Origin: Escherichia phage vB_EcoP_SP5M
Strand: one strand, 5' to 3'
Sequence record: NC_070869.1
Length of the DNA: 64,000 nucleotides
The notes below the pieces were generated by a model that saw only the letters and a program-made list of their open reading frames with translations, had not been told where the DNA came from and ran no database searches. The position numbers were made by a program, and so were the translations under genes. This document shows positions 1 through 64,000 of the stretch, one piece after another (positions within the stretch are counted from its first letter, which is position 1; each line of letters opens with the position of its first letter).

Positions 1-497
1 TAGCAGGTGGTAAAACTCCATTTACTTATAAATGGCAATTCAAAGCTAATACTGCTGGTGCAGCATTCGCTGATATTGGTTCAGGTAGTAATGCATCAGC
101 TGCTACTGCAACGCTGACTCTTAAAGGCGTAACAGCTGCTTCTGCTGGTACTTATAAAGTGATTGTTACTGATGCTAATGGAACCACGGTAGAAGATACC
201 TCGTTGCTGGCTGTAGGTTATTACGAAGCAAGCTCACTGGTAGCTACTCCTGCTTCACTGGCTTTATCTGTTGCTACTGATACTGCTAAAGGTAAGACTG
301 TAACCATCGCTGCTATGCCTGTTGGTTCTTCTGCTGGTACTTTGTCTATCAAGACTGCTCCGGATTCCGGTCGTGCTACAGCTACCATTTCTGGTAACGT
401 ACTGACGGTTAAACCAGTGGCTGCTGGTAAAGCTACTTCTGTAGTAGTTACCAATGGTACTGTCGATGTAACCATCGCTATTACTGTTGCAGCTTAA
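1..497 (+). CDS. Ig-like domain protein, 5' partial (possible capsid decoration protein)
   Basis: Frame open from window edge (codons from position 3) to TAA at 495-497; Thr/Ala/Val-rich beta-strand repeats with Ig-like signature (AGTYKV); strong terminator follows. Confidence 0.5.
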   Translation, partial: AGGKTPFTYKWQFKANTAGAAFADIGSGSNASAATATLTLKGVTAASAGTYKVIVTDANGTTVEDTSLLAVGYYEASSLVATPASLALSVATDTAKGKTVTIAAMPVGSSAGTLSIKTAPDSGRATATISGNVLTVKPVAAGKATSVVVTNGTVDVTIAITVAA

Positions 498-547
498 GGG
501 TATTCTTTGTTTGGGGTTGTAAACCCTGATGTAATACCCTCAAGTTT

Positions 548-584
548 GACCTCCCTAATAAAGGGAGGTCTTTTTTTTTTTTTT
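548..584 (+). terminator. Rho-independent terminator
   Basis: 9-bp GC-rich stem GACCTCCCT/AGGGAGGTC with AATA loop followed by 14 consecutive T. Confidence 0.9.
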
Positions 585-609
585 GACTTAAATAAACTGG
601 AGCCAGGAA

Positions 610-798
610 ATGTATAAAGAGATTGCATTCTTCTCGTTCTTGCTAGGTGGTTTAATAGGTGCAGGATTTGTAGCTATTTCTAATACCTACTTTGGTTCTA
701 CTCCAAATTCTGTAACACAAACCCTCAAGCATGAATGTGAATTGAATATCCCTCGTAATCAAAGCTGCGTAATGCAGTTCGTACCGGAGAAGAAATGA
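610..798 (+). CDS. hypothetical small membrane protein
   Basis: ATG with GGAG upstream; N-terminal hydrophobic segment FFSFLLGGLIGAGFVAI. Confidence 0.5.
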   Translation: MYKEIAFFSFLLGGLIGAGFVAISNTYFGSTPNSVTQTLKHECELNIPRNQSCVMQFVPEKK

Positions 799-980
799 AA
801 CTTACCCAGTCCCAAGCAATTTTCCTTCGCATGGTTCAAGGTGGTTCTGCCACCAGCAACCGTAATAACAAAACCGCACAGTCTCTTAAGAAGCTGGGCT
901 TAGTACAGTTCAATGCTGGTCTTGGGTGGTCATTAACCCCTACCGGATTACTTCAACTCAACGAATTAAAAGGTAACTAA
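795..980 (+). CDS. hypothetical protein
   Basis: ATG overlapping upstream stop (ATGA); 61 codons, compact operon spacing. Confidence 0.45.
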   Translation: MKLTQSQAIFLRMVQGGSATSNRNNKTAQSLKKLGLVQFNAGLGWSLTPTGLLQLNELKGN

Positions 981-1307
981 ATGAAAACTTTAATTGCTGT
1001 TGTTCTTGTAGCTTTATCAGTTCTGTCATTCGGTGCTCAAGCATCCAGTCGTGCAACTCTATTGGAAGCTGCTGCTGATTACAAAGCCAATAATGCAAAC
1101 TTTGTGAACCAGGGTTACTTCATGGGCATGGTTACTATGGGTGTGGAAGCAGGAAAGAATTGTGTACCTGACGATATGAAGTTAGGACACATTTTTGACA
1201 GAGTGGCATCTATTATTCTGTATGACCGAAAGGTAAATGCAGTAAAAGTACCGTCAGACATGGTTCTGTTAGCGATTGATACAGCATATCCCTGCGTTAA
1301 ATCTTAA
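981..1307 (+). CDS. hypothetical secreted protein with signal peptide
   Basis: ATG immediately after upstream stop; N-terminus MKTLIAVVLVALSVLSFGAQA resembles a Sec signal peptide. Confidence 0.55.
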   Translation: MKTLIAVVLVALSVLSFGAQASSRATLLEAAADYKANNANFVNQGYFMGMVTMGVEAGKNCVPDDMKLGHIFDRVASIILYDRKVNAVKVPSDMVLLAIDTAYPCVKS

Positions 1308-1341
1308 TTAGTAATTCCATTAACTTTAGGAGAGTAAGTAA

Positions 1342-2394
1342 ATGGAGAGCATTGACTCCTTGACTGTATGTAATACACGCCAAGCCCGTAACTTTATTAT
1401 CCGTGCTTTACAAGCAGGTAACGTGCCGTTCCTGACTTCATCACCTGGCATGGGTAAGTCTGCAATTATTCGTTCTGTTGCAGAAGAATTTGGCATGAAG
1501 CTGATTGACCATCGTCTGTCTACTTCTGCCCCAGAAGACTTGTCTGGTCTACCATTCCGTAATGGTGATCGTGCAGAGTTTATCCCTTTCGCTGACTTAT
1601 TCCCTATCGAGGGGGACAAAGTACCGGAAGGTTATAATGGCTGGCTCCTGTTCCTTGATGAGTTCAACTCAGCTAAGAAAGAAGTAGTAGCTGCTGCATA
1701 CAAACTGATTCTCGACCGTATGACTGGACAGAAGAGACTTCACCCCAATGTGATGATTATCTGTGCCGGTAACAAAGCTACTGACCGTGCCATCGTTAAC
1801 CCTCTGGGTACTGCAATGCAGTCCCGTGTTGTCCACTTCGAAATGGAACTTAACTTCGATATCTTTGTTGAAGACGTAATGATTCCTCAAGAATGGGATG
1901 AGCGTCTGGTTGCATTCTTACATGCTAACCCTGGCTATCTGCACGACTTCGACCCTGCCCATAAGAACAAGACATTCTGTTGTCCTCGTACTTGGGACTT
2001 TGTTAACAAAGACCTCAAGAACCGACCAGAAGGTGCTCTGCCTGATGAAGATTCTATCTACTATGCAGGCCACGTTACTGCCGGTAAAGCTACAGAATTT
2101 GTTCAGTTCACTCAGGTATACAATCGTATGATTACGATTGAGAAGGTAGTTAAAGACCCTTTGGGCTGTGCACTGCCGGAAGATAATAACCTGTGCTGGG
2201 CTACCGTTAACCATCTGGCTAACAAGACTACTGAAGATAACTTCTCTGATGTACTTCAGTATATTGAACGCTTTAAAACGTTCACCCATAAGATTCTGTA
2301 CTTCCGTACAGTAGGTAAAGCATTACCAGAAATTCAGGCTACCCCTGAATGGCGTAAGGCTGCTGCCAATATCTCTCGTTACATTCACGGATAA
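1342..2394 (+). CDS. AAA+ ATPase (MoxR-like)
   Basis: RBS AGGAGAG; Walker A SSPGMGKSAI and Walker B LLFLDEFN; directly precedes a vWA-domain gene (typical AAA/vWA pair). Confidence 0.7.
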   Translation: MESIDSLTVCNTRQARNFIIRALQAGNVPFLTSSPGMGKSAIIRSVAEEFGMKLIDHRLSTSAPEDLSGLPFRNGDRAEFIPFADLFPIEGDKVPEGYNGWLLFLDEFNSAKKEVVAAAYKLILDRMTGQKRLHPNVMIICAGNKATDRAIVNPLGTAMQSRVVHFEMELNFDIFVEDVMIPQEWDERLVAFLHANPGYLHDFDPAHKNKTFCCPRTWDFVNKDLKNRPEGALPDEDSIYYAGHVTAGKATEFVQFTQVYNRMITIEKVVKDPLGCALPEDNNLCWATVNHLANKTTEDNFSDVLQYIERFKTFTHKILYFRTVGKALPEIQATPEWRKAAANISRYIHG

Positions 2395-2401
2395 TCACAA
2401 C

Positions 2402-3577
2402 ATGAACCAGATACCTCAGCACACACTTAGTGATGAACAACTCATGCGTGAGTATGACCGTATTCAGGCCCAAGCCTTTCTAGGCAAGTCTGCTGCGTTT
2501 TTTGGTTCATTGCTGTGTAGTCTTAAATTCTCATGGAATCGGGAGGATTGTCCCACTGCATGTACTGATGGGATAGAACTCCATTTCAACCCAGACTTCT
2601 TTATCTGGATGTGCCCTGATGCAAGAGAAACAGTGCTAATGCACGAACTCTGGCATGTGGCATATCTCCATGGCATCCGTTGTGGAAGCCGTGACCCGGA
2701 AGTCTGGAACCAGGCATGTGACCACTTCATTAACCTTCAGTTAGAGGAAGATGGTTACAAATTCACTGGTATCGACAAAGGCATTTGCAAAGACCCTCAA
2801 TATAAAGGATGGGTTGAAGAAGACATCTACGATGACCTGATGAAGAACCCTCAGAAAAGGCAGAAGCCGTCAGGGGGTGCTGGAGCAGGTCTTGCTGGCG
2901 ACATGAAAGCTCCCTCTTCGGGGCAGTCCCAGGGTGCTGTTGTCAACAACGTAGTACGTGCAATGCAAAGCCAGAAGATGGCTGGTGGAATGATGCCCGG
3001 TAAAGGTGCTGGTCGTATGGAAGAGGTTATTACCCAATTCCTTAAACCAGTGGTTCCTTGGCAAGAAGTCCTGCTGAACTTCTTTACCGACATTGATGAC
3101 ACACACTATACGTGGGCCAGACCTAACCGTCGTTTCACTGATATCCATCTACCTTCTCTGGAAGATGATGAGGGTCGTTTACGGCACTTAGCTTACTTTG
3201 AGGATGTATCTGGTTCTATTAGTAGTGCTGACTCTCTGCGTTTTAACTCAGAGGTTGCCTACGTTAAGAGCCAGTTCAATCCTAAGAAGATGACCCTTAT
3301 TACCTTCGACGATATTATCCAAGAAGAGATAGACATCACTGAAGAAGATACTTTTGAAGAGATTAAGATTACTGGTCGTGGTGGTACAAACCTTGAACCA
3401 GTGCGTGATTGGATTATTAAGAATAAGCCAACCGCTGCAATCATATTCTCCGATATGTATGTTCGTCCAATGGAAGAATTACCATTTGATATCCCTATCA
3501 TCTGGTGTGTTCTGAATAATCCCAATGCTACCGTACCTTTTGGGGAGGTAGTTCATATCCCTAAAGGAATGAAATAA
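2402..3577 (+). CDS. vWA-domain protein with N-terminal HExxH metallopeptidase-like motif
   Basis: HELWH motif near N-terminus; MIDAS-like DVSGS and downstream GGTNL / FSDMY elements consistent with von Willebrand A fold. Confidence 0.6.
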   Translation: MNQIPQHTLSDEQLMREYDRIQAQAFLGKSAAFFGSLLCSLKFSWNREDCPTACTDGIELHFNPDFFIWMCPDARETVLMHELWHVAYLHGIRCGSRDPEVWNQACDHFINLQLEEDGYKFTGIDKGICKDPQYKGWVEEDIYDDLMKNPQKRQKPSGGAGAGLAGDMKAPSSGQSQGAVVNNVVRAMQSQKMAGGMMPGKGAGRMEEVITQFLKPVVPWQEVLLNFFTDIDDTHYTWARPNRRFTDIHLPSLEDDEGRLRHLAYFEDVSGSISSADSLRFNSEVAYVKSQFNPKKMTLITFDDIIQEEIDITEEDTFEEIKITGRGGTNLEPVRDWIIKNKPTAAIIFSDMYVRPMEELPFDIPIIWCVLNNPNATVPFGEVVHIPKGMK

Positions 3578-4083
3578 TGGTTGTTAATGGTAATTCTCTA
3601 TACCGTTCATCTCAATTACTGGACATCCCAGACCGTAAGGTATCCGAGCACGGTGTAAGCTATGGATTAGGTGAAGCTGGTTACGATATCCGTATCAAAC
3701 AAGATATCACCTTCTATCGCTTATTTGGGTTGATTCCAATGGTGAAAATCATTGATGGTGAGACGGTAACTCGTCGCTTCGGCAAGTTCGCATTGGCTTC
3801 GGCAATTGAGAAGTTCAACATGTCTAAGTACTGCGTAGCTATCGTTCACGATAAGTCTACCTGGGCAAGGCGTGCATTATCAGTGTTCAATACCGTAATA
3901 GAACCAGGATGGAAAGGGTATCTTACCCTCGAACTGGTTTATCATGGTCGTAAGAAACTGCATATCCCGGCTGGTGCTGGGATAGCTCAAGTATTATTTC
4001 ATCTGGTTCAGGAGCCTGCTAATTACAATGGCAAGTATCAGAACCAGGAAAACAAACCAGTAGCTGCAAGAAGCAGTAAATAA
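3577..4083 (+). CDS. dCTP deaminase / dUTPase-superfamily protein
   Basis: GEAGYDIR and EPGWKGYLTLEL motifs resemble dCTP deaminase family signatures; ATG overlaps upstream stop. Confidence 0.5.
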   Translation: MVVNGNSLYRSSQLLDIPDRKVSEHGVSYGLGEAGYDIRIKQDITFYRLFGLIPMVKIIDGETVTRRFGKFALASAIEKFNMSKYCVAIVHDKSTWARRALSVFNTVIEPGWKGYLTLELVYHGRKKLHIPAGAGIAQVLFHLVQEPANYNGKYQNQENKPVAARSSK

Positions 4084-4092
4084 GGAAACAAC

Positions 4093-4302
4093 ATGTCAGT
4101 ATTTCAAGTAACTCATGCAACCTCAGATGTACGCTTAACCATTAATGCTGCAAATGTAATTGCAGTAGAACAGATTCCACTGTCTGACTGTGCACGCGTC
4201 ATATTTGTAGATAATAACTATATAGAAACCAAAGAAACTTATCGTTCAGTACGCAATTACCTGAAAAAAGCTCTTGCTCCTGCAAGCAAAGATGCTGAGT
4301 AA
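4093..4302 (+). CDS. hypothetical protein
   Basis: ATG with AAGGAAA RBS; 69 codons. Confidence 0.4.
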   Translation: MSVFQVTHATSDVRLTINAANVIAVEQIPLSDCARVIFVDNNYIETKETYRSVRNYLKKALAPASKDAE

Positions 4303-4375
4303 GTAGCTGCCTAAATAGCCCGGCATAGTTGGGCTATTTGTGAAGAAACTAACTAAACCTCACATAGGAACCATC

Positions 4376-4618
4376 ATGGAATCTTTAGCAGCAATCCTTG
4401 TTTTCTTATTCATATTAGCTGTATACCTTATCCCTACTATCATTGCTTTTTCACGAGGCCATGCCTCTAAGTGGGGCATTGGTGTGCTTAATATCGTATT
4501 AGGCTGGTCTTTAGTCTTCTGGGTAGTAGCACTGATTTGGTCACTGTCCAACAAAGGTCAGAACCAGGTTACGAATGTAACTGTCGTCCAAACCAATGGT
4601 GGCAGTAAAGCAGAGTAA
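4376..4618 (+). CDS. small membrane protein, superinfection-immunity (Imm)-like
   Basis: Start moved to ATG 4376 (track start 4340 is GTG); two hydrophobic helices, GxGxLNIVLGWSLVFWVVALIWSL resembles the Imm_superinfect-type motif. Confidence 0.45.
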   Translation: MESLAAILVFLFILAVYLIPTIIAFSRGHASKWGIGVLNIVLGWSLVFWVVALIWSLSNKGQNQVTNVTVVQTNGGSKAE

Positions 4619-4693
4619 CTAATCTAAGCATCATTACATAGTGGTGCTTGTGGAAGTTGCTTCCAGCTCATTGCTTATCCATCTCCTAACCCA

Positions 4694-4723
4694 AGCCCAC
4701 CTAACCCGTGGGCTTTTTTATTT
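4694..4723 (+). terminator. Rho-independent terminator
   Basis: Stem AGCCCAC/GTGGGCT followed by TTTTTTATTT. Confidence 0.8.
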
Positions 4724-4735
4724 ACAGGTACTCTT

Positions 4736-5125
4736 ATGTCAAACAGACGAAACGGTAAGTCTATCTTTCAAGGAATGGACTTCGGTAAGCTGGAACAAAC
4801 TGCAATGCTTACTCTAGGTAAAACTATGCACGACCTGGTGGAAAAGAATGGAATTAACTCTGATGTTTATGCAGCAATGCAGGTTCTTATTCAGAAAGGC
4901 TGGACTACTAGTAGACCTTTTAACACCACTTCATATATTCCACCAGAACCACATCTGAAATCTAAGGTAGACCGAATCATAGATAAGTTCTGGCTTAGTC
5001 CGTGTTATGGCGACATGCACCTTTACCTGGCTCAAATACAAAAAAATCCATATACCAAAGATGTATTCAAAGGCAAGAGCACTACCCATCATTACCCCTG
5101 GTATAAAAGAGGTAGTAAATACTAA
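4736..5125 (+). CDS. hypothetical protein
   Basis: ATG start, 129 codons, follows terminator. Confidence 0.5.
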   Translation: MSNRRNGKSIFQGMDFGKLEQTAMLTLGKTMHDLVEKNGINSDVYAAMQVLIQKGWTTSRPFNTTSYIPPEPHLKSKVDRIIDKFWLSPCYGDMHLYLAQIQKNPYTKDVFKGKSTTHHYPWYKRGSKY

Positions 5126-5568
5126 TGCGTATCCCATTCCTAAGAAAAAGGGAACGAAATCCCGTTCTTTATAATAAAGGCATAGAGGATGAGTACGAAC
5201 TCAACCGTAAAGCCCGTTCCTACGCAACAAAATTATTCATGGGGACCAATACCCCTGATAGATTACTGGACTTTGTTTTCGAACAAGTCTTTATCATATA
5301 CAGCTTAGCTATGTCTGCTGGTTCACAAGAAGTAAGTGATAAGGCAAGAGATGCTCTCTGTATGCTCCGTAAAGAGTATGAAGACTTTCTGTATGAAGAC
5401 TTGTACTCCTTTAAAAAAGAAACCGCTGTAGCGTGTTCTGTGGCTCTTACTGAAGGTATAGCAGTATTACAGGAACTACCACGTAGTGAGTTTAAGCTGG
5501 TATATGTTCAGGCCAAGAAGATTACAGAAAGCCGTAGTGGTATCACCAACTATCTAAGGTCATTCTAA
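5125..5568 (+). CDS. hypothetical protein
   Basis: ATG overlapping upstream stop; 147 codons. Confidence 0.5.
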   Translation: MRIPFLRKRERNPVLYNKGIEDEYELNRKARSYATKLFMGTNTPDRLLDFVFEQVFIIYSLAMSAGSQEVSDKARDALCMLRKEYEDFLYEDLYSFKKETAVACSVALTEGIAVLQELPRSEFKLVYVQAKKITESRSGITNYLRSF

Positions 5569-6512
5569 TGATTAAGGCAACTGTCATTGCAGATTCCGTT
5601 CATCATGCAACGGGTACTCGTATTACTACCTTTGAATTGGTTTATCCCCGATTCATTCACAGTGAGTTTATGACCCACCGTGTATTCAACCGCAATGCTT
5701 CAAGTAGTCGTGCTATCCCTACTTCTAAGTTAATCGAACAGGTTCGTAATGAACCAGTGATGCCGAGTCACTGGGGTAAGAACCAGAAAGGTATGCAAGC
5801 AGATGAAGAACTCACTCCTATGGAGATTGAGGATGCTAAGTTTATCTGGGATAACGCTGCATCTGCTGCTGCTGTATATGCTGAACAACTGCGTCGTGGG
5901 CAGGTACATAAGCAAATCGTTAACCGTATTCTGGAACCATTCACACATATCCGTGTAGTAGTAACTTCAACTAGTTGGGCTAATTTCTATGGACTACGTG
6001 ACCACAAAGATGCACAACCAGAGATTCGTGAACTGGCTCAGGCAATGCGTAAGGCACATGAAGAAAGTACTCCAAGAGCATTACCACAAGGGGAATGGCA
6101 TTTACCGTATATTGCTCATATTGACCGTGTCGGGGCTTATAATTACTGCAAACATCAGCGAATTACTCGTGATGAGCCAAGTAGTGAAGAAGTGTATGGC
6201 TTACTTCTTAAAGTAAGTGCTGCTCGTTGTGCTCGTGCTTCTTATAACAACTTCGAGGGGCGACCTTCTACTATTGAAGAAGACTTAGGATTGTTTGCTA
6301 AGTTAGTTGAGAACCAGCCTATTCATGCATCCCCTACAGAACACCAAGCAACTCCTATGCTGTTCGGTGATAAGTTCATTAACAACCAGAACCCATTAAC
6401 CTGGGAACAGGGTGTTACTTCAATGAATCGCGAAGGTAAGCTGTATTCAGGCAACTTACTGGATTTTATCCAATTCCGTAAACTAATCCCCGGAGAAACA
6501 ATTACAGAATGA
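5568..6512 (+). CDS. thyX: flavin-dependent thymidylate synthase (ThyX)-like
   Basis: Segment THRVFNRNASSSRA matches ThyX signature RHR-x7-S-x-R (H, R, N, S, R conserved, first R replaced by T); size 314 aa. Confidence 0.55.
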   Translation: MIKATVIADSVHHATGTRITTFELVYPRFIHSEFMTHRVFNRNASSSRAIPTSKLIEQVRNEPVMPSHWGKNQKGMQADEELTPMEIEDAKFIWDNAASAAAVYAEQLRRGQVHKQIVNRILEPFTHIRVVVTSTSWANFYGLRDHKDAQPEIRELAQAMRKAHEESTPRALPQGEWHLPYIAHIDRVGAYNYCKHQRITRDEPSSEEVYGLLLKVSAARCARASYNNFEGRPSTIEEDLGLFAKLVENQPIHASPTEHQATPMLFGDKFINNQNPLTWEQGVTSMNREGKLYSGNLLDFIQFRKLIPGETITE

Positions 6513-6745
6513 AGCGTCTAGCTATTCAAGCTCTGTTTATAAGTATCATCCTGGTTCTGGAATTTGTATTTGCACTGCATGGTGCACAGAGCCTGGAAGA
6601 GATGTTCTTCGTAGTAGCCCGTTTCTCTGCATGTGTTCTTGGCTTATGGTGTGTGTATTACTATGCACGCGATTATGTAGCCATTAAGGAACGCGATGAT
6701 GCTGAGAAGCGTCTACGACAATTCGTAGAACAGAATCGTAAGTAA
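6509..6745 (+). CDS. hypothetical membrane protein
   Basis: Two hydrophobic segments (LFISIILVLEFVFAL, SACVLGLWCVYYYA); ATG overlaps upstream stop. Confidence 0.45.
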   Translation: MKRLAIQALFISIILVLEFVFALHGAQSLEEMFFVVARFSACVLGLWCVYYYARDYVAIKERDDAEKRLRQFVEQNRK

Positions 6746-6750
6746 ACCTA

Positions 6751-6777
6751 AGACCTCCTTCGGGAGGTCTTTTTTTG
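6751..6777 (+). terminator. Rho-independent terminator
   Basis: Stem AGACCTCC/GGAGGTCT, loop TTCG, then TTTTTTT. Confidence 0.9.
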
Positions 6778-6805
6778 GTTTCAATTAACTCTTTTAGGAG
6801 GGCAT

Positions 6806-7018
6806 ATGCCTGCTAAATACCGTATCAAAGACACTCCACTAATGTGTGAGGGTGAGAAAGGTGACATTGTATATGCCTGTATCCAAGACGATTTCAATGC
6901 TGCTTTGATGTTAACTCAAATGACAAACACACTGCATGTATCAGTAACACTGGATCCTACCGGTGACTATCCATGCTTCCCTATCCCTGCCCACAACCTG
7001 GAGCAAATCCATGATTAA
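6806..7018 (+). CDS. hypothetical protein
   Basis: ATG with AGGAGGG RBS. Confidence 0.45.
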   Translation: MPAKYRIKDTPLMCEGEKGDIVYACIQDDFNAALMLTQMTNTLHVSVTLDPTGDYPCFPIPAHNLEQIHD

Positions 7019-7325
7019 TCCTGAAGTTATTCATAGTAAAACTGGTAAGGCTGTTCCACTTAGTGATATTGCAGTTACCGGTGATATTGCTGCTTGTCCA
7101 GCTAACATCGCTTCACTGTGTATGTGCATTGCTGCGCTGGCAGAGGAACGTAAATTATGGCTGGAACCAAGCAAAGAGATGGTACTGGCTGGTATGTCTG
7201 AACTGAATGCACTTCTGAAAGAAATGTATGACGAGGATGGTCAATTAGTTGAGCCAACCGATGATCAGATTTCGGGTGCTGTAGTATTTATCCTTCAAGC
7301 AATGGCAGGTAAACGCAATGGCTAA
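7011..7325 (+). CDS. hypothetical protein
   Basis: Start moved to ATG 7011 (GGAG upstream; overlaps upstream stop) rather than track start 6963. Confidence 0.45.
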   Translation: MINPEVIHSKTGKAVPLSDIAVTGDIAACPANIASLCMCIAALAEERKLWLEPSKEMVLAGMSELNALLKEMYDEDGQLVEPTDDQISGAVVFILQAMAGKRNG

Positions 7326-7509
7326 TGTAAATATCGCTTCAGAGAAAACGTATAGCATTCAAATTAATGGCTTAACCGAATATCAGGTCTTATTCCTAAT
7401 GAATGCTTTTCAAAACAGTCCAGTGGGTCACCACCCTAATGATGAACCACTGGAAGAAGCTGAACTACGTAAAGCTATTTTCGATAAGTGTAAACAAGTA
7501 CTACTTTAA
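7318..7509 (+). CDS. hypothetical protein
   Basis: ATG overlapping upstream stop; 63 codons. Confidence 0.4.
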   Translation: MANVNIASEKTYSIQINGLTEYQVLFLMNAFQNSPVGHHPNDEPLEEAELRKAIFDKCKQVLL

Positions 7510-7536
7510 GCAACATTTAAACTGGAGAGTAAATAA

Positions 7537-10098
7537 ATGTTAGTTGCAGATACCAATCAATCAGCCACTTCAGCGACACTGGGTGGCAAAGAAGCAATCG
7601 CCTTTGGCATCTCCGATGACCCGGCATTCTTTCACGTATTAAGTACTTCCCTTTATAACAATCCTACTCTGGCAGTAGTCCGTGAGACTATCTGTAACAG
7701 TTGGGATGCTCATATTGAGGCAGGTAAGACTGATACTCCTATTCGTATCACCATTGATACAGACAACTTTATTACCTTCCGTGACTACGGTAGCGGTATT
7801 CCAGATGAACTCATTGGTTCCATTTATGGTGTCTATGGTGCATCTACTAAGAAGTCCAACAGTAGTGTTACTGGTGGCTTCGGTCTGGGATGTAAATCCC
7901 CATTCGCTTATACAGATAGCTTCCAGGTTACTTCATGGAACCAAGGAAAGATGTCTGTATATAACGTAGCTAAGGCTGCGATTGAGAATGATGGTAAACC
8001 GGGTATTGTTCCTATTGTTACCAATATTCCTACTGAGGAATCTGGTCTGGAAGTTAAATTCCAGTTAGGCAAGCATGATGTAAATACCTTCGTGCATTAC
8101 ATCACATCAATTGTGTTTAACGGTGAGATTAAAGCTGAGCTTAGTATTCCTAAACTCGTTAAAACAGAAGAGGGTAACAGTATTCAGCAGGGTGATTACA
8201 CTCTACTGAATACACTGGGTATGTCATTTGAACCTGGTTCGTATGATATGTCTGATAGATGGTATCAAGGCTATATGGGTAGTAGTAACATATACGTTCG
8301 CTACGGTAACGTAATGTACCCAATAGTATCTAGCCCGGCTAGTGAAGAGGCTGTAGGGCTTATCCTCAACTTCATGAATATTATTGGTGCTTTTAATTTA
8401 GTAGTTCAGGCTGCACCAGACACCTTAGCTATTGCTCCTAGTCGAGAAACACTGTCTAACCAGAAGTTAACTGATGATGGTATTACTACTCTATGCGTAG
8501 ATTTAGTAGACCGTATGGAGAAAGAGATTAAAGCTAAGATTCCTGAAGCTATTAAGCAGATTGAAGAATATGCCTCTGAATCCTCTACCCGCTTCTGGGA
8601 ATATCCATCATTCCTGGGTGCTGTTACAGATAGAACCGTTCAACGCTATATGTCCTCCAGTTTATGGGCTAAGCAACGTAAACATTACATCAAACACTGG
8701 CGTAACTTATCCAATAAGGCATTATTAGCCCGCCCTGAGTATGCAGGACTTAAGAAACTGTATGGTAAGGCTATGCGTGCTCTTAAGCATACTCGTACAG
8801 ACAGTACATCCTTATTTCAGGAATTAGTATATCGCCATCTGCACTTACCTCAGCTTGCTGCTTTAAAAGCTACTGGTATTAAGTGGTCTGGTTACATAAT
8901 GAACCAAGGTAATTCTGTAGACTTGGTGAAAGGTAAGCTTATTGACTACTTTAAGATGTACCATAACTCCCACCAGAGTATTGGCATATTTACTACCAAG
9001 AACGTTGTAGTTACCCGACGTTTATCTGATTGTGCAGATTCTTTCTCGTACTTCCCTGAATACAACCGAGGTGACCTGGAGCGTACAGCTTTTGTTCATG
9101 TCGTTGGTCCTAAGAAGGGTGCAGCAGAGGAAGCTGTAGCTAAGTTCACTGCTATGGATTATCGGGTAATTGACCTTACTCAATACAATGAGTGGGACAA
9201 ACCAACTAACTTCCGTAGAGAGCAGGCTAAAATAGCTGCCGAGAAACGAGCTAAGACAATAGCTGCCAATAAAACCAAAGCAGGAGGTAAAACTAATGCT
9301 CTGATTTCGTTGAATGCAGTCCTTGATACTACCCAAGTACGGAATAAAAATGGCGATTGGGAACCCAAGCCGTATATTCAGAAGGAATTTGCTGACCCAA
9401 GTCGCCATGAGAAGTACGGTTTCGTTGAAGTGGAGCAACCTAAGTACTACGTACTAGCCAATCAGGTTGGTTCTGGTAGTCCTGTAACTGCTCGAATTGG
9501 AACCATGTGGAAATGGTATGAGTTATCTGATGAGATGAAAGCAGAGACAGTTGTCTGTCGTAATCAAATCGAAGCTAACAAGGCCAAACGTCGTGGTGCT
9601 ATTCACATTGACGACATTCGTCTTAATGAATTGATGTCTGTTATTACCAGCAAGGGATTCAAGAAGTATGCCACAGAGCAACGTATCGGTGTTCTGGAAT
9701 ACGTAGGACTGGATGACAGAGAATATTGGGAAATCCTCGACATCCTGGGTCTAACATTCAAACCATTACAGAGTCTGACTTTTAAACCAGAATATGAATG
9801 GGCTTGCGACTTCTTAAGAAACCATCCACGCAACAAAGAGAGACTTGTTGAGATGGGCCTTATTAAGTCAGTAGATGACTTGGAGCCATATGTAAGGATA
9901 GTTAATCCCCGTATGCATAAGCATTTCGAAGTACTTAACGAATACAAAAGTCTGTTTTGTTACAACTGGAGTGCTGGCGACATCCTACAGAGCCTGGACT
10001 TGGGTAGTTTAGTTAAACATCTCAAGAAAAATCCAGAGGATATTCCTGGGTTTAAGTCCCTCTACCGTAATCGTCTAAATAAACTGAAAGGTAAATAA
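7537..10098 (+). CDS. rIIA: rIIA-like protein (GHKL ATPase domain)
   Basis: N-terminal GHKL/HATPase_c boxes: NSWDAH (N box), DYGSGIP (G1), GGFGLG (G2); 853 aa; followed by a second large gene as in rIIA/rIIB pairs. Confidence 0.6.
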   Translation: MLVADTNQSATSATLGGKEAIAFGISDDPAFFHVLSTSLYNNPTLAVVRETICNSWDAHIEAGKTDTPIRITIDTDNFITFRDYGSGIPDELIGSIYGVYGASTKKSNSSVTGGFGLGCKSPFAYTDSFQVTSWNQGKMSVYNVAKAAIENDGKPGIVPIVTNIPTEESGLEVKFQLGKHDVNTFVHYITSIVFNGEIKAELSIPKLVKTEEGNSIQQGDYTLLNTLGMSFEPGSYDMSDRWYQGYMGSSNIYVRYGNVMYPIVSSPASEEAVGLILNFMNIIGAFNLVVQAAPDTLAIAPSRETLSNQKLTDDGITTLCVDLVDRMEKEIKAKIPEAIKQIEEYASESSTRFWEYPSFLGAVTDRTVQRYMSSSLWAKQRKHYIKHWRNLSNKALLARPEYAGLKKLYGKAMRALKHTRTDSTSLFQELVYRHLHLPQLAALKATGIKWSGYIMNQGNSVDLVKGKLIDYFKMYHNSHQSIGIFTTKNVVVTRRLSDCADSFSYFPEYNRGDLERTAFVHVVGPKKGAAEEAVAKFTAMDYRVIDLTQYNEWDKPTNFRREQAKIAAEKRAKTIAANKTKAGGKTNALISLNAVLDTTQVRNKNGDWEPKPYIQKEFADPSRHEKYGFVEVEQPKYYVLANQVGSGSPVTARIGTMWKWYELSDEMKAETVVCRNQIEANKAKRRGAIHIDDIRLNELMSVITSKGFKKYATEQRIGVLEYVGLDDREYWEILDILGLTFKPLQSLTFKPEYEWACDFLRNHPRNKERLVEMGLIKSVDDLEPYVRIVNPRMHKHFEVLNEYKSLFCYNWSAGDILQSLDLGSLVKHLKKNPEDIPGFKSLYRNRLNKLKGK

Positions 10099-10102
10099 TC
10101 TG

Positions 10103-12151
10103 ATGAAAATCGAAATGATTTCTATCATCGCACTGGCAGTTGACAGTCGAAACCTCACACTGTGGAAGCCTGATGGCTCCACGGTTGTATATCCTCAGAG
10201 CGACCCACGGGTTGCTCGCATTGTATCTGAAGCACAGACTAAAGGTCTTGGTACTACCCAAGACCAAATAGAAGTAAACATTGCACCAGAAGTAGAACTA
10301 CGTACTGAATATCTAGAAGCAGAGAAGAACACCAACGGATTCGTCCGTTTCTTCAAGGTAGCTAAGGCTAAACTCAAAGAGTTCTTTGAGGATGGTACAG
10401 GTGTTCAACCAGCCCGTATCGTCTCAGATATTAAGCTGGGTAACCCTACTAAGACATTAGTGTCTAAAGCTATGGATACCTTCCTGGCTGTCCAGGCTAA
10501 TGAACCAGAAGTAACGGTAACAAACGGATGCTTCGACAAACGTGACAATCTGATGTGGGTTATTGGTTGGGACAAGGACCATAACCATCCTGCACTGGTT
10601 CGTTTTATTAACGACGTACTGGGTTGGGGTTATGACCATACCCACCGCATTCTTAGACGGGAATGGCCAATTGGAATTCGTGCAGTATCCGACGATGAAA
10701 TGGGTGAATTTGCTAAACAAGCCCAGAACATCAAAGGTGTACACATTGTATTTACCAACCGTGAGGAAACACCACTACCTTATGTGGAAGTAGCTAAAAC
10801 TACGAACCAGAATAAGCTGGCTGCTGTTTCAGAGAAGCTGGCTGCATTAGGTGCTATCAGTACCGATGATGCTAACTTCCACACTGATGTGAAGGAAGAT
10901 GAGGTGGTTGTTGCTGTTACCAACAATGGGGTTATCCCTGGGGTTGAGAACCTGCAACGTCACCTGCGTCAGTCTGCCAAGCTGAAAGACTACAAGGGCT
11001 TTACTAAGTTCCTTGAGCGTCTGGCTCCAGTTATTAAAGACCGTCTGCACTCAGTAGAAGACCTGATGAAGTTCATGGAGACTGCTGAGCTACCTATTGC
11101 AGATGATGGTTCAATCCTATTCCTGAAACGCCTGCAGTATAAAGACACGGAAGATGGTAAACGTGTATTCGTTGACTGTCACTCAGGGAATATCCGTCAA
11201 TGGGTAGGCTGCAAAGTGCAGGTACGTGAAGACCTGGTAGACCCTGACCGTCGTCAGGACTGCTCTAATGGCCTACACGTAGCATCCATGAGCTATATTC
11301 GTAGCTTCGGTGGTAACGTAACTATCCTTGGTAAAGTAGCACCTGAAGATGTATTTGCTGTTCCTCAGTACAACACTAATAAGATGCGTGTATCTGCATA
11401 TCATATTATTGCTGAACTACCGGAAGAGGAACGTAATAACGTTAACAATGGTATCTACCTGTCTAAGACAGCAGTAGGTAAGAAGTTGCTTAATGATGCC
11501 ATCGTTGGGAACCATAGTTCACCCACCACACTTATTATGGTTGGTGGTCATTATGGTACTAACCTCAAATACACTAATCTATCTTCTGGTTCCGTAGAAC
11601 AATTCCGTACAGTTGCTAGTAAAGAAGCACTGAACATGGAAGAGTCACTGAATGAAGCTGTAGCTGCTGAACCAGTGAAGGCTACTGATCTTAAACCTGT
11701 TAATAAGAAGACTCCTACTGTGAAAGAACAAATCCAGGAACTGGTCAAAGAGTTCCTCAATACAACAACACCAGAAGATAAGTTAGCTGCTGCTGACCTT
11801 CTGGTAGAACTGCGTTCCAAAGCCAGAAAGCCTTGGGGTGCATTCGATGTAGGTAGTGATGTGGTAGCTAAGATTGCTGATGTACGTGCTACCTATACAG
11901 CTAAGCCTATAGGTAAACCTAAAGCTGTTAAGCAAGATAAGACAGGTAAACCTACTAAGTCTAAGCCTGCTATTAATAGTACTAATGCCAATATCATCAG
12001 AGGTTATCTAGCAGATAATGGTATGTCCGATTATCAGAAAGCCCACTCCATTCATGACCTGAAACGCGCAGCTAAGAAGTCATATACTGCCATGGGTCTT
12101 ACTGAAGAAGAATGCAAAGCTATTGATAAGCTGAAGCACCACCTTAAGTAA
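10103..12151 (+). CDS. rIIB-like protein (assigned by position)
   Basis: 682-aa ORF immediately after rIIA-like gene; no diagnostic motif recognised, call is positional. Confidence 0.35.
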   Translation: MKIEMISIIALAVDSRNLTLWKPDGSTVVYPQSDPRVARIVSEAQTKGLGTTQDQIEVNIAPEVELRTEYLEAEKNTNGFVRFFKVAKAKLKEFFEDGTGVQPARIVSDIKLGNPTKTLVSKAMDTFLAVQANEPEVTVTNGCFDKRDNLMWVIGWDKDHNHPALVRFINDVLGWGYDHTHRILRREWPIGIRAVSDDEMGEFAKQAQNIKGVHIVFTNREETPLPYVEVAKTTNQNKLAAVSEKLAALGAISTDDANFHTDVKEDEVVVAVTNNGVIPGVENLQRHLRQSAKLKDYKGFTKFLERLAPVIKDRLHSVEDLMKFMETAELPIADDGSILFLKRLQYKDTEDGKRVFVDCHSGNIRQWVGCKVQVREDLVDPDRRQDCSNGLHVASMSYIRSFGGNVTILGKVAPEDVFAVPQYNTNKMRVSAYHIIAELPEEERNNVNNGIYLSKTAVGKKLLNDAIVGNHSSPTTLIMVGGHYGTNLKYTNLSSGSVEQFRTVASKEALNMEESLNEAVAAEPVKATDLKPVNKKTPTVKEQIQELVKEFLNTTTPEDKLAAADLLVELRSKARKPWGAFDVGSDVVAKIADVRATYTAKPIGKPKAVKQDKTGKPTKSKPAINSTNANIIRGYLADNGMSDYQKAHSIHDLKRAAKKSYTAMGLTEEECKAIDKLKHHLK

Positions 12152-12163
12152 TAGCCTGTTCAA

Positions 12164-12197
12164 ATAGCCTCACTTATAATAAAGTGAGGCTATCTTT
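12164..12197 (+). terminator. hairpin, possible terminator or regulatory element
   Basis: 10-bp stem ATAGCCTCAC/GTGAGGCTAT with AT-rich loop; weak T tail (CTTTG). Confidence 0.3.
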
Positions 12198-12213
12198 GAA
12201 GAGGAAATAAGCT

Positions 12214-12609
12214 ATGTCTAAAGTATTCAGAAGTAATCGCAAAGCAACTGATGAAGACATCATTCGTATGAATGCTGTTGGTCTGTCCCTCGCAACTATC
12301 GCTAAGACGTTGGGGGTTCACCCCACCACGGTTACTTTGCGATTGCGTTCCCTAAACATTGAACCAGCCGACACACGTCGGACGTTCATGGAAAACGTAT
12401 TACGTCCTTTACCAACCCATGTGGCTGATTGGCTGTCAGAGCAAGTTGGTCCTGCTTATGAGATTCGCTCATATGTAAGAGACTTGATTCTGGAGGCTTA
12501 TAACAATCGCCACCTTAACCAAGAGAGTGAACATGAAAAGTTCATCCGTTTGTACGCTGGCAAATACGGAAGCCTGGTTCCGGAAAGCAGTAGCAAATCC
12601 TACGAGTAA
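12214..12609 (+). CDS. HTH DNA-binding protein (putative regulator)
   Basis: RBS GAGGAAA; helix-turn-helix-like segment GLSLATIAKTLGVHPTTVTLRL. Confidence 0.5.
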   Translation: MSKVFRSNRKATDEDIIRMNAVGLSLATIAKTLGVHPTTVTLRLRSLNIEPADTRRTFMENVLRPLPTHVADWLSEQVGPAYEIRSYVRDLILEAYNNRHLNQESEHEKFIRLYAGKYGSLVPESSSKSYE

Positions 12610-12994
12610 GAACATTAGTACCCAGATTGGTTGCCATCTGGAAGAAGTATGTGAAATGTTAGATGAGTTGACCCCATCCTGCGAGGATAGTATGCAAGTG
12701 TTAGCCGATGCACAGGCTGCTTTGGGTAAATTATCTCTGCTGATGAAAACAAACCACATGGCTATCTTCCCAGCAAATAGCAATCGCTTAGCTTTGCTGG
12801 ATTCACTGGCAGACCAGATTGTTACAGCAACTGGCGTCGGTACTTTCCTTGGGATGAATGTCCCGGGAGCATTGGCTGAAGTCAATCGCTCAAACTATTC
12901 TAAGTTTGAAGATGGTGAACCCGTCTTCAATGAGAATAAGAAAGTTATGAAAGGGAAAGACTATACTCCCCCAGATTTAACGCCTTACATCTAA
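12533..12994 (+). CDS. MazG-like nucleotide pyrophosphohydrolase (putative)
   Basis: EEVCEMLDEL acidic helix motif typical of MazG/HisE-like NTP-PPases; start ambiguous (ATG 12533 overlaps upstream gene by 77 nt; alternative ATG 12656). Confidence 0.4.
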   Translation: MKSSSVCTLANTEAWFRKAVANPTSKNISTQIGCHLEEVCEMLDELTPSCEDSMQVLADAQAALGKLSLLMKTNHMAIFPANSNRLALLDSLADQIVTATGVGTFLGMNVPGALAEVNRSNYSKFEDGEPVFNENKKVMKGKDYTPPDLTPYI

Positions 12995-13017
12995 CCCTCT
13001 ACGGAGGGTTTTTTACT
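12995..13017 (+). terminator. Rho-independent terminator
   Basis: Stem CCCTC/GAGGG with TACG loop followed by TTTTTT. Confidence 0.75.
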
Positions 13018-13027
13018 GGAGATTTTA

Positions 13028-14338
13028 ATGTTTTCCAAACCTACCAAAGCCCCACTGAACAAGGGGCAAGAAGCGGTTGCGAAGGAGTTCTTCGACTTCC
13101 TGCTCGACCCTAATGCTACCGAATTCAATATTAGTGGCCCAGGGGGAACTGGCAAGACATTCCTGATGTCGCACCTCATTGATGACACTATGCCTGCATA
13201 TATGGAAACTTGCTCCCTTATGGGAACCAAGCCTCTGTATAACGAGGTTGTTATGACTGCGACCACGAACAAGGCTGCCGAAGTTCTGGCTCAGGCTACT
13301 GGACGCCCAACATCTACCTACCATTCCTTCCAGGGATTGATTGTTAAGAATGACTTTAAGACTGGTGAGGCTAATGTCGTACCATCTAAATCATTCAATA
13401 TTAAGAAGAACAAAATCATCTTCGTAGATGAAGCATCCATGATTGACCGTCAGTTGCTTAAGTATGCTCGTGAAGGTACTCACCAGTGCAAACTGGTATT
13501 CGTAGGTGATGCTTCTCAGCTTCTGCCTGTTAAAGAGAATAAGTCTCCAGTGTATGCAGGTAATATCCCAACACACTATCTGACTGAACAGATGCGTACC
13601 GATGCACCGGAACTCAAAGCATTGCACCAGCAATTGCGTGATACGGTGGAAGGTAAGACAGGCTTCCTGCCTATTAAATGTATTCCAGGCATTATTGACT
13701 GGGTACAGGGGGAAGAGATGGAGAAACTGGTTCTCAGTCACTTCACTCAACCTACCAACAGCCGTATTGTTGCTTACACAAATGACCAGGTTATTAATTA
13801 CAATAACTACATTCGTGAAGCTAATGGTTACGTAGGTGAGTACTCCATCGGTGAACAGTTAGTTTCTAACTCTGCTGTTCGATTAGGGGTGGAGGACCGT
13901 CTGTCTATTGAGCAAGACGTAAAACTCATTGACCAGGATAGTAGTACTCGCATGGTTCAAGTTACAGGTGACCTGGAACTGGAAGTCCGTGATAGTACTC
14001 TGGACCTTGGTTATGGTGGTATTGTTAGCGAAGTACCAGTTCCTACCGACCCAGACTACTTCAACCGTTTGGTTAAGTGGTTAGGTAAAGAGAAGAACTG
14101 GGAACCTTATTTCCGTCTTAAAGAAACCATTCCAGACCTTCGTGCTACTCATGCATGTACTGTTCATAAATCACAAGGCTCTACTTACGACACAATCTTC
14201 ATTGATGCAAATGACCTCTCAAGCTGTCGCCAACCTGATATGGTTGCCCGTCTGCTTTACGTCGCCGTGTCTCGTGCCCGTAAGCGTGTAGTGTTCTATG
14301 GCAATCTTGCCAGTAAGTACGGTGGGCTAACTTTCTAA
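13028..14338 (+). CDS. Dda/RecD-like superfamily 1 DNA helicase
   Basis: Walker A GPGGTGKT, Walker B FVDEASM, C-terminal HACTVHKSQGST motif typical of RecD/Dda helicases. Confidence 0.7.
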   Translation: MFSKPTKAPLNKGQEAVAKEFFDFLLDPNATEFNISGPGGTGKTFLMSHLIDDTMPAYMETCSLMGTKPLYNEVVMTATTNKAAEVLAQATGRPTSTYHSFQGLIVKNDFKTGEANVVPSKSFNIKKNKIIFVDEASMIDRQLLKYAREGTHQCKLVFVGDASQLLPVKENKSPVYAGNIPTHYLTEQMRTDAPELKALHQQLRDTVEGKTGFLPIKCIPGIIDWVQGEEMEKLVLSHFTQPTNSRIVAYTNDQVINYNNYIREANGYVGEYSIGEQLVSNSAVRLGVEDRLSIEQDVKLIDQDSSTRMVQVTGDLELEVRDSTLDLGYGGIVSEVPVPTDPDYFNRLVKWLGKEKNWEPYFRLKETIPDLRATHACTVHKSQGSTYDTIFIDANDLSSCRQPDMVARLLYVAVSRARKRVVFYGNLASKYGGLTF

Positions 14339-14348
14339 GGGAGGGTAT

Positions 14349-14879
14349 ATGCCTCAGATTGGTTCAGCGACTATTGGTCAGGTTGCCAATAGCAGCGAGA
14401 TAGTCAAGCACCTGTTCTTAGCAGAACTGGTTCGTCTTGATGGTGTGTTAAACGGCATCATTGATAAGAATGATCGTATCAATGGTGTAGACGTATCGGC
14501 TGGATTCCTTCATCAAGGGGAGTTCTATCAGCGTTCTAATGCTACCAGACCCCCAACCTATGGTGAACGATTAACACTTAATCCAGAACTTTGGCCTGCA
14601 ATGGACAAGTATCTGAAAGCCTCCAGTCGTTTGATTATGGAAGTACACCTTGTGAATCAGACTGTATATCGACTGGTTCGCGGTTGTATGTCCTATCAGG
14701 ATGTACGTGATGCTCTACCTGAATGTCTGGTAGCACAAGACCAGACTGGTCAGTACAAAGGGCTACCACGTACTCGTGAAGCAGCTTGGGCTCTTGCTGG
14801 CGATGCTATGGCAATCAAACAGTATGAGAAGATTCTTCCTTCTATTGAGTACTATGCAGCTTCTCATCTGATTTTCTAA
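14349..14879 (+). CDS. hypothetical protein
   Basis: ATG with GGGAGGG RBS; 176 codons. Confidence 0.5.
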   Translation: MPQIGSATIGQVANSSEIVKHLFLAELVRLDGVLNGIIDKNDRINGVDVSAGFLHQGEFYQRSNATRPPTYGERLTLNPELWPAMDKYLKASSRLIMEVHLVNQTVYRLVRGCMSYQDVRDALPECLVAQDQTGQYKGLPRTREAAWALAGDAMAIKQYEKILPSIEYYAASHLIF

Positions 14880-14888
14880 GGTAAAGCT

Positions 14889-16853
14889 ATGCGTTACATC
14901 ACCTCTCAGGATACTGGCAAGTATCCTATTGCTATCCTCGGTCATCAAATCCGAAGGGAGGAGATGATTAAAACCTACCTGCTGCCTTATGACCTAAGCA
15001 TGGAAGATTTCATCTTCCTTGAACTACATTCTGCCCCTGGCAAGAAGAAAACTCCTGCAAGGGAGATTAAAGAGTTCATTCAGCAGGAACTACAGCAAGT
15101 ACTGGATGATGCGGAGACTCAGTACATTATCTGTACCGATTCTGACTACTTCAAAATACTGACTAAAGAAGCTAAAGCAGAAGCTAACCTCGGCTATGTT
15201 TGTGACTCAGTATGGGGTAAGCAGAAGGTTATTTATACGCCTAACTACAGACAGGTCTTTTATGATCCACCCGTAGTAAAAGCCAAAATTGCTCAGGGTA
15301 TGGATGCATTACTTAACCACATCCGTGGACAGTATGCTGAACCAGGTCAGGGAATCATTGAGTTTGAAGCCTATCCGGATACGCCCGAAAAGATTAAAGC
15401 CTGGTTAGACCAGTTGCTTGAGATGAATAAGCCTCTGGCTATAGACATCGAATCATTCGGTTTAAAGCACTATAACGCAGGTATAGGAACGATTACGTTC
15501 TGTTGGAGTAAGACACAAGGCATAGCTTTTAATGTGGACTACGAGCCAATTAAGGGGGCTACTGAAGCACCATATGGGCGTATTAACAGGAACGATGTTG
15601 TTCGTAACCTGTTACGTGAGTTCTTCATTAAGTACACTCAACGGCAGATGTATCACAACATTAGCTATGATGTTTATGTGCTTATCTATCAGTTATTCAT
15701 GGATAACCTGATTGATACGGAAGGCTTACTACATGGCGTGGAAATCATGCTACGTAACTGGGACTGTACTAAGTTAATCACCTATCTGGCTACTAACAGT
15801 TGTGCCGGTAATCACCTTAGTCTGAAAGACCAGGCTCAGGAGTATGCTGGTAACTATGCTCAGGATGATATTAAAGACATTCGTCTTATTCCTAATGAGC
15901 AACTGTTACGCTACAACCTCATTGATGGTTTGTGTACGTGGTACACCTACGAGAAGCACTGGGATACTCTCATTGCTGATGACCAACTGGATGTTTACAA
16001 CAACATCTTTAAACCAGCCTGTGAAGACATTATTCAGATGCAGTTAACCGGTATGCCCATGAATATGGAAACCGTTAACCAAGTAGCTGAAGAGATGGAA
16101 ACTGACAGGAACCAGGCTTTGAAAACTATTCGTGAGTCTAAGCTCATGAAGAACTTCACCCTGATGCTTCGTCAGGAATGGGTAGATGATAAGAATGCTA
16201 AGCTCAAGAAGAAACAAGTAACGCTTGCTGATTGTGATATTGAGTTTAATCCTAACTCCGGTCCACAGTTACAGAAGCTGTTATTTGATTATATTGGCTT
16301 ACCGGTTCTTGGTCTTACTAAGAGCAAGCAACCTGCTACTGACGGTGATACTATTAAAGCACTGCGTACACATACGCAGAGTGAAGATGTTAAGGAACTG
16401 CTCAATGCACTTATCGACTATAAACTCGTGGATAAGATTATCACTAGTTTTATACCAGCTTTCAGGAATGCCCAACCGGGACCGGATGGCTGGCACTACC
16501 TGTTCGGAAACCTCAATCTGGGAGGCACAGTCTCCGGTAGGCTATCGGCTTCAGAGCCAAATCTACAAACAATTCCATCCGGTTCTAAATATGCCAAGAA
16601 GATTAAGAAATGCTTCGAAGCCCCTCCTGGCTGGATATTTTGCGGTTTGGACTTCGCCTCGCTGGAAGACAGAATATCTGCACTGACTACCAAAGACCCA
16701 CAGAAGCTCAAAGTGTACATGGGGGTAATTGTGTATAGCGTTACTATCGATGGAGTTGACCATCATATCCGAGATGATGATACAATTGTTTATGATGGGA
16801 AAACATTTACCGGAGAGGAATTTTATAATGCCTATACCAATAGCCTACTTTGA
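14889..16853 (+). CDS. family A DNA polymerase, N-terminal fragment (3'-5' exonuclease + palm motif A)
   Basis: Exo I motif LAIDIESFG; motif A GLDFASLEDR near C-terminus; ORF ends about 45 codons after motif A in non-polymerase-like sequence, where the HNH gene begins. Confidence 0.75.
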   Translation: MRYITSQDTGKYPIAILGHQIRREEMIKTYLLPYDLSMEDFIFLELHSAPGKKKTPAREIKEFIQQELQQVLDDAETQYIICTDSDYFKILTKEAKAEANLGYVCDSVWGKQKVIYTPNYRQVFYDPPVVKAKIAQGMDALLNHIRGQYAEPGQGIIEFEAYPDTPEKIKAWLDQLLEMNKPLAIDIESFGLKHYNAGIGTITFCWSKTQGIAFNVDYEPIKGATEAPYGRINRNDVVRNLLREFFIKYTQRQMYHNISYDVYVLIYQLFMDNLIDTEGLLHGVEIMLRNWDCTKLITYLATNSCAGNHLSLKDQAQEYAGNYAQDDIKDIRLIPNEQLLRYNLIDGLCTWYTYEKHWDTLIADDQLDVYNNIFKPACEDIIQMQLTGMPMNMETVNQVAEEMETDRNQALKTIRESKLMKNFTLMLRQEWVDDKNAKLKKKQVTLADCDIEFNPNSGPQLQKLLFDYIGLPVLGLTKSKQPATDGDTIKALRTHTQSEDVKELLNALIDYKLVDKIITSFIPAFRNAQPGPDGWHYLFGNLNLGGTVSGRLSASEPNLQTIPSGSKYAKKIKKCFEAPPGWIFCGLDFASLEDRISALTTKDPQKLKVYMGVIVYSVTIDGVDHHIRDDDTIVYDGKTFTGEEFYNAYTNSLL

Positions 16854-17370
16854 GAACCGTTATCTAATTTCAGAGGATGGTTCCATCACCAATCTTGCTA
16901 GCAATTCCCCGCTTAAACCAACAGTAAATCCTAATGGGTATCTTAAGGTTGGTTTAGCGAAAGGGGATGGTACGCACCAACAGGAATTGGTTCATATTCT
17001 GGTAGCTAAACACTTTATTCCCAATCCATACGGATACAAGTATGTAAATCATCTGGATGGGAATAAACAGAATCCCCATAAGGATAATCTGAAATGGTGT
17101 ACAGCATCCCAAAATTCAGAACACGCCCTGCGAACAGGATTACGTCCTGGATATATGTCTGCAAATGACAAGGAGAAGTACCTATTTGAAGTACTGGAAG
17201 GTAAGCAAGTAGGTGAACTCGCCCAAGAAATAGGCAGACGTGCAGAAACACTGCATAAAATGCTCAGAACCACTGCTGACAGACTCGGTATCCGTCATAA
17301 GTGGGATGAGGTTATGAGGAGGAACCGCAGAGATGTCGCAATTCGACAACTTGCCAAAATCAACTCATGA
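16828..17370 (+). CDS. HNH homing endonuclease inserted in DNA polymerase gene
   Basis: ATG 16828 with GGAGAGGA RBS (track start 16729 is upstream in-frame); NUMOD4-like N-terminus (YFENRYLISEDGSITN) and HNH_3-like core (HLDGNKQNPHKDNLKWCT). Confidence 0.7.
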   Translation: MPIPIAYFENRYLISEDGSITNLASNSPLKPTVNPNGYLKVGLAKGDGTHQQELVHILVAKHFIPNPYGYKYVNHLDGNKQNPHKDNLKWCTASQNSEHALRTGLRPGYMSANDKEKYLFEVLEGKQVGELAQEIGRRAETLHKMLRTTADRLGIRHKWDEVMRRNRRDVAIRQLAKINS

Positions 17371-26563: not shown

Positions 26564-26629
26564 TCCGGTGTAGGTACTAGTGTCGTGCACGGCATGAGTG
26601 TTCTGGTTCGAGTCCAGACGCCGGAACCA
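26564..26629 (+). ncRNA. tRNA-like minihelix (acceptor stem + T arm + CCA), 63 nt
   Basis: T arm TCTGG-TTCGAGT-CCAGA, acceptor TCCGGTG/CGCCGGA, discriminator A, encoded CCA; only 31 nt between acceptor and T arm and no anticodon stem-loop can be formed. Confidence 0.35.
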
Positions 26630-26631
26630 AT

Positions 26632-26755
26632 TACCAGTTGCACGAGATGGCTTGACATGTTCAAGTTTGGACTAAGTGTGACACCGCTAGATTGGAGGGC
26701 TGCTGCGGTAAGCTATAGACTCCAACCGGAGGTTCGAATCCTTCACTGGTAACCA
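26632..26755 (+). ncRNA. tRNA-like RNA, about 121 nt, with T arm, acceptor stem and CCA
   Basis: T arm GGAGG-TTCGAAT-CCTTC, acceptor TACCAGT/ACTGGTA, discriminator A, CCA; interior about 48 nt longer than a tRNA and not foldable into a cloverleaf by hand. Confidence 0.35.
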
Positions 26756-27031
26756 ATTCAAAGTAGCACTCGTTCATACTTCCCGGTATTTAAAGACACA
26801 TTCTTGTGTGAGTGCTACTTTGAGTTGGTAAAACCAAATAAAAGTCGCCAGGTACTTATGGCAAACGGGTAGTAACGAACTAGTCATTCGTCAAACGCCC
26901 ACCCAATTATGAGTCAGCAAGAACGCCTTCACTTAAACTTAAACAAAAAAGCTTAACGCAATAATTATGTAGGGGTATGTAAGGATTGCGAAGAAGGAGC
27001 CAGTTAGAGCCTGGCATGACTCACCTATTAA

Positions 27032-27104
27032 TACCCGGTAGGCTTAGTGGTAAAGCCCCACTAGTAAACCAACTAGGACGCAGGTTCGAATCCTGCCCGG
27101 GTAA
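27032..27104 (+). tRNA. tRNA, isotype undetermined (non-canonical anticodon loop)
   Basis: Acceptor TACCCGG/CCGGGTA, D arm GGCT-TAGTGGTAA-AGCC, T arm GCAGG-TTCGAAT-CCTGC; anticodon arm folds only as CTAGT/ACTAG with a 6-nt loop AAACCA (or 4-bp stem with 8-nt loop). Confidence 0.5.
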
Positions 27105-27113
27105 TCATATTAT

Positions 27114-27190
27114 GTCCGCTTAGCTTAGACTGGGAAAGCAACCGACTAATAATCGGAAGGTCACTGGTTCAAATCCAGTAGTGGACACCA
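27114..27190 (+). tRNA. tRNA with encoded CCA; anticodon loop CUAAUAA (apparent anticodon AAU)
   Basis: Acceptor GTCCGCT/AGTGGAC, D arm GCTT-AGACTGGGA-AAGC, anticodon stem CCGA/TCGG with loop CTAATAA, T arm ACTGG-TTCAAAT-CCAGT, discriminator A + CCA. Confidence 0.6.
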
Positions 27191-27424
27191 ATTCAGCAGT
27201 AACATAGTCCTGATTGCATAGCACTCTAAAGACAACACTGGTAAGACAGTCCAGTGGCTGCTAATGTATTGTTATTCCCCTCGACGGGAATTTCGCTAGT
27301 GAAGGTAACACTTAAAAATCCAAACCTACGTCTTACTACTATCAGGCTATCAACCCATGGTCGCTTAACCCTATAGTGATAGTAGTTTGACGGCCTGCTT
27401 CGTTGACTGCGTTAAAGTCACTAA

Positions 27425-27460
27425 GTCCCCTGGAGCCGCCACTCTGGGGGACTTTTTTAT
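27425..27460 (+). terminator. Rho-independent terminator after the tRNA region
   Basis: 11-bp stem GTCCCCTGGAG/CTCTGGGGGAC (two G.U) followed by TTTTTTATTT. Confidence 0.8.
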
Positions 27461-27629
27461 TTGAGAATTACTTATTGGACGATTCATATGATTGACCTAA
27501 TCTTAACCCCATATGCCTATGAGGTAACGGATAACCGAGGACGTAAGTCTTTAGTATTTGCAGGTAGCGTAGCCTATAACAACGCAGTCATGTTTAAATA
27601 CACACTCAAACCACTCTATGAGGCTAATA

Positions 27630-28010
27630 ATGGCAACAGTAAGCAAAGAATCAATCGAAGCTAAGATTAAGAGCGTCTACTATTTCAATGGTGCTGATGC
27701 AGTGAAGTCTGCATTCGTTAACCCTTCTGCACTTCCGGCAGACGATTTGGCTAACCTGGGCCTGGTAACATACTGTGTTATCATCCTGGAAAATGGCTTT
27801 AAAGTTGAGGGTGTATCTGCCTGTGCTGATCCGTCCATCTATGATGAATGGAAAGGTCGTCAGTATGCATATGAAAATGCATTCAATAAGATCTGGGAAT
27901 TGGAGGGTTACCTCCTACGTCAGGCGCTGCATGAGCAAGCCCAGAGCCAGGAAATGTTAAAGGGCTTCCTGGAAAATAATGAGTGTGAAGGTGGGGGTTG
28001 TAAAATTTAA
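27630..28010 (+). CDS. hypothetical protein
   Basis: ATG 27630 with GAGG upstream (track start 27618); conserved-looking core LVTYCVIILENGFKVEGVSACADPS. Confidence 0.5.
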   Translation: MATVSKESIEAKIKSVYYFNGADAVKSAFVNPSALPADDLANLGLVTYCVIILENGFKVEGVSACADPSIYDEWKGRQYAYENAFNKIWELEGYLLRQALHEQAQSQEMLKGFLENNECEGGGCKI

Positions 28011-28258
28011 TGGATATAGACCCTAAAGTTGGGTTTGCTTCTGTTAAAGTTTTAGCTAAAAGCGGAAAAATTACTTCTGAGCCAGCTTACCATCATAAGT
28101 TCCCCATTGGGGAAACAGCAGATACAATCAATGTAAATAAGTTGGAAAAGGAATTACTTAGTATGGCTAAACACCATGTAAGCAAGCATCCCCCTACAGA
28201 GTATGAAGCTAAGTTCGGATACTTCATTGAGTATACGAAAGGGCAATATTCTAAATAA
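28010..28258 (+). CDS. hypothetical protein
   Basis: ATG overlapping upstream stop; 82 codons. Confidence 0.45.
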   Translation: MDIDPKVGFASVKVLAKSGKITSEPAYHHKFPIGETADTINVNKLEKELLSMAKHHVSKHPPTEYEAKFGYFIEYTKGQYSK

Positions 28259-28365
28259 AAGTTAGTGGTGGTTGCACCATTTAACAAACAAGTGTAAGGT
28301 AGTTTTTACCGAAAGGTACTGAACTACCCGACATGTGGTAAGGCTCTAGAAGCCAAAACAAAACA

Positions 28366-28393
28366 AGCCCTCCTAGTGAGGGCTTTATCATTT
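28366..28393 (+). terminator. terminator-like hairpin
   Basis: Stem AGCCCTC/GAGGGCT followed by TTATCATTT. Confidence 0.4.
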
Positions 28394-28402
28394 GAGGTAG
28401 TT

Positions 28403-28891
28403 ATGTCAGAAGAAATTAAAGTTCACTTCACCAATTACATTGGAACCAAGTGTGTAAATGGTTTCAAGATGAACAAAGAAACATATTGCAAACTTCGTGG
28501 ATGGGATGTGCCTGCTAATGAAGACCCATTAGAAGTAGGTTACTTAGTAGAATACCCGGATTCTAAACCTAACCATGAGCAATTCCGTGGTTATATTAGC
28601 TGGTCACCGAGGGTTGCATTTGAAGCTGCATATTGTGATGTAGATAAGGGTTGTACTTTTGGTCACGTAGTAGAACTTATAAAACTAGGTCACAGACTGA
28701 CCCGTAAAAGCTGGAATGGTAAGGGAATGTATATCACCCTAGTACCTGGTGAAAATTGGGCTATGGATAAACATGAGAATACCGTGTGTGAGAAACGGGA
28801 TTGGTTGGGCATCAAAACTGTTGATGACCAGTTTATGCCTTGGGTTCCATCCCAATCGGATGTATTAGCTGAAGACTGGGTAATTCTGTAG
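28403..28891 (+). CDS. hypothetical protein
   Basis: ATG 28403 with GAGG upstream (track start 28376 is GTG inside the hairpin); segment RKSWNGKGMYITLVPG. Confidence 0.5.
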   Translation: MSEEIKVHFTNYIGTKCVNGFKMNKETYCKLRGWDVPANEDPLEVGYLVEYPDSKPNHEQFRGYISWSPRVAFEAAYCDVDKGCTFGHVVELIKLGHRLTRKSWNGKGMYITLVPGENWAMDKHENTVCEKRDWLGIKTVDDQFMPWVPSQSDVLAEDWVIL

Positions 28892-28900
28892 GAAACTATT

Positions 28901-29131
28901 ATGACGCAAGTATCTATTACCTCTGTTGTTCGTGAAGCCATTCTCAACAATACTGTCCGTACATATTCATTCGATGAAATCGCAGAGAAGCTGGGAGTAA
29001 CTCGTTACGTAGCTAAGAAACTTTACTTCACTTTCCTGTGGTTCCCTACGGAGGAAACATTACGGAAGATTAAAGAGACTGGTAAATTTCCAAGTGAAGG
29101 ACGTAAGCCTAAAATGTGGAAAACACCCTGA
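28901..29131 (+). CDS. hypothetical protein
   Basis: ATG with AGGAAA RBS; 76 codons. Confidence 0.45.
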   Translation: MTQVSITSVVREAILNNTVRTYSFDEIAEKLGVTRYVAKKLYFTFLWFPTEETLRKIKETGKFPSEGRKPKMWKTP

Positions 29132-29145
29132 CTTCTAAAAGCAAA

Positions 29146-29172
29146 GCCCCTCATAGAGGGGCTTTTTTATTT
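29146..29172. terminator. bidirectional terminator between convergent plus-strand genes and the RNA polymerase gene
   Basis: Stem GCCCCTC/GAGGGGC, loop ATA; TTTTTTATTTT on plus side and TTTGCTTTT on minus side. Confidence 0.85.
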
Positions 29173-32100
29173 TAGTTTACTAAGTTCATCCAAGGGTTCA
29201 GGTTGTGAGCACGAAGCCCCTGACCAAAGCCCCATGAGTAATCCAGACTACCCTTAGCAGCAATGCTAAAGATGTTGTCCTGAATAGGTAAGCCAACGTT
29301 ACCAAACATGGTAGGAGTTGGAGCCAGCATCGCCATTGCTGCATGTACTGGGTTGTTACGAATCATGGACACTGCAACTTTTGCTGAACGAATCTTAAAG
29401 TTGTAGAACCACATTAAACCAACACTTTCCATATACCCACGGAAGCGACCCGGCAGACGGTCATAGTTAACGAACTCTTCCGTTACACGTCCCAGTGCTT
29501 CTTCACGAGTCTTACCTTTACGCTGGGTCAGTTCATCATAGATGATTGCTTTAGCGATAAAGTCAGAGTACTCAACAGTCTTCTGGATACCCTGGAACAA
29601 AGCAGTATCCTTAGTGATAAGTGCATAACGACCAGCAGTACGCACTGACTTAGGTAACTTATCAGCCAGCTTATCCATGTATTCGTGAAGTTTGCCCTCA
29701 GTAATCAGGATGTCATCACGACCGATACCAGCATCCGCAATTGAAGAGAACTCACCAGCTTCTAACAGAGGCCAGATACTCATACGCTTATGGCTATCAG
29801 TAATGGACTGAATCTCAGCCTTAAGTTTACGAATCTGGTTCGGGTTAGTAGCTGCACGTAATTCTGCTTCTGCATCTACCTGACGTAGACGAGATTTCAG
29901 GTACTGATTAATCTCAGCAGTCTTCTGTGGAATGCTCTTAGCAATGTTCTTAACCGGTACGCCACGGGCAACCATCTGGTAAAGGTTAGCCAAGAAGTTA
30001 ACAGCAGGTACGACTACTGACTTAACTACAATCAGAGTCTTAGCTTCTTTAACTAAGTTTTGAACCAGGTTCTCACCACCCATTGTGTACTTATATGCAC
30101 GGTTACCAAATACACCCAGCATAGCTTTCTTGAAGGTATCCAATGTTTCTGGGGACCAACGAGAATTACCAGACCAAGCATCCCCAACGGAAGCTGCACG
30201 ATAACCAAGTGCATCATTCAGCATGTCACGACGCACCCACAGTTCACCTTCACCGAATAAACTCTCTGCTTTCCGTCGAGTTTCACTGTTCATCAGCTTG
30301 AGAGCATCAGCAGTTACTGGGTCCAGTTTAGAACCAAGAAGATTCACATACTGGGACTTATTAGAGGCAGACATTTTAATGTCGTTCTCATACATGCTAT
30401 GCAGGTTCTCAATCAGCATATCGTTGAAGCGTTGAGCCTTAGCTTCTTCCACCTGACGACCACGCCATACACCAATTGCACGGGCAAGATGGTTCTCACC
30501 TTCAATGTGCTTCAGCATGTTAGGGTCAATGGATTGCTCATAGGCAACTACATTACCTTTATCGTCATATACTGGCAGCAGTGGTTCGTTGCCACGTTCA
30601 CCACGAGCCAGTGCTTTAGTGATACGGTCTACGGAAGGTTTGTCAGTAATACGACCAGCTACCATTGAACCTACCGTAAATCCTGTACCAAGATCTACAC
30701 CACCAGCAGTATCACGAACGTTCTGTAGGATACCCTGTGAGAATGGAGCCTGTGCCTGTACTGGTGCAAAGTAGTAGCTACGTGCTGGACCACGGTTAGC
30801 AGAGCTACCTTGATAAGTACCAAGACGTACATAGGACTTCTCAATCAAATCACCAAACTGGCTATCTTCAGCAACAATCAGATTAACACCCTGTTTAGTC
30901 TCACTAGGGATATGCCCTTTGTACTGGTTCAGAGTTGCACGTGGGTCAGACTTGGCTTTAGCCATTTCATCTTTACGCTGACCAACCAGATAAGAAGTAG
31001 CAAAGTCCATTCCATCAACTTCTGTCTGAGCCAGTGAAGATAACATTTCACGGTCAGACTTGTTCATTGCTTCCAGTGCATACAGGGTAATAAGTTTATC
31101 CAGTTGAGCTACATCTACAGTAGATCGAGCAGCCTGACGTTCACCCAGCATACGGGAGATTGCAGTAGCATTACGCAGTAGGTTATTACCAACTGTACCG
31201 TTAATCATGTACTGAGCCAGTTGCTTAGATTTACGATTAATCAGGGGCCAGTTACGACCAGCTTGTTTCTGCAAATCTGCTTCCAGCTTATTCACTTCAC
31301 GGTCAACAATCTTCTGGTCAGACAGCAGGTCACGGATTTCAGCCAGAGACATAGTATCCCGAAGAACAGCTAAGTCAGTTTTACCCATACCAGTGTGCAT
31401 TGCTTTCCACTCATCATTAGTCAGCTTACGACTGAACTTAGATGCGATAGTGGTAGGCAGATGTTCACGGAATTGCTGTCGGTCTGCTTGTACCTGTGCA
31501 CGAACTGCTTTAATCAAATCGTATACAGAAGCATTGCTCTTAGTACGACCGGTTAAGTCATTAATTAAGTCATGAAAAGGTTGCCATACCTTACCCTGGT
31601 TCATTGCTGCCATAACACCTTCAGCTACAATTGCACCATTCTTCTCTGTAGCAATAGCAGCTACCAGTTGTGCAGCATGAGCAGCACCTTTGACCAATGG
31701 GTTCTTAGTATTAGCTGCAACTTCACGAGCACTTTCTAAAGCACGAGTAGACAGTGCATCAATAGAATCCACCAGATACTGGTTAGCTCGGTCAATAGCA
31801 TTACCACTGGGAGTAGCAACGGAATCATAGAATGACTGTGCATTGAGGCTAGTCTGCATGATTGTCTGAGCCAGTGCATCCATACCTTCCTGTACGTTAG
31901 TAGCTTTGGTATCACCTGCTACACGGGCATTCAGGCTAGACATTGCAGCAGTACCAATGTTAGTCAGCATTGCATCAACGGTATTACCAGATTTCTTATC
32001 TGCTTTCATAACTGGAATGTTAGCCAGTACATTACGTACTTCTTCGCTAACCATTGCCAGACCAACAAAGGTAGGCAGTAAGGAAGAACGACCCTGTGCA

Positions 32101-35100
32101 TCAAACTCAATGTTGTTAGCACCCATGATTGTATCGAACTTCTGTTGAGCATAGTAACGGTCAGCAGGGTTAGTACTATCTGGGTCAGCCATGAATGCTT
32201 CAACGGTCAGGTTCTTAGTAACGTGTGCATAGTATTCCTGTACACGAGAAAGAGCTGCCGGACTAATAGCAGCTTCGGTAGCCAGTGCAGCAACGATATT
32301 AGTGAACAGACGTTGCTCCTGCATATTCATAGTGAAGCCATGGGCCTGAACATCACGGGTTACTTTAGTTGCATTCACTACTGCATCAGAGAACTTACCT
32401 TTACGAATTACTTGCTGTACTGGTTCAGAACCAATGTAGTTAGTAATCAGTTTATCAAAGGTCTGCCCCAACTCTTCCAGACGGGTATTGTCACCGTATG
32501 CCTTGTTATGGAACAAGGTAGTGTCCTTGGATACAGCAGCAGTAGGAGCCTGTCCACGCATAACCACAGAGGAGTTAAACAGTAAGCCAGAGAACATATC
32601 ATCTGCATTAGCAGGTGCTTTCTTGCGACCAAATACCAGACGCTTGATTGCTTCATACACAGACTGAACCATAGCTTTCAGTGCTGTGGTCTTCTTCTGC
32701 TTACCAATCAATTCACGGTTGGTTAAACCCCAAGCCATGTACTCATTCAGTGCAGCAGCTTTAGCCATTGCAGGTTCAATGAAGCCATTAGACAGGTGAC
32801 CATTAATGGTAATAAGTGCATCAGCATATGCTTCACGTACTGCCGGAGATTCGTTCTTAACATCCAGAGTACGGAACTGGTTCATCAGGTCTTCAATATT
32901 CTGGACTGCTTCATTATGAGTACCCTCGTAGTGAGCCAGTACAGATTCAAAAGTGGAAGCATGTACCAATTCATGAACCAGAGTCTCTAAGGAAGGGGTA
33001 ACTAAGTAGATGGTCTTATCATCGAAGTTAGTCCAACCATACGCATTACCTGCTTCGGCAGCTTCAATATCTTCCGGTGCTGGACGGGTAATGTTCTTCT
33101 CAATAGCATAAGCATCCAGTTGAGCAGGTGTACCGTAAACAACCTTGTAGTCTTTAGCAGCAAGAGATTTCTGTACTTCCTTCAATACTGCTTGCTGCTC
33201 AGGAGACATCTCTTTAGCCAGCTTAGTAATAGCAGTATTGGACAGCAGACGTACACCAGACTTAAGTACACGACCAACTTGTTCCATTGCTGGAATTTCT
33301 TTCACTGGTTCTGCTTTAGCAGCACGTACTGCATCACGACGCTTGTTTAATTCAGCATCAAACAGTTCGTTCAACTTAGCTACTTGCTGGTCTACAGTCA
33401 GACCTTCCAGAGAGATTTTACCGTTATTCACATAAGGAGCACCTACAGCAGCCATCTGGTCAACAGTGGTCTGCACCTGGTTCATTACTTTGTGGCGAAT
33501 ATCTACACCAAGAGCAATGTTACGCAGGTTACGTTCAATCTGTTCAGCACCTGCACGTAACAGGTCATCAGTAGCTCCCTCACGCTGGTCATATTCCAGA
33601 GCAGATTTAGCGATAGCCTGTTTGGTTTCATCAGACAGTTTGCTGAAGTCTACATTCTTCATGAACTTAGCGTAGGAGTCATAAACATTCTTGATAGGGT
33701 TACCCTGCCAAGAAGTGTATACAGCCTCGTTAGCTTTGCGACTTGCATCAGTGATGTCACTGATACCAATGTTCATACCATCAAAGATTTTCAAGGTATT
33801 CTTTGGAGCACCTTTCATAGTAGAAAGGGTCTGCATCATCATGCCATCACCAGTACCGATGGTCATAAATGGAATACCTGCAACACCTGCCTGTGAAGGA
33901 GCATAGATGCTCATTGGCACACGCATACGGTCATCTAAGTTGGTAGCCAGTACTTGGTTAGCAACATCAGTATTCTCACTACCAGCAATGTAGAAAGTCT
34001 GTGAGCCAGTCTCAATCATTGGAGCCAGTGGAGATAAAGATTCCTGGATTTCATTCAGTTCTTTCTGTGTTAAGAAATCACCCTTCTTCCAGGTTGAGTC
34101 TTTTTCTTTTTCTGCCAGCTTAGCCTGTACTGCTTGCTGGAACATATCCTGCAATACCAGAGACTGAATCTGGGTAGCCTTCTGCAAGTTCTCAGTAGAG
34201 TGCATCAGACCTTCACCAACAGTATTACGGATACCAGTACGCATTGGTTCAACGAACAGGTAGAGCATGTTCTCTTGTAAGTTCTTCAGGGCATTACCGG
34301 ATACGGTAAATTTCTGAGGGTTTAACTTACCAGTCAGAGCACCATCTACTTGCTGAATAGACAACTCACCTTTACGCACAACTGGAACATTGCCAGTCAG
34401 TGCTTCCATAGAAGTAAGGAAAGTATCCAGCATAGCCTGAGCATCAGCCTCAGACGCAGCCTCCTTACCAAACATTGCCATAGCTGGGGAAATGCTAGGG
34501 TCAGCAGCCCGTGCTTGCAGAACGTCACTGAGGCGTTCATAGATGGTGTCAGTAATTGCACTAACCATCTTACCAGCAATACCACGAGCACCAGAACCAT
34601 AGATGGTAATGGTCAGTGGGTTTTTGGCGATACCACGTTTCAGGTCCAGAGTACCGTCTTCATTCAGGTTGAAGTCTTTAATGAACAAGTCCATTAACTT
34701 CTGAAGATGGTTCATCTGGCTCATAACTGGAACGTTGTTACGGTAAGTAGTACGTAACTCATTCAGGGCTTGTTGCAGACCATTGGTAGATGCTTCATAC
34801 AGGTCAACACTGTCATCCTGTGAACGATGCTCGTTCATAGTCTTACCAGCTTTACCAAAGAACAAACCACCCTTAGCAGTATTCTTAATCCAGTCTGGAG
34901 TGAACTTACCACCAGTCATTAATACCATTGCGTTGATTGGGCCGTTAGTTACACCATCAGCTTCAACGTACAGTGGAGTATTAAAGTTGGCACGGTCATC
35001 GCTGTTCAGGTAACGAGCATATTCCATCAGAGCCATGAGAGCCACGAAGGATTTGTCACCACCCAGAGAAGTCTTCAGGATATCTACTGCATCAGCAGGT

Positions 35101-38100
35101 AAGTGACCAGACTTATCGAACTCAACCATCATATCAACAGCTGGCTTCAGATTGCCTTCCAGAGCCTTGGTCAGCTTTTCAGACATAGCCTCACGGGACA
35201 TGTTATGTACCTTGATGCCCAATGCCTGAGCCAGTCCTAGCTGGAAGTCAGAGTACGCTTGGCTGTTTTCATTACTTAAGTCGATAGTAGAGAAGGTCGG
35301 CAGAATTGCTTCACGAACCAGTTTACTGGATTGTGGGTTGTTCTTACCAAGCATCTGCATACGGCCTACACGAGTCATGTTGTAACTGTAGTGAATAGGA
35401 GTATCCAGTCCATTCTCTTGTTCTCGTATCTGATTAATTACACCGAACAGAGAATCATATGCCATAGACACGGACAGGTTTTTACCTTCCAGAGATTTAG
35501 CAGTGTTCTCATTCAGTAAGTCAGGATTAAGAGTACCAGCACCCATCAGTTCCAGAATGTTGTCACGGCCTAATGCTTCATAGAAGTTAACCATCGGCAT
35601 ATGTACACGGAACTCAGTAGCCTGTTCAGCTTTCAGAGCAGCTTTCTGCTCAGGGGTATTTTTAACAGCAGGATTACGTAACTGAGTTTGAGCCACGGAA
35701 GGAATGTCATCACCGAAGTACATTTTCTCTTCCGGATTTACCAGCACAGCTTCCTCAATTGCTGTAGGGAAATCATTAATAGGGTCTTTATCTGCCAGCT
35801 TATTAATGGTGTACAGACCAACAGTCTTATTAGAGTCTGGGTCAATCTCAGACACATCCAGCATAGTCTCAGTAACTGCACCCATCTCAATGAGAGAAGA
35901 CAGAATCTCTGTAGCCATTGCCATTGGGATACCTTTTGTATATCCCAAAGGTGCATTAGGATTGCGATTTAAACCCCAGTAGGATTCAATCTTCTGAGCC
36001 AGTGAGCTAGTAGCTTCAACCAGAGTCTGGGCATTCTCAAACTCAGCCAGAATACTTTCTGGTAACAGAGATGCTTCTACACCAGTAATAGCAGCTACAT
36101 CTTTCATATCTTTAATAGCAGCATTCTGTGTAGCAGTCAGTCGCCATTGCAGACCAGCAAGCACAGCAGTCTCTAACAACTGGTCATTGAACTTAAAGGT
36201 ATCACCATCTCGTTCAACGATATTCAGCAGTTTGCCACCTACCCAACGATTAGCCTCAGTACCTTCTGCAAAACGTTTACCAACATTTTTGTTAGCAAGG
36301 AACTTAGCCAGTCGTTCAGACAGAGTAGTCTTCAGAGTTTCCCCAAAGTCCATCAAGTCCTGATAACGTTTCATCACATCACTGGTGAGAGCGTTATTTT
36401 CTTTTTGAGTGAATGCTTCAAAGCGAGCAGCAGAAGACAGTGCTTGCTTAATATCAGTCAAAGGAGATTCAGAACCAATGGTACGGGACTTAGGTTCTTC
36501 TGGTAGGGTAAATGCTTTCAGGAACTGGTTCGGTGTCTTTTCATTGTTATAGACAGGGAACACTGTTTCCATTTCTGTTTTGGTTTCGACTACTTCCTGG
36601 GTAGCATCTACTGTTTCAGATTCAGTAGTAGAGACTTCTTCTGCTTTTGGACTAGTCTCCTTAGTAGGAGCAGTCTTATTTTCTACCACTGGTTTAGATT
36701 TAGGCTGTACAGTAGTAGTGTCCTCTTGCACTGGTGCAGGAGATTCATCAACCTGATTCACTGGTTCATTGGTCTGTTGGGATTGAGCAGCATCAAGACT
36801 GCCCTGACGGAACTCTTTAACTACCTGAGCAGCAGGCTTGTTCAGACGTGGATCCAACGAGGTAACTTTCACATGAGAAACATTAAGCTCCGGGTAAGCC
36901 GTAGCAAGTGCATTAGCAATATCAGCTACGGTTTTGGCCTCCAGTCCTACTTGCTGGGCAAACTTAACAGACTTGGTATCATAAGGATTGACACCGAGAC
37001 CAGTACGACTACGTACCCATTCACGGGAAGGCGAGAGAGCCTGATAATGAACAGACTTATTCTTATCCGCATTCCCAGAAATCAGATGCTCATTCAACGC
37101 TCCGACCTTATTCTGCATGTGCTGGGCGAACTTCATAAAGTCGCTCAGATAAGCGGAGGCCAAATCGAAGTTACCAGAGTTATACGCAGAACGAATGCGT
37201 TTCGCATGTTGCAACGCAGAGTACTGTCCTTCGTTAGAACGAGACTCGTCGGTTTTAATCTGTTTACTAACAATGTCTTGAGGACGTAAGCCTAGTTCTT
37301 CTGCTTTAGCGTCGAACTCACGTGCACCCTGTAATAAGGCAGCAGCCGATTGCAGGGCAGCACGTTGACGATTCCCCAGTGTAATCTTACCTTCACTTGC
37401 ATGTTTCAGAACCATGTTCACTGAATCTGCGTCCAGTACTTCTGGAGACACATCAGCAGCCATAGCAATGTTGTTTGCTTGGGCTTGGTTAGCTTCTTCA
37501 GTAGCTTTCAGCTTACCTGCTTCAGCCTGTTCCTGAATCATGGAATGGATAGCACGGAATGCACGGAGTACTTTAGGGGTATTCTGTACGTTAGCCATCA
37601 GACCGGAGAACTGGTCTACGATAGTAGCAGCAGGGGAACCTTGTTCCAGATTAGCCAGAGCACCTGGGTCACGGTTAATGAAGCTATCCATAGACATGAT
37701 GTTGTCATACATCTGGATTGCAGCTTCCATTTGAACGTTAGGGTCTTCGGCAGTATTAACCAGGTCAGCCATCTTCTGAATAGCTTCTACACGGTTAGTG
37801 GAACCAGAAACAGCTTCACGGATTACTGGGTTAGCTTGTTCCAATTCTACTGGGTCAAACTTCATTGCCTGAGTTAAGTCAGCAGCATACTGAGTAGCAG
37901 CAGCTTTCTCTTCTGGAGTGATATCCATTGCATCTACTGCTTCCTGTACAGTTGCTTGTGCTTGCTCTGCCTGAGCAGCAGCTTCCTGTGCAGCAGCGTT
38001 AACCGTAGCATCAGCTACAGGGGATGCTTGTTCATTACGCTTAGCAACTTCTTCACCACGTTGAACCAGGATGTTAGTAAGAGGAGATGCAGCTTTTGCT

Positions 38101-39503
38101 AATGTTTTACCAACCAGAGAAGCACCAGCCAGAGTAGTACGAAGAGCAGGACCAGCAGCAGCTCCGGCAGCTTTAACAGTTGCACCTGGAGCTTGAGCAA
38201 CCCCAGCACTACCGAAGCCATAAAGTGCACCAAGACCTGCTTGCTCACCAACCCCTTTGAGAGTGTCACGGGATGCATCAACATTTTCCTTGATTGCACG
38301 GTTCTGGGCATACTGACCAAAGCCTGACTGAATACCTTCCTCTACAGTCTCACGAAGCATATTAGAACCAGCACCTGCCAGTGAACCTACCTTAAGTGGA
38401 TTAAGTTCAAACTTGGATACCAGTGGACCAGTAGCAGCAGCAACTGGGGCAGTTAAGCCAGCAGCAATGATACCTGTTTCGGATGCAGTCTGACGACGTG
38501 CTTCATCAGGAGATAATCCATCAGCAATATGTTGTTGGTAAACAGGAGATTTACTTGCCAGTTCTTGATGAGGCATCTTCATGATTTCAGAAGCAGTCTG
38601 TTGGTATGCACCACCAGCTTCCATACCACCGATTGCAATAGCAGGTGCAGCAACACGACCAGCAGACAATGCAACCTGTGCAGGACGTGAACCTAACTCA
38701 GCAGCTAAGGTAATACCCTTAACAGCTTTATCCCCTCCTACCATTACTTTACCGAGTGCAGATACACCACGGATAAGTGGACCACCAGTAAAGAGGGAAC
38801 CAACACCTTCACTCAGTCCATCGGAGGCAGCCATACCATTATCAAGTGTATTAGCAACAGAATCGAAAGCATCACGACCAATGCGGGACAAGGAGGCAAC
38901 CAAATCGCTCTCCCCGTTTTTGATGTCTTGTTCATAAAGTTTCTGGTTCTTTTGAGCAGAAATCTGGTTCTGATTCTGAACAACTTTACGGGTAGCATTC
39001 AGTGCATCAGACTGTAAATTGTGTACACCTTCATTCAACCAATCCATCCCGGAAGCAATGGATGCCCCGGCATTATCATTGACCAGACCTGTGCCAAGAG
39101 CAGCAATGCCCCCAAGGGTATTAGCAACACCAAGACCAACACCAGAAAGAGTATCGCCAAATGCTTCTGCGTTAGTACGTTGTTTAGATAAGTCCTGACG
39201 TACAGCATCAGCAGCATTAGCTCGGCTATTAAGAATTTGTAGACCCTGCTCATTACCGTATTTATTAATGATTTCTAAGGGGGAGGCTTGAGTGAAATCT
39301 GCCTGAAGTGAACCTGGTTCGAATGCACCGATTCCAAGATTACCTACTCGTCCGGTCTGGAGATTGTAAGCATTCTCTGGGGTTAATTGGAAAGGGCTTT
39401 GCCCTTGTGCAGCTTGCTTCTGAGAGGTTGCAGTAGAGACATCGACTTGCTTAGCATTAGTGATGCTGTCTGCGAAACCTGCCAGACGGTCAAATGTTGA
39501 CAT
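29172..39503 (-). CDS. virion RNA polymerase (giant, N4 vRNAP-like)
   Basis: 3,443 codons from ATG 39503 (AGGAAA RBS; track start 39521 is TTG); size typical of N4-like virion RNAP; T7-like motif B with identical spacing R-x3-K-x7-YGS (RGIAKNPLTITIYGSG). Confidence 0.85.
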   Translation of the reverse strand: MSTFDRLAGFADSITNAKQVDVSTATSQKQAAQGQSPFQLTPENAYNLQTGRVGNLGIGAFEPGSLQADFTQASPLEIINKYGNEQGLQILNSRANAADAVRQDLSKQRTNAEAFGDTLSGVGLGVANTLGGIAALGTGLVNDNAGASIASGMDWLNEGVHNLQSDALNATRKVVQNQNQISAQKNQKLYEQDIKNGESDLVASLSRIGRDAFDSVANTLDNGMAASDGLSEGVGSLFTGGPLIRGVSALGKVMVGGDKAVKGITLAAELGSRPAQVALSAGRVAAPAIAIGGMEAGGAYQQTASEIMKMPHQELASKSPVYQQHIADGLSPDEARRQTASETGIIAAGLTAPVAAATGPLVSKFELNPLKVGSLAGAGSNMLRETVEEGIQSGFGQYAQNRAIKENVDASRDTLKGVGEQAGLGALYGFGSAGVAQAPGATVKAAGAAAGPALRTTLAGASLVGKTLAKAASPLTNILVQRGEEVAKRNEQASPVADATVNAAAQEAAAQAEQAQATVQEAVDAMDITPEEKAAATQYAADLTQAMKFDPVELEQANPVIREAVSGSTNRVEAIQKMADLVNTAEDPNVQMEAAIQMYDNIMSMDSFINRDPGALANLEQGSPAATIVDQFSGLMANVQNTPKVLRAFRAIHSMIQEQAEAGKLKATEEANQAQANNIAMAADVSPEVLDADSVNMVLKHASEGKITLGNRQRAALQSAAALLQGAREFDAKAEELGLRPQDIVSKQIKTDESRSNEGQYSALQHAKRIRSAYNSGNFDLASAYLSDFMKFAQHMQNKVGALNEHLISGNADKNKSVHYQALSPSREWVRSRTGLGVNPYDTKSVKFAQQVGLEAKTVADIANALATAYPELNVSHVKVTSLDPRLNKPAAQVVKEFRQGSLDAAQSQQTNEPVNQVDESPAPVQEDTTTVQPKSKPVVENKTAPTKETSPKAEEVSTTESETVDATQEVVETKTEMETVFPVYNNEKTPNQFLKAFTLPEEPKSRTIGSESPLTDIKQALSSAARFEAFTQKENNALTSDVMKRYQDLMDFGETLKTTLSERLAKFLANKNVGKRFAEGTEANRWVGGKLLNIVERDGDTFKFNDQLLETAVLAGLQWRLTATQNAAIKDMKDVAAITGVEASLLPESILAEFENAQTLVEATSSLAQKIESYWGLNRNPNAPLGYTKGIPMAMATEILSSLIEMGAVTETMLDVSEIDPDSNKTVGLYTINKLADKDPINDFPTAIEEAVLVNPEEKMYFGDDIPSVAQTQLRNPAVKNTPEQKAALKAEQATEFRVHMPMVNFYEALGRDNILELMGAGTLNPDLLNENTAKSLEGKNLSVSMAYDSLFGVINQIREQENGLDTPIHYSYNMTRVGRMQMLGKNNPQSSKLVREAILPTFSTIDLSNENSQAYSDFQLGLAQALGIKVHNMSREAMSEKLTKALEGNLKPAVDMMVEFDKSGHLPADAVDILKTSLGGDKSFVALMALMEYARYLNSDDRANFNTPLYVEADGVTNGPINAMVLMTGGKFTPDWIKNTAKGGLFFGKAGKTMNEHRSQDDSVDLYEASTNGLQQALNELRTTYRNNVPVMSQMNHLQKLMDLFIKDFNLNEDGTLDLKRGIAKNPLTITIYGSGARGIAGKMVSAITDTIYERLSDVLQARAADPSISPAMAMFGKEAASEADAQAMLDTFLTSMEALTGNVPVVRKGELSIQQVDGALTGKLNPQKFTVSGNALKNLQENMLYLFVEPMRTGIRNTVGEGLMHSTENLQKATQIQSLVLQDMFQQAVQAKLAEKEKDSTWKKGDFLTQKELNEIQESLSPLAPMIETGSQTFYIAGSENTDVANQVLATNLDDRMRVPMSIYAPSQAGVAGIPFMTIGTGDGMMMQTLSTMKGAPKNTLKIFDGMNIGISDITDASRKANEAVYTSWQGNPIKNVYDSYAKFMKNVDFSKLSDETKQAIAKSALEYDQREGATDDLLRAGAEQIERNLRNIALGVDIRHKVMNQVQTTVDQMAAVGAPYVNNGKISLEGLTVDQQVAKLNELFDAELNKRRDAVRAAKAEPVKEIPAMEQVGRVLKSGVRLLSNTAITKLAKEMSPEQQAVLKEVQKSLAAKDYKVVYGTPAQLDAYAIEKNITRPAPEDIEAAEAGNAYGWTNFDDKTIYLVTPSLETLVHELVHASTFESVLAHYEGTHNEAVQNIEDLMNQFRTLDVKNESPAVREAYADALITINGHLSNGFIEPAMAKAAALNEYMAWGLTNRELIGKQKKTTALKAMVQSVYEAIKRLVFGRKKAPANADDMFSGLLFNSSVVMRGQAPTAAVSKDTTLFHNKAYGDNTRLEELGQTFDKLITNYIGSEPVQQVIRKGKFSDAVVNATKVTRDVQAHGFTMNMQEQRLFTNIVAALATEAAISPAALSRVQEYYAHVTKNLTVEAFMADPDSTNPADRYYAQQKFDTIMGANNIEFDAQGRSSLLPTFVGLAMVSEEVRNVLANIPVMKADKKSGNTVDAMLTNIGTAAMSSLNARVAGDTKATNVQEGMDALAQTIMQTSLNAQSFYDSVATPSGNAIDRANQYLVDSIDALSTRALESAREVAANTKNPLVKGAAHAAQLVAAIATEKNGAIVAEGVMAAMNQGKVWQPFHDLINDLTGRTKSNASVYDLIKAVRAQVQADRQQFREHLPTTIASKFSRKLTNDEWKAMHTGMGKTDLAVLRDTMSLAEIRDLLSDQKIVDREVNKLEADLQKQAGRNWPLINRKSKQLAQYMINGTVGNNLLRNATAISRMLGERQAARSTVDVAQLDKLITLYALEAMNKSDREMLSSLAQTEVDGMDFATSYLVGQRKDEMAKAKSDPRATLNQYKGHIPSETKQGVNLIVAEDSQFGDLIEKSYVRLGTYQGSSANRGPARSYYFAPVQAQAPFSQGILQNVRDTAGGVDLGTGFTVGSMVAGRITDKPSVDRITKALARGERGNEPLLPVYDDKGNVVAYEQSIDPNMLKHIEGENHLARAIGVWRGRQVEEAKAQRFNDMLIENLHSMYENDIKMSASNKSQYVNLLGSKLDPVTADALKLMNSETRRKAESLFGEGELWVRRDMLNDALGYRAASVGDAWSGNSRWSPETLDTFKKAMLGVFGNRAYKYTMGGENLVQNLVKEAKTLIVVKSVVVPAVNFLANLYQMVARGVPVKNIAKSIPQKTAEINQYLKSRLRQVDAEAELRAATNPNQIRKLKAEIQSITDSHKRMSIWPLLEAGEFSSIADAGIGRDDILITEGKLHEYMDKLADKLPKSVRTAGRYALITKDTALFQGIQKTVEYSDFIAKAIIYDELTQRKGKTREEALGRVTEEFVNYDRLPGRFRGYMESVGLMWFYNFKIRSAKVAVSMIRNNPVHAAMAMLAPTPTMFGNVGLPIQDNIFSIAAKGSLDYSWGFGQGLRAHNLNPWMNLVN

Positions 39504-39561
39504 AGCATGTTTCCTGTTCAAACTTATATCGTATATAGGTAACTTACTCTACAGTAAGCCA

Positions 39562-39590
39562 GTTAAAGAAAAAAGCCCCGTAGGGCTTTT
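39562..39590 (-). terminator. terminator-like hairpin upstream of the RNA polymerase gene
   Basis: Stem GCCCC/GGGGC (with flanking A-T pair); on minus strand followed by TTTTTCTTTAAC. Confidence 0.5.
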
Positions 39591-39597
39591 ATTAGTA

Positions 39598-41562
39598 TTA
39601 CCGATTTTGTCTTGGTTGCATATACTCAGGCAGTCCTTGTGCCTGACGAAGGTATCGTTCAGCACGCTCCTTGTTTTCTTTCTCAACTGCCCGGTCTACA
39701 GAGGCCTGAGATTGGAAGTTACGTGGAGCCAGGTTTTGTGGGTCTGCTTGTACTTGTGCCTGTGCAGCTTGGAGCATTGCAGCAGCTTTAGTAACAGCCT
39801 CCTGACGTGCAGGTAACAGTGCAGTAAGACCACTTTGTCCGGTGTTAATCTTATTCTGGGTATTTGTCAGTGCAGCTACAGCAGCATCATAAGCAGTCTG
39901 TGCTGCCTGAATGTTCTGCATAGCCTGAGCACGACCTAGGTTACGAACACTACCTTCCAGTGGCTCTCCCCGTTTCACACCCTCAATTAACTGTTCTACC
40001 TGACGGTCATTAAGACGCATACCATTACCGGCTTCATTGGTAATGAATGGGTTAACTGCATCAATAGCACGACTAATATAACCTTCCGGTACACCAGTCT
40101 GTGCACGTTGCATAACAGCAGCAGCCATAGCTGGTGACATATTCCCACGTTGAGAAATATCGTTCAGTCGGTTCAGTACCCAGTTACGGTCAGCACCTTT
40201 AAAGTCGCCCTCCAACAGACGGTTAGCAATCTCACCTACTGGGGTATTATCAGTGACAGTACCAAGGAAATCAGTATTAAGACTACCGGTGTTATCCTGC
40301 ATAGAACGAGTACCAATCATACCCTGAGCCAGAGTAGATACTGCCTGATTACCTTGATTATTCTGAACCATAGCGAGCGGGTCAGACCCTACTTCTGCTT
40401 GGGCAATAACAGGTTTAATCTGTTCCCAAGTCATATCCTTATAAGCACCTGGGGTAGAGTTAGGCAGAGCAGCCCAGGTATCTTTAAGGTTACCGTTCTT
40501 ACGAGACTCGAAGATAGCCTTACCAATCTTATCCTGGTTCTCAGCAGAAAGTGGCTGGCTTTGCCAATCTGAACCAAGAACTTTGGGGGCGAAGTCTTTC
40601 AGGGTAGCTTGGTTAATCTGGAATGCTCCAACAGGTGAAGCTCCTTGGTTAGACTTCATACCATCCTGGTGCTTAATTACATCACCAATACTCATTTGAG
40701 TAATAGGAGTAGATGTACCAGCAAACTGGTAAGTAACATCGTAAGGGGAACCCTGACGAGTACCAGCAGTACCTGGAGCAGATGCAGCACCTACACCATT
40801 GCCATATACACCCGGGTAAGCATTAGCCAGTAATCCCTGCAAACGTGCCTGTGCAACTGGGGACAGGTTCTTACTATATGCTTCTGCTAACAGACGGGCA
40901 TCGTTGGGGTTCTCAGCACCACGGGTAATCTGTGCCATTACACCCATAGCAGCCTGACTATCAGCATCATTACGTTGAGCAACACCCAAATCAAAACGGT
41001 TCTGTGCCTGATTAATAGCCTGACCTCCCTGACCCTGAAGACTACCCATCATCTCCAGTTGTTGGTCAGCAGGCAGTGCAGACAGTGCCTCACGTGTCTG
41101 ACTTAATGCAGCATTAATACGGTTCTGGTCACCGGACTGATAAGCTTCAGACAGTAAACGAATAGCAGGGGAAGCATTATCTAATGCAGAGTTAGTATCC
41201 TGTAAACGACCAAAGAGATAAGCATTGTAGTCATTGGTTCCCTGCTGACCTTGTTGAGTCAGTAATGTACCTGCTCGCTCATCCAGGTTTTGAAGGGTAC
41301 GTTGGTTTACCAGTGAAGGGTCAACCCCCTGAAACAATGCACCAGATGCCAAAGCATTACGGTACTCATTCGGGTCTTGGTACTGCATAGCATTCATCAT
41401 GACGGCATTGCCAGCCTCCTGCTTGGCAGCGTTCTGGAAATTACCCAGTGCATCACTTAAGCCGGAGGTGGCATTACCAATCATGCTACCAAATGTGCGA
41501 ATGCTGTCACCAACTCCAGAGAAGTTAGGTGCATCAACATTTCTCCACGTTATCTGAGCCAT
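39598..41562 (-). CDS. virion protein with possible lytic transglycosylase-like motif
   Basis: 654 aa, Gln/Asn/Ala-rich; segment SPVGAFQINQATL resembles the GLMQI element of lysozyme-like transglycosylases; assignment weak. Confidence 0.4.
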   Translation of the reverse strand: MAQITWRNVDAPNFSGVGDSIRTFGSMIGNATSGLSDALGNFQNAAKQEAGNAVMMNAMQYQDPNEYRNALASGALFQGVDPSLVNQRTLQNLDERAGTLLTQQGQQGTNDYNAYLFGRLQDTNSALDNASPAIRLLSEAYQSGDQNRINAALSQTREALSALPADQQLEMMGSLQGQGGQAINQAQNRFDLGVAQRNDADSQAAMGVMAQITRGAENPNDARLLAEAYSKNLSPVAQARLQGLLANAYPGVYGNGVGAASAPGTAGTRQGSPYDVTYQFAGTSTPITQMSIGDVIKHQDGMKSNQGASPVGAFQINQATLKDFAPKVLGSDWQSQPLSAENQDKIGKAIFESRKNGNLKDTWAALPNSTPGAYKDMTWEQIKPVIAQAEVGSDPLAMVQNNQGNQAVSTLAQGMIGTRSMQDNTGSLNTDFLGTVTDNTPVGEIANRLLEGDFKGADRNWVLNRLNDISQRGNMSPAMAAAVMQRAQTGVPEGYISRAIDAVNPFITNEAGNGMRLNDRQVEQLIEGVKRGEPLEGSVRNLGRAQAMQNIQAAQTAYDAAVAALTNTQNKINTGQSGLTALLPARQEAVTKAAAMLQAAQAQVQADPQNLAPRNFQSQASVDRAVEKENKERAERYLRQAQGLPEYMQPRQNR

Positions 41563-41574
41563 GATGGTTTCCTA

Positions 41575-42018
41575 TTAACGGGTTAGTTTATTAGCTGCAA
41601 TGTAAGCATCAGCCGAAGACTGGTCACGGTTCTCTGCTGTAGCACGGCTACGAGCACGGTCTTCCAGTGCAGTGTTATAAGACTTAATCTGGTTATTCAG
41701 GTTAGTGTTAGTAACACTCTTAGTAAAGTTCAGCTGGTCTTTGGCTAACTTGTTAGCCTGGAAACCACTATAGATACCAGCTAAGGAACCAAGTGCACCC
41801 AGCCCTAGTTGGAAGGTAGGTACGTTCATGCCCAACTGATTAGCTGAACCAGACAAGAAAGAAGTAGGGGAGGATACTCCTGTACCTGCATTCATACCAA
41901 TAGTTGCACCAGGGGTATAGTTCATAGCTGGGGTATTAAAGTTCTGATTGTTATTAGGCATCCAAGACATAGCTCCTGGCTGAGGGGCTTGGTTGCCTGT
42001 TAAGAATGACAAATCCAT
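41575..42018 (-). CDS. hypothetical virion protein
   Basis: Start set to ATG 42018 with AGGAGA RBS (track start 42039 is TTG); Gly/Asn/Thr-rich. Confidence 0.45.
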   Translation of the reverse strand: MDLSFLTGNQAPQPGAMSWMPNNNQNFNTPAMNYTPGATIGMNAGTGVSSPTSFLSGSANQLGMNVPTFQLGLGALGSLAGIYSGFQANKLAKDQLNFTKSVTNTNLNNQIKSYNTALEDRARSRATAENRDQSSADAYIAANKLTR

Positions 42019-42031
42019 AAGGATTCTCCTG

Positions 42032-44686
42032 TTAAACAAGGTCAGTATTAAGAGTCATATCAGTGTAGCTGCCAATCATGTTTAGAGACATATCAGCTAT
42101 ATCTGAACCAGTCATAAGAGTACGTGAGAGGAAAGAATCCATCGACTCCATTGACACGAATTGCATAGGGTCAATTACACCCTGTCCAGCAGTACCAAAC
42201 ATTTCTTCATACTGCTTATTGATTGCCATCATATCGGTATTGTACTTCTGCATTACACTCTCTGCTTTCTGAATAGTAGCAGCCGTAGATGCATTAATAT
42301 ACTGGCTAATGCCATTACCCACTGAACTGGTAAGCTGCATGATGTTTTGGGCATTCATCATTTCGCTGGCTAAGGTAGATAAGGATGTACCAGTAGATAG
42401 AGCAGTACCAACATTCATAGCTACCATTGAAGCAACAGCAGCGATGATAAAACCTAGCTTATCACCAAACAGTGAAGTAGATACTTTAGTGACAATAGAT
42501 ATCATAATCATTGCAGCAATGGCGTTTGCTACAGCACCTACTATTACAGCAGCTAATCCAACAAAACCGAGTGATGCACCAACTGCACCATAAGCCCCAA
42601 GTATACCTACACCACCAGCACCCATAGTGAATACAGATACAACGACAGCAACTACAACAACCACAATCTTAAAGGCAGAAGTTTGATACCACTTCTTCTT
42701 AACCTTCTTATATGAGTTCATTACTAAGTAGGAACAAGCAGTAGACAGCTGAGTACTACGAGTCAGTGACATTGAACGGTAGATGTTAGTGTGCAGTGGG
42801 ATAATGAATCCACTCTCTTCTGCATCACCCATTGCTTCAGCAACATCAATGTTTACTGACTTGTTTTTATACACCCTGTTGCTGTGGTGCAGACCAAGTA
42901 CCCTAAGTTTACGATAGGTGTTATCACCATCTTGCCAAAGCAACTCATATTCCTGCATAGAGTAAAACGTAGGAGTAACTTCCAATCTTTTAGTTGAACC
43001 AGAGTTACTAGCTGTACGTATGTTCTTGCGTGTAAGGGTTATATCCCCTGCATACCTGGCTCGAAGTTGTCCTTGTTTAGCACCTGCCCATGCTTTACCA
43101 GAATGTGTAGTTTCAGATACATAATTCCAACGGATGGTCATGTCATACTTATAATGCTTACTACTATGCACCCTAAACTCTCGCTTAGGTATGACAGGAT
43201 ATTCCGGCAAGGGGGGTGGTGTTCCAACAATATGACCTTCCTGCCTGTTCCACCATTCTACGTATGCATCGACTGCATCATTAGCTGCCTGATAACCTGC
43301 AATCACTGATTCCAATGTAGGGTAGGTTGGGTCAGGTGGGAATGCTTCAGTAGCCATCTGAAAGAAACGATAGATATATTCCTTAGCAGTATCTTCTGGA
43401 GTATTAAGGGATACACCAAATGTGCCATAAATGTACTGAATATCACCTATGTCCTCATTCTTCTTAAGCTCCGTCATTACTTTATTAAGCTTACCACCAG
43501 TGGCTTTATAGAGAGCCTTCTTACAGTGGGGGTAAATTGGGTCATACTCTACCCATTGTTTATCATTCCTGATTGGGATGAATGGATAGAATCGGTTATC
43601 AGTAGCTTCAGTTTCAAACAGTGAGTCAAGTACAGCGTTGCCGGAATTGTACTTATAGATAAGCAGTTTGGGTGTACTAACAGCAGCCATCTCAGTATCA
43701 GTACGAGTAATCTGAGATGAGTATTTACGAACCAGTGTTTCCGTAGTTGTGGTGATTGTGTCAGTGCGAGTAACACCCCCACCTAAATCAACAACATTGG
43801 TAGTTACAGTAGTACTGGATTGTATCTCACCGAACTTTTTATGAGTCATTACTCTGTCAGATACAACTACAGTTACATCATCCGGCTTCTCAGTAAATCC
43901 TCTACGGTAAACCTTAACGTAAGAGTTCCAGTTATCTATGCTTGATTCAGTAACAGTACTGTCTTCATCTGGCCTACCATCAGAGTAAACAGAATGAGTC
44001 TGTATAGTCTTGGTAAGATTGGCTGTATTAGCTGTCGTATCACTTGAGATAGTAGTCCATAACAAAGTAGACGGTAAGTCATCCTCATCATCATAGACAG
44101 TAGTCGGACCTTCTACTGGTGGATTGGTAGTAGGTGACTTATAGAATGTGTAGTCAGCATAGAGATACAAAGCACCTGGTTCAAAGTTAGTAGGTGTGAA
44201 TGTAATAGTAGAGCCTCCATCTAAGGAGGTCATAGTAATTTCATTGGTATCTTCATCAATGTCTATGTCGAATCGTTCCATGATTCGACTTGGGGCATTT
44301 TCATAAAGATACTGGTCACACCATTGCTCAAAGTCAGCAAAGCCAATTTCTGCTGCCTGAACATAGACTGTTTCTCCAGCAGGTGGAGTAAGTTGACCCT
44401 GTATAACAGTAGGGTCAATCTTAGCCAGTACACCTAATGAAGAACCAGCCATACCAACTTCTGAATCATAGTGGTTTTTACTCCAGCTGGAGAACAGTCG
44501 CATACGAATACCAGGTCCGTTCAGATAACTATCGGAGATAGTATCTGCCATACTGAATCCTGTATTAGCAACAATATTACCAATAACCACAGTCTTCATA
44601 TAGTTTGGACGTTTATGTATATCCCCTGCCATGTTATAGACAGAGGATGCTACGTATACTTTGGTTTTCCCACTGAATAAGCCCAT
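42032..44686 (-). CDS. large virion protein with extended hydrophobic segment (putative ejection/channel protein)
   Basis: 884 aa; about 100-residue hydrophobic Ala/Val/Gly/Ile-rich stretch (VVVVVAVVVSVFTMGAGGVGILGAYGAVG...) near the C-terminus. Confidence 0.5.
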   Translation of the reverse strand: MGLFSGKTKVYVASSVYNMAGDIHKRPNYMKTVVIGNIVANTGFSMADTISDSYLNGPGIRMRLFSSWSKNHYDSEVGMAGSSLGVLAKIDPTVIQGQLTPPAGETVYVQAAEIGFADFEQWCDQYLYENAPSRIMERFDIDIDEDTNEITMTSLDGGSTITFTPTNFEPGALYLYADYTFYKSPTTNPPVEGPTTVYDDEDDLPSTLLWTTISSDTTANTANLTKTIQTHSVYSDGRPDEDSTVTESSIDNWNSYVKVYRRGFTEKPDDVTVVVSDRVMTHKKFGEIQSSTTVTTNVVDLGGGVTRTDTITTTTETLVRKYSSQITRTDTEMAAVSTPKLLIYKYNSGNAVLDSLFETEATDNRFYPFIPIRNDKQWVEYDPIYPHCKKALYKATGGKLNKVMTELKKNEDIGDIQYIYGTFGVSLNTPEDTAKEYIYRFFQMATEAFPPDPTYPTLESVIAGYQAANDAVDAYVEWWNRQEGHIVGTPPPLPEYPVIPKREFRVHSSKHYKYDMTIRWNYVSETTHSGKAWAGAKQGQLRARYAGDITLTRKNIRTASNSGSTKRLEVTPTFYSMQEYELLWQDGDNTYRKLRVLGLHHSNRVYKNKSVNIDVAEAMGDAEESGFIIPLHTNIYRSMSLTRSTQLSTACSYLVMNSYKKVKKKWYQTSAFKIVVVVVAVVVSVFTMGAGGVGILGAYGAVGASLGFVGLAAVIVGAVANAIAAMIMISIVTKVSTSLFGDKLGFIIAAVASMVAMNVGTALSTGTSLSTLASEMMNAQNIMQLTSSVGNGISQYINASTAATIQKAESVMQKYNTDMMAINKQYEEMFGTAGQGVIDPMQFVSMESMDSFLSRTLMTGSDIADMSLNMIGSYTDMTLNTDLV

Positions 44687-44687
44687 A

Positions 44688-45524
44688 TTAGTTCAGCCCG
44701 TTGTTAGACTTCAGCTTGGTCAGAATGGTATCAATACTTGCGTTAGTGAAACCATTAGGAGGATTCAAGCCCTCATCAATAGTCTTCTGTGTAATCCATG
44801 CATCAGTAAACAATTTAGCCGCTTTAACTTCTGCATCTCGTTGGTAAGAAGTAATCTGTTGGGAATACAATTCTTTCTGTTTACCAATAGAACCAAGAAT
44901 AGGTAATGCATCAGAACGGGTTTCTTGGGTCTGTGCACGCTGTACTTCATATTGTTCCTGTATCAAACGTTCTTGTGCAGGAAGAATTTTTTCTGAAGTA
45001 TACAGTGCAGCACAGTATGTTTCAGACTCAGTAGCAATCTTCATCTTAGTGAGGGCATATTCACTCTTAGCAGACAGTGCCTGAATCTTAGCCAGTACAA
45101 ACTGTGCCTTAGAAGTTGCCAGTTGAACACGTGCAGTAACTGCTTGAATCTGTGCCATAGCAGCAGCCCAGTATGCCTGGTCACGACCAAGTAAGAACTG
45201 AACAGCATTATTCATGCAGGCTTCCATCGTAGCAATGTACGCCTTGGTATATTCACCACCAGTAATACGGTTAGCTTTATACTCAGCTTTAAGGTGATTG
45301 TGTGCAGATTCCATTAATGCATCAAACGTACCACTACCACCTACTTCACGGGTAGTAAGTGATTCATTTGTTACTTTAGTAATAGCATCAAAGATTGGGG
45401 AGGAATCCCCACCAGGGATATCCCATTCAGGGCCAGACATATCAACATCAGGAAGGGTAAAGTCATCACCCTTAGTTAACTCATCTAGGAGACGGTTAGC
45501 TTCTACCTCAGCAGAACAAGACAT
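44688..45524 (-). CDS. hypothetical virion protein
   Basis: Start set to ATG 45524 (AGAGGA RBS spacing better than 45530). Confidence 0.45.
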
Positions 45525-45540
45525 AATCATTCCTCTTGGT

Positions 45541-45578
45541 TCAAAAAGAAACGGCCCACGGAGTTACCCCAGTGAGCC
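45541..45578 (-). terminator. terminator-like hairpin
   Basis: Stem CGGCTCAC/GTGGGCCG (minus sense) followed by TTTCTTTTTG. Confidence 0.4.
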
Positions 45579-45600
45579 GTGTTGAACTGTAGCTTATACG

Positions 45601-46242
45601 TTAATCGTTCAGGCTACCAGCAGCAATCTGTGCTTGAGCCAGTTGAGCCAATTCTGCTTCAGTCAGCGGAGGCAATACTTCAATGGAGAACTCACGTGCT
45701 TCAGTTGCACGGATATCCGGTAAGCCATTCTTACCTTTACGGGTCGTAATGTTGATGAACTTACGTTCTTTTAGGAACTCATAAATACAGTACGGAATAT
45801 GATAACCATTGTCGGTGACTTCGCCGAACGGAACAAACTTACGTACAGTACCCATATATTCGTTAGCTACGGTGATAATCTCACCCGGCAGGTCTTTCTT
45901 CTTAGGGTCAAGGTTCTGGATACGTACACGAATCAGTCGAGTCTGTTCTGCACGAATCTTCTGACCCAGTGTCATTTTCTTAACACCTGCTTCTTGTTTT
46001 TCACCCAAAGGATTAACAGCAGCTTCTTTTACTTCTGGTTCATCTTTTACTTGTGCAGCTTCAATCTTCTCACGAAGCTTCTCAACGGAGATGTTGTTAG
46101 AGAACTTAATATTCATCAACGTTGCACGTTGCTTAAGAACATCAAGTTCGCTAGGCATTGCAATATCGTTAACGGTATCTTCGTTGCCCTGTACGTCCAG
46201 TTCTACGTCAGTGGTCGGTTTATCGTTAATGCTCATGTTCAT
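45601..46242 (-). CDS. hypothetical protein
   Basis: ATG with AGGAAA RBS; 213 codons, acidic. Confidence 0.45.
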   Translation of the reverse strand: MNMSINDKPTTDVELDVQGNEDTVNDIAMPSELDVLKQRATLMNIKFSNNISVEKLREKIEAAQVKDEPEVKEAAVNPLGEKQEAGVKKMTLGQKIRAEQTRLIRVRIQNLDPKKKDLPGEIITVANEYMGTVRKFVPFGEVTDNGYHIPYCIYEFLKERKFINITTRKGKNGLPDIRATEAREFSIEVLPPLTEAELAQLAQAQIAAGSLND

Positions 46243-46309
46243 ATTTCCTGTGGTTCAACTAGTTTTGTTAAGAGGGGGACTTATGTCCCCCTTACTTTAT
46301 TTAGGACTA

Positions 46310-47512
46310 TTACAGAGGAGCAACAGTCTTAATCAGAGCCAGACGTTCTGGACGTTTAACCAGAATACCGTAGTACCACTTGATGGAACTGAAACCAGTC
46401 TCGCCATACGGGTCATTACGGTCAGCAGTTTCTCGACCAGGCATCTTAGTCATGATGGAGAACTTAACAGACTTACCATCAGTCTGGAAGCCAATGGTAG
46501 AGAAGGAGTCATCACCAACTACCAGCATCGGGAATACGTCGTAGTGTTCTTGACCACTAACCATAGAAGAACGGTAACCCGGGTTAGAAGAGACTTGAGC
46601 ACCAGCACCTGCCCAATGCAGCATCTCCGGAACCTGAATAATACGGAACTTGTCGATACAACCGACTTCACCGTTCATCAGAGTACCAGCATCAGCATAG
46701 TGCTGAACCTCGATGAATGCTTTGTTACCAAACAGGTCTTTCATCGCTTTCAGTTCTGGAACCAGTTCAGAACCAACGTACATTACGCGAGTACCACCAA
46801 GTACTTTGGTATCAGTCAGCTTAGAACCAGTGATGATAGTAGTCTGGGTCGGAGTACGGTTCTCAGTAAGAATCTGGTCAAGACGCATCAGGTTCTTATA
46901 AGAAACTACAGACGGGGTAGAACCTTCACCAGTGATGGTAGCATCAGAGGTAGCAGCACCTGCATACAGTACAGTACCTGCAGCAGCCAACAGGTCTTTC
47001 TGGAGAACAGCTTCAGTCAACTGTACAGCACCGTTCATCAGTTCACGAGACAGGTGTTCTTTCAGTTGGTCATCAGAATCAAAGTCCAGGGACTCTTGAG
47101 TAAATTCGTAGAAGAAACCGAACTTATGGATGGAACCTTCGCGAGACAGACGGGTAAAGCCTACACGGTTAACACGACCACCGTTCTCTGTCAGCAGAGG
47201 CAGTTTAGAGGTAATGTTACCGACGTCTTTAGAAGAACCATACAGGTTACCATTAACGATGGTAGCACCGTTGGCATCAATACCCTGGTCGTTGATGTTC
47301 TTATCATCAAGCAGTGGAACGTACTCGTACACCTTAACAGTCTTACCGTAGTTCTTCGGCATGTTGATGGTGTTAGCCAGTGGCATGAAGTACTGATCTT
47401 TACGAGACTGAATAATAGCTTTCTTCAGCCAGTAAAAGGTATTCATCTGGTCGGAACCAGCACCATCAATGCTAGATTTCTGACCGTCAACTGGAGCGTT
47501 ATAGTTTAACAT
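46310..47512 (-). CDS. major capsid protein (by size and position)
   Basis: 400 aa ORF between scaffold-like acidic protein and downstream hairpin; size matches N4-type major capsid proteins; no motif recognised, call is positional. Confidence 0.6.
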
Positions 47513-47528
47513 ATCATCTTATTCCTGT

Positions 47529-48749
47529 TTAAAGACTACCCGGTACTGGGAGTTTAGCGAAATCTTCATCACTCATAGCGAGTGGGTTTACAATAGGTGT
47601 TGCTTTACGTGTAGCAGCCCGACTTAGGGAAGCTGCTTTAGCTTGCTCACTGTTAGCCAGGGTCTGCTTAGGTTGTGCTACACGCACTACCGGCTGAACC
47701 ACTGGTTTAACTGCTTGTACCGGTTCAGGCTTAGCCACTCGGTTAAATGCCCCTTGTTGTGCAAGAAGGTTACCGACGTGGTTATAAGCCTGAATGAACG
47801 GAGTACCAACCGGAATCTGACCTAACATCTGAAGACGATTCACTTCATTTGCAATGGTGTCATAAATACCATTCTCACGTTGTTCGTGAATAGTCTGGAG
47901 TAGTCCACGATTCTGGTAAAGAGCATCTTTACTGGCAGCATCCCATGTCGAGCCGATAACACCTAATGTAGCTTGTCCTTCTTGAGTAGACTTTAAGTCG
48001 TCAATTTCGGTTGCAAAATCTGCTTCGGTGTCGGTAACACGGTGATTGCCACCCTGGTAGTTAATTTCCTCATCTGGATTAAAGTCCAGGGGGTCTGTAC
48101 CAGAGTCTTTGAGCAACTTCTTAATGGCTTCAGGATTCTTTTTATCCAGGTCAATCAGGAAAGAAAGTTTATCCTCATCCATTAAACCGTTGTTCTGTAA
48201 CATCAGCATTACCTTACGGTAAGGCTTTAGTTCTTGCATCTTACGAGTATAGTTAGCACCCATCTGCATCAGGCTAATGGCCTCCTCCGGTGAACGGGGA
48301 GTAATCACTTTGCCGTTAGCTTTAAAAGGAGCCATCAACTTCTCGTAACCTTCCTTATAGTTGAAGTCAGCAGGCAGACCTTCAGACTGTTTGCCTTCTT
48401 CTTCCTGTTCCTGGCCTGGTTCAGTAGTAGAAGGTTCAGCTTTAGTAATCGGCTCACCGTTACTATCAACTTCTGTGTCAACAACTTTATCATCAACTTT
48501 ATCAGAAGTTAAAGGATTTGCTGAATCTTCTTCATCTGGTTCGGCTTCAGGGGAGGTTTCTTCGGTTGGTAGGTCTTCAACAGCAGGGGTGGCAACTTCT
48601 TCTTCAGGAGTCTGTACGCCGTTGGTTTCTGGGTTGTTCTGAGTGGAAGTGTCTTCCTCAGCGATAATTGCTGGGGCTTCCATATTCAGAATCTCATCAT
48701 CCGACATTGCGAGAATGTCGGAAGCTGTGGTTGCAGCTTCCGTAGTCAT
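47529..48749 (-). CDS. scaffolding-like acidic protein
   Basis: Very acidic, low-complexity N-terminal half (E/D/T/P-rich) followed by helical region; located between portal and capsid genes. Confidence 0.45.
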   Translation of the reverse strand: MTTEAATTASDILAMSDDEILNMEAPAIIAEEDTSTQNNPETNGVQTPEEEVATPAVEDLPTEETSPEAEPDEEDSANPLTSDKVDDKVVDTEVDSNGEPITKAEPSTTEPGQEQEEEGKQSEGLPADFNYKEGYEKLMAPFKANGKVITPRSPEEAISLMQMGANYTRKMQELKPYRKVMLMLQNNGLMDEDKLSFLIDLDKKNPEAIKKLLKDSGTDPLDFNPDEEINYQGGNHRVTDTEADFATEIDDLKSTQEGQATLGVIGSTWDAASKDALYQNRGLLQTIHEQRENGIYDTIANEVNRLQMLGQIPVGTPFIQAYNHVGNLLAQQGAFNRVAKPEPVQAVKPVVQPVVRVAQPKQTLANSEQAKAASLSRAATRKATPIVNPLAMSDEDFAKLPVPGSL

Positions 48750-48768
48750 AGGAAATATCTCCGGTTAA

Positions 48769-49113
48769 TTATTCGTCTTCAGGCTCAGCACGAACTGCGT
48801 CGAGTTCTTCTTCTACCTGTAGAATAACGTCAGCCTCGTTTTCGCCCATACGAATGGCGAGGTCGAGCCAACGACGTAAATGACCAGCAGCTTGAGCCAT
48901 GTTCAATGCATCTGCACGGTTATTGGCTTCAAGCAGTGGGTCACCAGACTCTTGCACGTAACGTGCACAATCTTCCGTACAGAACTGGCGAAGAATTACT
49001 TTACGGAACAGTGGATTCTCCAGAAGTTTACGTACATCTTCTGCATGTGCAACTACACCTTTAGCAGCTTCTAGTCGATGTTCCAGTCCAGCGATTGTTG
49101 ATTCTTTACTCAT
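48769..49113 (-). CDS. hypothetical protein
   Basis: ATG start; 114 codons between portal and scaffold-like genes. Confidence 0.45.
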   Translation of the reverse strand: MSKESTIAGLEHRLEAAKGVVAHAEDVRKLLENPLFRKVILRQFCTEDCARYVQESGDPLLEANNRADALNMAQAAGHLRRWLDLAIRMGENEADVILQVEEELDAVRAEPEDE

Positions 49114-49126
49114 GTGAAGGTCTGCC

Positions 49127-51397
49127 TTACAGGTTCATGCCAAGAGCCGATGCTGGATCTTGGCTAGGGTCATAGTATTGGGAACTAAGTGAATAAGCTG
49201 GGTCTTGTTGAGCAGCTAAATCGCGTTCTGGTATTGAGTTCCCATCAGTCAAAGTATTATATCCAACAGCAGCAGATATGTTGGGGGTAGTTTCCCCTTC
49301 TTTAATAGGTGTTGTCAATGCCTTAGTTATTTGAAGGTTCTGGTTTCCTTGAGATTGTGCTTTTTGTTTTTCCATATCACGAGCATGTTTAGTACCAGAT
49401 TCCTGTTCCAGATAATCCAGGTCTTTAAGGTCACCACTAGAAGCAGCCTCTTTAGCCTTAGCCATATTGAGTGCAATCTTACTTTGCAGCTCTTCATTCT
49501 CAAGCTGTGCTTTCTGAATTGCCAATTGCTTAAGCTGTTCTTCCATAGGGTCTGGCTGTGGTCGCCAAGTACGTAACTCATGAGCCAGGTCAGGCATACG
49601 TTTAAGTTCTGCAATCTTAGCTACAAGAGATAGCGTAATAGTTTGGTCAACCGTATTACCTAGTGTTTGAACCATGAAGCTCAAATCCTGAGACTTCTGG
49701 TTATCAATTTCAGCAGTGTTAATATCAACCTCAATGTCGAAGTTACCTTTAAGGTCTTCACGGTTAATCTCTACATACTGCTCATTAGTAATACGTACTA
49801 CTTCCTTCTCAGATAAGAACACAGCATTCATTGCACAAATCTTAGTACCAATGTCTGCCATACCTTTAGCTAATCGGCGAAGGATTGCCATCTCACGTTT
49901 GGATGCTGCATCAAGTGCACCACGAATACCAGCAGCCACGTCACCATAAGCAGAACCAGTTACACCACCGGAGAATGCTTTAACACCAGTTAGTGATTCT
50001 GCTTCCTGGTTTTGCATCTGGGTCATTACTATTGCCGACTGAGGTAATTCAGGGAACTTATGTTCCATAATAGCCTGACTAGGATTGCCCTGCATTGGGT
50101 TGTATTCATAGTCTTGCCCATCGTCATATCGACGACGGTTTAGTGTATCCAGCATCCCTTTAGGATAACCACGTTGACCATTTGCACTACGACCCAACAG
50201 GTCAATCATCCCACGCATAGTTGCACCAAGAATCGCTTGGTTATCCCCTAAAAGTTCAGCATCGGCTTCACCAAAGAGTTCACGCTTACGTGGCATGTAA
50301 GGAACAACTACCAAAGGTAACTTACCATCAGGGAATGGGTTCTTCTCCATACGAATAAGAGTAGAACCAATCCAGGTAGCAACAATAGGTTCCAAAGAAC
50401 CATCATCATTGATGTCGTAAAATCCCCAGTATTCATAAGCAACAACTTTCTTACGAAGTGCATCCTTAAACTGGAAGTCGCTTGGAGTTTTACTCTCATG
50501 GTCTGGGTCAGTCATAGGACTGGAGCTTTCCCAGTCAATCTTATCTAAGTTGTGATATAGATCCTTGTTCTTCATGAGGTCTGCTTTGCATGTCTCAAAG
50601 GAGATAACTGCATACAGAGCCTTATCCAAATCACCATTACAGCTTGGATCAATAACTACGTTATTAGGATTAAGCATTTCAACGGTAGGTCTGTTAACCA
50701 GTGCCTTCTCTACCTCTACTTCAGTAACTCCTGTCTGTATTGCATAGGTAGCTTCTCCAGTTTCATTGAAGTAGTTAACAGCTTCCTTAATATCTTCAGG
50801 CATTGTTTCGTCGTACTCACGAGGATTCTCTGCCTGAAGTTGTAAAGCCTGTTGAAGAACATCTGCCTGTTCCTGGTTCTCAATTGGATACAACTGGAAG
50901 ACCGGTGTTTCTGTTTTAATTTTAACAGTCTTACGTTCCCAGCCAATACGAGCAATACCAGTACCGTCATCTACGACACTGTGTACGTAATCATCCACCA
51001 GTTTTACTTTATTAAGCTGGGTACGGAATTGGTAGTTAAGAACTAATTCATTCTGTCGTGCAGCTAACTCATCTTCAAAGGTAACAGGAGTTACTTTAAA
51101 GAGTTTATTAGATGAGAGGAACGGCTCAGACAATGGAGCATACCGCCACTCTGCCTGACGGCGAACCAGTCTGGGTTGGACTTGTGACCGTCCTTTAACC
51201 TTTGGGGGTTTAGCTTTACCCTTGACTTCCATCAGGTCATTCCACTCACGAATCTGTGCCATGATTGCTTCGTGAGCAGGTTTAGCTGATTCCAAATCAC
51301 CCTTCAGTAATTGGATACTTGGTTCCTTCTTCCAGTCCGTTAGCTTCTCTGATTGAGCCGGGTCAGGTAAAGGCTTAAAAGTGTCTTGGTGTTCCAT
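49127..51397 (-). CDS. portal protein (by size and position)
   Basis: 756 aa from ATG 51397 (track start 51403 is TTG); size matches N4-type portal; lies upstream of the scaffold/capsid genes. Confidence 0.6.
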
Positions 51398-51405
51398 AGT
51401 CAATC

Positions 51406-51906
51406 CTATTCAAAAAGTTTACGGTCAGCCTGAATTTGTTTACCCAACTCAACTAGTTGGTTGTCACGGAGTCTAACAGTTGCCCGGAGTTCTTCAACCA
51501 AACGTCTGCCTTCTTCAAGACTACTGTCGAGTCTGGCTGCATGGCTTGCAAGACTTCTGCACTCAAGGGTTCCGGCTTCGGCTTGACGTTTATATACCGA
51601 TGCTCGTCTTTCAGACTGTTGCATCCGGCTGTCGTAATCACTGCTAACGCGAGCAAGCTCGCTTGCGTAATTACTCTCAGCCATCTGCAACCGGGAAGTA
51701 AGTAACCCGACTTCATAACTATGGTTTCTTTGGAGAGCATTGTATTTGTCCTGTAGTTTTTGTGTTGCCTTCAGGTCTTCGACCTTTTGGTCATCCCATT
51801 TCTTTTGAACAGTAGACTGCCCATTGGAATTGCCCCAAAAGTAAATGGTGGCCCCGAGGACCACCACCAGAAGATAAGGCCAACCTTTAGAGATTAGCAT
51901 CTTCAT
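51406..51906 (-). CDS. i-spanin (Rz-like)
   Basis: ATG 51906 with GGAGG RBS; N-terminal TM segment [16 protein letters not shown] followed by coiled-coil-like charged region; adjacent to endolysin. Confidence 0.55.
51453..51740 (-). CDS. o-spanin (Rz1-like), embedded in the i-spanin gene in another frame
   Basis: Lipoprotein-like signal ending in lipobox-like TAGC ([12 protein letters not shown]); short Pro-rich mature part (KPKPEP); fully nested in the i-spanin ORF. Confidence 0.5.
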   Translation of the reverse strand: MLSKETIVMKSGYLLPGCRWLRVITQASLLALAVITTAGCNSLKDEHRYINVKPKPEPLSAEVLQAMQPDSTVVLKKADVWLKNSGQLLDSVTTN

Positions 51907-52522
51907 TACATGCCTCCAGTGGCACATTACCGATTCGGTTAGCTACCCAACCATACGTAAAATCTGGCATGTTCAATGAGGTGTAGTGGTTCAGTTGTTT
52001 AGCATCAAGTAACTTAATCATTACCTGACATGCTGCAACTTTGCCTCGTTTTTTCTGTAATGCTTTATATGCATTAACAGTACCTGCACCGACTTTACCA
52101 TCAACTTGTATTTTAGGGTAGTCTTTGCCATCACGGGACATTTCATTAAGGGATTGCTGCAACCACTTAGCTGGTCTGATTACACCGGTATTAACACCAG
52201 CATCAACCAGTTTGTGTGTTACAGCAGGAGATATATCAGTGAAGGCTACGAAGTTAGGCTTAAGTACATAGTCATCAATGTATATCTCAGCAGCCATCTC
52301 TTTAGATAAACCCTTCATGGAACCATCCCAACCATATTCAGCAGCCAGAACTTCTTTATGAGATTTAGCTACTGATTGAGTAATACCATGATTAGTTTCC
52401 CCACCTGGGTCACGCGGATTGTTTACATACCCTCCTTCCATATAGAACACTGCCCCCAGAATAGCAGCGACAACTCCTCCCACTGCACCACCTTTTGCAG
52501 CAAGTTTTTGTTTAGCTTTCAT
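51887..52522 (-). CDS. endolysin, GH108-type N-acetylmuramidase with N-terminal signal-anchor
   Basis: EGGYVNNPRDPGGETNHGIT matches the GH108 signature; N-terminal hydrophobic segment GGAVGGVVAAILGAVF suggests a SAR-type anchor. Confidence 0.7.
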   Translation of the reverse strand: MKAKQKLAAKGGAVGGVVAAILGAVFYMEGGYVNNPRDPGGETNHGITQSVAKSHKEVLAAEYGWDGSMKGLSKEMAAEIYIDDYVLKPNFVAFTDISPAVTHKLVDAGVNTGVIRPAKWLQQSLNEMSRDGKDYPKIQVDGKVGAGTVNAYKALQKKRGKVAACQVMIKLLDAKQLNHYTSLNMPDFTYGWVANRIGNVPLEACNEDANL

Positions 52523-52772
52523 GAGAATCTTCCTTTGGATGGAATCGTATTAGTCTGCCTACAATGTTTAAGGCAAACAGTGCGATTGTAATGCTGGAAC
52601 CATGTGGGATATCTTCAAGGATATGACGAGGCAGTCCCGTCAGCATTGGTTGGATAATATCTACAGCAGAAAACAGAATTAACCCAAACGTGCTAATCTG
52701 AACAGATGCCCACTTCCAGGATTTCTTCCAGTTAGGTACTAGCCCTATCTTTCTTTTTAGCCTGCAAACCAT
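52512..52772 (-). CDS. holin-like membrane protein
   Basis: ATG 52772 with GGGAG RBS (track start 52838 is upstream); two hydrophobic segments; immediately upstream of endolysin. Confidence 0.5.
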   Translation of the reverse strand: MVCRLKRKIGLVPNWKKSWKWASVQISTFGLILFSAVDIIQPMLTGLPRHILEDIPHGSSITIALFALNIVGRLIRFHPKEDSHES

Positions 52773-53089
52773 GCGAATATCTCCCGTCTTGCAGCAGCCA
52801 ATACACCAATAATTGCACCTGCTCCAGCCCACACCCACTTACCAAAAATCCCAGCACCAGCAACTTTATGTTTAATGGTGATGAACTCTTCGATGGTAGG
52901 TTCAGACTTAGTGATGCTCTCCTCTACCCGTTTAAGTCGGGTACTAAGGTCGCCCATAGACTCACTTAGCTTTTTAATAGACTCTTCCATTTTCTCCCTT
53001 TCCCTCGATTCACGAGTTTGGTTTTCGAAAATGTTTCTCAGTCTCTCTTCAAGTCTGGCTAGAGTTACGTTATCTGGTTCATTTCCCAT
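52757..53089 (-). CDS. membrane protein with coiled-coil region and C-terminal TM segment
   Basis: Charged helical N-terminal region and C-terminal GIFGKWVWAGAGAIIGVLAAA; first gene of the lysis cluster. Confidence 0.45.
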   Translation of the reverse strand: MGNEPDNVTLARLEERLRNIFENQTRESREREKMEESIKKLSESMGDLSTRLKRVEESITKSEPTIEEFITIKHKVAGAGIFGKWVWAGAGAIIGVLAAARREIFAWFAG

Positions 53090-53298
53090 AGGGACTTTCT
53101 CAGGTTAGTTAAGTCATAATTGACTAAAACAGTCTACCTAATGACTTGTTTGTGGTACAACAAAAACCCTCCCCAACAGTCTAGCTGGGCTGGTTAGTAC
53201 CTAAAATATTGAACAATAAATCTGTCTACAACAAAGCCTACAAGGAGGCAATGAGCCACCGATGGACTTCGACGACGACATTCCGTTCTGATGAAGAA

Positions 53299-53314
53299 AG
53301 GGCCATGCGGCCCT
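53299..53314. terminator. hairpin in the 338-bp intergenic region, possible terminator
   Basis: Stem AGGGCC/GGCCCT with ATGC loop; T-rich on both flanks. Confidence 0.35.
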
Positions 53315-53426
53315 TTTGATTATGATGATAACAGCTCTATAATCTTTTTAACCAGTTCAGCCACGTATCTGAACCAGATTACAAATGGCGGTTCGGTCGG
53401 TTCTGTTTCACCTTCTATTTTCACCC

Positions 53427-55445
53427 CTACATTGATGGCAGTAGAGAGACATTAACATCTCTCACAAGCCCATCAACACTAGTTAACACAACTGAGATGT
53501 CACCAGTTGAACTATTAATAGATAAGCTAACAGTAACCCCTGTTCCAGAAAGACCAATCCTTCCAGAGCTTGCGACAATTCCGCTGGTGATGATATCAAG
53601 ATAGAAATTGGTTTCGTGCCTTATCCCTATAGGTATTTTTATATAATCACCTTGTGCAGTATTGCCAATTCTGCACTCAATCAATATGGCTCTGGTGACG
53701 TATGTATCATATAAATCTTGCGCAATATTGGGCTTAGTGAATGATAACGTTGCTCCCACAGTGGCTGGTAATCTACCTGATGACTGTGCACCAATAATCC
53801 GTCTTCCTTTGATAACCTGTGACATTCCAACATTTACATCATCATCCATACCGAGATTTCCGGTTATAGCTTTATTTAATGTAGGAGCCTTCTGGTTAAG
53901 TGCCGAAGTAACAAAACCGGTCATATCACTTCCAGATATCAGGAGTGTCCCATTACCAGAGCCAAGAACCGATACGTTAAACGATGGAGAATTTGTCCCA
54001 CCCTGACCCCACTCTTTAGCTCCGTTTCGGGTTCTCACCCCAGAGATTACTATTTTACCGTTATCAATAATAACAAAGTTTGCTGAGTAGTTATCATTCA
54101 TTGGTTGATTAGTACCACTGCGAGCGACGACAACTCCGGTTACAATCCATGACGAATCCTTGCCAGCAACTACCCCTCCTCGTCCAGCCCTGTCGCACAG
54201 TTCACCTGAAATCTGGTTTTCTATTGATTCATACGCATACCAGTTATCACCAGCGTTCCATTCGTTACGGCATCCCCCGAAAAAGTTACTATTTGCCCCA
54301 CCGACAAGAGCTACGCCTCGGTCATTGGCATTGATTGTGCAACCAATCATCATAGAGTCTATTAAATTTTTAACTCCGTCCCCATTTCCAGATAGTGAAC
54401 AAAAGTGTGCTTTCACTGTTGCGATGTATCTTGCTGATCCTTCCTTATTCCAACCAATACCAATAGCAAAACGGTAAATCCCGCACCCTTCAAGTCGAGT
54501 ACCGTTGAACTCGGTAGATTTATCTGCGGAATAAAAAAGATACGTTGTTTTATCTCGACCATCAAAAACAATATCCCGGAACACATGACGACCAGTTGAA
54601 TAAAACGGAAAGCTTGCTCCAGCTGCTACACGGATAACGACCCCGCAATTAAGGAAGCTACTGTCATCTGATACAGTGTATGGTCGACGACATCCCCACC
54701 CTATAAGTGAGAATCCCAATGGAAGCGTAGCGGGATCGCTACCAAGTTCAATAATCCCCAGGTTCCTCGGTATATCAAGGACCATAACTCCTGCAGCTAT
54801 AGCTGCTTTTAACGCATAGTCCGCTGAGACTACTGCTCCAGAAGTTGTAAGTAATGCTTGTTGATCCGATTCGGTAAGGTATTCAAAAAGTGACGCACGA
54901 ATGATTCTGTCCAGAGGGGAGGCGTTCCGGGACACCATTGACGCCCCTGTTTCAGAAGACATCTCCTGCCTAAGCGTTGCATCACCAACACTAACCCACG
55001 CATTAGGGCTAACACCACCGGTTGATGTAGGGGTTGAACCAGCAGGAACTACCTTAGGTAGTACACCATCCCAACGGTATTTACCACCAGCAAAAACAAC
55101 CAGTTCATTCTTAGTATTAACAGTTACTCCAGTATTAAATGAACCAGGTAAGGTTACATATTCCTCACGAGTAACAGCTAGTGCACCTAAGTCCACACTA
55201 CCGGCAGAATGTACCAACACACCAGCAGGGCTAAGGCTTACAGCAGTCACCCCTGAACCAATGTCAGCAGGTAAGGAATAAGCACGCTGTGTCACTTTGT
55301 CATAGATAACTTTATAGCCAGTAAGCAGAGCACCAACTGAGAAATAAACAACTTCGGATTGCTTAACTCCAAAGTGACGAGCTATCACTTGTTTATTAGT
55401 CTGTTTTGCTACCGGGCCTGTTGGCTGGGTAAACATCTTATTCAT
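53427..55445 (-). CDS. tail fibre / tailspike protein
   Basis: 672 aa, Gly/Ser/Thr/Val-rich beta-type composition; ATG with GAGGA RBS; adjacent to second tailspike gene. Confidence 0.5.
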   Translation of the reverse strand: MNKMFTQPTGPVAKQTNKQVIARHFGVKQSEVVYFSVGALLTGYKVIYDKVTQRAYSLPADIGSGVTAVSLSPAGVLVHSAGSVDLGALAVTREEYVTLPGSFNTGVTVNTKNELVVFAGGKYRWDGVLPKVVPAGSTPTSTGGVSPNAWVSVGDATLRQEMSSETGASMVSRNASPLDRIIRASLFEYLTESDQQALLTTSGAVVSADYALKAAIAAGVMVLDIPRNLGIIELGSDPATLPLGFSLIGWGCRRPYTVSDDSSFLNCGVVIRVAAGASFPFYSTGRHVFRDIVFDGRDKTTYLFYSADKSTEFNGTRLEGCGIYRFAIGIGWNKEGSARYIATVKAHFCSLSGNGDGVKNLIDSMMIGCTINANDRGVALVGGANSNFFGGCRNEWNAGDNWYAYESIENQISGELCDRAGRGGVVAGKDSSWIVTGVVVARSGTNQPMNDNYSANFVIIDNGKIVISGVRTRNGAKEWGQGGTNSPSFNVSVLGSGNGTLLISGSDMTGFVTSALNQKAPTLNKAITGNLGMDDDVNVGMSQVIKGRRIIGAQSSGRLPATVGATLSFTKPNIAQDLYDTYVTRAILIECRIGNTAQGDYIKIPIGIRHETNFYLDIITSGIVASSGRIGLSGTGVTVSLSINSSTGDISVVLTSVDGLVRDVNVSLLPSM

Positions 55446-55537
55446 GGGTTAATCCTCATGTTGTAGTTTGATTTAGTACTGCTTATTAGTAAGTAAGCCC
55501 CACTTATGTGGGGCTTTTCAAAAATTCACTACAAGAT

Positions 55538-55819
55538 TCAGCTAATAGTCACCCCATTATCAATAAGGTACTTAACTAAACCATCTGCATCCCCAGTATA
55601 ACTAGCAATTAACTGTTGCAGATTCTTTTCAGTACTAGTTTCTGAAATAGGAAGTAAATCGGCTTGGTCAATCTTTAGACAATAGCCATTGTTAATGTTT
55701 TCTATAACGCATTGGTTACTATCTAACCAACGCACAATAGCCCCCTCAGAAGCATAGCTAACAACATTTCCAACTACTAAGGCCGACTGACCGTCCCAAA
55801 TGTTTTCATTTAACATCAT
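55538..55819 (-). CDS. hypothetical protein (possible tail fibre accessory)
   Basis: ATG 55819 with GAGGA RBS (track start is TTG); 93 codons between the two tail genes. Confidence 0.4.
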   Translation of the reverse strand: MMLNENIWDGQSALVVGNVVSYASEGAIVRWLDSNQCVIENINNGYCLKIDQADLLPISETSTEKNLQQLIASYTGDADGLVKYLIDNGVTIS

Positions 55820-55827
55820 ATATTTCC

Positions 55828-58617
55828 TCAAGAAGATGCGATACTACCATAAGTTAACCATCCAGATGCAGTATAAACTATCCCCTCAGCACCCCCTGCT
55901 TGTGGTCGAAGATAGGGTACTTTCTCCCCTTGGACTGGCTTATAGGATGCATAGATATTGGCTGCGGTGTTTATCTCAGAGCTATATGTCTGTGCCCAAT
56001 CATTTCCAGAAATGAACCAAGGCCCGCTCTGAGAATACATTGTGAACATCTGCCGAGTTGCATTATCTGTGCTATTCCCACGGCATTCTAGTACTCTCGC
56101 CCCAGACACACCATCAAAAAGAGTGAAACCAAATGTAGCACTACTATCACCAACAACCCGGTTGTTAAGGATCCGAGTGTAAAAGCACGTACCAAATGTT
56201 TTGATTATCGGGATGCTCTTCGTTCTCCCCGCACCAGTCACCGCATCATAGTTTACGATGTTGCCTTCGATGACCGTTCTAGCAGCCTTTGACAAGAAGA
56301 TTATCTGATCTTCGTCATCAGCATTATATTTTGTAATCCGGTTCCTGCGGATAGTGCAGTCATCCGCCGATGCCACTTGGATTACTAATCCCTTATTATT
56401 AGTGGGGTCGGTAGCTGTGTTATCTTCAACTATACTGCCAGCCGATGCCAGATATAACTGAACCCACCCTTTGAAAGTATTGTTACGTATTACAGGGTTG
56501 ACCAGCTGCACTGACATACGAACTGTGGTGCTTTTATTTTCTACGAAGTTAGCTTCCATCACCACCTTCGAACAATTGGTAATACGCATGGGGACTGTCT
56601 GTGTGCAATTTTCAGACAACAGGAGCTTGTTTCCTCTCATCTCCAACAAGTCTACATTGAAGGAAGTCACCGAGTTTATAAACCTAGCTGACCCTGTGAT
56701 CGTAAACTGGTTATCATCAATTGTGGCGTAAGCCTTACCAATGGAAATGCAGTTATACGCAGCCGAGTAAACATAGTTTTGAGCTACATACTGACGGTGG
56801 TCTTGTGCAGATGATGCCCACCAAGAAAGCTGAATTCCACCACGCTGCGATTCAAATCCATTCTGTGGGCATTTTTGTAAATCAGCCTGTAATCCATTGA
56901 TGTAGTTGCCTACAACATCAGCTGATGCCTGAACAGATACACCAATATAATGATTTAACAAAGTATTATTCAGAATTCGAACTGAAGTAGCTGCCTCAGA
57001 CTTCACTGACATGGTGTAACCCCATACGAGGTTGTCCTCTATAGTTACATAGGTTCTCTTGTCAGCGGAAGAATCTGACTGCCATTCAAAGTCCGGTGGG
57101 TAGATGGTGGAAGTACCCCCATTACTCCCGTACTCTGCGAAAATACCTATATACCCACAAAGAGTACCGTTATACACCACGTTATTATTAGGGGATTTCA
57201 ATGCTGGATCACATACGAAAACACGCTTATTAATCGCAGTATTACGTCGGATAATCGTTTTCGGGCTTGCACCAGACCAGATAGCCCAACCAAAGTGATC
57301 GACAGACTCATTGCCACTGGAACCTAAAGGTTGGTTAGCTGAAACGTTGTACAGATAATTGTTCTCTGCCAGAGCCATAGAACATTTCCAGAACTGGATA
57401 CCTGAGCCATAAATCTCGTTCATCCTAACATTTCGTACTACTGGCGAACGGCAGTAACTAAAACGCAGACCAAGAGTGCCATCCGAATATGGTGTAGGAT
57501 GCGCCCCTACCCCCATCAGCTCATGGGTAGGCCCACCTTTGTTAGCTTGACGGGTATAGTCAATAGTGAGATTTTCAACAGTTACTGGCTCCACAAAGAC
57601 GCCTTGTGTGGTCGGCTGTCCCCCAAATTCAACAAGGAACGGTTCACTGAACGGCCATGACGCACCGGGGGCATTAGCAACTGGATCAACGTTATCGAAT
57701 GTCCAGGTGGTTCCGCCATCGGAACCTTTGATAGTACAAGGTTTACCATTATAGATAGCAAATTTATGGCGAGTAGTTCCCCAATTCACCTCACCTTTAG
57801 GGAACACTAGCGTTCCACCATTCTGCATAATATATTCAATAGCCGCCACACATGCATAACCACAGGCAACACCATCCCCAGTCACGCCGAACTCAGTAGC
57901 ATAAACTATAGCGTTACGCTTTAAGGCATCCTCTACCGTGATACCGAATGATGTACCAATGTTAGAAGCCCCGTCGGTTCCTTTAAGTGCAGCAAAAATA
58001 TCGATATCCATGTCTGGGTCAGTGATGCCAATAATCACTGTAACCAAGTTACCAGTCTCTAACTCGTCAGCAAGGGTAATAGTTGCATCACCCTCATTAT
58101 AAGTAAAACCTTCATTGAGGTCTTGTCGAATGCCTTGTACATAGATGGTTTGTACACCAACAATTGGCAAATCTGTAGGTAACTGAATAGTAGTCTCACC
58201 ATCAGTAACTGCATGGTATTTCCAAATACGAACAAACGAAGCGTTGGAACCAGTGGCTTTAGTACTAACCCAAGAACCAGTAGCACCGGGTTCGTTAGGC
58301 TTAATACCACTAGTATCATCATCTACATAAAGGTAGTCAGTGAAGTAGTAACCTGCCGTCTCTGATTTATTATAAATACGAGCAAACTTCCCAATAGAGA
58401 GTGGAATGTCCTTGATTGCTTCCTCACTATCTACAGTAATAATCAGGCCATACTTTTGTAGGTAGTTATAGATGTAAGTAAGGTTACCCAGTGCAAGGTA
58501 TACCTCCTTTACTACGTGGTAGGCATCACCAATGATTCGGTCAACCAATTGATCACCAGACCGAAAGTCATTAGGGCAACCATTACCGCCTGTGTTAAAT
58601 GGGTTATGAGAATTCAT
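55828..58617 (-). CDS. tailspike with pectate-lyase-like beta-helix (putative polysaccharide depolymerase)
   Basis: YATEFGVTGDGV resembles the FGAxGDGxTDD signature of pectate lyase 3-type beta-helix tailspikes; 929 aa from ATG 58617. Confidence 0.55.
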   Translation of the reverse strand: MNSHNPFNTGGNGCPNDFRSGDQLVDRIIGDAYHVVKEVYLALGNLTYIYNYLQKYGLIITVDSEEAIKDIPLSIGKFARIYNKSETAGYYFTDYLYVDDDTSGIKPNEPGATGSWVSTKATGSNASFVRIWKYHAVTDGETTIQLPTDLPIVGVQTIYVQGIRQDLNEGFTYNEGDATITLADELETGNLVTVIIGITDPDMDIDIFAALKGTDGASNIGTSFGITVEDALKRNAIVYATEFGVTGDGVACGYACVAAIEYIMQNGGTLVFPKGEVNWGTTRHKFAIYNGKPCTIKGSDGGTTWTFDNVDPVANAPGASWPFSEPFLVEFGGQPTTQGVFVEPVTVENLTIDYTRQANKGGPTHELMGVGAHPTPYSDGTLGLRFSYCRSPVVRNVRMNEIYGSGIQFWKCSMALAENNYLYNVSANQPLGSSGNESVDHFGWAIWSGASPKTIIRRNTAINKRVFVCDPALKSPNNNVVYNGTLCGYIGIFAEYGSNGGTSTIYPPDFEWQSDSSADKRTYVTIEDNLVWGYTMSVKSEAATSVRILNNTLLNHYIGVSVQASADVVGNYINGLQADLQKCPQNGFESQRGGIQLSWWASSAQDHRQYVAQNYVYSAAYNCISIGKAYATIDDNQFTITGSARFINSVTSFNVDLLEMRGNKLLLSENCTQTVPMRITNCSKVVMEANFVENKSTTVRMSVQLVNPVIRNNTFKGWVQLYLASAGSIVEDNTATDPTNNKGLVIQVASADDCTIRRNRITKYNADDEDQIIFLSKAARTVIEGNIVNYDAVTGAGRTKSIPIIKTFGTCFYTRILNNRVVGDSSATFGFTLFDGVSGARVLECRGNSTDNATRQMFTMYSQSGPWFISGNDWAQTYSSEINTAANIYASYKPVQGEKVPYLRPQAGGAEGIVYTASGWLTYGSIASS

Positions 58618-59321
58618 ATCCATCCTCTTCTTTCAAATAATGTATTTGTGCTTGACTCACTACTGCTTCCTAGGTCGTAGTCCTTAACCTCTCCACAGAT
58701 TGATTCGTACATTTGCAGGTACTCTGCTGCTTTGCCAGTACTCTCGGCAGTATTGAGTCCAGTGTAGTAACTATAAGCTACCCAGTACTTTAAAGCAGGC
58801 AGTAGGGTATCAGGTAAATCAATCTCCTGATTCTCACCATCCACAGTAACAGTTGGGTGTTTCGCTTGATAGGTTACCGTAAGTACTTCGCAATGACGAG
58901 GACGAATACACTGTAATGTATCAGGGCGTGGAGTAAACAATCCATGTGGATTGTGATTATCATTCAGCCCACGTCTTTGCCCTTTTGAATCATACACCAT
59001 CAGGATTTTAATGACGTCTTCTTTAAATGGGTTACTAGCAGAATCCATAATGAACGGGTATTGTGCTAGAGCAGGGTCGAATCCCATAAAAGAATAACGA
59101 GCTAGTAAAGGGTATTCTGTTCTGCCCTCACGCATCTCAACGAATACATTGCGTGTCTTTAATGGGAACCGTCCATGTAGACGGGTCAGACCCTCATTAA
59201 TAAACTCGAGGATGTACTCTTTCTTATCTGGCTCAATGTCTTTCTTGTCATCAGTTATCACACTGGTGTTATTCAAGACAGACAGAGCCAGACTCTTATA
59301 TAACTCTGTTAATTTAATCAT
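58614..59321 (-). CDS. hypothetical virion/tail protein
   Basis: ATG with GAGGAAAC RBS; sits between terminase and tailspike genes. Confidence 0.45.
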   Translation of the reverse strand: MIKLTELYKSLALSVLNNTSVITDDKKDIEPDKKEYILEFINEGLTRLHGRFPLKTRNVFVEMREGRTEYPLLARYSFMGFDPALAQYPFIMDSASNPFKEDVIKILMVYDSKGQRRGLNDNHNPHGLFTPRPDTLQCIRPRHCEVLTVTYQAKHPTVTVDGENQEIDLPDTLLPALKYWVAYSYYTGLNTAESTGKAAEYLQMYESICGEVKDYDLGSSSESSTNTLFERRGWI

Positions 59322-59327
59322 GTTTCC

Positions 59328-60917
59328 TCACACGATGTATGAACGCAGTGGATTAACACTTTCTTCCTCTTCATCATCCCACATCGGGTCACCCTTGTTA
59401 TCCACCATGGTCATACCTGCTTGTGGTTTCCAAGGATTGAGATAACCCAGCATGGAAATAGTATCAATACAGTCATCCTTACCTTTGATTCCATTAATGG
59501 TAGCTAGTTTAATCTGGCCTATGAACAGACCCATGATAGTTGTATCTCTCAACTCTTCCGGGAAGTACATCTTACCAGCTTTGAACCAAGGAACTACCAG
59601 GTTAAAGCGTGACAGCTTAGAGGTTACAGGACGGATGCCTGGCTTACCACCCTCAGAGGTAGCAAAGTTAAAGAAGACATTACGGTTAATCATTTCTTTC
59701 TGAAGGAGTGAGATGAATCCATTCTGTTGTCCTGTAATTTCGACACCAACATTTTGTGGTTGGTATTCCTGAACCAGACGGAACAAGTCGTCGAAGTTCT
59801 TGTCCATAAGCTGACGATTAGCCACACCATCAACCCAGAACCAATCTCCATTAGAACTGTAAGCCCAAACTGATATGACACTGTAGTCACTGGTCTGTTT
59901 CTCCGAAGTAGCAAAGTCAGTTGTAATGTAATAGTTGTAGCAGGACTTCATCCTTAATAGTTGCTGCCTGCTGTACCATTTAATCTCACTATCCTGAACA
60001 AGACGTTCATCTTCAGAACTAATACGAAGCATAAGTTCTTGGTAGAAACCAGCCAACTTACCAGTCTTAACTGCCATATCGTATTGTGCTTTGATATAGT
60101 CATAGGAGAAACGGTCATCCCATGCACCCTGAAACTCTTCCCTACTACAAGGAAACTTCTCACACACAGGCCATACGTTGACATCCCATGCACCAGACTC
60201 AACTGCTTCAATGATAATGTCTTCCTTATTAAAGGGAGTACCGTTGAAGATTACTTTACGACGTGTTGGGTCGAGAGCATGGTTCACACCTTTATAGACA
60301 GTATCCTTAATAGCTTCCATGCTTGTCTTAGAGTTAGCATCACCGTCACTAATCAAGTCATCCAGTACACATAGTGTTGGACGCTTACCATATATCTTCG
60401 TACCACGAAGACCTGTCTTAGCACCAAATAACTTAACACCAAGTCGATGACCTTCTGCATTACGGAACTCTAACAGGTTATCCGTAAAAGTAGCTTCAGG
60501 TATCCACTGCTGAAGGAACTCACTATTCTTGTAACGGAACTCAATGTTCTTACGTGCAGACTTAGCACCGTTATCCATTGAGTCAGATACGTAAATCATT
60601 CCCTCTACCTTACCTAAACTAGGTAAGTGTCCAAACACTGCCAAGAATAAAGTAAAGTATTCCATGAACACAGCAGTCTTACCTGCACCACGGAAACACA
60701 GATTAACTACATACTGGTTCGGGGTAATCATCTTGTCCAACATCTTCAGGTGAACCGGAGGTGTTTTGTTGGATTCACCCTCTTTGCCATTAACCAACTT
60801 AATAAAGTTGGCAAAGGTAAGAGCAAACTGACTAGGAACATAGTTAGAAGAATTAAGGTGGGAGTAGTCCACCTGGTCTAGCCATTCATCTAGTTCCTGT
60901 TTAATTAACTCAGACAT
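59328..60917 (-). CDS. terminase large subunit
   Basis: Walker A CFRGAGKTAV, Walker B-like CVLDDLISD; start set to ATG 60917 (ATGTCTGA overlap with upstream stop; track start is GTG). Confidence 0.8.
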   Translation of the reverse strand: MSELIKQELDEWLDQVDYSHLNSSNYVPSQFALTFANFIKLVNGKEGESNKTPPVHLKMLDKMITPNQYVVNLCFRGAGKTAVFMEYFTLFLAVFGHLPSLGKVEGMIYVSDSMDNGAKSARKNIEFRYKNSEFLQQWIPEATFTDNLLEFRNAEGHRLGVKLFGAKTGLRGTKIYGKRPTLCVLDDLISDGDANSKTSMEAIKDTVYKGVNHALDPTRRKVIFNGTPFNKEDIIIEAVESGAWDVNVWPVCEKFPCSREEFQGAWDDRFSYDYIKAQYDMAVKTGKLAGFYQELMLRISSEDERLVQDSEIKWYSRQQLLRMKSCYNYYITTDFATSEKQTSDYSVISVWAYSSNGDWFWVDGVANRQLMDKNFDDLFRLVQEYQPQNVGVEITGQQNGFISLLQKEMINRNVFFNFATSEGGKPGIRPVTSKLSRFNLVVPWFKAGKMYFPEELRDTTIMGLFIGQIKLATINGIKGKDDCIDTISMLGYLNPWKPQAGMTMVDNKGDPMWDDEEEESVNPLRSYIV

Positions 60918-61599
60918 CTGTAATGTCCTCATCTGCACGTACTAGTTTAGAACCAGCAATCTCTTTAGTGGGTACACCACTATTGATTGCATTAATTTGC
61001 TGTTCGGCTAATGCAGCAAGTGTTGCCTTGAGGTCAGTCAACCCGGAGTTCTCCCTTAAGTCCAGATTAATATTCGTTACCTGGTCTTTCGGTTTAGCTA
61101 AATGAGTAAGGATAGAGTTAGCTGCATCACATCTTACTTTCTCACTAGCTGCTGTAGTCATCAGTTCAACCTGAACATTGATTGCCTTCTGATAATTGTC
61201 TTGGTTCACAATCCACACTGGAACCAAACTTTGTTCCATGATGAGGTTAACTAACTTACCCCTGTGATAAGCAGATACATAAGCACTAATATCTTTCTCA
61301 CTGGTTCCTCGTGCTATAAGTTCTGCTTGTCGGTTAGGGAATGTTTTGAAGTAGGCTTCCTTATTTGAATAGCCCATGTGTTTGTAAGTGACATACTGAA
61401 CTGCATTCATGTAGTCCTGTGTCTTAAACTTACCCTCCTTCATAACACCAGAGTAAGAGATGAAGTTTTCACGGAATGCTTCAGCAACTAGTTGGTCTTG
61501 GGTTATGTTGTTAATTGTGTCTACCAACTCTTGGCTAACACTGTTCTTGAAGTTAGCAGGTAAGGCATTAATGATCTGCTGCTTAGTTAGCTCACTCAT
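60910..61599 (-). CDS. hypothetical protein upstream of terminase (possible small terminase subunit)
   Basis: First gene of the minus-strand late block; product assignment positional only. Confidence 0.4.
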   Translation of the reverse strand: MSELTKQQIINALPANFKNSVSQELVDTINNITQDQLVAEAFRENFISYSGVMKEGKFKTQDYMNAVQYVTYKHMGYSNKEAYFKTFPNRQAELIARGTSEKDISAYVSAYHRGKLVNLIMEQSLVPVWIVNQDNYQKAINVQVELMTTAASEKVRCDAANSILTHLAKPKDQVTNINLDLRENSGLTDLKATLAALAEQQINAINSGVPTKEIAGSKLVRADEDITDV

Positions 61600-61782
61600 A
61601 CTTATCTCTCTACAAAGTTATGTCTATTAACGAAGATTCTTTTCTTGGGGTGAGATACCCCTTGAAGAAACCATACCATACAGTTACACTTTAGTCATGA
61701 TATAGAAAAAGTTCATGATACTAAATAGTATGTAATGTTCCGATGACCTTATTCCCCAAGGAGTACTACCTTGAGACTCTTT

Positions 61783-62061
61783 ATGAGATGTCTAGACTCT
61801 GAAGATAAATACGCAGAGATAGACCACACAGCATCAGGATTCCTGAAGGGTGACATCATTGTTACCCACAACTGGGATACATTCCATGAGTTGTCTGGAA
61901 TGATGCTATTAGAGAACCGTCCCGGTGTTACCATCTTAGAACCACAAGAAACTTACTCTTTAGAAAAGTCTAGTTCAGCTCTTGTGTTCTTTACAAAATT
62001 ACCTCATAGTGTCTCCATCAAACGAAGCAAAGACAGCGTTCGGATGACGGTGACGATGTGA
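61783..62061 (+). CDS. small protein, member A of HE-G-LFL paralog family
   Basis: ATG 61783 (track start is TTG); motif WDTFHELSGMMLLENRPGVTILEP shared with three downstream genes. Confidence 0.4.
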   Translation: MRCLDSEDKYAEIDHTASGFLKGDIIVTHNWDTFHELSGMMLLENRPGVTILEPQETYSLEKSSSALVFFTKLPHSVSIKRSKDSVRMTVTM

Positions 62062-62209
62062 TTAGTCATACCGCCTAGTAGACAGTGGCGGTACTCGTAA
62101 AGAGTTAATAACTTCTACAGTCAGGGTTACCCGGCTCCTTTCCTACCTAGTAGGCTAACGATACACATGTATCTAGGGTGATGAACTGGCCCGTGATTGA
62201 AAACGGTAA

Positions 62210-62245
62210 GGGGTAGAGTCGAGAGACTCTACCCCATTTCTTTTT
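62210..62245 (+). terminator. Rho-independent terminator
   Basis: 11-bp stem GGGGTAGAGTC/GACTCTACCCC, loop GAGA, followed by ATTTCTTTTT. Confidence 0.85.
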
Positions 62246-62261
62246 CTGGGGGTATGTAATT

Positions 62262-62660
62262 ATGAGCATCTACTGTTTTGACATTGATATTACTGGTGTA
62301 CTACGCGGTCAAGAACCCAATTACCTTGGGGAACCAGAAGTAGTAAGTAAGTTCATCGCTTCATGGCAATCAGTATTCTTACCTGATTGTGACGAGTCTC
62401 ATGAGGTTATTGGCTCTCTTTTCTTATCCAACCTTCAGCTTAACACTGAGATACTTACTGAACCAAAAGTATATGATCTCACTCAGTACAGCAAGTTCAA
62501 CAAGTTCTTCCCCGGTGTACGCTTCTATAAGATAGATGGTTGGGAATTGATAGCTGACCATAACGTATTTAATAAGACACTTTCCATTTACTTCAGACCC
62601 ATTCCTAAAGGAAGGAGAATCAATCATGAAATTCATAATGACTATCCCCAGTTTTGTTAA
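62262..62660 (+). CDS. small protein, member B of HE-G-LFL paralog family
   Basis: ATG with GGGGG upstream; motif CDESHEVIGSLFLSNLQLNTEILTEP. Confidence 0.5.
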   Translation: MSIYCFDIDITGVLRGQEPNYLGEPEVVSKFIASWQSVFLPDCDESHEVIGSLFLSNLQLNTEILTEPKVYDLTQYSKFNKFFPGVRFYKIDGWELIADHNVFNKTLSIYFRPIPKGRRINHEIHNDYPQFC

Positions 62661-62940
62661 AGGGGAGTCCATGTACACAAATGACTTCACTTTAGAAGAG
62701 GTCATGAATAGTAGCCCCCAACGCGTAATCCTGGTTCCTACCTTAGAGGATTATCACGAAGTAAGAGGTCAACTTTTCTTAGCAGGTAATGACCGTAAGG
62801 TTGTATGTATTGTCCCACCTTCCGTCTACTCCTTTAGCGATGCATATGACGCTCTACCTTTCATGATGGTATCCGATGAATACCAATGGGATAGTCGCCA
62901 TGAGAATGACGAATACCGTTACTATTACGTAAGGAAGTAA
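62626..62940 (+). CDS. small protein, member C of HE-G-LFL paralog family
   Basis: Strong RBS AAGGAGGAG; motif LEDYHEVRGQLFLAGNDRKVVCIVPP; overlaps gene B by 35 nt. Confidence 0.5.
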   Translation: MKFIMTIPSFVKGESMYTNDFTLEEVMNSSPQRVILVPTLEDYHEVRGQLFLAGNDRKVVCIVPPSVYSFSDAYDALPFMMVSDEYQWDSRHENDEYRYYYVRK

Positions 62941-62943
62941 GCC

Positions 62944-63258
62944 ATGCACTTCTACGGTTTAAGTAGTCGTAGTACCTGTCCCCTTAATCTGGGGGTAGGT
63001 AAATCTCCTTGGTTGGGAATAAGTAAACCCATGACCATGTACTATGAACAATGTGAAAAAGCAGATGAGTTCATCGGAACCTGTTTAATGTTAGGTGCAC
63101 CTATTACCTTTATTAGGATAGATACTTCCATTGAAGTTCCGGAGGGTGTCGCTGTATACATCTTCTCCTCCTGTGAACCTATGGTAGCTACTACTCTTAC
63201 AGGTAGACTCATTACCCTTTATCCTTCCTCATATTTATCTAGCGACGAGAGCTATTAA
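62944..63258 (+). CDS. hypothetical small protein
   Basis: ATG with AAGGAAG RBS; 104 codons; family motif not evident. Confidence 0.45.
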   Translation: MHFYGLSSRSTCPLNLGVGKSPWLGISKPMTMYYEQCEKADEFIGTCLMLGAPITFIRIDTSIEVPEGVAVYIFSSCEPMVATTLTGRLITLYPSSYLSSDESY

Positions 63259-63542
63259 TGGTTATCAGTAAAATTTATTCAGAGCTACCCGGGGATGAAT
63301 ACACCCATCATAAAGATGTAGCTAACCTAGATGCATATGTACTTATCCTGGTTCCAGATGAACAGTCCTTACATGAACTACAGGGCTTACTCTTCTTACA
63401 CAATAAGAAATCCGAAGTACATCTGCTTGAACCAGGAACACCAATGTCCTGGCAAGGTAGCTTCAGTCCTTGGCATCTTAATACAGACAAGTACATCCTA
63501 TCCTTCGAGGGTAACACCCCCATCTATAAGGAAAGACAATGA
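63258..63542 (+). CDS. small protein, member E of HE-G-LFL paralog family
   Basis: ATG overlapping upstream stop; motif DEQSLHELQGLLFLHNKKSEVHLLEP. Confidence 0.5.
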   Translation: MVISKIYSELPGDEYTHHKDVANLDAYVLILVPDEQSLHELQGLLFLHNKKSEVHLLEPGTPMSWQGSFSPWHLNTDKYILSFEGNTPIYKERQ

Positions 63543-63581
63543 AACTAAACATCCCCCCATATCTGGTACAGGTACTGAAGC

Positions 63582-63920
63582 ATGAACGTTAAACTCTTAG
63601 GTATGCGTGGTACTGACTTACTGCACTACTCTTCTGAACCAGAGAAAGCAATCATCCACCTTATGTCCTATGGGGATTCCACACTAATAATGGAACCAGG
63701 AGAGTTAGCAGACTTTGCACAAGGACATAAGATTCTTACTAACAGCAATGCAAAGATAGTTATCTTGCAAAATGGTGAGTCAGCCTTCATCTTATTAGGT
63801 GATTATGCTCATGTGTTTATTAAAGATGCTGCCGTAAGACATAGTAGTGGTAACCCTAACCATCCTGACTATTACTCTGGCATAGCTCGTATTATCACCC
63901 GAATCTCACCTCCTATTTAA
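63582..63920 (+). CDS. hypothetical small protein
   Basis: ATG start, 112 codons. Confidence 0.45.
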   Translation: MNVKLLGMRGTDLLHYSSEPEKAIIHLMSYGDSTLIMEPGELADFAQGHKILTNSNAKIVILQNGESAFILLGDYAHVFIKDAAVRHSSGNPNHPDYYSGIARIITRISPPI

Positions 63921-64000
63921 CTGCTTATATGTGAGATAGTTATGATATTTTTGCATACCAATTTGGTCATAGCTATGTCTAGCTGTAGTGGTGTGGCTAG

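What the first reader, a model, noticed from the sequence alone, without database searches (positions are those of the whole stretch)
26564..26755. Two tandem tRNA-like minihelices with encoded CCA that cannot fold as cloverleaves
Both elements have a canonical T arm (GGTTCGAGTCC / GGTTCGAATCC), a 7-bp acceptor stem, an A discriminator and an encoded CCA, and they are 2 nt apart. The first has only 31 nt between acceptor and T arm and no anticodon stem-loop can be formed; the second has about 80 nt. They look like acceptor/T-arm mimics and may be RNase P-processed stable RNAs analogous to the small stable RNAs in the T4 tRNA cluster, or substrates/decoys for host tRNA-targeting enzymes. A degenerate tRNA or one with an insertion is also possible.
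Basis: seen in the sequence. Interest (0 to 1): 0.65.

Follow-up and report, generated by a model that had tools for sequence, protein, structure and literature searches.

The report
Non-decoding tRNA-derived RNAs, N4-like phage
Two adjacent genes in the tRNA cluster of an N4-like coliphage encode conserved RNAs that keep the amino-acid-accepting "top half" of a tRNA but have lost a usable anticodon, so they probably act as tRNA look-alikes, much like the T4 "species 1" RNA whose role is still unknown.

Summary
E1 (26564-26629, 66 nt) and E2 (26632-26755, 124 nt) each have a 7-bp acceptor stem contiguous with a canonical T arm, then A73 and an encoded CCA. They lie 2 nt apart. Chance expectation for this pattern is about 0.003 per 64 kb. 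ARAGORN and Rfam find no cloverleaf.

The window is a Gamaleyavirus (N4/G7C-like). The elements sit in a roughly 1.5-kb ORF-poor RNA island that ends in a strong terminator.

E1 is a D-armless tRNA-like RNA. A stem-loop does form at the anticodon position, with 5 bp and an invariant GUGCAC loop. E1 is 100% identical in phage N4, where flanking genes are 71-84% identical, and its stems covary.

E2 derives from a class II tRNA-Ser. Its anticodon loop has shrunk to 5 nt, and its D region and variable arm are expanded. Its acceptor, T and hairpin stems covary.

E1 and E2 are independent modules: their order is swapped in KP8, and each occurs without the other. The 72-aa ORF spanning them is not conserved.

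The best reading is selectively maintained, non-decoding tRNA top-half mimics matured by tRNA-processing enzymes. The closest analogue is T4 RNA C. Function is untested; a decoy role is plausible but speculative. I class this as a new variant of a known kind.

The parts
26500..26563 (+). Conserved 5' leader that travels with E1. It contains the hairpin GCCAGG-UGGAAUC-CCUGGC. Its role is unknown.
   Evidence: It precedes E1 in N4, Gamaleyavirus and KP8 at 91-100% identity. It precedes a different tRNA-like RNA (E3) in VTCCBPA_322. It is absent before E1 in cp20. Fold.
26564..26629 (+). E1: a 66-nt D-armless tRNA-like RNA. Acceptor 26564-70 pairs with 26619-25. Invariant linker UAGGUACUA 26571-79. 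Five-bp stem 26580-84 with 26591-95. Invariant loop GUGCAC 26585-90. Variable region 26596-601. T arm 26602-18. A73 at 26626. CCA 26627-29.
   Evidence: Sequence. In 8 distinct homologues, 99.3% of stem cells are paired and 5 pairs change on both sides; 0 of 500 shuffles reach this. It is 100% identical in phage N4. Some GenBank records annotate it as tRNA-Undet/OTHER.
26632..26755 (+). E2: a 124-nt tRNA-Ser-derived tRNA-like RNA. Acceptor 26632-38 pairs with 26745-51. U8, A14, R15 and G18G19 sit at canonical numbering. CAC/GUG helix 26641-43 with 26676-78. Hairpin 26649-67 is homologous to the anticodon stem and has a 5-nt loop. Linker 26679-91. Arm II 26692-725 corresponds to the variable arm. 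T arm 26728-44. A73 at 26752. CCA 26753-55.
   Evidence: 99.6% of stem cells are paired, with 3 covarying acceptor pairs, 1 in the T stem and 1 in the hairpin. The best non-self hits of the E2 covariance model are the phage tRNA-Ser(UGA) genes, at 30.9 and 30.2 bits. Alignment.
26753..26828 (+). Downstream long-stem module. Its closing stem begins at the CCAAUU of E2 and ends in ...GAGUUGG, so the E2 CCA is base-paired in the precursor.
   Evidence: Fold: -28.9 kcal/mol, z = -6.0. The same arrangement follows E1 in N4, KP8 and IME11.
27423..27454 (+). Intrinsic terminator that closes the ORF-poor RNA island running from about 25925 to 27460.
   Evidence: A 13-bp stem followed by TTTTTTATTT. 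Equivalent terminators are visible in N4 and KP8.

Best explanation
**What they are.** E1 and E2 are two independent, selectively maintained genes for non-decoding RNAs derived from tRNAs.

**How they are made (inferred, by analogy with E. coli and T4 tRNA maturation).**
- They are transcribed on the + strand as part of a long precursor covering the tRNA/ncRNA island, which ends at the terminator at 27423-27454.
- They are cut out like tRNAs. RNase P recognises the 12-bp acceptor/T-stem stack plus RCCA and cleaves at each 5' end.
- Cleavage at the 5' end of E2 leaves a 2-nt trailer on E1, which exonucleases trim back to the encoded CCA.

**What the mature RNAs look like.** The 66-nt and 124-nt RNAs present a canonical tRNA top half: acceptor stem, T arm, elbow nucleotides, A73 and CCA. 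Neither has a 7-nt anticodon loop, so neither can decode.

**How they most likely act.**
- They act as top-half mimics that bind, or are modified by, a factor that reads the acceptor/CCA end or the elbow.
- E1's invariant linker and GUGCAC loop, and E2's invariant core, would supply specificity.
- The sub-hypothesis I favour is a decoy or sponge for a host tRNA-targeting immune effector. I put this at about 0.2.

**Shown:** anatomy, conservation, covariation, origin from tRNA, and independence of the two modules. **Inferred:** transcription, processing, stability and function.
For: **Anatomy and chance.** Anatomy; chance control.

**Stems are maintained by compensatory change.**
- E1: 99.3% of cells paired, 5 pairs with changes on both sides.
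- E2: 99.6% paired, 5 such pairs.

**Loops are invariant while stems turn over.**
- E1's stem is GUGUC/GGCAU in the window and ACCCU/AGGGU in cp20.
- The flanking UAGGUACUA and GUGCAC never change.

**Conservation.** Leader plus E1 is 95.6% identical between N4 and the window, and E1 itself is 100% identical. Neighbouring genes are 71-84% identical.

**Origin from tRNA.**
- E2's T-arm region and 5' part match phage tRNA-Ser(UGA).
- The KP8-lineage hairpin CCUGAC-AUGU-UCAGG equals the tRNA-Ser anticodon stem CCUGAC-UUGAAA-UCAGG.

**Context.**
- Every tRNA in these clusters also has an encoded CCA followed by A(A)UU.
- The island ends in a terminator.
- T4 makes tRNAs and its species I and II RNAs from one ~1.75-kb precursor (PMC2330249).

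**Not coding.**
- No Pfam or PHROG hit.
- The ORF is broken in relatives.

**Plausibility of a decoy role.**
- Immune effectors that act on tRNA acceptor or CCA ends exist: toxSAS FaRel2 (PMC11559606) and MenT (PMC7450476).
- Phage tRNAs are known to counter defences (PMC11555353). All three were seen.
- A Tad2-like anti-defence gene lies just downstream.
Against: - No expression, end-mapping or processing data exist for these loci.
- Only 8 distinct sequences of each element are available, all from closely related phages. Covariation counts may therefore be inflated by shared descent.
- The invariance of E2's core, and E1's identity with N4, could reflect recent recombinational spread rather than purifying selection.
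- Both elements are dispensable at the genus level. N4 lacks E2. PhAPEC7, F22 and Mimir124 lack E1. VTCCBPA_322 has E3 in place of E1.
- Occasional mismatches occur: U·U in the KP8 E2 T stem and C·A in the cp20 E1 acceptor stem.
- No interacting partner has been identified.
- Single-sequence folding energies are not exceptional: z = -1.7 for E1 and -0.2 for E2.
Confidence: 0.55

Rival explanations
1. They are decaying tRNA pseudogenes: relics of a tRNA-Ser and another tRNA that lost decoding function and persist only because they are young or hitch-hike in a recombining region.
For: - Both clearly derive from tRNAs.
- The region is mosaic, with modules gained, lost and reordered among close relatives.
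- Several other odd tRNAs lie nearby.
- Sequence diversity is low, so selection is hard to prove.
Against: - Substitutions in stems are compensatory and loops are invariant. Neutral decay would not produce this.
- E1 is more conserved between N4 and this phage than any neighbouring gene.
- E1 persists across four genera, including cp20, where its stem has been fully rewritten.
- The CCA, discriminator and T loop are intact in every copy.
Confidence: 0.15
2. They are purely cis-acting processing punctuation. The tRNA-like folds serve only as RNase P and 3'-end processing signals that cut the long island transcript and release or stabilise the neighbouring structured RNAs. The excised E1 and E2 have no function of their own.
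For: - The island is a string of structured modules between tRNA-like elements, ending at one terminator.
- The CCA of E2 is paired into the stem of the next module.
- T4 processes its tRNAs and stable RNAs from one precursor (PMC2330249).
- Only the acceptor/T half, which is the RNase P determinant, is canonical.
Against: - Punctuation needs only the minihelix. It does not explain the invariant 9-nt linker and GUGCAC loop of E1, the covarying non-acceptor stems, or the 60-nt invariant core of E2.
- In cp20, E1 sits directly between ordinary tRNAs, where no extra punctuation is needed.
Confidence: 0.2
3. They are real decoding tRNAs with unusual structure. E1 would be a D-armless tRNA-Cys(GCA), because the KP8, IME11 and cp20 variants have a 7-nt loop GUGCACA with U33. 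E2 would be an intron- or insert-bearing tRNA.
For: - The 7-nt-loop variants have U at position 33 and GCA at positions 34-36.
- Relaxed ARAGORN calls tRNA-Cys(gca) near E1 of KP8, and intron-containing tRNAs for E2.
- D-armless tRNAs function in mitochondria (established knowledge).
Against: - The window and N4 form of E1 has a 6-nt loop, or a UGCA tetraloop closed by G-C.
- Position 37 is C, and the discriminator is A rather than the U73 that E. coli CysRS needs (established knowledge).
- The relaxed ARAGORN calls differ between homologues (Pro, Thr and Tyr; different introns; shifted acceptor stems), so they are forced fits.
- E2's hairpin loop is 5 nt.
- No known bacterial splicing mechanism removes 24-82-nt inserts of this kind.
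Confidence: 0.04
4. The region encodes a 72-aa protein (ORF 26534-26752, + strand), and the RNA-like features are incidental.
For: An uninterrupted ATG-initiated ORF spans both elements. A few GenBank records call hypothetical proteins here.
Against: - In PBM-2, ECBP1 and N4-type sequences a 1-nt indel gives an in-frame TAA after 9 codons (GGC AAT TAA).
- KP8 has a TAG in the E2 frame and the two elements in reverse order.
- Substitutions are paired across stems and are non-synonymous.
- No Pfam or PHROG match.
Confidence: 0.01

Closest known systems
Phage T4 species 1 RNA (rnaC) and species 2 RNA (rnaD)
   Same: - They are small RNAs encoded at the end of a phage tRNA cluster and made from the same long precursor as the tRNAs (PMC2330249).
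- rnaC (139 nt) has a canonical T arm abutting the 3' strand of a terminal stem, and a predicted four-way junction with two expanded arms, like E2 and E3.
- It has no Rfam family.
- Its function is still unknown (PMC3014915).
   Different: - No sequence homology was detected. The E2 model hits only tRNA-Leu in the T4 locus.
- The rnaC terminal stem is imperfect, and no CCA is encoded after it.
- rnaD has no T arm.
- E1 (66 nt, D-armless) has no T4 counterpart.
Canonical bacterial/phage tRNA, especially class II tRNA-Ser(UGA) of N4-like phages
   Same: - Seven-bp acceptor stem, T arm with a UUCGAxU loop, A73 and an encoded CCA followed by AUU.
- E2 shares GUUG..GAGA..GG at its 5' end with tRNA-Ser.
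- E2 also shares the anticodon stem (in the KP8 lineage).
- E2 shares CCGRAGGUUCGAAUCCUUCAC as well.
- Arm II of E2 aligns to the long variable arm.
   Different: - No 7-nt anticodon loop: 6 nt in E1 and 5 nt in E2.
- E1 has no D arm.
- E2 has lost the normal 3' strand of the D stem, and gained about 26 nt after the anticodon-like stem plus a 34-nt arm II.
- Both fall below the tRNA covariance-model and ARAGORN thresholds.
D-armless mitochondrial tRNAs (e.g. metazoan mt tRNA-Ser(AGY))
   Same: E1 has the same three-arm layout, with a short D-replacement linker between the acceptor stem and the anticodon-like stem.
   Different: - E1 is from a phage of Enterobacteria.
- Its loop is 6 nt in this window.
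- ARAGORN in -mt mode does not recover E1 at its true boundaries.
- There is no evidence of decoding.
Viral and cellular non-decoding tRNA mimics: MHV68 vtRNAs/TMERs, mascRNA, bacterial YrlA
   Same: These are tRNA-like folds used as processing handles or protein-binding mimics rather than for decoding. TMERs, like this island, place stem-loop modules right after a tRNA-like element. This comparison rests on established knowledge and was not tested here.
   Different: - They use eukaryotic or Ro-associated systems.
- Rfam YrlA, mascRNA and tmRNA models give no hit on E1 or E2.
- YrlA ends in a long Ro-binding stem, not ACCA.

Membership tests
tRNA (Rfam RF00005 / cloverleaf) | 7-bp acceptor stem, discriminator, 3' CCA | tested here: met
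   E1 is TCCGGTG/CGCCGGA + A + CCA. E2 is TACCAGT/ACTGGTA + A + CCA.
tRNA (Rfam RF00005 / cloverleaf) | T arm: 5-bp stem and 7-nt loop U54 U55 C56 R57 A58 | tested here: met
   E1 has UCUGG-UUCGAGU-CCAGA and E2 has GGAGG-UUCGAAU-CCUUC. Both stems covary.
tRNA (Rfam RF00005 / cloverleaf) | D arm (3-4 bp stem, A14, G18G19) | tested here: not met
   E1 has only a 9-nt linker, UAGGUACUA. E2 keeps U8, A14, R15 and G18G19, but the stem closes across a 32-nt insert that contains another hairpin.
tRNA (Rfam RF00005 / cloverleaf) | Anticodon arm: 5-bp stem with a 7-nt loop carrying U33 and an anticodon | tested here: not met
   E1 has a 6-nt loop, GUGCAC, in this window (7 nt in KP8, IME11 and cp20). 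E2's homologous hairpin has a 5-nt loop, CAUGU.
tRNA (Rfam RF00005 / cloverleaf) | Score above threshold with covariance model or ARAGORN | tested here: not met
   No Rfam hit at E<=10 on 26564-26755. ARAGORN at default finds none. tRNAscan-SE could not be run, though some GenBank records list E1 as tRNA-Undet/OTHER.
T4 rnaC-type stable RNAs of phage tRNA clusters | Encoded inside or at the end of a phage tRNA gene cluster, on the same strand | tested here: met
   In the window, E1 and E2 lie 277 nt upstream of the odd tRNA at 27032 and tRNA-Ile. In N4, E1 lies between tRNA-Thr and tRNA-Pro.
T4 rnaC-type stable RNAs of phage tRNA clusters | T arm adjoining a terminal stem, non-cloverleaf, about 120-140 nt | tested here: met
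   E2 (124 nt) and E3 (128-137 nt) match the layout predicted for rnaC. E1 is shorter, at 66 nt.
T4 rnaC-type stable RNAs of phage tRNA clusters | Sequence or profile homology to T4 rnaC/rnaD | tested here: not met
   The E2 covariance model finds only tRNA-Leu in the T4 locus. BLAST of E1 and E2 against phages returns only Schitoviridae.
T4 rnaC-type stable RNAs of phage tRNA clusters | Accumulates as a stable RNA processed from the tRNA precursor by RNase P | not testable with these tools
   This needs RNA from infected cells. Only the substrate determinants (12-bp stack, T loop, RCCA) are present in the sequence.
tmRNA | tRNA-like domain plus tag ORF and pseudoknots | tested here: not met
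   ARAGORN finds no tmRNA. No Rfam tmRNA hit falls on E1 or E2; the only weak permuted-tmRNA hit lies on the real tRNAs.
YrlA / Y RNA-like tRNA mimics | Match to the Rfam YrlA model; termini form a long Ro-binding stem | tested here: not met
   The only YrlA hit (19 bits, E = 0.49) spans the junction of the two real tRNAs, not E1 or E2. E1 and E2 end in a 7-bp stem plus ACCA.

The most novel reading that the evidence does not exclude
E1, E2 and the related E3 and odd tRNAs would be RNA-based anti-defence factors. As stable tRNA top-half decoys, their accessible ACCA ends or elbows would soak up or inhibit host immune effectors that modify or cleave tRNA acceptor ends, such as toxSAS, MenT/AbiEii nucleotidyltransferases or acceptor-stem tRNases. 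The shared U1-A72/A73 signature and E1's invariant GUGCAC loop would be the recognition code. This would also suggest a function for the long-unexplained T4 RNA C.
Probability: 0.15. Interest if true: 0.85.

Novelty: new variant of a known kind. Interest (0 to 1): 0.5.

Why it matters
**Annotation.** Phage tRNA clusters are usually read as codon-supply or anticodon-nuclease countermeasures, and 'tRNA-Undet' calls are usually dismissed as pseudogenes.

**What is different here.** At least two RNA families, probably more, have lost decoding but keep the acceptor/T half under compensatory evolution. One of them is identical between N4 and G7C-type phages.

**What it makes testable.** Non-decoding tRNA mimicry may be a recurrent phage strategy, and this gives a tractable E. 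coli/N4 system to test it. It also offers a way into a 50-year-old open question: what T4 RNA C and RNA D do.

**Practical value.** The covariance models built here could be used to annotate these genes in Schitoviridae genomes. At present E2 is unannotated, or is overlaid with spurious 'hypothetical protein' ORFs.

Tried and rejected
**Detection tools.**
- Rfam at the gathering threshold and at E<=10 gives nothing on E1 or E2.
- ARAGORN in relaxed, intron and mitochondrial modes gives only inconsistent forced calls, which I rejected.

**Coding potential.** I tested protein coding for the + strand ORF 26534-26752 and the - strand ORF 26372-26590. Neither has a family hit, and the + strand ORF is broken in relatives.

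**Searches for more distant E1 homologues.**
- I scanned IMG/VR, GTDB genomes and JGI metagenomes with TAGGTACTANNNNNGTGCAC.
- Only one new variant turned up. All 46 bacterial-genome matches lack a T arm and are chance.
- Covariance models R1 and R2, run on about 30 Schitoviridae loci, found no divergent members.

**Host mimicry.**
- BLAST against E. coli genomes finds no match.
- A manual alignment shows that E1 shares its T arm and U1C2C3 with E. coli tRNA-Asn. T arms are too constrained for this to count as evidence.

**Antisense targets.** A search of the window for targets of E1 or E2 gave only chance-level matches of 13 nt or less.

**The leader.** I could not support it as a vRNAP hairpin promoter, because its loop is 7 nt rather than 3 (KP8 promoter table). 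The sigma-70 scan finds nothing there.

**E1 stem extension.** The UACU/AGUG extension seen in the minimum-free-energy fold is not kept in homologues.

**Literature.** I found no paper describing these RNAs beyond 'tRNA-Undet' or 'six tRNA genes, four identified'.

Full report
**Where we are.** BLAST of 26200-27300 against GenBank phages shows the window is a Gamaleyavirus (G7C/N4-like, Schitoviridae, Enquatrovirinae). The best matches are 94-96% identical. The 3449-aa ORF at 29172-39521 on the - strand matches in position and size the gene annotated there in related records. By analogy with phage N4 I take it to be the virion RNA polymerase (my own knowledge; those records label it otherwise). 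The finding lies in an ORF-poor stretch from about 25925 to 27460. This stretch follows the SSB and resolvase-like replication genes and ends in a strong + strand intrinsic terminator at 27423-27454. ARAGORN and Rfam find only two tRNA genes in the whole window: an odd tRNA at 27032-27104 and tRNA-Ile at 27114-27190. Rfam also finds a group I intron at 22445-23199.

**The observation.**
- E1 runs from 26564 to 26629. It reads TCCGGTG, 31 nt, TCTGG-TTCGAGT-CCAGA, CGCCGGA, A, CCA.
- E2 runs from 26632 to 26755. It reads TACCAGT, 89 nt, GGAGG-TTCGAAT-CCTTC, ACTGGTA, A, CCA.
- Two nucleotides separate them.

I scanned for the full pattern: a T arm, a contiguous perfect 7-bp acceptor stem, and NCCA. 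In the window this finds only E1, E2 and tRNA-Ile. In 300 Markov-simulated 64-kb sequences the mean is 0.003 hits. Neither element is recognised as a tRNA by default ARAGORN, or by any Rfam model at E<=10. Relaxed ARAGORN modes give forced solutions that differ between homologues (Pro, Thr, Tyr or Cys, with different introns), so I reject them.

**E1.**
- *Distribution.* Homologues occur in phage N4 (100% identical), other Enquatrovirus, Gamaleyavirus, Kaypoctavirus KP8 and the more distant Klebsiella phage cp20 (Efbeekayvirus). Eight distinct sequences align without difficulty.
- *Fold.* Seven-bp acceptor stem; an invariant 9-nt linker UAGGUACUA in place of a D arm; a 5-bp stem; an invariant loop GUGCAC (GUGCACA in KP8, IME11 and cp20); a 6-7-nt variable stretch; the T arm; A73; CCA.
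- *Covariation.* On this structure 99.3% of cells are paired, and five pairs change on both sides. Neither the shuffled controls nor the slid controls come close. In cp20 the inner stem is completely rewritten, from GUGUC/GGCAU to ACCCU/AGGGU, while the linker and loop stay unchanged.
What is missing is the D arm. In this window the loop has 6 nt, or is a UGCA tetraloop closed by G-C, so it cannot present an anticodon.
- *Conservation.* Between N4 and this phage, leader plus E1 is 95.6% identical, and flanking genes are 71-84% identical.
- *Existing annotation.* A few GenBank records list E1 as tRNA-Undet(nnn) or tRNA-OTHER. The KP8 paper mentions 'six tRNA genes', of which four were identified (PMC6950046).
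- *Search for more relatives.* Scans of IMG/VR, GTDB genomes and metagenomes with the invariant motif added one variant and no bacterial copies.

**E2.**
- *Distribution and covariation.* Eight distinct sequences from Gamaleyavirus and Kaypoctavirus are 92-100% identical. Most of the substitutions fall in stems and are compensatory. The acceptor stem is TACCAGT/ACTGGTA, TATCAGT/ACTGATA or TACTGGT/ACCAGTA. The T stem is GGAGG/CCTTC or GGGGG/CCCTC. The hairpin is CUUGA/UCAAG or CCUGA/UCAGG. Overall 99.6% of cells are paired. The central 60 nt are nearly invariant.
- *Origin from tRNA-Ser.* E2 keeps U8, A14, R15 and G18G19 at canonical numbering. Its 5' part (GUUG.CA.GAGA.GG) and its T-arm region (CCGRAGGUUCGAAUCCUUCAC) match the class II tRNA-Ser(UGA) of N4 and cp20. 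The KP8-lineage hairpin CCUGAC-AUGU-UCAGG is the anticodon stem of that tRNA (CCUGAC-UUGAAA-UCAGG) with the loop cut to 5 nt.
- *Model search.* The best non-self hits of a covariance model of E2 are those tRNA-Ser genes, at 30.9 and 30.2 bits. Arm II of E2 aligns to the long variable arm.
- *Conclusion.* E2 is a tRNA-Ser derivative that has lost its anticodon loop and its normal D stem. It has gained about 26 nt after the anticodon-like stem and a 34-nt arm II.

**Independence and non-coding status.**
- In KP8 and its relatives E2 comes first, and E1 with its leader follows about 140 nt later.
- N4 has E1 only.
- PhAPEC7, F22, Mimir124 and others have E2 only.
- In VTCCBPA_322 the leader is followed by a third tRNA-like RNA, E3. 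It is 128 nt, with acceptor UCCAGGA, T loop UUCGAUU and ACCA. E3 also occurs in two more distant IMG/VR phages.
- The 72-aa ORF covering both elements in this window is not conserved. Most relatives have GGC AAT TAA nine codons in. KP8 has a TAG in the E2 frame. The ORF has no Pfam or PHROG match.

**How it most likely works.** The shown facts are these:
- a canonical acceptor/T-arm top half with an encoded CCA;
- no anticodon loop;
- compensatory evolution of the stems;
- invariant loops;
- a location in a tRNA cluster that ends at a terminator.

Every tRNA in these clusters also has an encoded CCA followed by A(A)UU. In T4, the tRNAs and the species I and II RNAs come from one ~1.75-kb precursor (PMC2330249). 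From this I infer that E1 and E2 are excised by RNase P and 3' trimming, as tandem tRNAs are. The 2-nt spacer becomes E1's trailer. I further infer that they accumulate as stable non-decoding RNAs that work through top-half mimicry.

Which factor they engage is unknown. A decoy for immune effectors aimed at the acceptor or CCA end is plausible. Such effectors exist: toxSAS FaRel2 (PMC11559606) and MenT (PMC7450476). Phage tRNAs are known counter-defences (PMC11555353). All three papers were seen. A Tad2-like anti-defence gene lies just downstream. None of this is tested. A purely cis-acting punctuation role is the main rival, but it does not explain E1's invariant linker and loop or E2's invariant core.

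**Comparison with known things.** The closest analogue is T4 RNA C (species 1). I retrieved it, found a canonical T arm next to the 3' strand of its terminal stem, and obtained a predicted four-way junction like that of E2 and E3. It has no encoded CCA and no detectable homology to E2. Its function is still unknown (PMC3014915). E1 resembles D-armless mitochondrial tRNAs in layout only. tmRNA and YrlA are excluded. I found no paper that describes E1 or E2.

**Caveats.** There are no expression data. Only eight closely related sequences are available for each element, so covariation may be inflated by shared descent. In this mosaic region, invariance may partly reflect recent exchange. The elements are dispensable at the genus level.

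**Verdict.** This is a new variant of a known kind, namely the small tRNA-like RNAs of phage tRNA clusters. Interest is moderate.

Noticed in passing
window 27032-27104 (+): An odd tRNA (ARAGORN 'tRNA-???', Rfam tRNA 42.5 bits) with normal D and T arms but a 6-nt anticodon loop, AAACCA. In this window it ends UCA instead of CCA; PBM-2 and IME11 have CCA. KP8 has further tRNAs with aberrant loops (L006 914-988 and 1168-1243).
   Followed up: partly
window 26500-26563 (+): A highly conserved leader with the hairpin GCCAGG-UGGAAUC-CCUGGC, whose UGGAA is T-loop-like. It always precedes E1 in Enquatrovirinae, precedes E3 in VTCCBPA_322, and is absent in cp20. Its role is unknown: promoter, processing signal or separate RNA.
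   Followed up: partly
window 26753-26828 (+); N4 locus L004 1566-1685: Very stable long-stem modules (z = -6.0) directly follow the tRNA-like elements. Their closing stems run from CCAAUU... to ...AAUUGG, so the CCA is paired in the precursor. They may be RNase III sites or cassette boundaries. The N4 copy contains an internal T arm.
   Followed up: partly
window 26341-26462 (+): A multi-branched module of about 120 nt closed by a long stem (z = -3.4). The stem covaries against PBM-2, while the interior is replaced by different structured sequence in other phages. One such interior is conserved in PBM-2, KP8, PhAPEC7 and cp20 (GCUGUGGAAGGUAGGCCGAUGUCCACAAGCGUGGCCCAG) and could form a pseudoknot.
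   Followed up: no
L027 1137-1264; L086 3239-3375; L089 3263-3399: A third non-cloverleaf tRNA-like family, E3, of 128-137 nt. It has acceptor UCCAGGR, a conserved arm GUCAGG-GUUCAYGG-CCUGAY, T loop UUCGAUU and ACCA. Arm I is highly divergent.
   Followed up: partly
E1, E2, E3, odd tRNA 27032, KP8 L006 1168-1243: Five of six non-canonical tRNA-like families start with U1-A72, and four of those five have A73. In E1, E2 and E3 a U at position -1 could extend the stem to 8 bp. Among the canonical tRNAs of these clusters, only tRNA-Gln starts with U1.
   Followed up: no
window 22445-23199 (+): A group I intron (Rfam 58.3 bits) carrying an internal ORF (22590-23081). The downstream ORF 23227-23667 matches only the C-terminal part of Sak4-like/AAA_24 ssDNA-annealing proteins, so the intron appears to split that gene.
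   Followed up: partly
window 28376-28888 (+): A protein with a Tad2-like (Thoeris anti-defence 2, PF11195, 81 bits) C-terminal domain lies just downstream of the RNA island. It follows a Phage_gp49_66 family gene at 27618-28007.
   Followed up: no
window 27195-27329 (+): Another non-coding module conserved with N4 (76%) and KP8 (87%). It lies between tRNA-Ile and the terminator at 27423-27454. It has no Rfam match.
   Followed up: no
L006 ~1468-1506; L222 ~675-708: In KP8 and PhAPEC7 the module just upstream of E2 ends in a hairpin (CCCCGUCC...ACGGGG) followed by A(A)CCA. This is another CCA-terminated element, without a T arm.
   Followed up: no

What the first reader, a model, noticed from the sequence alone, without database searches (positions are those of the whole stretch)
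27032..27190. Two tRNA genes with unusual anticodon loops (6- or 8-nt loop; apparent A34 anticodon)
Both genes have good acceptor, D and T arms. In the first (27032-27104) the anticodon arm only forms as CTAGT/ACTAG with a 6-nt loop AAACCA, or a 4-bp stem with an 8-nt loop, which is not a standard 7-nt loop. In the second (27114-27190) the loop is CUAAUAA, giving anticodon AAU with adenosine at the wobble position, rare in bacteria. Non-standard loops can indicate frameshift-suppressor-like tRNAs, pseudogenes, or tRNAs adapted to escape host anticodon nucleases.
Basis: seen in the sequence. Interest (0 to 1): 0.5.

Follow-up and report, generated by a model that had tools for sequence, protein, structure and literature searches.

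The report
Odd tRNA and tRNA mimic in phage
An N4-like E. coli phage carries a real isoleucine tRNA with a rare A-first anticodon, and next to it a conserved tRNA-shaped RNA with no usable anticodon loop that belongs to a largely unannotated family found in many gut-bacteria phages.

Summary
ARAGORN and Rfam call both genes, one with a 6-nt anticodon loop ("tRNA-???") and one as tRNA-Ile(AAU).

The window is a Gamaleyavirus, an N4-like coliphage.

**Gene 2 (27114-27190)** is a canonical, conserved tRNA. Its closest relatives are CAU-anticodon tRNA-Ile2 genes of the prophage ileX/ileZ type. It differs from them in the loop only by C34->A. All 12 copies examined keep AAU.

**Gene 1 (27032-27104, "X")** is probably neither a frameshift suppressor nor a decaying pseudogene.
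- It belongs to a family seen in four BLAST searches (21-90 phage records each) spanning Schitoviridae, Stephanstirmvirinae, Vequintavirinae and a siphovirus.
- Members share the acceptor, D and T arms and the elbow nucleotides.
- Their "anticodon" arm is a hairpin of 5-7 bp with loops of 3, 4, 6 or 9 nt.
- Covariation supports all four helices: 95% of cells pair and 11 of 22 pairs show double changes.
- Most members are unannotated, and ARAGORN misses most of them.

I read X as a non-decoding tRNA mimic. Its role is unknown, and a decoy against tRNA-targeting defence is speculative.

Both genes sit in an operon of further tRNA-like RNAs, next to candidate anti-defence genes.

The parts
27032..27104 (+). 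X: a tRNA-shaped RNA without a standard anticodon loop. Acceptor 27032-27038 / 27097-27103, discriminator A at 27104. D arm 27041-27057. Connector CCA 27058-27060. Hairpin CUAGU/ACUAG 27061-27065 / 27072-27076 with 6-nt loop AAACCA 27066-27071. 3-nt variable region 27077-27079. T arm 27080-27096. CCA is not encoded in this copy (UCA follows).
   Evidence: ARAGORN tRNA-???. Rfam tRNA 42.5 bits. MFE cloverleaf z -2.95. Family covariation. Family model R1 gives 90.9 bits, versus <=44 bits for ordinary tRNAs.
27114..27190 (+). tRNA-Ile with anticodon AAU. Anticodon loop CUAAUAA 27146-27152, A34-A35-U36 at 27148-27150. Discriminator A at 27187, encoded CCA at 27188-27190.
   Evidence: ARAGORN tRNA-Ile(aat). 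Rfam 62.4 bits. Nearest relatives are CAU tRNAs annotated tRNA-Ile, which differ in the loop only at position 34. 10 of 20 pairs are compensatory across relatives. 12 of 12 Gamaleyavirus copies have CTAATAA.
27105..27113 (+). 9-nt spacer between X and tRNA-Ile, poorly conserved.
   Evidence: 6 of 9 columns vary among 9 relatives, against 10/73 in X and 7/73 in the tRNA.
26563..26629 (+). TL-A: a tRNA-like RNA of the same array. It has an 8-bp acceptor-like stem, one long central hairpin in place of the D and anticodon arms, a T arm with loop UUCGAGU, and an encoded CCA.
   Evidence: 98% identical in phage N4 itself and 89% in Klebsiella phage KP8. Consensus fold with 4 compensatory pairs. Annotated tRNA-Undet / tRNA-OTHER in a few records.
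26631..26755 (+). TL-B: a ~125-nt RNA with an 8-bp acceptor-like stem (UUACCAGU/ACUGGUAA), T arm GGAGG-UUCGAAU-CCUUC, an encoded CCA and a ~95-nt insert.
   Evidence: Read from the sequence. 89% identical to KP8 L028:1837-1979. The fold of the insert is not resolved.
27196..27261 (+). TL-D: a conserved structured RNA directly after the tRNA-Ile. It has a 5-bp closing stem, internal hairpins, and a 6-bp hairpin with a 9-nt loop abutting the 3' strand.
   Evidence: Conserved in N4, KP8, IME11 and ECBP1, with 10 of 19 pairs compensatory.
27423..27454 (+). Intrinsic-terminator-like hairpin (13 pairs) followed by a T run. It is the probable end of the tRNA / tRNA-like RNA transcription unit.
   Evidence: Terminator scan. 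An equivalent hairpin plus T run lies at the same place in N4.

Best explanation
Both genes are real, selected phage genes. They lie in a transcription unit of tRNA-derived RNAs (about 26563-27454, + strand) in a Gamaleyavirus, an N4-like phage.

Gene 2 is a working isoleucine tRNA that arose from the CAU / lysidine-dependent tRNA-Ile2 lineage by a C34->A change. It keeps the isoleucine identity nucleotides, so IleRS should charge it. It no longer needs the host enzyme TilS and is no longer a MetRS substrate in its unmodified form. It pairs perfectly with AUU, the phage's commonest Ile codon. If A34 is deaminated to inosine it would read AUU, AUC and AUA. This decoding step is inferred, not shown.

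Gene 1 (X) is not a decoder. It belongs to a family of tRNA-shaped RNAs that move horizontally between phages. The acceptor stem, D arm, T arm and elbow nucleotides are kept. The anticodon arm has become a plain hairpin, displaced by two nucleotides, whose loop is free to vary (3-9 nt). X is probably matured like a tRNA by RNase P and 3' trimming. It probably acts through its tRNA-like upper half by binding a protein that recognises tRNA shape. The most attractive, but untested, role is as a non-cleavable competitor or decoy for a host tRNA-targeting defence enzyme.
For: Window identity: 91-97% to Gamaleyavirus genomes.

Gene 2:
- Canonical cloverleaf, 62.4 bits.
- Its best matches outside the genus are CAU tRNAs that RefSeq annotates as tRNA-Ile and that lie beside tRNA-Arg genes, matching the Stx-phage ileX/ileZ type. 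Loop is CTCATAA there versus CTAATAA here.
- 10 of 20 pairs are compensatory.
- AAU is kept in 12 of 12 copies.
- Only 7 of 73 columns vary, against 6 of 9 in the spacer.
- A35, U36, A37, A38, A73, C4-G69, U12-A23 and C29-G41 are all present in the sequence.
- Codon use in the window is ATT 32.8, ATC 17.0, ATA 6.4 per 1000.
- Ile-tRNA(AAU) expressed in E. coli was tolerated and even improved growth (bioRxiv 10.64898/2026.05.15.725136).

Gene 1:
- The same odd arm occurs in the 13 Gamaleyavirus copies read, out of 18 such records matching at 91-97.5% identity.
- Homologues in SABI/SonariX, 05F01, A7_1, UPEC06, NDO71, KP8, phiEB49 and Phapecoctavirus have loops of 9, 3, 4 and 4 nt.
- On 19 distinct sequences, 95.4% of cells pair and 11 of 22 pairs show double changes. 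0 of 500 shuffles reach this, and slid controls give 30-53%.
- U8, A14, G18, G19 and the GGUUCGAAUCC T loop are invariant or nearly so.
- The family model separates members (73-91 bits) from ordinary tRNAs (<=44 bits).
- The same hairpin type occurs in unrelated phages of the same host. NDO71 (Vequintavirinae) and KP8 (Schitoviridae) both infect Klebsiella.
- X is absent from 5,426 E. coli genomes.

Neighbourhood: a Tad2-like gene and a gp49-family gene that one relative annotates as anti-CRISPR.
Against: There is no expression, processing, charging or modification data for either RNA.

X is missing from many Gamaleyaviruses (ECBP1, PhAPEC5, Bas96), so it is dispensable. The discriminator base and the encoded CCA are not conserved in the family. 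This argues against one fixed aminoacylation identity and shows some laxity at the 3' end. No protein partner is conserved next to X across phage families. No complementary target exists in the window. The decoy role rests only on context and analogy. Sequences in the covariation test are related, so the shuffle statistic overstates significance.

For gene 2, E. coli TadA is known to prefer a UACG loop (my recollection, and as discussed in the preprint), so I34 formation on an AAU loop is uncertain. An unmodified A34 might misread AUG. The closest E. coli tRNA(GAU) already reads AUU, so the benefit is not obvious.
Confidence: 0.55

Rival explanations
1. X is a tRNA pseudogene. On this view it is a relic of a once larger tRNA cluster, as in N4, KP8 and SABI, that has lost its anticodon loop and drifts without function.
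For: The window has lost all the canonical tRNAs present in N4 (Asn, Ser, Thr, Pro). The region is a mosaic of indels among relatives. Relatives carry other aberrant tRNA genes: tRNA-Cys(ACA) annotated 'pseudo', a chimeric tRNA in Bas96, and a tRNA-??? in KP8. X is absent from many relatives. The CCA and discriminator are variable.
Against: A drifting gene should accumulate stem-breaking changes. Instead 95% of cells pair, with double compensatory changes in all helices except the D stem. X is about 5 times less variable than its flanks. The elbow nucleotides are invariant across phage families. The hairpin has been remodelled into tight 7-bp stems with 3-4-nt loops rather than decaying.
Confidence: 0.15
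2. X is a decoding tRNA with an unconventional loop. It would be a frameshift-promoting or quadruplet/doublet-reading tRNA with an 8- or 6-nt loop.
For: The loop can be drawn as 8 nt (UAAACCAA) on a 4-bp stem. Expanded loops are the hallmark of +1 frameshift suppressor tRNAs (established knowledge). The phiEB49 homologue can be drawn with a 7-nt loop UUAACAA, and ARAGORN calls it tRNA-Val(aac).
Against: Neither drawing has a U33-equivalent followed by a constant anticodon. The fifth loop base is C, U or G in otherwise near-identical relatives, and the closing pair changes U-A to U-G. Homologues have 3- and 4-nt loops, which cannot present an anticodon. The hairpin sits two nucleotides out of register with the canonical anticodon arm, and the variable region is only 2-3 nt.
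Confidence: 0.05
3. X is a cis-acting processing or stability element. It would be a tRNA-shaped 'punctuation mark' that recruits RNase P and 3' exonucleases to cut the polycistronic transcript, defining or protecting the ends of neighbouring RNAs, with no role as a free molecule.
For: X always lies inside tRNA clusters, 3-10 nt from a neighbouring tRNA. Only the parts recognised by RNase P and the CCA-adding enzyme (acceptor, T arm, elbow) are conserved. In the window it sits between a 98%-conserved upstream block and tRNA-Ile.
Against: Relatives without X still keep the same tRNA-Ile and flanking RNAs (ECBP1, PhAPEC5), so X is not needed for their maturation. Ordinary tRNAs already provide such cleavage sites. 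It does not explain why the hairpin is kept paired or why X moves between unrelated phages.
Confidence: 0.15
4. The A34 of gene 2 is an adaptation to escape a host factor rather than a codon-supply device. The factor could be a nuclease or modification-dependent toxin that recognises the CAU / lysidine loop of tRNA-Ile2. Alternatively the change removes dependence on TilS when host functions are shut off.
For: The change is exactly at position 34 of an otherwise tRNA-Ile2-type loop and is fixed in the genus. Phage tRNAs are proposed to carry loop changes that block anticodon nucleases (PMC10264068). The gene lies beside candidate anti-defence genes.
Against: I know of no nuclease that targets tRNA-Ile, and none turned up in the papers read. 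AAU does not read AUA unless it is modified, so the tRNA would not replace the function of tRNA-Ile2.
Confidence: 0.2

Closest known systems
Prophage/phage tRNA-Ile2 (CAU anticodon, lysidine-dependent; ileX/ileZ of Stx phages such as 933W)
   Same: About 79% identity over the whole body. The anticodon stem-loop is identical except for one base. It has the same isoleucine identity nucleotides.
   Different: Position 34 is A, not C. TilS therefore cannot make lysidine, and the primary codon becomes AUU instead of AUA.
Eukaryotic tRNA-Ile(IAU) and the engineered Ile-tRNA(AAU) tested in E. coli (bioRxiv 10.64898/2026.05.15.725136)
   Same: The same AAU anticodon gene. The engineered tRNA is tolerated and slightly beneficial in E. 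coli.
   Different: In eukaryotes A34 is always deaminated by ADAT. Here the modification state is unknown and the backbone is of the tRNA-Ile2 type. The natural occurrence is in a virulent phage.
Bacillus cereus tRNAOther, a pseudo-tRNA that does not function in translation but affects gene expression (PMC3399842)
   Same: A tRNA-shaped RNA that tRNA finders predict with undetermined identity. It serves as a precedent for a non-decoding role.
   Different: It is chromosomal and Gram-positive, with no sequence relation. X is phage-borne, forms a multi-lineage family, and has a remodelled hairpin instead of an anticodon loop.
tRNA-like domains of non-coding RNAs: bacterial Y RNA-like YrlA, mascRNA of MALAT1, and the stable RNAs C and D of the phage T4 tRNA cluster (recalled from memory)
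   Same: tRNA-like acceptor / T arm / elbow without a decoding anticodon. They are processed by tRNA enzymes. The T4 RNAs also sit in a phage tRNA cluster with unknown function.
   Different: Rfam YrlA scores only 19.4 bits against a gathering score of 69, and that hit spans two genes. No sequence similarity was tested against the T4 RNAs. X is a free-standing 73-78-nt cloverleaf.
Phage tRNAs that counter tRNA-targeting defences: T5 tRNA-Lys against PARIS and T5 tRNA-Tyr against retron Eco7 (PMC11464382, PMC11555353), plus the loop-mutation hypothesis (PMC10264068)
   Same: Phage-encoded, tRNA-shaped, and located among accessory or anti-defence genes. The altered anticodon arm is the distinguishing feature.
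   Different: Those tRNAs still decode and rescue translation. X cannot decode, so it could only act as a competitor or decoy, and nothing shows that it does.
+1 frameshift suppressor tRNAs with 8-nt loops (sufD, sufA6, sufJ; established knowledge)
   Same: A non-7-nt anticodon loop.
   Different: Suppressors keep U33, a defined four-base anticodon and a normally placed stem. X has none of these, and its loop length varies from 3 to 9 nt among homologues.

Membership tests
Canonical elongator tRNA (Rfam RF00005) - gene 2 | Cloverleaf with a 7-bp acceptor, 4-bp D stem, 5-bp anticodon stem, 7-nt loop with U33 and purine 37, 5-nt variable loop, and a T arm with GGUUCAAAUCC | tested here: met
   62.4 bits against a gathering score of 29. 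ARAGORN tRNA-Ile. One A27-A43 mismatch at the top of the anticodon stem. 10 of 20 pairs covary.
Canonical elongator tRNA (Rfam RF00005) - gene 1 (X) | Acceptor stem, D arm with A14/G18G19, and a T arm with the GTTCGAATC loop | tested here: met
   42.5 bits against 29. These nucleotides are invariant in 19 family members.
Canonical elongator tRNA (Rfam RF00005) - gene 1 (X) | A 5-bp anticodon stem starting one nucleotide after the D stem, closing a 7-nt loop with U33 and purine 37, and a variable loop of 4-5 nt | tested here: not met
   Three nucleotides separate the D and hairpin stems. The loop is 6 nt (AAACCA) without a U33 equivalent. The variable region is 3 nt here and 2 nt in relatives. 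Rfam leaves the arm unaligned. ARAGORN gives no isotype.
tRNA-Ile as a substrate of E. coli IleRS (determinants recalled from Nureki et al. 1994) | A35, U36, (t6)A37, A38, discriminator A73, C4-G69, U12-A23, C29-G41 | tested here: met
   All are present in the sequence 27114-27190 (alignment). Recognition of A or I at position 34 by IleRS is not testable here.
tRNA-Ile2 (lysidine type, TilS substrate) | C34 in a CAU anticodon, to be converted to lysidine | tested here: not met
   Position 34 is A in all 12 copies. The rest of the body is of this type.
TadA substrate (tRNA-Arg ACG type A34-to-I34 editing) | Loop C32-U33-A34-C35-G36-A37-A38 on a stem (UACG core, from memory) | tested here: inconclusive
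   Gene 2 shares C32, U33, A34, A37 and A38 but has A35-U36. The preprint reports I34 on Phe-tRNA(AAA) in E. coli, so the enzyme may be more permissive. No phage CDA-type deaminase was found among the ORFs scanned with Pfam, which were + strand ORFs.
+1 frameshift suppressor tRNA | 8-nt loop with U33 and a conserved four-base anticodon, in an otherwise normal tRNA | tested here: not met
   The MFE fold has a 6-nt loop. Loop bases vary among near-identical relatives. Homologues have loops of 3-9 nt.
X family as defined here (model R1) | UAGGCUUA..GG..AAG D arm, an NCC connector, a C-G based hairpin with a variable tip, a 2-3-nt variable region, a GGUUCGAAUCC T loop, and a 7-bp acceptor | tested here: met
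   90.9 bits, the second-highest score among 26 members. Ordinary tRNAs in the same loci score <=44 bits. The window copy has CCA rather than NCC as connector and lacks one base of the 5' hairpin strand relative to the family.
Y RNA-like (YrlA) / tmRNA tRNA-like domains | A match to the Rfam models | tested here: not met
   YrlA scores 19.4 bits against 69, spanning X's T arm and the next gene's D arm. There is no tmRNA hit in the window.
Non-decoding tRNA mimic or decoy | A stable RNA that is not aminoacylated or not on ribosomes, and that binds a tRNA-recognising protein | not testable with these tools
   Needs RNA sequencing, charging assays and pull-downs.

The most novel reading that the evidence does not exclude
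X would belong to an unrecognised class of phage 'anticodon-less tRNA mimics'. The class would also include TL-A of N4-like phages and the many IMG/VR tRNA-like genes with 4-5-bp stems and 4-6-nt loops. These RNAs keep the tRNA elbow and acceptor but replace the anticodon loop with an uncleavable hairpin. They would act as decoys or inhibitors of host tRNA-targeting immunity, for example anticodon-arm nucleases or enzymes acting on the acceptor end. In parallel, the tRNA-Ile(AAU) would be converted to I34 and read all three Ile codons without TilS, which would be a eukaryote-style solution in a bacterial virus.
Probability: 0.2. Interest if true: 0.85.

Novelty: new variant of a known kind. 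Interest (0 to 1): 0.6.

Why it matters
tRNA-targeting defences (PARIS, retrons, OLD, Septu, Schlafen-like nucleases, Cas12a3) and phage tRNAs that counter them are a very active topic. So far only decoding tRNAs have been implicated.

A conserved, horizontally shared family of tRNA-shaped RNAs that cannot decode would be a new type of player. ARAGORN does not call most members, the two copies I scanned with Rfam's tRNA model went undetected, and most GenBank records leave the site unannotated. It is also an easy experimental target, being a 75-nt gene in well-studied coliphages, with a sibling tRNA-like RNA (TL-A) nearly identical in N4 itself.

The tRNA-Ile(AAU) is one of the very rare natural tRNAs with A34 in a split codon box on the bacterial side. 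It derives from the lysidine lineage, so it bears on why A-starting anticodons are avoided and on how flexible TadA is.

If both turn out to be inert relics, the practical lesson is still useful. Phage "tRNA counts" from automatic tools mix decoders with non-decoders.

Tried and rejected
2. **Exact-pattern scans of IMG/VR** with the T arm plus acceptor of each gene found nothing. Family members were instead reached by BLAST of INPHARED and by a D-arm/T-loop pattern.
3. **The same pattern in bacterial genomes and metagenomes** mostly returned ordinary tRNA-Trp(CCA) genes of CPR bacteria, which share the UAGGCUUAAYGG D arm, plus a few Gamaleyavirus and SABI-like contigs. This hints at a tRNA-Trp-like origin for X, but I could not establish it. 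The 'CCA' inside the Gamaleyavirus loop is not conserved (CCA/CUA/CGA).
4. **X as a copy or mimic of a host tRNA.** No BLAST match in 5,426 E. coli genomes.
5. **A conserved partner protein next to X.** None across phage families. Only N4-like phages share the gp49-family gene downstream.
6. **An antisense target of the X loop or stem in the window.** 9 near-matches against 6.4 expected, and the only exact match is X itself.
7. **A phage-encoded tRNA adenosine deaminase.** None among the ORFs scanned. Only a dCTP-deaminase-like (dUTPase-fold) protein at 3577-4080. The minus-strand late genes were not scanned.
8. **Synteny of 'X + CAU tRNA' between Phapecoctavirus and Gamaleyavirus.** Rejected: the Phapecoctavirus CAU tRNA is unrelated to gene 2.
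9. **Rfam permissive scan of 25500-27700.** Nothing beyond the two tRNAs.
[quoted passage not shown] I found nothing on the X family or on N4 tRNA-like RNAs.
Full report
**1. The observation**

ARAGORN finds exactly two genes in the 64-kb window. One is "tRNA-???" at 27032-27104 (+), with a two-base "anticodon (ac)", which means a 6-nt loop. The other is tRNA-Ile(aat) at 27114-27190 (+).

Rfam's tRNA model scores them 42.5 and 62.4 bits against a gathering score of 29. For the first gene it leaves the 18 nt of the anticodon arm unaligned.

Read directly, gene 1 is:
UACCCGG UA GGCUU AGUGGUA AAGCC CCA CUAGU AAACCA ACUAG GAC GCAGG UUCGAAU CCUGC CCGGGUA A.

RNAfold gives this same cloverleaf as both the minimum-energy and the centroid structure (-28.6 kcal/mol, z = -2.95). 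Gene 2 has the loop CUAAUAA, with AAU at 27148-27150.

**2. Where we are**

The window is 91-97% identical to Gamaleyavirus genomes, which are N4-like coliphages of the family Schitoviridae. The 3,449-aa ORF at 29172-39521 (-) is the virion RNA polymerase.

The two genes lie in a ~1.5-kb stretch without credible ORFs, between the early/middle genes and three small genes:
- an N4 gp49-family protein at 27618-28010, annotated "anti-CRISPR" in one relative;
- an unknown ORF;
- a Tad2-like / DUF2829 protein at 28403-28888.

A strong terminator-like hairpin with a T run sits at 27423-27454.

**3. Gene 2: tRNA-Ile(AAU)**

Outside the genus, its best matches (about 79%) are CAU-anticodon tRNAs of Stx and other phages. 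In E. coli chromosomes the best matches sit beside tRNA-Arg genes like the Stx-phage ileX/ileZ cluster. RefSeq annotates those as tRNA-Ile, meaning the lysidine-dependent tRNA-Ile2, and ARAGORN calls them tRNA-Met. In the alignment the anticodon loop differs only at position 34, CTCATAA versus CTAATAA.

Across these relatives, 10 of 20 base pairs change on both sides while staying paired. All 12 Gamaleyavirus copies I could read keep CTAATAA. Only 7 of 73 columns vary among nine relatives, against 6 of 9 in the spacer and 9 of 12 in the 5' flank.

The nucleotides I recall as IleRS determinants are all present: A35, U36, A37, A38, A73, C4-G69, U12-A23, C29-G41. So this is a selected, canonical tRNA of the tRNA-Ile2 lineage in which C34 became A.

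Inferred consequences:
- TilS cannot act on it.
- MetRS should not mischarge it.
- It matches AUU by Watson-Crick pairing.

AUU is the phage's main Ile codon (32.8 per 1000, against 17.0 for AUC and 6.4 for AUA). A recent preprint found that Ile-tRNA(AAU) is tolerated in E. coli and improved growth in some media. The same preprint found that one A34 tRNA of a split codon box, Phe-tRNA(AAA), is converted to I34 in vivo (10.64898/2026.05.15.725136).

Whether A34 here becomes inosine is open. Inosine would let one tRNA read AUU, AUC and AUA. The loop shares C32, U33, A34, A37 and A38 with the TadA substrate tRNA-Arg(ACG), but not C35-G36. I found no CDA-type deaminase among the ORFs I scanned, which were on the + strand. 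[quoted passage not shown]

**4. Gene 1 (X) within the genus**

The same gene, with the same odd arm, occurs in 18 Gamaleyavirus records at 91-97.5% identity and in three metagenomic contigs. It is absent from many others, including ECBP1, PhAPEC5 and Bas96.

Among nine relatives, 10 of 73 columns vary. The changes observed are:
- a compensatory G6-C67 to A6-U67 in IME11;
- G-C to G-U in the T stem;
- U-A to U-G at the loop-closing pair;
- C, U or G at the fifth loop base.

A decoder would be most constrained exactly where X is most free.

**5. X outside the genus**

BLAST with X, and then with its relatives, finds homologues in:
- Enterobacter phages SABI and SonariX;
- Klebsiella phage 05F01 (Stephanstirmvirinae);
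- E. coli phages A7_1, W70 and UPEC06 (Vequintavirinae);
- Phapecoctavirus (phAPEC8, Mt1B1_P17 and dozens more);
- Klebsiella phages NDO71 (Vequintavirinae) and KP8 and relatives (Schitoviridae);
- the siphovirus phiEB49.

The four searches matched 21, 32, 90 and 41 records respectively. The site is mostly unannotated in these records.

ARAGORN misses all of them except phiEB49, which it calls tRNA-Val(aac). Rfam's tRNA model gives 33 bits for SonariX. It does not report 05F01 at E<=0.01 or KP8 at E<=0.1.

All members share:
- a 7-bp acceptor, mostly with U1-A72;
- U8-A9;
- the D arm GGCUU-A..GG.-.AAG..;
- a three-nucleotide connector (NCC);
- a hairpin that always starts with C and ends with G;
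- a 2-3-nt variable region;
- the T arm with GGUUCGAAUCC.

The hairpin tip differs between lineages:

| Lineage | Stem | Loop |
|---|---|---|
| SABI / 05F01 | 5 bp | 9 nt (RACUUAAGA) |
| A7_1 / UPEC06 | 7 bp | 3 nt |
| NDO71 / KP8 | 7 bp | 4 nt (GGCA) |
| Phapecoctavirus | 5 bp | 4 nt |
| Gamaleyavirus | 5 bp | 6 nt |

Relative to a canonical tRNA, the hairpin is displaced by two nucleotides towards the 3' side.

**6. Is the family under structural selection?**

On 19 distinct sequences (A3), the four-helix structure pairs in 95.4% of cells. Eleven of 22 pairs have changes on both sides. No shuffle out of 500 reaches the observed values, and sliding the partners by 1-3 columns drops pairing to 30-53%.

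The hairpin helix has 3 of 5 covarying pairs. For example, NDO71 has CGCAGCA/UGUUGCG where KP8 has CAUAGCA/UGUUAUG. The elbow and core nucleotides U8, A14, G18, G19, T54, Psi55, C56 and A58 are invariant.

A covariance model built from A3 scores members at 73-91 bits, while the many ordinary tRNAs in the same loci score at most 44 bits. There is one copy per locus. The training sequences match by construction, so the gap is only indicative.

The same hairpin design recurs in unrelated phages of one host genus: NDO71 and KP8 on Klebsiella, and A7_1 and Phapecoctavirus on E. coli. This suggests horizontal exchange. X has no match in 5,426 E. coli genomes.

Caveats: the sequences fall into perhaps six to eight independent lineages, and the discriminator and encoded CCA vary.

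**7. What X is, and how it may work**

Shown:
- a conserved tRNA-shaped RNA gene;
- an upper half and elbow under strong constraint;
- a lower arm constrained only to be a hairpin.

Inferred:
- It is transcribed with the neighbouring tRNAs and cut out by RNase P and 3' processing.
- It does not decode.
- It acts by being recognised as a tRNA by some protein.

Speculative: it competes with, or blocks, a host enzyme that attacks tRNAs. This idea is suggested by three things. X sits among candidate anti-defence genes. It has a patchy, horizontally transferred distribution. Recent literature covers tRNA-targeting defences and phage tRNAs that counter them (PMC10264068, PMC11555353, PMC11464382, PMC12445682).

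A precedent for a non-decoding pseudo-tRNA with a cellular role is tRNAOther of Bacillus cereus (PMC3399842).

Alternatives are set out under the rival explanations: a relic, a processing element, or an unconventional decoder. I put about 0.75 on "functional, non-decoding tRNA-like RNA" and about 0.2-0.3 on the decoy mechanism.

**8. The wider array**

The "non-coding" stretch holds more of the same.

- **TL-A (26563-26629)** has an 8-bp acceptor-like stem, one central hairpin, a T arm and CCA. It is 98% identical in phage N4, which belongs to a different genus, and it shows 4 compensatory pairs.
- **TL-B (26631-26755)** has an acceptor-like stem, T arm and CCA around a ~95-nt insert.
- **TL-D (27196-27261)** is conserved in N4, KP8, IME11 and ECBP1, with 10 of 19 compensatory pairs.

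N4 has canonical tRNA-Asn, Ser, Thr and Pro in the same unit, and the window has none of them. In N4 the block upstream of X abuts TL-D directly. X plus tRNA-Ile therefore looks like an insertion at that junction.

KP8 carries another tRNA-like gene with a tetraloop in place of the anticodon loop. A looser IMG/VR scan returned 33 non-canonical tRNA-like genes among 87 distinct hits. These have 4-5-bp stems and 4-6-nt loops. That pattern favoured short arms, so the fraction means little, but the phenomenon is clearly not confined to X.

**9. Verdict**

Gene 2 is a genuine tRNA-Ile with a rare A34 anticodon, derived from the lysidine lineage. This is a new variant of a known kind, already listed but not interpreted in the literature.

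Gene 1 is best described as a member of an uncharacterised family of anticodon-less tRNA mimics. Its function is unknown.

The interest is moderate to high because of the link to tRNA-centred phage-host conflict and because the key experiments are simple. The mechanism remains inference.

Noticed in passing
window 26563-26629 (+): TL-A is a 67-nt tRNA-like RNA with an 8-bp acceptor-like stem, one long hairpin instead of D and anticodon arms, a T arm and an encoded CCA. It is 98% identical in phage N4 (a different genus) and 89% identical in Klebsiella phage KP8. Four pairs are compensatory. Only a few records annotate it, as tRNA-Undet or tRNA-OTHER.
   Followed up: partly
window 26631-26755 (+): TL-B is a ~125-nt RNA with an acceptor-like stem, a canonical T arm and CCA enclosing a ~95-nt insert. 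It is 89% identical in KP8. The 72-aa ORF 26534-26752 that overlaps TL-A and TL-B has no family hit and is probably spurious.
   Followed up: partly
window 27196-27261 (+): TL-D is a conserved structured RNA right after the tRNA-Ile and before the terminator. 10 of 19 pairs are compensatory among the window, N4, KP8, IME11 and ECBP1. ECBP1 has a completely re-coded closing stem.
   Followed up: partly
window 26835-27031 (+): This non-coding block is 98% conserved among Gamaleyaviruses, which is more than neighbouring coding DNA. It is recognisable in N4, where it directly abuts TL-D. X plus tRNA-Ile therefore looks like an insertion at that junction. Its function is unknown.
   Followed up: no
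L003:1206-1284 (ECBP1), L001:672-751 (UE-S5a), L003:843-914, L009:645-716: Relatives carry further odd tRNA genes in the same region: a tRNA-Cys(ACA), which is another A34 anticodon and is annotated tRNA-Pseudo-ACA, and a tRNA-Ala(CGC). Neither has a counterpart in the window.
   Followed up: partly
L004:2141-2225 (Bas96): The orthologue of gene 2 in phage Bas96 is a chimera. It has the same acceptor and T arm but a different D arm, and a 31-nt segment that does not fold as an anticodon arm. It is annotated tRNA-Val and ARAGORN does not call it.
   Followed up: partly
L028:1250-1324 (KP8); IMG/VR loci such as L138, L211: Other phage tRNA-like genes have a 4-5-bp stem and a 4-6-nt loop in place of the anticodon arm, for example CCCC-UAACAU-GGGG and UCCCC-UACC-GGGGA. 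They appear in dozens of IMG/VR contigs, so short-loop tRNA look-alikes seem widespread in viral contigs.
   Followed up: partly
window 22445-23199 (+): Rfam detects a group I intron at 58.3 bits (gathering score 50), with an internal 163-aa ORF at 22590-23081 that has no Pfam hit. That ORF is possibly a homing endonuclease. The interrupted host gene was not identified.
   Followed up: no
window 14889-16853 and 17333-18163 (+): The family A DNA polymerase appears split into two ORFs separated by about 480 nt. Pfam DNA_pol_A matches positions 11-179 in the first and 201-303 in the second. An intervening element or a genuine split gene is possible.
   Followed up: no
window 28403-28888 and 27618-28010 (+): A Tad2-like (Thoeris anti-defence 2, PF11195) protein and an N4 gp49 / Sf6 gp66 family protein lie directly downstream of the RNA array. 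One relative annotates the gp49-family gene as anti-CRISPR.
   Followed up: partly
L034 (Komeilibacteria MAG), L053 (metagenome): tRNA-Trp-like genes with the same UAGGCUUAAYGG D arm but 8-nt or 6-nt anticodon loops occur in CPR bacteria and metagenomes. Ordinary tRNA-Trp(CCA) genes of CPR bacteria share this D arm with X.
   Followed up: no

Follow-up and report, generated by a model that had tools for sequence, protein, structure and literature searches.

Two tailspike genes of the N4-like Escherichia phage SP5M form a receptor-recognition module, probably of the anchor-branched type, with a predicted K51-type capsule depolymerase

Positions 53427–58617 on the minus strand of the Escherichia phage SP5M window (the whole stretch of DNA that was analysed, 64,000 nucleotides) very probably represent the receptor-recognition module of a G7C-type (Gamaleyavirus) N4-like podophage, organized on the anchor-branched plan. 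According to this plan, a protein of 929 amino acids would be attached to the tail via its N-terminal ~110 residues, would present one acidic XD domain directly after this anchor, and would bind and cleave K51-type capsular polysaccharide with its C-terminal trimeric right-handed β-helix. The basic N-terminal head of a second protein of 672 amino acids would dock on the XD domain of the first, so that each tail appendage would carry two different glycan-degrading spikes. It is this module that sets which bacteria the phage, an ETEC phage, can attack.

The DNA is that of SP5M: over 18,463 nt it agrees to 100% with the assembly from the SP5M sequencing run. The module consists of the genes for the two spikes and an open reading frame of 93 amino acids between them (Table 1). 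Both spike genes of the initial annotation were found again as open reading frames on the same strand; the 93-aa gene between them had been missed. The length of 929 amino acids was obtained independently in another gene call for this DNA, the mechanical list of open reading frames giving 931 amino acids from an upstream ATG. As in G7C, the start of the 929-aa gene and the stop of the gp67-like gene upstream of it share the sequence ATGA, whereby the two are translationally coupled, and the slot of the gp67-like gene is identical to that of gp67 in G7C and in N4. The gene order gp63/spike/spike/gp67/terminase is common to SP5M and G7C, and none of the three genes between the gp63-like and the gp67-like gene resembles gp64 or gp65. 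Both spikes match tail-spike and tail-fibre families of PHROG (E values between 1e-51 and 1e-142), and in Pfam there are matches to Tail_spike_N and Beta_helix; NCBIfam gave nothing meaningful for the 672-aa, the 929-aa or the 93-aa protein.

Table 1. Features of the SP5M receptor-recognition module and its flanks (positions in the window)
Feature	Positions	Strand	Remarks
gp63-like gene	52757-53089		
ssb gene 3'-end remnant, ending in NEPPMDFDDDIPF and the stop	53220-53291	+	translation
GC-rich hairpin AAAAGGGCC-GCAT-GGCCCTTT	53297-53317	.	after the 672-aa gene; read from sequence
672-aa branch tailspike gene (gp63.1/TSP1 class)	53427-55445	-	homology
Second β-helix receptor-binding/putative depolymerase domain, residues 166-672	53430-54950	-	KP32gp37/Kp9gp42 family
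TSP1/gp63.1-type head, residues 1-165	54951-55445	-	basic; proposed binder of the 929-aa XD domain
Hairpin AAGCCCCAC-ATAA-GTGGGGCTT	55495-55516	-	between the 93-aa ORF and the 672-aa gene; read from sequence
93-aa ORF	55538-55819	-	GAGGAA ribosome-binding site; linked to K51-type depolymerase genes
929-aa anchored tailspike gene (gp66 class)	55828-58617	-	anchor, XD docking domain, K51-type β-helix
Right-handed β-helix catalytic/receptor-binding domain, K51-type, residues 236-929	55831-57912	-	homology, model
YATEFGVTGDGV motif, residues 239-250	57868-57903	-	N-terminal end of the β-helix
Single T4-gp10-like XD β-sandwich, residues 113-200	58018-58281	-	acidic; 672-aa spike proposed to dock here
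N-terminal particle-binding (anchor) region, gp66 class, residues 1-112	58282-58617	-	homology
gp67-like virion structural/adaptor protein, 235 aa	58614-59321	-	Pfam SU10_adaptor 4e-11; phrog_2125 2e-88

The larger part of the 929-aa protein is homologous to capsule depolymerases that have been characterized. Residues 215–929 are 91% identical to DpoK51-5 from phage PWKp5 (UJD04933.1) and residues 226–928 are 47% identical to DpoK51-9B from phage PWKp9B (UJD05002.1), and both enzymes have been purified and were shown to be active specifically on Klebsiella K51 capsule (PMC12671143). That DpoK51-5 is UJD04933.1 was checked by recovering the figure of 46.55% given in the paper (PMC12671143). Structure prediction likewise yielded a right-handed parallel β-helix for the 929-aa spike, as had been anticipated. 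From its sequence the protein is therefore predicted to be a K51-type capsule depolymerase, and the earlier proposal of a depolymerase is supported by the homology of the helix domain to two active K51 enzymes. It should be noted that an identity of 91% does not guarantee the same capsule specificity.

The initial annotation had based its proposal on a motif resembling that of pectate lyase 3-type tailspikes. The motif is real: the pattern FG[AVIS]xGDG occurs only once in the six-frame translation of the whole 64-kb window, its chance expectation in the 929-aa protein being ~5e-4, and F243, G244, V245, G247 and G249 were invariant in an alignment of 17 homologues down to 29% identity. Conserved acidic residues in this alignment are E437, D440, D470, E495 and E541, which by their invariance are candidates for a catalytic role. 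In the AF2 model FGVTGDG (residues 243–249) lies within the opening rungs of the β-helix, with the helix of residues 253–266 following shortly after. A motif of the FGAxGDG type at the start of a right-handed β-helix we take to be a mark of Pectate_lyase_3 (PF12708). This Pfam family, on the other hand, was not matched at E ≤ 10 by the whole 929-aa protein, by residues 226–430 or by residues 226–929, in searches in which the speed filters of HMMER may hide very weak hits. The pectate lyase label is thus good at the level of the fold only, and FGVTGDG is not a known catalytic signature or site. A 929-aa protein that, as the motif had suggested, cleaves polysaccharide by β-elimination like a true lyase of the pectate lyase 3 type is rather doubtful; the enzyme may be either a lyase or a hydrolase.

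The 672-aa protein, originally only a candidate for a second fibre or spike, can now be addressed more firmly as a second β-helix spike, both from its PHROG and Pfam matches and from the homology of its residues 160–569 to Kp9 gp42, a trimeric β-helix spike of solved structure (PDB 7xy1; E 7e-41). Its body matches phrog_6518 with an E value of 6.5e-142. Residues 102–672 are 90% identical to the tailspike of phage vB_EcoP_SP7, which has no other. In tblastn searches the 672-type domain was found with 94% identity in SP7 and SEA1f, with 91% in SBP, with 66% in SF_KL25 and with 47% in K25PH129C1, the links to K25 phages (47–66%) being the weaker ones. SP5M was isolated on the swine ETEC strain SP36, and the T7-like phage SP7 is also from SP36 (PMC7471389). 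Since the 672-aa spike shares its receptor-binding domain with a phage isolated on SP36, it is the likelier determinant for this strain. With the K51-type spike the range probably reaches to K51-like capsules, borne by Klebsiella or by E. coli strains that have a capsule of the Klebsiella type. SP5M could also be a cross-genus phage that uses E. coli SP36 and K51 Klebsiella alike. When both catalytic domains were compared by megablast (~85% nucleotide identity and above) with 5,426 complete E. coli genomes, neither a match nor a prophage copy was found, and there is thus no independent sign from these genomes of matching glycans in E. coli.

A different assignment of roles has to be considered here, namely that only one spike matters for the host range and that the other is carried on SP36 as a non-functional passenger, left over from an ancestor that infected Klebsiella. 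This would be in line with the finding that Klebsiella phages account for all of the closest homologues of the 929-aa catalytic domain, that SP7 infects SP36 with a 672-type domain only, and that the nearest backbone relative is K57alpha1.2, for which a Klebsiella K57 strain served as isolation host. However, the 929-aa gene is intact, its translation is coupled to that of the preceding gene, and the family-invariant residues are conserved in its product. Furthermore, the 929-aa protein bears both the anchor and the docking domain, and at least its N-terminus should therefore be indispensable. A passenger is rather unlikely.

The mosaic breakpoints in the two genes fall at the linkers that directly follow the conserved N-terminal modules, and it is at these linkers that both enzymatic domains were acquired by recombination. 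Klebsiella phages are the source of both putative cutting domains. Behind the 672-aa gene the 3'-terminal part of an ssb gene is left as a remnant, a recombination scar imported together with the 672-aa catalytic cassette. At the nucleotide level it shares 92–95% identity with the corresponding ends of ssb genes in coliphages and Shigella phages, and 84–85% with those of KpV2811 and YX3973; in the annotation of KpV2811 the ssb gene adjoins the tail-fibre gene. Neither the ssb scar nor the breakpoints were part of the initial annotation. The GC-rich hairpin after the 672-aa gene is likely a bidirectional terminator, and for PhAPEC7 a terminator is annotated at the equivalent site. For the hairpin before the 672-aa gene, a role as weak terminator or in stabilising the RNA is possible; it was not flagged in the terminator scan because it is not followed by a run of T.

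The 93-aa open reading frame is 100% identical to SP5M_0078, and family and fold searches with it gave no match. In a collection of 5.8 billion cluster representatives it is known from no more than 7 protein clusters, and all members of the family for which the context could be seen are encoded 9–27 nucleotides downstream of a K51-type depolymerase gene. This linkage is found in four unrelated backbones (N4-like, Vi1-like myovirus, KP34-like podovirus and lambdoid siphovirus) and survives unequal divergence, the identity being 44% for the 93-aa-type protein versus 86% for the depolymerase. It is not without exceptions: five phages with depolymerase domains of 88–92% identity do not have the open reading frame. 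An obligatory chaperone was considered and discarded, both because DpoK51 enzymes produced as recombinant proteins need no small partner to be soluble and active and because of these five phages. Tentatively, the 93-aa protein may be a hitherto unrecognised functional partner of K51-type depolymerases, e.g., an accessory, assembly or regulatory factor, although this is at present the less probable case.

How the two spikes would be joined to the particle and to each other can be read from their N-terminal modules. In a phmmer search against the PDB, the anchor region of the 929-aa protein found gp49 of Shigella phage B2 (9d83_D; E 2e-36) and gp82 of Moo19 (9d80_D; E 1.5e-33). The N-terminus is 37% identical to residues 1–203 of G7C gp66, and its first ~45 residues are related to the N-terminus of N4 gp66 (32% identity in a 105-column alignment; E 7e-8). 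The N-terminal module is present in 101 phage records, and the records listed with the anchor (residues 1–196) are all N4-like genomes of 68–76 kb, with a gp67 homologue adjoining wherever it is annotated. The AF2 model of the anchor region is of low confidence (pLDDT 25–45). The same model has strands at residues 114–198, where the XD domain matches residues 259–334 (XD3) of CBA120 TSP4 (7rej; E 0.004) and also residues 189–289 of Kp9 gp42, phrog_9383 and phrog_17312.

The head of the 672-aa protein is of another type. Its best relatives in the PDB are CBA120 TSP1 (4oj5; E 1e-68), G7C gp63.1 (4qnl; E 1e-67) and B2 gp48 (9d84_A; E 2e-61); it matches Pfam PF18668 (E 2e-22), and its residues 1–165 are 70% identical to residues 1–165 of gp63.1. 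With this N-terminus, which is of the TSP1/gp63.1 type, the 672-aa protein is ruled out as the anchored spike. By analogy with its relatives it would most likely dock on the 929-aa protein and not on the tail, and the charge pattern calculated for the two partners (pI 4.25 for the XD domain versus pI 9.2 for the 672-aa head) is the same as in the homologous complexes. That the two spikes are instead independent receptor-binding proteins, each attached to the tail as parallel or alternative fibres without branching, is very improbable: the 929-aa protein does have one XD domain only, which corresponds just ambiguously to the XD of G7C that binds gp63.1 (BLAST scores: 63 with the first and 57 with the second XD of gp66), but the 672-aa protein has no gp66-type anchor, the gp63.1 that it resembles is no direct binder of the G7C particle, and the homologous pairs B2 gp48/gp49 and TSP1/TSP4 form complexes.

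SP5M is a coliphage equipped with two putative capsule-depolymerase domains whose other carriers are Klebsiella phages from at least five morphotype/genus groups. Two predictions follow: the 929-aa protein should strip the K51 capsule, carried by the high-risk lineages ST16 and ST231 of K. pneumoniae, and the 672-aa spike should define the infection of the swine ETEC host. The breakpoints are natural, ready-made junctions for engineering swaps of receptor-binding proteins in N4-like phages. The SP5M module, of a known architecture though strongly reshuffled, leaves the understanding of branched tailspike systems unchanged.

The closest known system is that of G7C, where gp63.1 binds to gp66 rather than to the particle and needs an XD domain of gp66, mapped to the second one (Prokhorov et al., 2017, as summarized in PMC6872550 and PMC8825819). 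SP5M and G7C have in common the slot between gp63 and gp67, the homologous anchor followed by an XD domain, the gp63.1-type head on the second spike and the charge complementarity. They differ in that the 929-aa protein has one XD domain instead of two and lacks the gp63.1-like head which gp66 contains before its body, in that SP5M has the additional 93-aa gene between the spike genes, and in that both distal domains are unlike those of G7C, with a depolymerase-type β-helix as compared to an SGNH esterase in gp63.1. A two-protein spike of a Schitoviridae phage is also found in B2, the gp48 and gp49 of which co-purify and were solved as a complex (PDB 9d80-9d84; PMC11654681). B2 gp49 and gp48, together with Moo19 gp82, are the best matches of solved structure to the two SP5M N-terminal modules; gp49 has 410 amino acids, and its residues 15–191 correspond to the module of anchor and XD domain in the 929-aa protein. 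The spike preparations of B2 and Moo19, however, showed esterase activity (PMC11654681), whereas SP5M has the β-helix depolymerase type.

With DpoK51-9B and DpoK51-5 the catalytic β-helix is homologous from end to end and the small downstream open reading frame is shared, but their attachment modules are of the Drulisvirus and Taipeivirus types rather than of the Gamaleyavirus gp66 type, and their phages were isolated on K. pneumoniae rather than on E. coli. In CBA120 (Ackermannviridae), TSP1 binds XD3 of TSP4 through charge complementarity; the TSP1-type head (PF18668), the XD3-type gp10-like domain and the modular β-helix spikes recur in SP5M, although CBA120 carries four spikes on a myovirus baseplate and SP5M two on an N4-like podovirus. 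The backbone of SP5M is N4-like. In N4 itself gp64, the gp65 sheath and gp66 lie between gp63 and gp67, and gp65 is annotated in the N4 record as receptor-binding protein. In SP5M homologues of gp64 and gp65 are absent and the slot is filled, as in G7C, by a gp63.1-type and a gp66-type spike, which bears out the initial suggestion that the module has been exchanged relative to N4, the sheath being replaced by predicted glycan-degrading spikes.

Escherichia phage vB_EcoP_SP5M (MT682708; 72,896 bp; sequencing run SRR12228468) comes from Portuguese sewage and has the swine ETEC field strain SP36 as its host (PMC7471389). Over 18,463 nt, the reverse complement of positions 44000–64000 is 100% identical to the assembly of that run. 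The genome was deposited and briefly announced, and we found no prior analysis of its host-recognition genes in the literature. Positions 30000–53000 are 94–96% identical to Gamaleyavirus (G7C-like, N4-like) genomes, e.g., those of K57alpha1.2 and PhAPEC7. The initial annotation had read the region beyond as a host-recognition module with two spike genes, of 929 and 672 aa, and both are present on the minus strand as described; a third ORF of 93 aa, which lies between them, had been overlooked. The start codon of the 929-aa gene overlaps the stop codon of the upstream gp67-like gene as ATGA, as it does in G7C. An exchange relative to the N4 sheath had also been suspected, and comparison of the ORF list with N4 bears this out: the sheath genes gp64 and gp65 are absent from the SP5M module. 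Overall the reading in the initial annotation is supported, with corrections given in what follows.

Features and mosaic segments of the host-recognition module
Feature	Position	Strand	Basis or remark
Gamaleyavirus backbone	up to 53212		94% identity
Last ~24 codons of ssb gene, canonical SSB tip ...NEPPMDFDDDIPF and stop	53220-53291	+	translation
GC-rich hairpin, likely terminator	53297-53317		after ssb remnant, downstream of 672-aa gene
SBP, SP7, SEA1f-like segment	53297/53400-55079		90-91% identity
672-aa ORF	53427-55445	-	ORF call
gp63.1-type head segment	54969-55400 (PhAPEC7); 55098-55400 (G7C)		82-84% identity
Taipeivirus PWKp5-like segment	55393-57975		88% identity
Perfect 9-bp hairpin AAGCCCCAC-ATAA-GTGGGGCTT, no T-run	55495-55516	-	between 93-aa ORF and 672-aa gene
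93-aa ORF	55538-55819	-	between the spike genes; GAGGAA ribosome-binding site
929-aa ORF	55828-58617	-	ORF call; 929 aa again in a separate gene call for this DNA
YATEFGVTGDGV motif	residues 239-250 of 929-aa protein	-	sequence
K57alpha1.2-like segment	57995-59500		92% identity; Kpn16-P2 matches from 57927 at 80%

The 929-aa protein begins with a tail anchor. Residues 1–197 match two Schitoviridae tail proteins of solved structure, B2 gp49 (E 2e-36) and Moo19 gp82 (E 1.5e-33), identified as such via PMC11654681; the module is 37% identical to residues 1–203 of G7C gp66, and over its first ~45 residues it is similar to the N4 gp66 N-terminus (32% identity in a 105-column alignment). It is present in 101 phage records. 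All listed records that carry residues 1–196 are N4-like genomes of 68–76 kb, and wherever annotated a gp67 homologue adjoins. Residues 113–200, a beta-sandwich in the AF2 model, match the T4-gp10-like XD3 domain of CBA120 TSP4 (residues 259–334) as well as its counterpart in Kp9 gp42.

From residue ~236 onward, the AF2 model (pLDDT mostly 80–97) shows the beta-helix that had been anticipated, long and right-handed, and Pfam Beta_helix is above threshold. The pectate-lyase-3-like signature noted earlier fared less evenly: the motif is there, but Pfam Pectate_lyase_3 does not match the protein even at E<=10; the protein has a pectin-lyase-like fold yet is not a member of that family. Translated in all six frames, the whole window contains FG[AVIS]xGDG a single time (5e-4 expected in the 929-aa protein), and the motif is invariant in an alignment of 17 homologues with identities down to 29%. 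In the model it lies in the first rungs of the beta-helix, ahead of a helix at residues 253–266. We read it as a structural N-terminal signature of the fold rather than as evidence for lyase chemistry.

Residues 215–929 are 91% identical to UJD04933.1 of PWKp5, and residues 226–928 are 47% identical to UJD05002.1 of PWKp9B (DpoK51-9B). Purified DpoK51-9B degrades K51 capsule only, and DpoK51-5 from PWKp5 has likewise been purified and is active (PMC12671143). UJD04933.1 is DpoK51-5, as confirmed by reproducing the published 46.55% identity and ~78% coverage (PMC12671143). A further homologue is found in vB_Kpn_K51PH129C1, from a collection of phages isolated on K reference strains and carrying the K number, here K51, in their names. 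As judged by sequence, the long spike is a member of the K51 depolymerase family. The same K51-type domain (90%) occurs on a 924-aa protein of Klebsiella phage P19-618 (PQ133600.1; 76.8 kb; unclassified), and the gene after it resembles the 672-aa gene at the 5′ end and in the sequence preceding it, which points to a further, similarly designed two-spike module on a different backbone.

Residues 1–170 of the 672-aa protein contain Pfam Tail_spike_N and match CBA120 TSP1 (E 1e-68), G7C gp63.1 (E 1e-67; 70% identity) and B2 gp48 (E 2e-61). For the body (residues 160–569) the match is to Kp9 gp42 (7xy1; E 7e-41), a trimeric spike of solved structure that is related to the K3 depolymerase KP32gp37 but has no known substrate itself, and the short spike is by this homology assigned to the KP32gp37/Kp9gp42 family. 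Residues 102–672 are 90% identical to the sole tailspike of the T7-like phage vB_EcoP_SP7, which was isolated on SP36, the same strain as SP5M (PMC7471389). This shared host, together with the homology, is the best available evidence that this domain recognises the SP36 surface glycan. Other relatives found by tblastn are in Klebsiella phage SEA1f (94%), SBP (91%), SF_KL25 (66%) and K25PH129C1 (47%).

The module is a patchwork. Taken together, the ssb remnant and the terminator resemble a recombination scar, and their arrangement is similar to that of phage KpV2811, in which an annotated ssb adjoins the tail-fibre gene. The PWKp5-like block takes in the 93-aa ORF, the intergenic hairpin, which may be an attenuator or RNA stabiliser, and the beginning of the 672-aa gene (17 codons). 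The K57alpha1.2-like segment groups at the protein level as a KP8/IME11-type anchor plus gp67: the anchor is 84–94% identical to those of the KP8, IME11, BaqKoxi group. Compared with PhAPEC7, to which most of the late region (30000–53212) is 94% identical, gp67 has only 70% nucleotide identity and the anchor only 36% protein identity; the backbone, too, is mosaic. The junctions sit at linkers directly after conserved N-terminal modules, the expected route of receptor-binding domain exchange. Nearly all relatives of the catalytic domains come from Klebsiella phages (Taipeivirus, Drulisvirus, Kayfunavirus, Jedunavirus, Webervirus and jumbo types), and neither domain was found by megablast (~85% or more nucleotide identity) in 5,426 complete E. 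coli genomes. In the deposited record of K57alpha1.2 (OY979416.1), the closest relative, annotation and sequence seem to be shifted against each other. [quoted passage not shown] Its product names should not be trusted.

The 93-aa protein has no match in Pfam, PHROG or NCBIfam, and members of its very rare family number 7 clusters in a set of 5.8 billion cluster representatives and 7 hits in another of 1.8 billion representatives. Every member with visible context (SP5M, PWKp5, eight Drulisvirus-type records or contigs, two lambdoid-type contigs and one fragment) immediately follows a K51-type depolymerase gene, on N4-like, Vi1-like, KP34-like and lambdoid backbones. The linkage is not simply that of one block inherited intact, because one lambdoid contig pairs a depolymerase domain 86% identical to that of SP5M with a small protein that is only 44% identical. 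The ORF is absent from KZag1 and P19-618 as a ~310-nt indel, a presence/absence polymorphism, and a tblastn search did not detect it in KP2025, OU509535 or phiKp_21. An obligatory chaperone role is excluded, since recombinant DpoK51 enzymes work without the protein (PMC12671143). Its C-terminal helical part (residues 58–85) resembles a ~28-residue unit (…NPGKSAEELLAxYxGKEDxLIKNL…) that recurs 6–10 times in each of the long repeat proteins P0075 (1033 aa) and P0078 (375 aa); the resemblance could reflect a shared helical-hairpin motif or chance.

Of interest are the borrowing of domains across genera, the prediction, open to test, that the long spike would degrade K51 capsule, and the linked 93-aa ORF. 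How the two spikes are arranged is most likely as a branched appendage, since the pieces known from G7C, CBA120 and B2 recur here with the same electrostatics. In G7C, gp63.1 binds not to the particle but to the N-terminally anchored gp66, one of whose XD domains is required; in CBA120, the acidic XD3 of TSP4 is bound by the basic TSP1 head; and in B2, gp48 and gp49 are purified together as a complex (PMC11654681). Anchored to the tail, the 929-aa trimer would hold the 672-aa trimer at its XD domain, and two different glycan-cleaving helices would then face the cell. Gene structure, homologies and fold are demonstrated here; that the spikes dock, that they are active and what they cleave is inferred. 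The calculated pI is 4.25 for this XD domain and 9.2 for the 672-aa head, much as in G7C (4.05 and 5.11 for the gp66 XDs; 9.2 for the gp63.1 head). The module shares every testable defining feature of the G7C-type anchor-branched class and is a member of it, with one XD domain where G7C gp66 has two.

Follow-up and report, generated by a model that had tools for sequence, protein, structure and literature searches.

A likely internal regulatory region between the gp69 and gp70 homologs of the N4-type phage vB_EcoP_SP5M, and a candidate structured RNA beside it

Results

Genes and layout at the junction

Two groups of genes diverge near the right side of a 64,000-nucleotide stretch of Escherichia phage vB_EcoP_SP5M (NC_070869.1; hereafter, the window). 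On the minus strand lies a homolog of gp69 of phage N4 (60910 to 61599; 229 amino acids; ATG at 61599), the rightmost gene of the leftward late block. On the plus strand lies a homolog of gp70 (61771 to 62061; 96 amino acids; TTG start), followed at 62262 to 63920 by homologs of gp71, gp71.1, and gp71.2 and by two more small genes, recognized from open reading frames, the annotation of relatives, and profile searches. Between gp69 and gp70 is a divergent intergenic region of 171 bp (61600 to 61770), the homolog of the N4 gp69/gp70 gap.

The gp69 homolog shares 76 to 77% protein identity with N4 gp69 and with its KP8 and JZBo1 homologs, and matches PHROG 2109 (E = 4.5e-105). A profile search found no Pfam match for this protein, which some records name the small terminase subunit. 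The gp70 homolog matches PHROG 7213 (E = 2.8e-42; profile positions 1 to 95 of 96), and its counterparts in PhAPEC5 and G7C are annotated as similar to N4 gp70. The initial annotation had started this gene at ATG 61783. We find TTG 61771 to be the most likely start because the Shine-Dalgarno sequence AAGGAG (61758 to 61763) lies 7 nt upstream of it, because the ATG start codons of N4 and KP8 align with it, and because position 1 of the PHROG 7213 profile matches residue 1 of the TTG-started frame. The start of the minus-strand gene at 61599 stands as first placed; with the plus-strand start at 61771, the gap shrinks from about 180 bp to 171 bp.

The gap has a GC content of 35.1%, compared with 43.7% for the window, and only 0.36% of the 171-nt windows in the 64 kb are as low. 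A matching gap of 160 to 183 bp is present in N4 (NC_008720; 68895 to 69054), G7C (70042 to 70224), KP8 (70064 to 70236), JZBo1, Mimir124, and PhAPEC5. The AT-rich divergent junction first noticed at the edge of the late block is thus a real feature and not a product of chance. No regulatory feature is annotated in the gap in the records of these six phages that we inspected.

Judged by homology, the window comes from a G7C-like N4-type phage (Gamaleyavirus; family Schitoviridae, subfamily Enquatrovirinae). Its ends match 57 phage records at 80 to 95% identity, almost all of them Gamaleyavirus. Position 1 corresponds to approximately 8.45 kb in the Mimir124 genome and 8.53 kb in that of G7C; by homology, the window opens approximately 8.5 kb inside the genome and closes with the first 7 bases of the right terminal repeat. 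Since it starts about 8.5 kb in, and since its last seven bases are those that start the G7C repeat, the window is a canonical left-to-right genome minus the early region and the right repeat; on the same alignments, it is not a permuted contig.

Genes are on the plus strand up to approximately 29.1 kb and on the minus strand from there to 61599, with the small plus-strand genes beyond. The leftward block that ends with gp69 includes the open reading frame of the virion RNA polymerase (29172 to 39521, minus strand; 3449 amino acids). Cumulative GC skew peaks near 29 kb, at the switch in gene orientation, and shows no separate feature at the junction.

In N4, gp69 on the minus strand is followed by the rightward genes gp70 to gp72 and then by the genome end. 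G7C, KP8, Mimir124, and PhAPEC5 have the same right-end layout but more small genes. The earlier statement that late and early blocks occupy opposite ends of N4-type genomes is therefore imprecise: the late block stops short of the right end, and gp70 and the genes after it intervene. Nor are the small plus-strand genes early genes; they are the homologs of gp70, gp71, gp71.1, and gp71.2. The annotations of N4 and its relatives already contain this gene layout, and what is new at the junction is only the set of predicted promoter elements and the conservation of an inverted repeat, both described below.

Part of the gap is more conserved than the genes around it. We aligned the gap across five lineages: Gamaleyavirus, the IMG/VR lineages L016 and L017, N4, and Kaypoctavirus (KP8 and JZBo1). 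The left half (61600 to 61694) is 77% identical to N4 and 74% to KP8, compared with 71% for gp69 coding DNA and 49 to 60% for gp70 and gp71, and the core (61617 to 61694) is approximately 79% identical to its N4-type counterparts. From left to right, the alignment shows a conserved block, a variable stretch of 17 nt, the invariant sequence TTA[C/G]ACTTTAG (61684 to 61694), and weaker conservation until the gp70 ribosome-binding site.

Promoter candidates in the gap

The conserved part of the gap includes a predicted sigma-70-type promoter for gp70 on the plus strand (61662 to 61690), with the -35 element TTGAAG (61662 to 61667), a 17-nt spacer, and the -10 element TACACT (61685 to 61690); the predicted transcript start is near 61697. 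In a position-weight scan, this element ranked first among rightward candidates in each of the six lineages, its counterparts being TTGCAG-17-TAGACT in N4, TTGAAT-17-TAGACT in L017, and TTGAAG-17-TAGACT in KP8. The spacer measures 17 nt in each of the 11 distinct versions of the element, which carry nine different spacer sequences. The main evidence for the promoter is this pattern, conserved, variable, and conserved again around a spacer of invariant length, which fits a sigma-70 promoter. As a sequence match only, the site agrees with the sigma-70 definition (hexamers like TTGACA and TATAAT set 16 to 18 nt apart) and keeps the key A2 and T6.

Scored by itself, the site does not stand out. 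Its promoter score of 10.5 ties for sixth and seventh place among the seven sites in the window that score at least 10.5, most of which are inside genes. Shuffled sequence gives approximately 22 such sites, and the score alone is therefore not significant. A consensus scan omitted the site because it matches 8 of 12 positions and the cut-off was 9; by that scan, sigma-70-like sites are depleted in the window (three found, 8.2 expected). The initial suggestion of key promoters at the junction is plausible through the conserved TTGAAG-17-TACACT element, but the type would be ordinary sigma-70, not hairpin.

For the leftward direction, a weak candidate late promoter for gp69 lies on the minus strand at 61688 to 61716 (-10 TAAAGT, complement of 61688 to 61693; -35 ATGAAC, complement of 61711 to 61716). 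Counterparts occur at the same place, as TTGTAA-17-TAAAGT in N4 and KP8 and TTGTAT-17-TAAAGT in L017, and the -10 is inside the invariant block TTA[C/G]ACTTTAG. Other candidates are ATGACT-17-TATGGT, from the scan, and AAGAAT (61636 to 61641) and TAACTT (61615 to 61620), picked out by eye. At least four candidates make the leftward promoter ambiguous; TAAAGT is the best conserved of them. This -10 overlaps the rightward -10, so that polymerase could occupy only one of the two promoters at a time.

We rejected the idea that the junction motifs belong to a reiterated family of middle or late promoters: GATTCTTTTCTTGGGG, TTACACTTTAGTCATGATA, TTAGACTTTAG, and TTTAGAC are unique to the junction in searches of the window and N4. 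Comparison by eye found no motif common to the junction and other late intergenic regions. The motif AAGACCTG, which we take to be that of N4 middle promoters, matches exactly at four places in N4, each of them on the plus strand and within the left 36 kb.

In N4, the host sigma-70 polymerase transcribes the late genes, using weak promoters that resemble sigma-70 sites; middle transcription is restricted to the left half of the genome, and in the right half the late transcripts are read leftward (PMC4496689). The N4 literature that we found does not describe the polymerase class of the rightward right-end genes gp70 to gp72. In place of the host enzyme, N4 RNA polymerase II could transcribe gp70. 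The late start sites of LUZ7, a distant N4-like phage, are those of the host polymerase, and fewer than 20% of them are on the plus strand (PMC9163698). By analogy, this is a precedent for rightward late starts, and not evidence for them in SP5M.

A conserved inverted repeat beside the rightward promoter

The best-conserved DNA in the region is an imperfect inverted repeat at 61635 to 61669 (GATTCTTTTCTT-GGGGT-GAGAT-ACCCC-TTGAAGAA), which abuts the rightward -35 and is unique in the window. Its inner hairpin, GGGGT-GAGAT-ACCCC (61647 to 61661), has a 5-bp stem and a 5-nt loop. The sequences flanking the hairpin, GATTCTTTTCTTGGG (61635 to 61649) and CCTTGAAGAA (61660 to 61669), are nearly invariant in five lineages. 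The loop varies (GAGAT, GAGTT, GGGTT, or TAGC), and the Kaypoctavirus stem is weaker (GGGT..ACC). In L017, a C-to-A change at 61639 is paired with a G-to-T change at 61667, which fits TTCTT/AAGAA pairing in the outer arms; this is a single event, and its G-to-T change is also inside the -35.

The hairpin is not a terminator, since there is no T-run after the stem on either strand; T-rich sequence precedes it and A-rich sequence follows. It is likewise absent from a terminator scan of the window. Possible pairing between the loop and the gp69 ribosome-binding site was treated as chance; it is not kept in N4. A pattern scan of viral contigs for the junction block returned more than 120 stretches, almost all of them chance; no additional lineage remained once the list was filtered. 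Just downstream of the rightward -10, the direct repeat TCATGATA occurs twice on the plus strand (61695 to 61702 and 61713 to 61720), each copy with the palindrome TCATGA. It is present in Gamaleyavirus and L016 and absent from L017, N4, and KP8.

The inverted repeat probably serves as a control site at the DNA level or belongs to the gp69 leader. Its flanks are better conserved than its pairing, which favors a DNA-level site overlapping the rightward -35 over an RNA hairpin in the leader. Under the RNA alternative, the leftward late mRNA of gp69 and terminase would carry the repeat as a stem-loop close to its 5′ end, and this stem-loop would stabilize the transcript or control its translation. 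A leftward start near 61681 would put the hairpin approximately 20 to 35 nt into such a leader, Gamaleyavirus, L017, and N4 retain the stem under four different loops, and the paired change in L017 maintains the match between its outer arms. That change is, however, the only compensatory event. Folding is modestly favored on the plus strand (z = -2.3) and no better than shuffles on the minus strand (z = -0.9), the best KP8 fold lacks the hairpin, and the Kaypoctavirus stem has only two to four pairs and is better paired on the plus strand. We consider an RNA role unlikely on this balance, with the DNA-level site as the preferred reading.

A site for packaging (terminase recognition) or for the start of replication is less probable still. 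The conserved block is unique, AT-rich, conserved above the coding level, and equipped with an inverted repeat, and it adjoins gp69 and gp68 (terminase). Against this, its distance to the terminal repeat varies from approximately 0.7 to 3 kb among relatives, the lineages have no iterons or repeats in common, the cumulative GC skew has no separate feature at the junction, and the block-spacer-block pattern fits a promoter.

Hairpin promoters and genome ends

Hairpin early promoters for the virion RNA polymerase had been expected near the junction; the sequence does not bear this out. The promoter core GCTCCGC has no match in the whole 64-kb window. In G7C, the core occurs at 92, 506, 1231, and 5224, always on the plus strand and upstream of gp1, gp1.1, gp2, and gp15; these are four copies in the left 5.3 kb, compared with 0.46 expected by chance in the 12-kb locus searched. 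The G7C right repeat holds two further copies. The promoters proposed for KP8 have the form NNNGC-TCC-GCNNN-T.TGG (PMC6950046, Table 1), and in N4 the hairpin promoters are restricted to the left end, which is injected first, with the early promoters of N4 in the left 10% of the genome (PMC4496689). By homology, the junction is approximately 62 kb from that end.

The search for conserved hairpins upstream of the small genes, as first proposed, does find the hairpin at 61647 to 61661, but its 5-nt loop and its flanks are not those of a virion polymerase promoter. Hairpins with a 3-nt loop and a stem of at least 5 bp in 61000 to 64000 have only unrelated loops (ACC, ATT, CTA, and AAG). That the hairpin at 61647 to 61661 is a virion polymerase promoter driving the small rightward genes as early genes is thus highly improbable: hairpin promoters do operate in N4-type phages (PMC4496689), and the stem is GC-rich, 5 bp long, and set in an AT-rich gap upstream of small genes, but the loop has 5 nt (4 in N4 and 6 in KP8) and not 3, the core GC-TCC-GC and the TTATGG start of the G7C and KP8 promoters are missing, the T-rich and A-rich flanks are on the wrong sides in either orientation, N4 early promoters keep to the left tenth of the genome, and the N4 copy of the hairpin is absent from the three mapped N4 early promoters.

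It had also been proposed that the junction corresponds to the genome termini, a terminal repeat, or a permutation point. This fails, because the homologous gap is internal and single-copy and the repeat is placed by homology at 63994. The last seven bases of the window (63994 to 64000, plus strand) are, by homology, the first seven of the right direct terminal repeat. Here the window sequence ...GTAGTGGTG/TGGCTAG aligns with ...GTAGTGGTG/TGACAGGGG of G7C, and it is with TGACAGGGG that the G7C genome begins, at base 1, as does the right repeat annotated in it. The repeat annotation of Mimir124 begins within 3 nt of the point that matches 63994. The SP5M repeat would therefore start approximately 2.2 kb to the right of the junction.

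Annotated repeats measure 1160 bp in G7C (1 to 1160 and 71758 to 72917, with the junction at 70042 to 70224) and 403 bp in Mimir124 (72366 to 72768); the N4 repeat is approximately 390 to 440 bp. For KP8, terminal repeats of 404 bp have been reported (PMC6950046). The junction itself occurs at one place per record in the complete genomes of N4, G7C, KP8, and Mimir124. By homology, then, the physical ends are elsewhere and the junction is internal, and the promoters that appear to be present there are of ordinary sigma-70 type.

Equally improbable is a junction that forms a physical end, a repeat boundary, or the opening point of a circularly permuted assembly: on a circular map, the rightward genes past it do continue into the early genes, and the gap is where some database records are split (the ATG of gp69 is exactly where Bas96 begins, and OZ035740, OZ035810, and OZ035750 break at window position 61629, 29 nt upstream of the gp69 start), but the annotated or reported repeats of G7C, Mimir124, and KP8 lie 1.5 to 3 kb farther right than the junction, the linear N4 record stops 1.1 kb beyond its own on that side, the left-end sequence of G7C aligns at 63994, and each complete genome has the junction once. 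The ends of OZ035750 abut without overlap, which indicates that the break is a chosen starting point, not a repeat; the start of Bas96 is likewise a choice of the record and not an end. An N4-type assembly that is opened at the gp69 start is no indication of a genome end at that place. One false lead is thereby removed, the junction being neither a genome end nor the holder of a virion polymerase promoter.

A structured RNA between gp70 and gp71

The gap between gp70 and gp71 (62062 to 62261) is 200 nt long, compared with 210 nt in N4 and 256 nt in KP8. Within it we found a conserved structured RNA of approximately 175 nt on the plus strand (62070 to 62246). It consists of hairpin P1 (62070 to 62092), hairpin P2 of variable length (62093 to 62105), a multi-stem 3′ domain (62106 to 62209) that starts with the single-stranded linker UAAUAAC.., and an intrinsic terminator (62210 to 62235) with a T-run to 62246. 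The terminator was identified in the terminator scan; it is strong and has both the GC-rich hairpin and the T-run by which intrinsic terminators are defined. When 12 distinct sequences were folded independently, most gave one common layout of stems: P1, P2, the linker, two hairpins enclosed by a closing stem, one more hairpin, and the terminator just before the gp71 ribosome-binding site.

We built a covariance model from Gamaleyavirus-side sequences only. It finds the KP8 clade at E-values of 2.5e-6 to 1.3e-4 and N4 at 5e-4, with one full-length match per genome. Pairing holds in 93.2% of cells, compared with 26 to 46% when partners are slid; the alignment was fitted to the model structure, which favors it, but the margin is large. 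In the same model-based alignment, 15 of the 24 pairs change on both sides, and the covariation score is 0.659, compared with 0.277 in shuffles and reached by none of 500 of them. G-U pairs are seen on the plus strand only. From a plain MAFFT alignment that combined the two clades, RNAalifold retrieved nothing beyond P1 and the terminator, and the covariance-model alignment was therefore needed. Every lineage has an invariant CUCC in the junction loop of the RNA. In KP8, L020, and L016, P2 carries insertions with ACCUCCUUA or CCUCCUUA, the sequence of the 3′ end of 16S rRNA; in some lineages the copy is exact.

Rfam has no match (E ≤ 1) over 62070 to 62246 or its counterparts in N4, KP8, L016, and L017; matches to mir-279 and RAGATH-7 were rejected as weak chance hits far below their gathering scores. 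The covariance-model search did not find the RNA in more distant contigs that bear gp69. A pattern of P1 plus linker occurs in 18 stretches of viral contigs, seven of them new, and these seven have no covariance-model match and were set down to chance. A leader peptide was also considered, since the window, N4, and KP8 share, in frame, a reading frame that begins GTG GCG G.. and closes with TAA TAA. This peptide was rejected in favor of RNA structure because the frame runs on in L019 and JZBo1 and because the changes in the stems rewrite the peptide. A kink-turn or box C (GUGAUGA) was rejected as well, the motif not being kept in L016.

We put at about even the chance that this is a real, functional, and so far undescribed family of structured RNAs. 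Most obviously, it might serve gp71 and the downstream genes as an attenuator-type leader or be a small RNA derived from a 3′ end; it could bind Shine-Dalgarno sequences as a small RNA or represent a new phage attenuator-type leader.

Discussion

We consider it likely that the gap at 61600 to 61770 is an internal regulatory region, homologous to that between N4 gp69 and gp70, from which transcription diverges in both directions. Rightward, the host RNA polymerase would most likely start near 61697 from the predicted sigma-70-type promoter, and the transcript would cover gp70 and the structured RNA and end, at least in part, at 62210 to 62235. Termination there would make gp71 and the later genes dependent on read-through. 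Leftward, the last late promoter should be located in the gap and drive gp69 and the terminase gene. If TAAAGT is a real leftward -10, then the two promoters would compete for polymerase. The inverted repeat, abutting the rightward -35, would probably act either as a DNA-level control site or as part of the gp69 leader. In this account, the homology, the internal position, the lack of hairpin promoter cores, the pattern of conservation, and the covariation of the RNA are observed, whereas the polymerase, the start sites, the promoter competition, and the role of the repeat are inferred.

The junction may even be a switch, with overlapping and mutually exclusive divergent promoters controlled through the inverted repeat; we regard this as less likely than the structured RNA family. 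If there is such a switch, its rightward arm would yield a structured RNA of approximately 175 to 245 nt, conserved across Enquatrovirinae, including N4. More generally, the conserved sigma-70-like promoter leads to a testable proposal, namely that the host polymerase reads the gp70 to gp72 arm. The junction finding itself is ordinary. The RNA between gp70 and gp71, common to N4, G7C-like, and KP8-like phages and absent from Rfam, is the most useful by-product of the analysis and a lead worth following up.

The junction can be compared with several known systems. Like the N4 promoters P1 to P3 and their G7C and KP8 homologs, it has a short GC-rich DNA hairpin in an N4-type genome. Unlike it, these promoters have a 3-nt loop, the core GC-TCC-GC, and a TTATGG start approximately 11 nt downstream, and they lie in the left 5 to 6 kb and inside the terminal repeat. 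The genome type, with direct terminal repeats, is that of other N4-like phages, and the single-copy SP5M junction lies 2.2 kb to the left of the repeat of its own genome.

For the RNA between gp70 and gp71, the class to compare is that of terminator-ended leader RNAs of the riboswitch or attenuator type, together with phage antitermination RNAs such as HK022 put. It differs from them in matching no Rfam family and in that no ligand, protein partner, or alternative antiterminator pairing has been identified for it. It resembles them in having a terminator directly before the ribosome-binding site of the next gene and two adjacent 5′ hairpins.

Late transcription in N4 reads leftward morphogenesis genes, using the host polymerase at weak sigma-70-like sites (PMC4496689), and the gap should hold the rightmost promoter of this kind. 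In contrast to these promoters, the best sigma-70-like site of the junction points rightward, away from the late genes. Among the relatives, Gamaleyavirus and L016 differ from the other lineages by extra bases and by the duplication of TCATGATA downstream of the -10. The distance from junction to repeat is 2.2 kb in SP5M, which has more small genes, and 0.7 to 1.1 kb in N4. The closest counterparts remain the gp69/gp70 gaps of N4, G7C, KP8, and other Enquatrovirinae, which have the same flanking genes, the same orientation, the same hairpin position, and the same geometry of -35, 17-nt spacer, and -10.

A conserved structured RNA between the gp70 and gp71 homologs

The interval between the gp70 and gp71 homologs holds a conserved structured RNA (62070-62246, plus strand), which ends in a terminator at 62210-62235. 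Several of its stems covary. We found this RNA in N4, Gamaleyavirus, Kaypoctavirus, and two IMG/VR lineages, and it matched none of the Rfam families against which it was compared. In the phage KP8 (L004, a Kaypoctavirus; about 2010-2030) and in the compared sequences L020 and L016, hairpin P2 contains insertions that carry ACCUCCUUA or CCUCCUUA, a sequence that matches the 3' end of 16S rRNA exactly. The junction loop of the multi-stem domain retains CUCC in all lineages; in the window, this loop lies at 62130-62140 and reads GGCUCCUUUCC.

Promoter-like sites and repeats around the junction

Matches to sigma-70-like promoters are rarer than expected throughout the window. A score of 10.5 is reached by 7 sites, compared with about 22 in shuffled sequence, and a consensus scan of 60800-64000 returned 3 matches against 8.2 expected. 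This depletion is consistent with selection against stray promoters for the host polymerase.

Immediately 3' of the predicted rightward -10 element, TCATGATA occurs twice as a direct repeat (61695-61720), with the copies 18 bp apart and the palindrome TCATGA in both. Two copies are present in Gamaleyavirus and in the IMG/VR lineage L016; the repeat is absent in L017 (also from IMG/VR), N4, and KP8.

In two more distant contigs that carry gp69 (L026 and L024), this gene lacks the divergent gp70 arrangement, and AT-rich sequence of the TATATATAG type lies upstream of it on the same strand. In L026, a terminator-like hairpin lies directly before it.

Other noncoding features and tRNA genes

The minus-strand late block is interrupted by 337 bp without a called ORF (53090-53426). 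Within this stretch are a plus-strand site, TTGATT-16-TATAAT (53316-53343), which ranks among the window's strongest sigma-70-like matches, and a minus-strand hairpin with a T-run. Elsewhere, two tRNA genes lie side by side on the plus strand (27032-27190). One encodes tRNA-Ile with the anticodon AAT, which is unusual, and the other has no anticodon call.

Record ends and physical ends

Four public Gamaleyavirus records, PQ850623.1 (Bas96), OZ035740.1, OZ035810.1, and OZ035750.1, are linearised within the junction; the cut lies at the start codon (ATG) of gp69 or 29 nt upstream of that codon. No terminal overlap was found in OZ035750.1, the one record checked. The ends of these entries could be mistaken for physical ends.

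The window closes with 80 bases of noncoding sequence (63921-64000) that is also conserved in G7C and Mimir124. Promoter-like sites at 63917-63946 (plus strand) and 63970-63942 (minus strand) lie just before 63994, where the homolog of the physical left end of G7C (TGACAGGGG) begins. Thus, 7 bases of the right terminal repeat fall inside the window.
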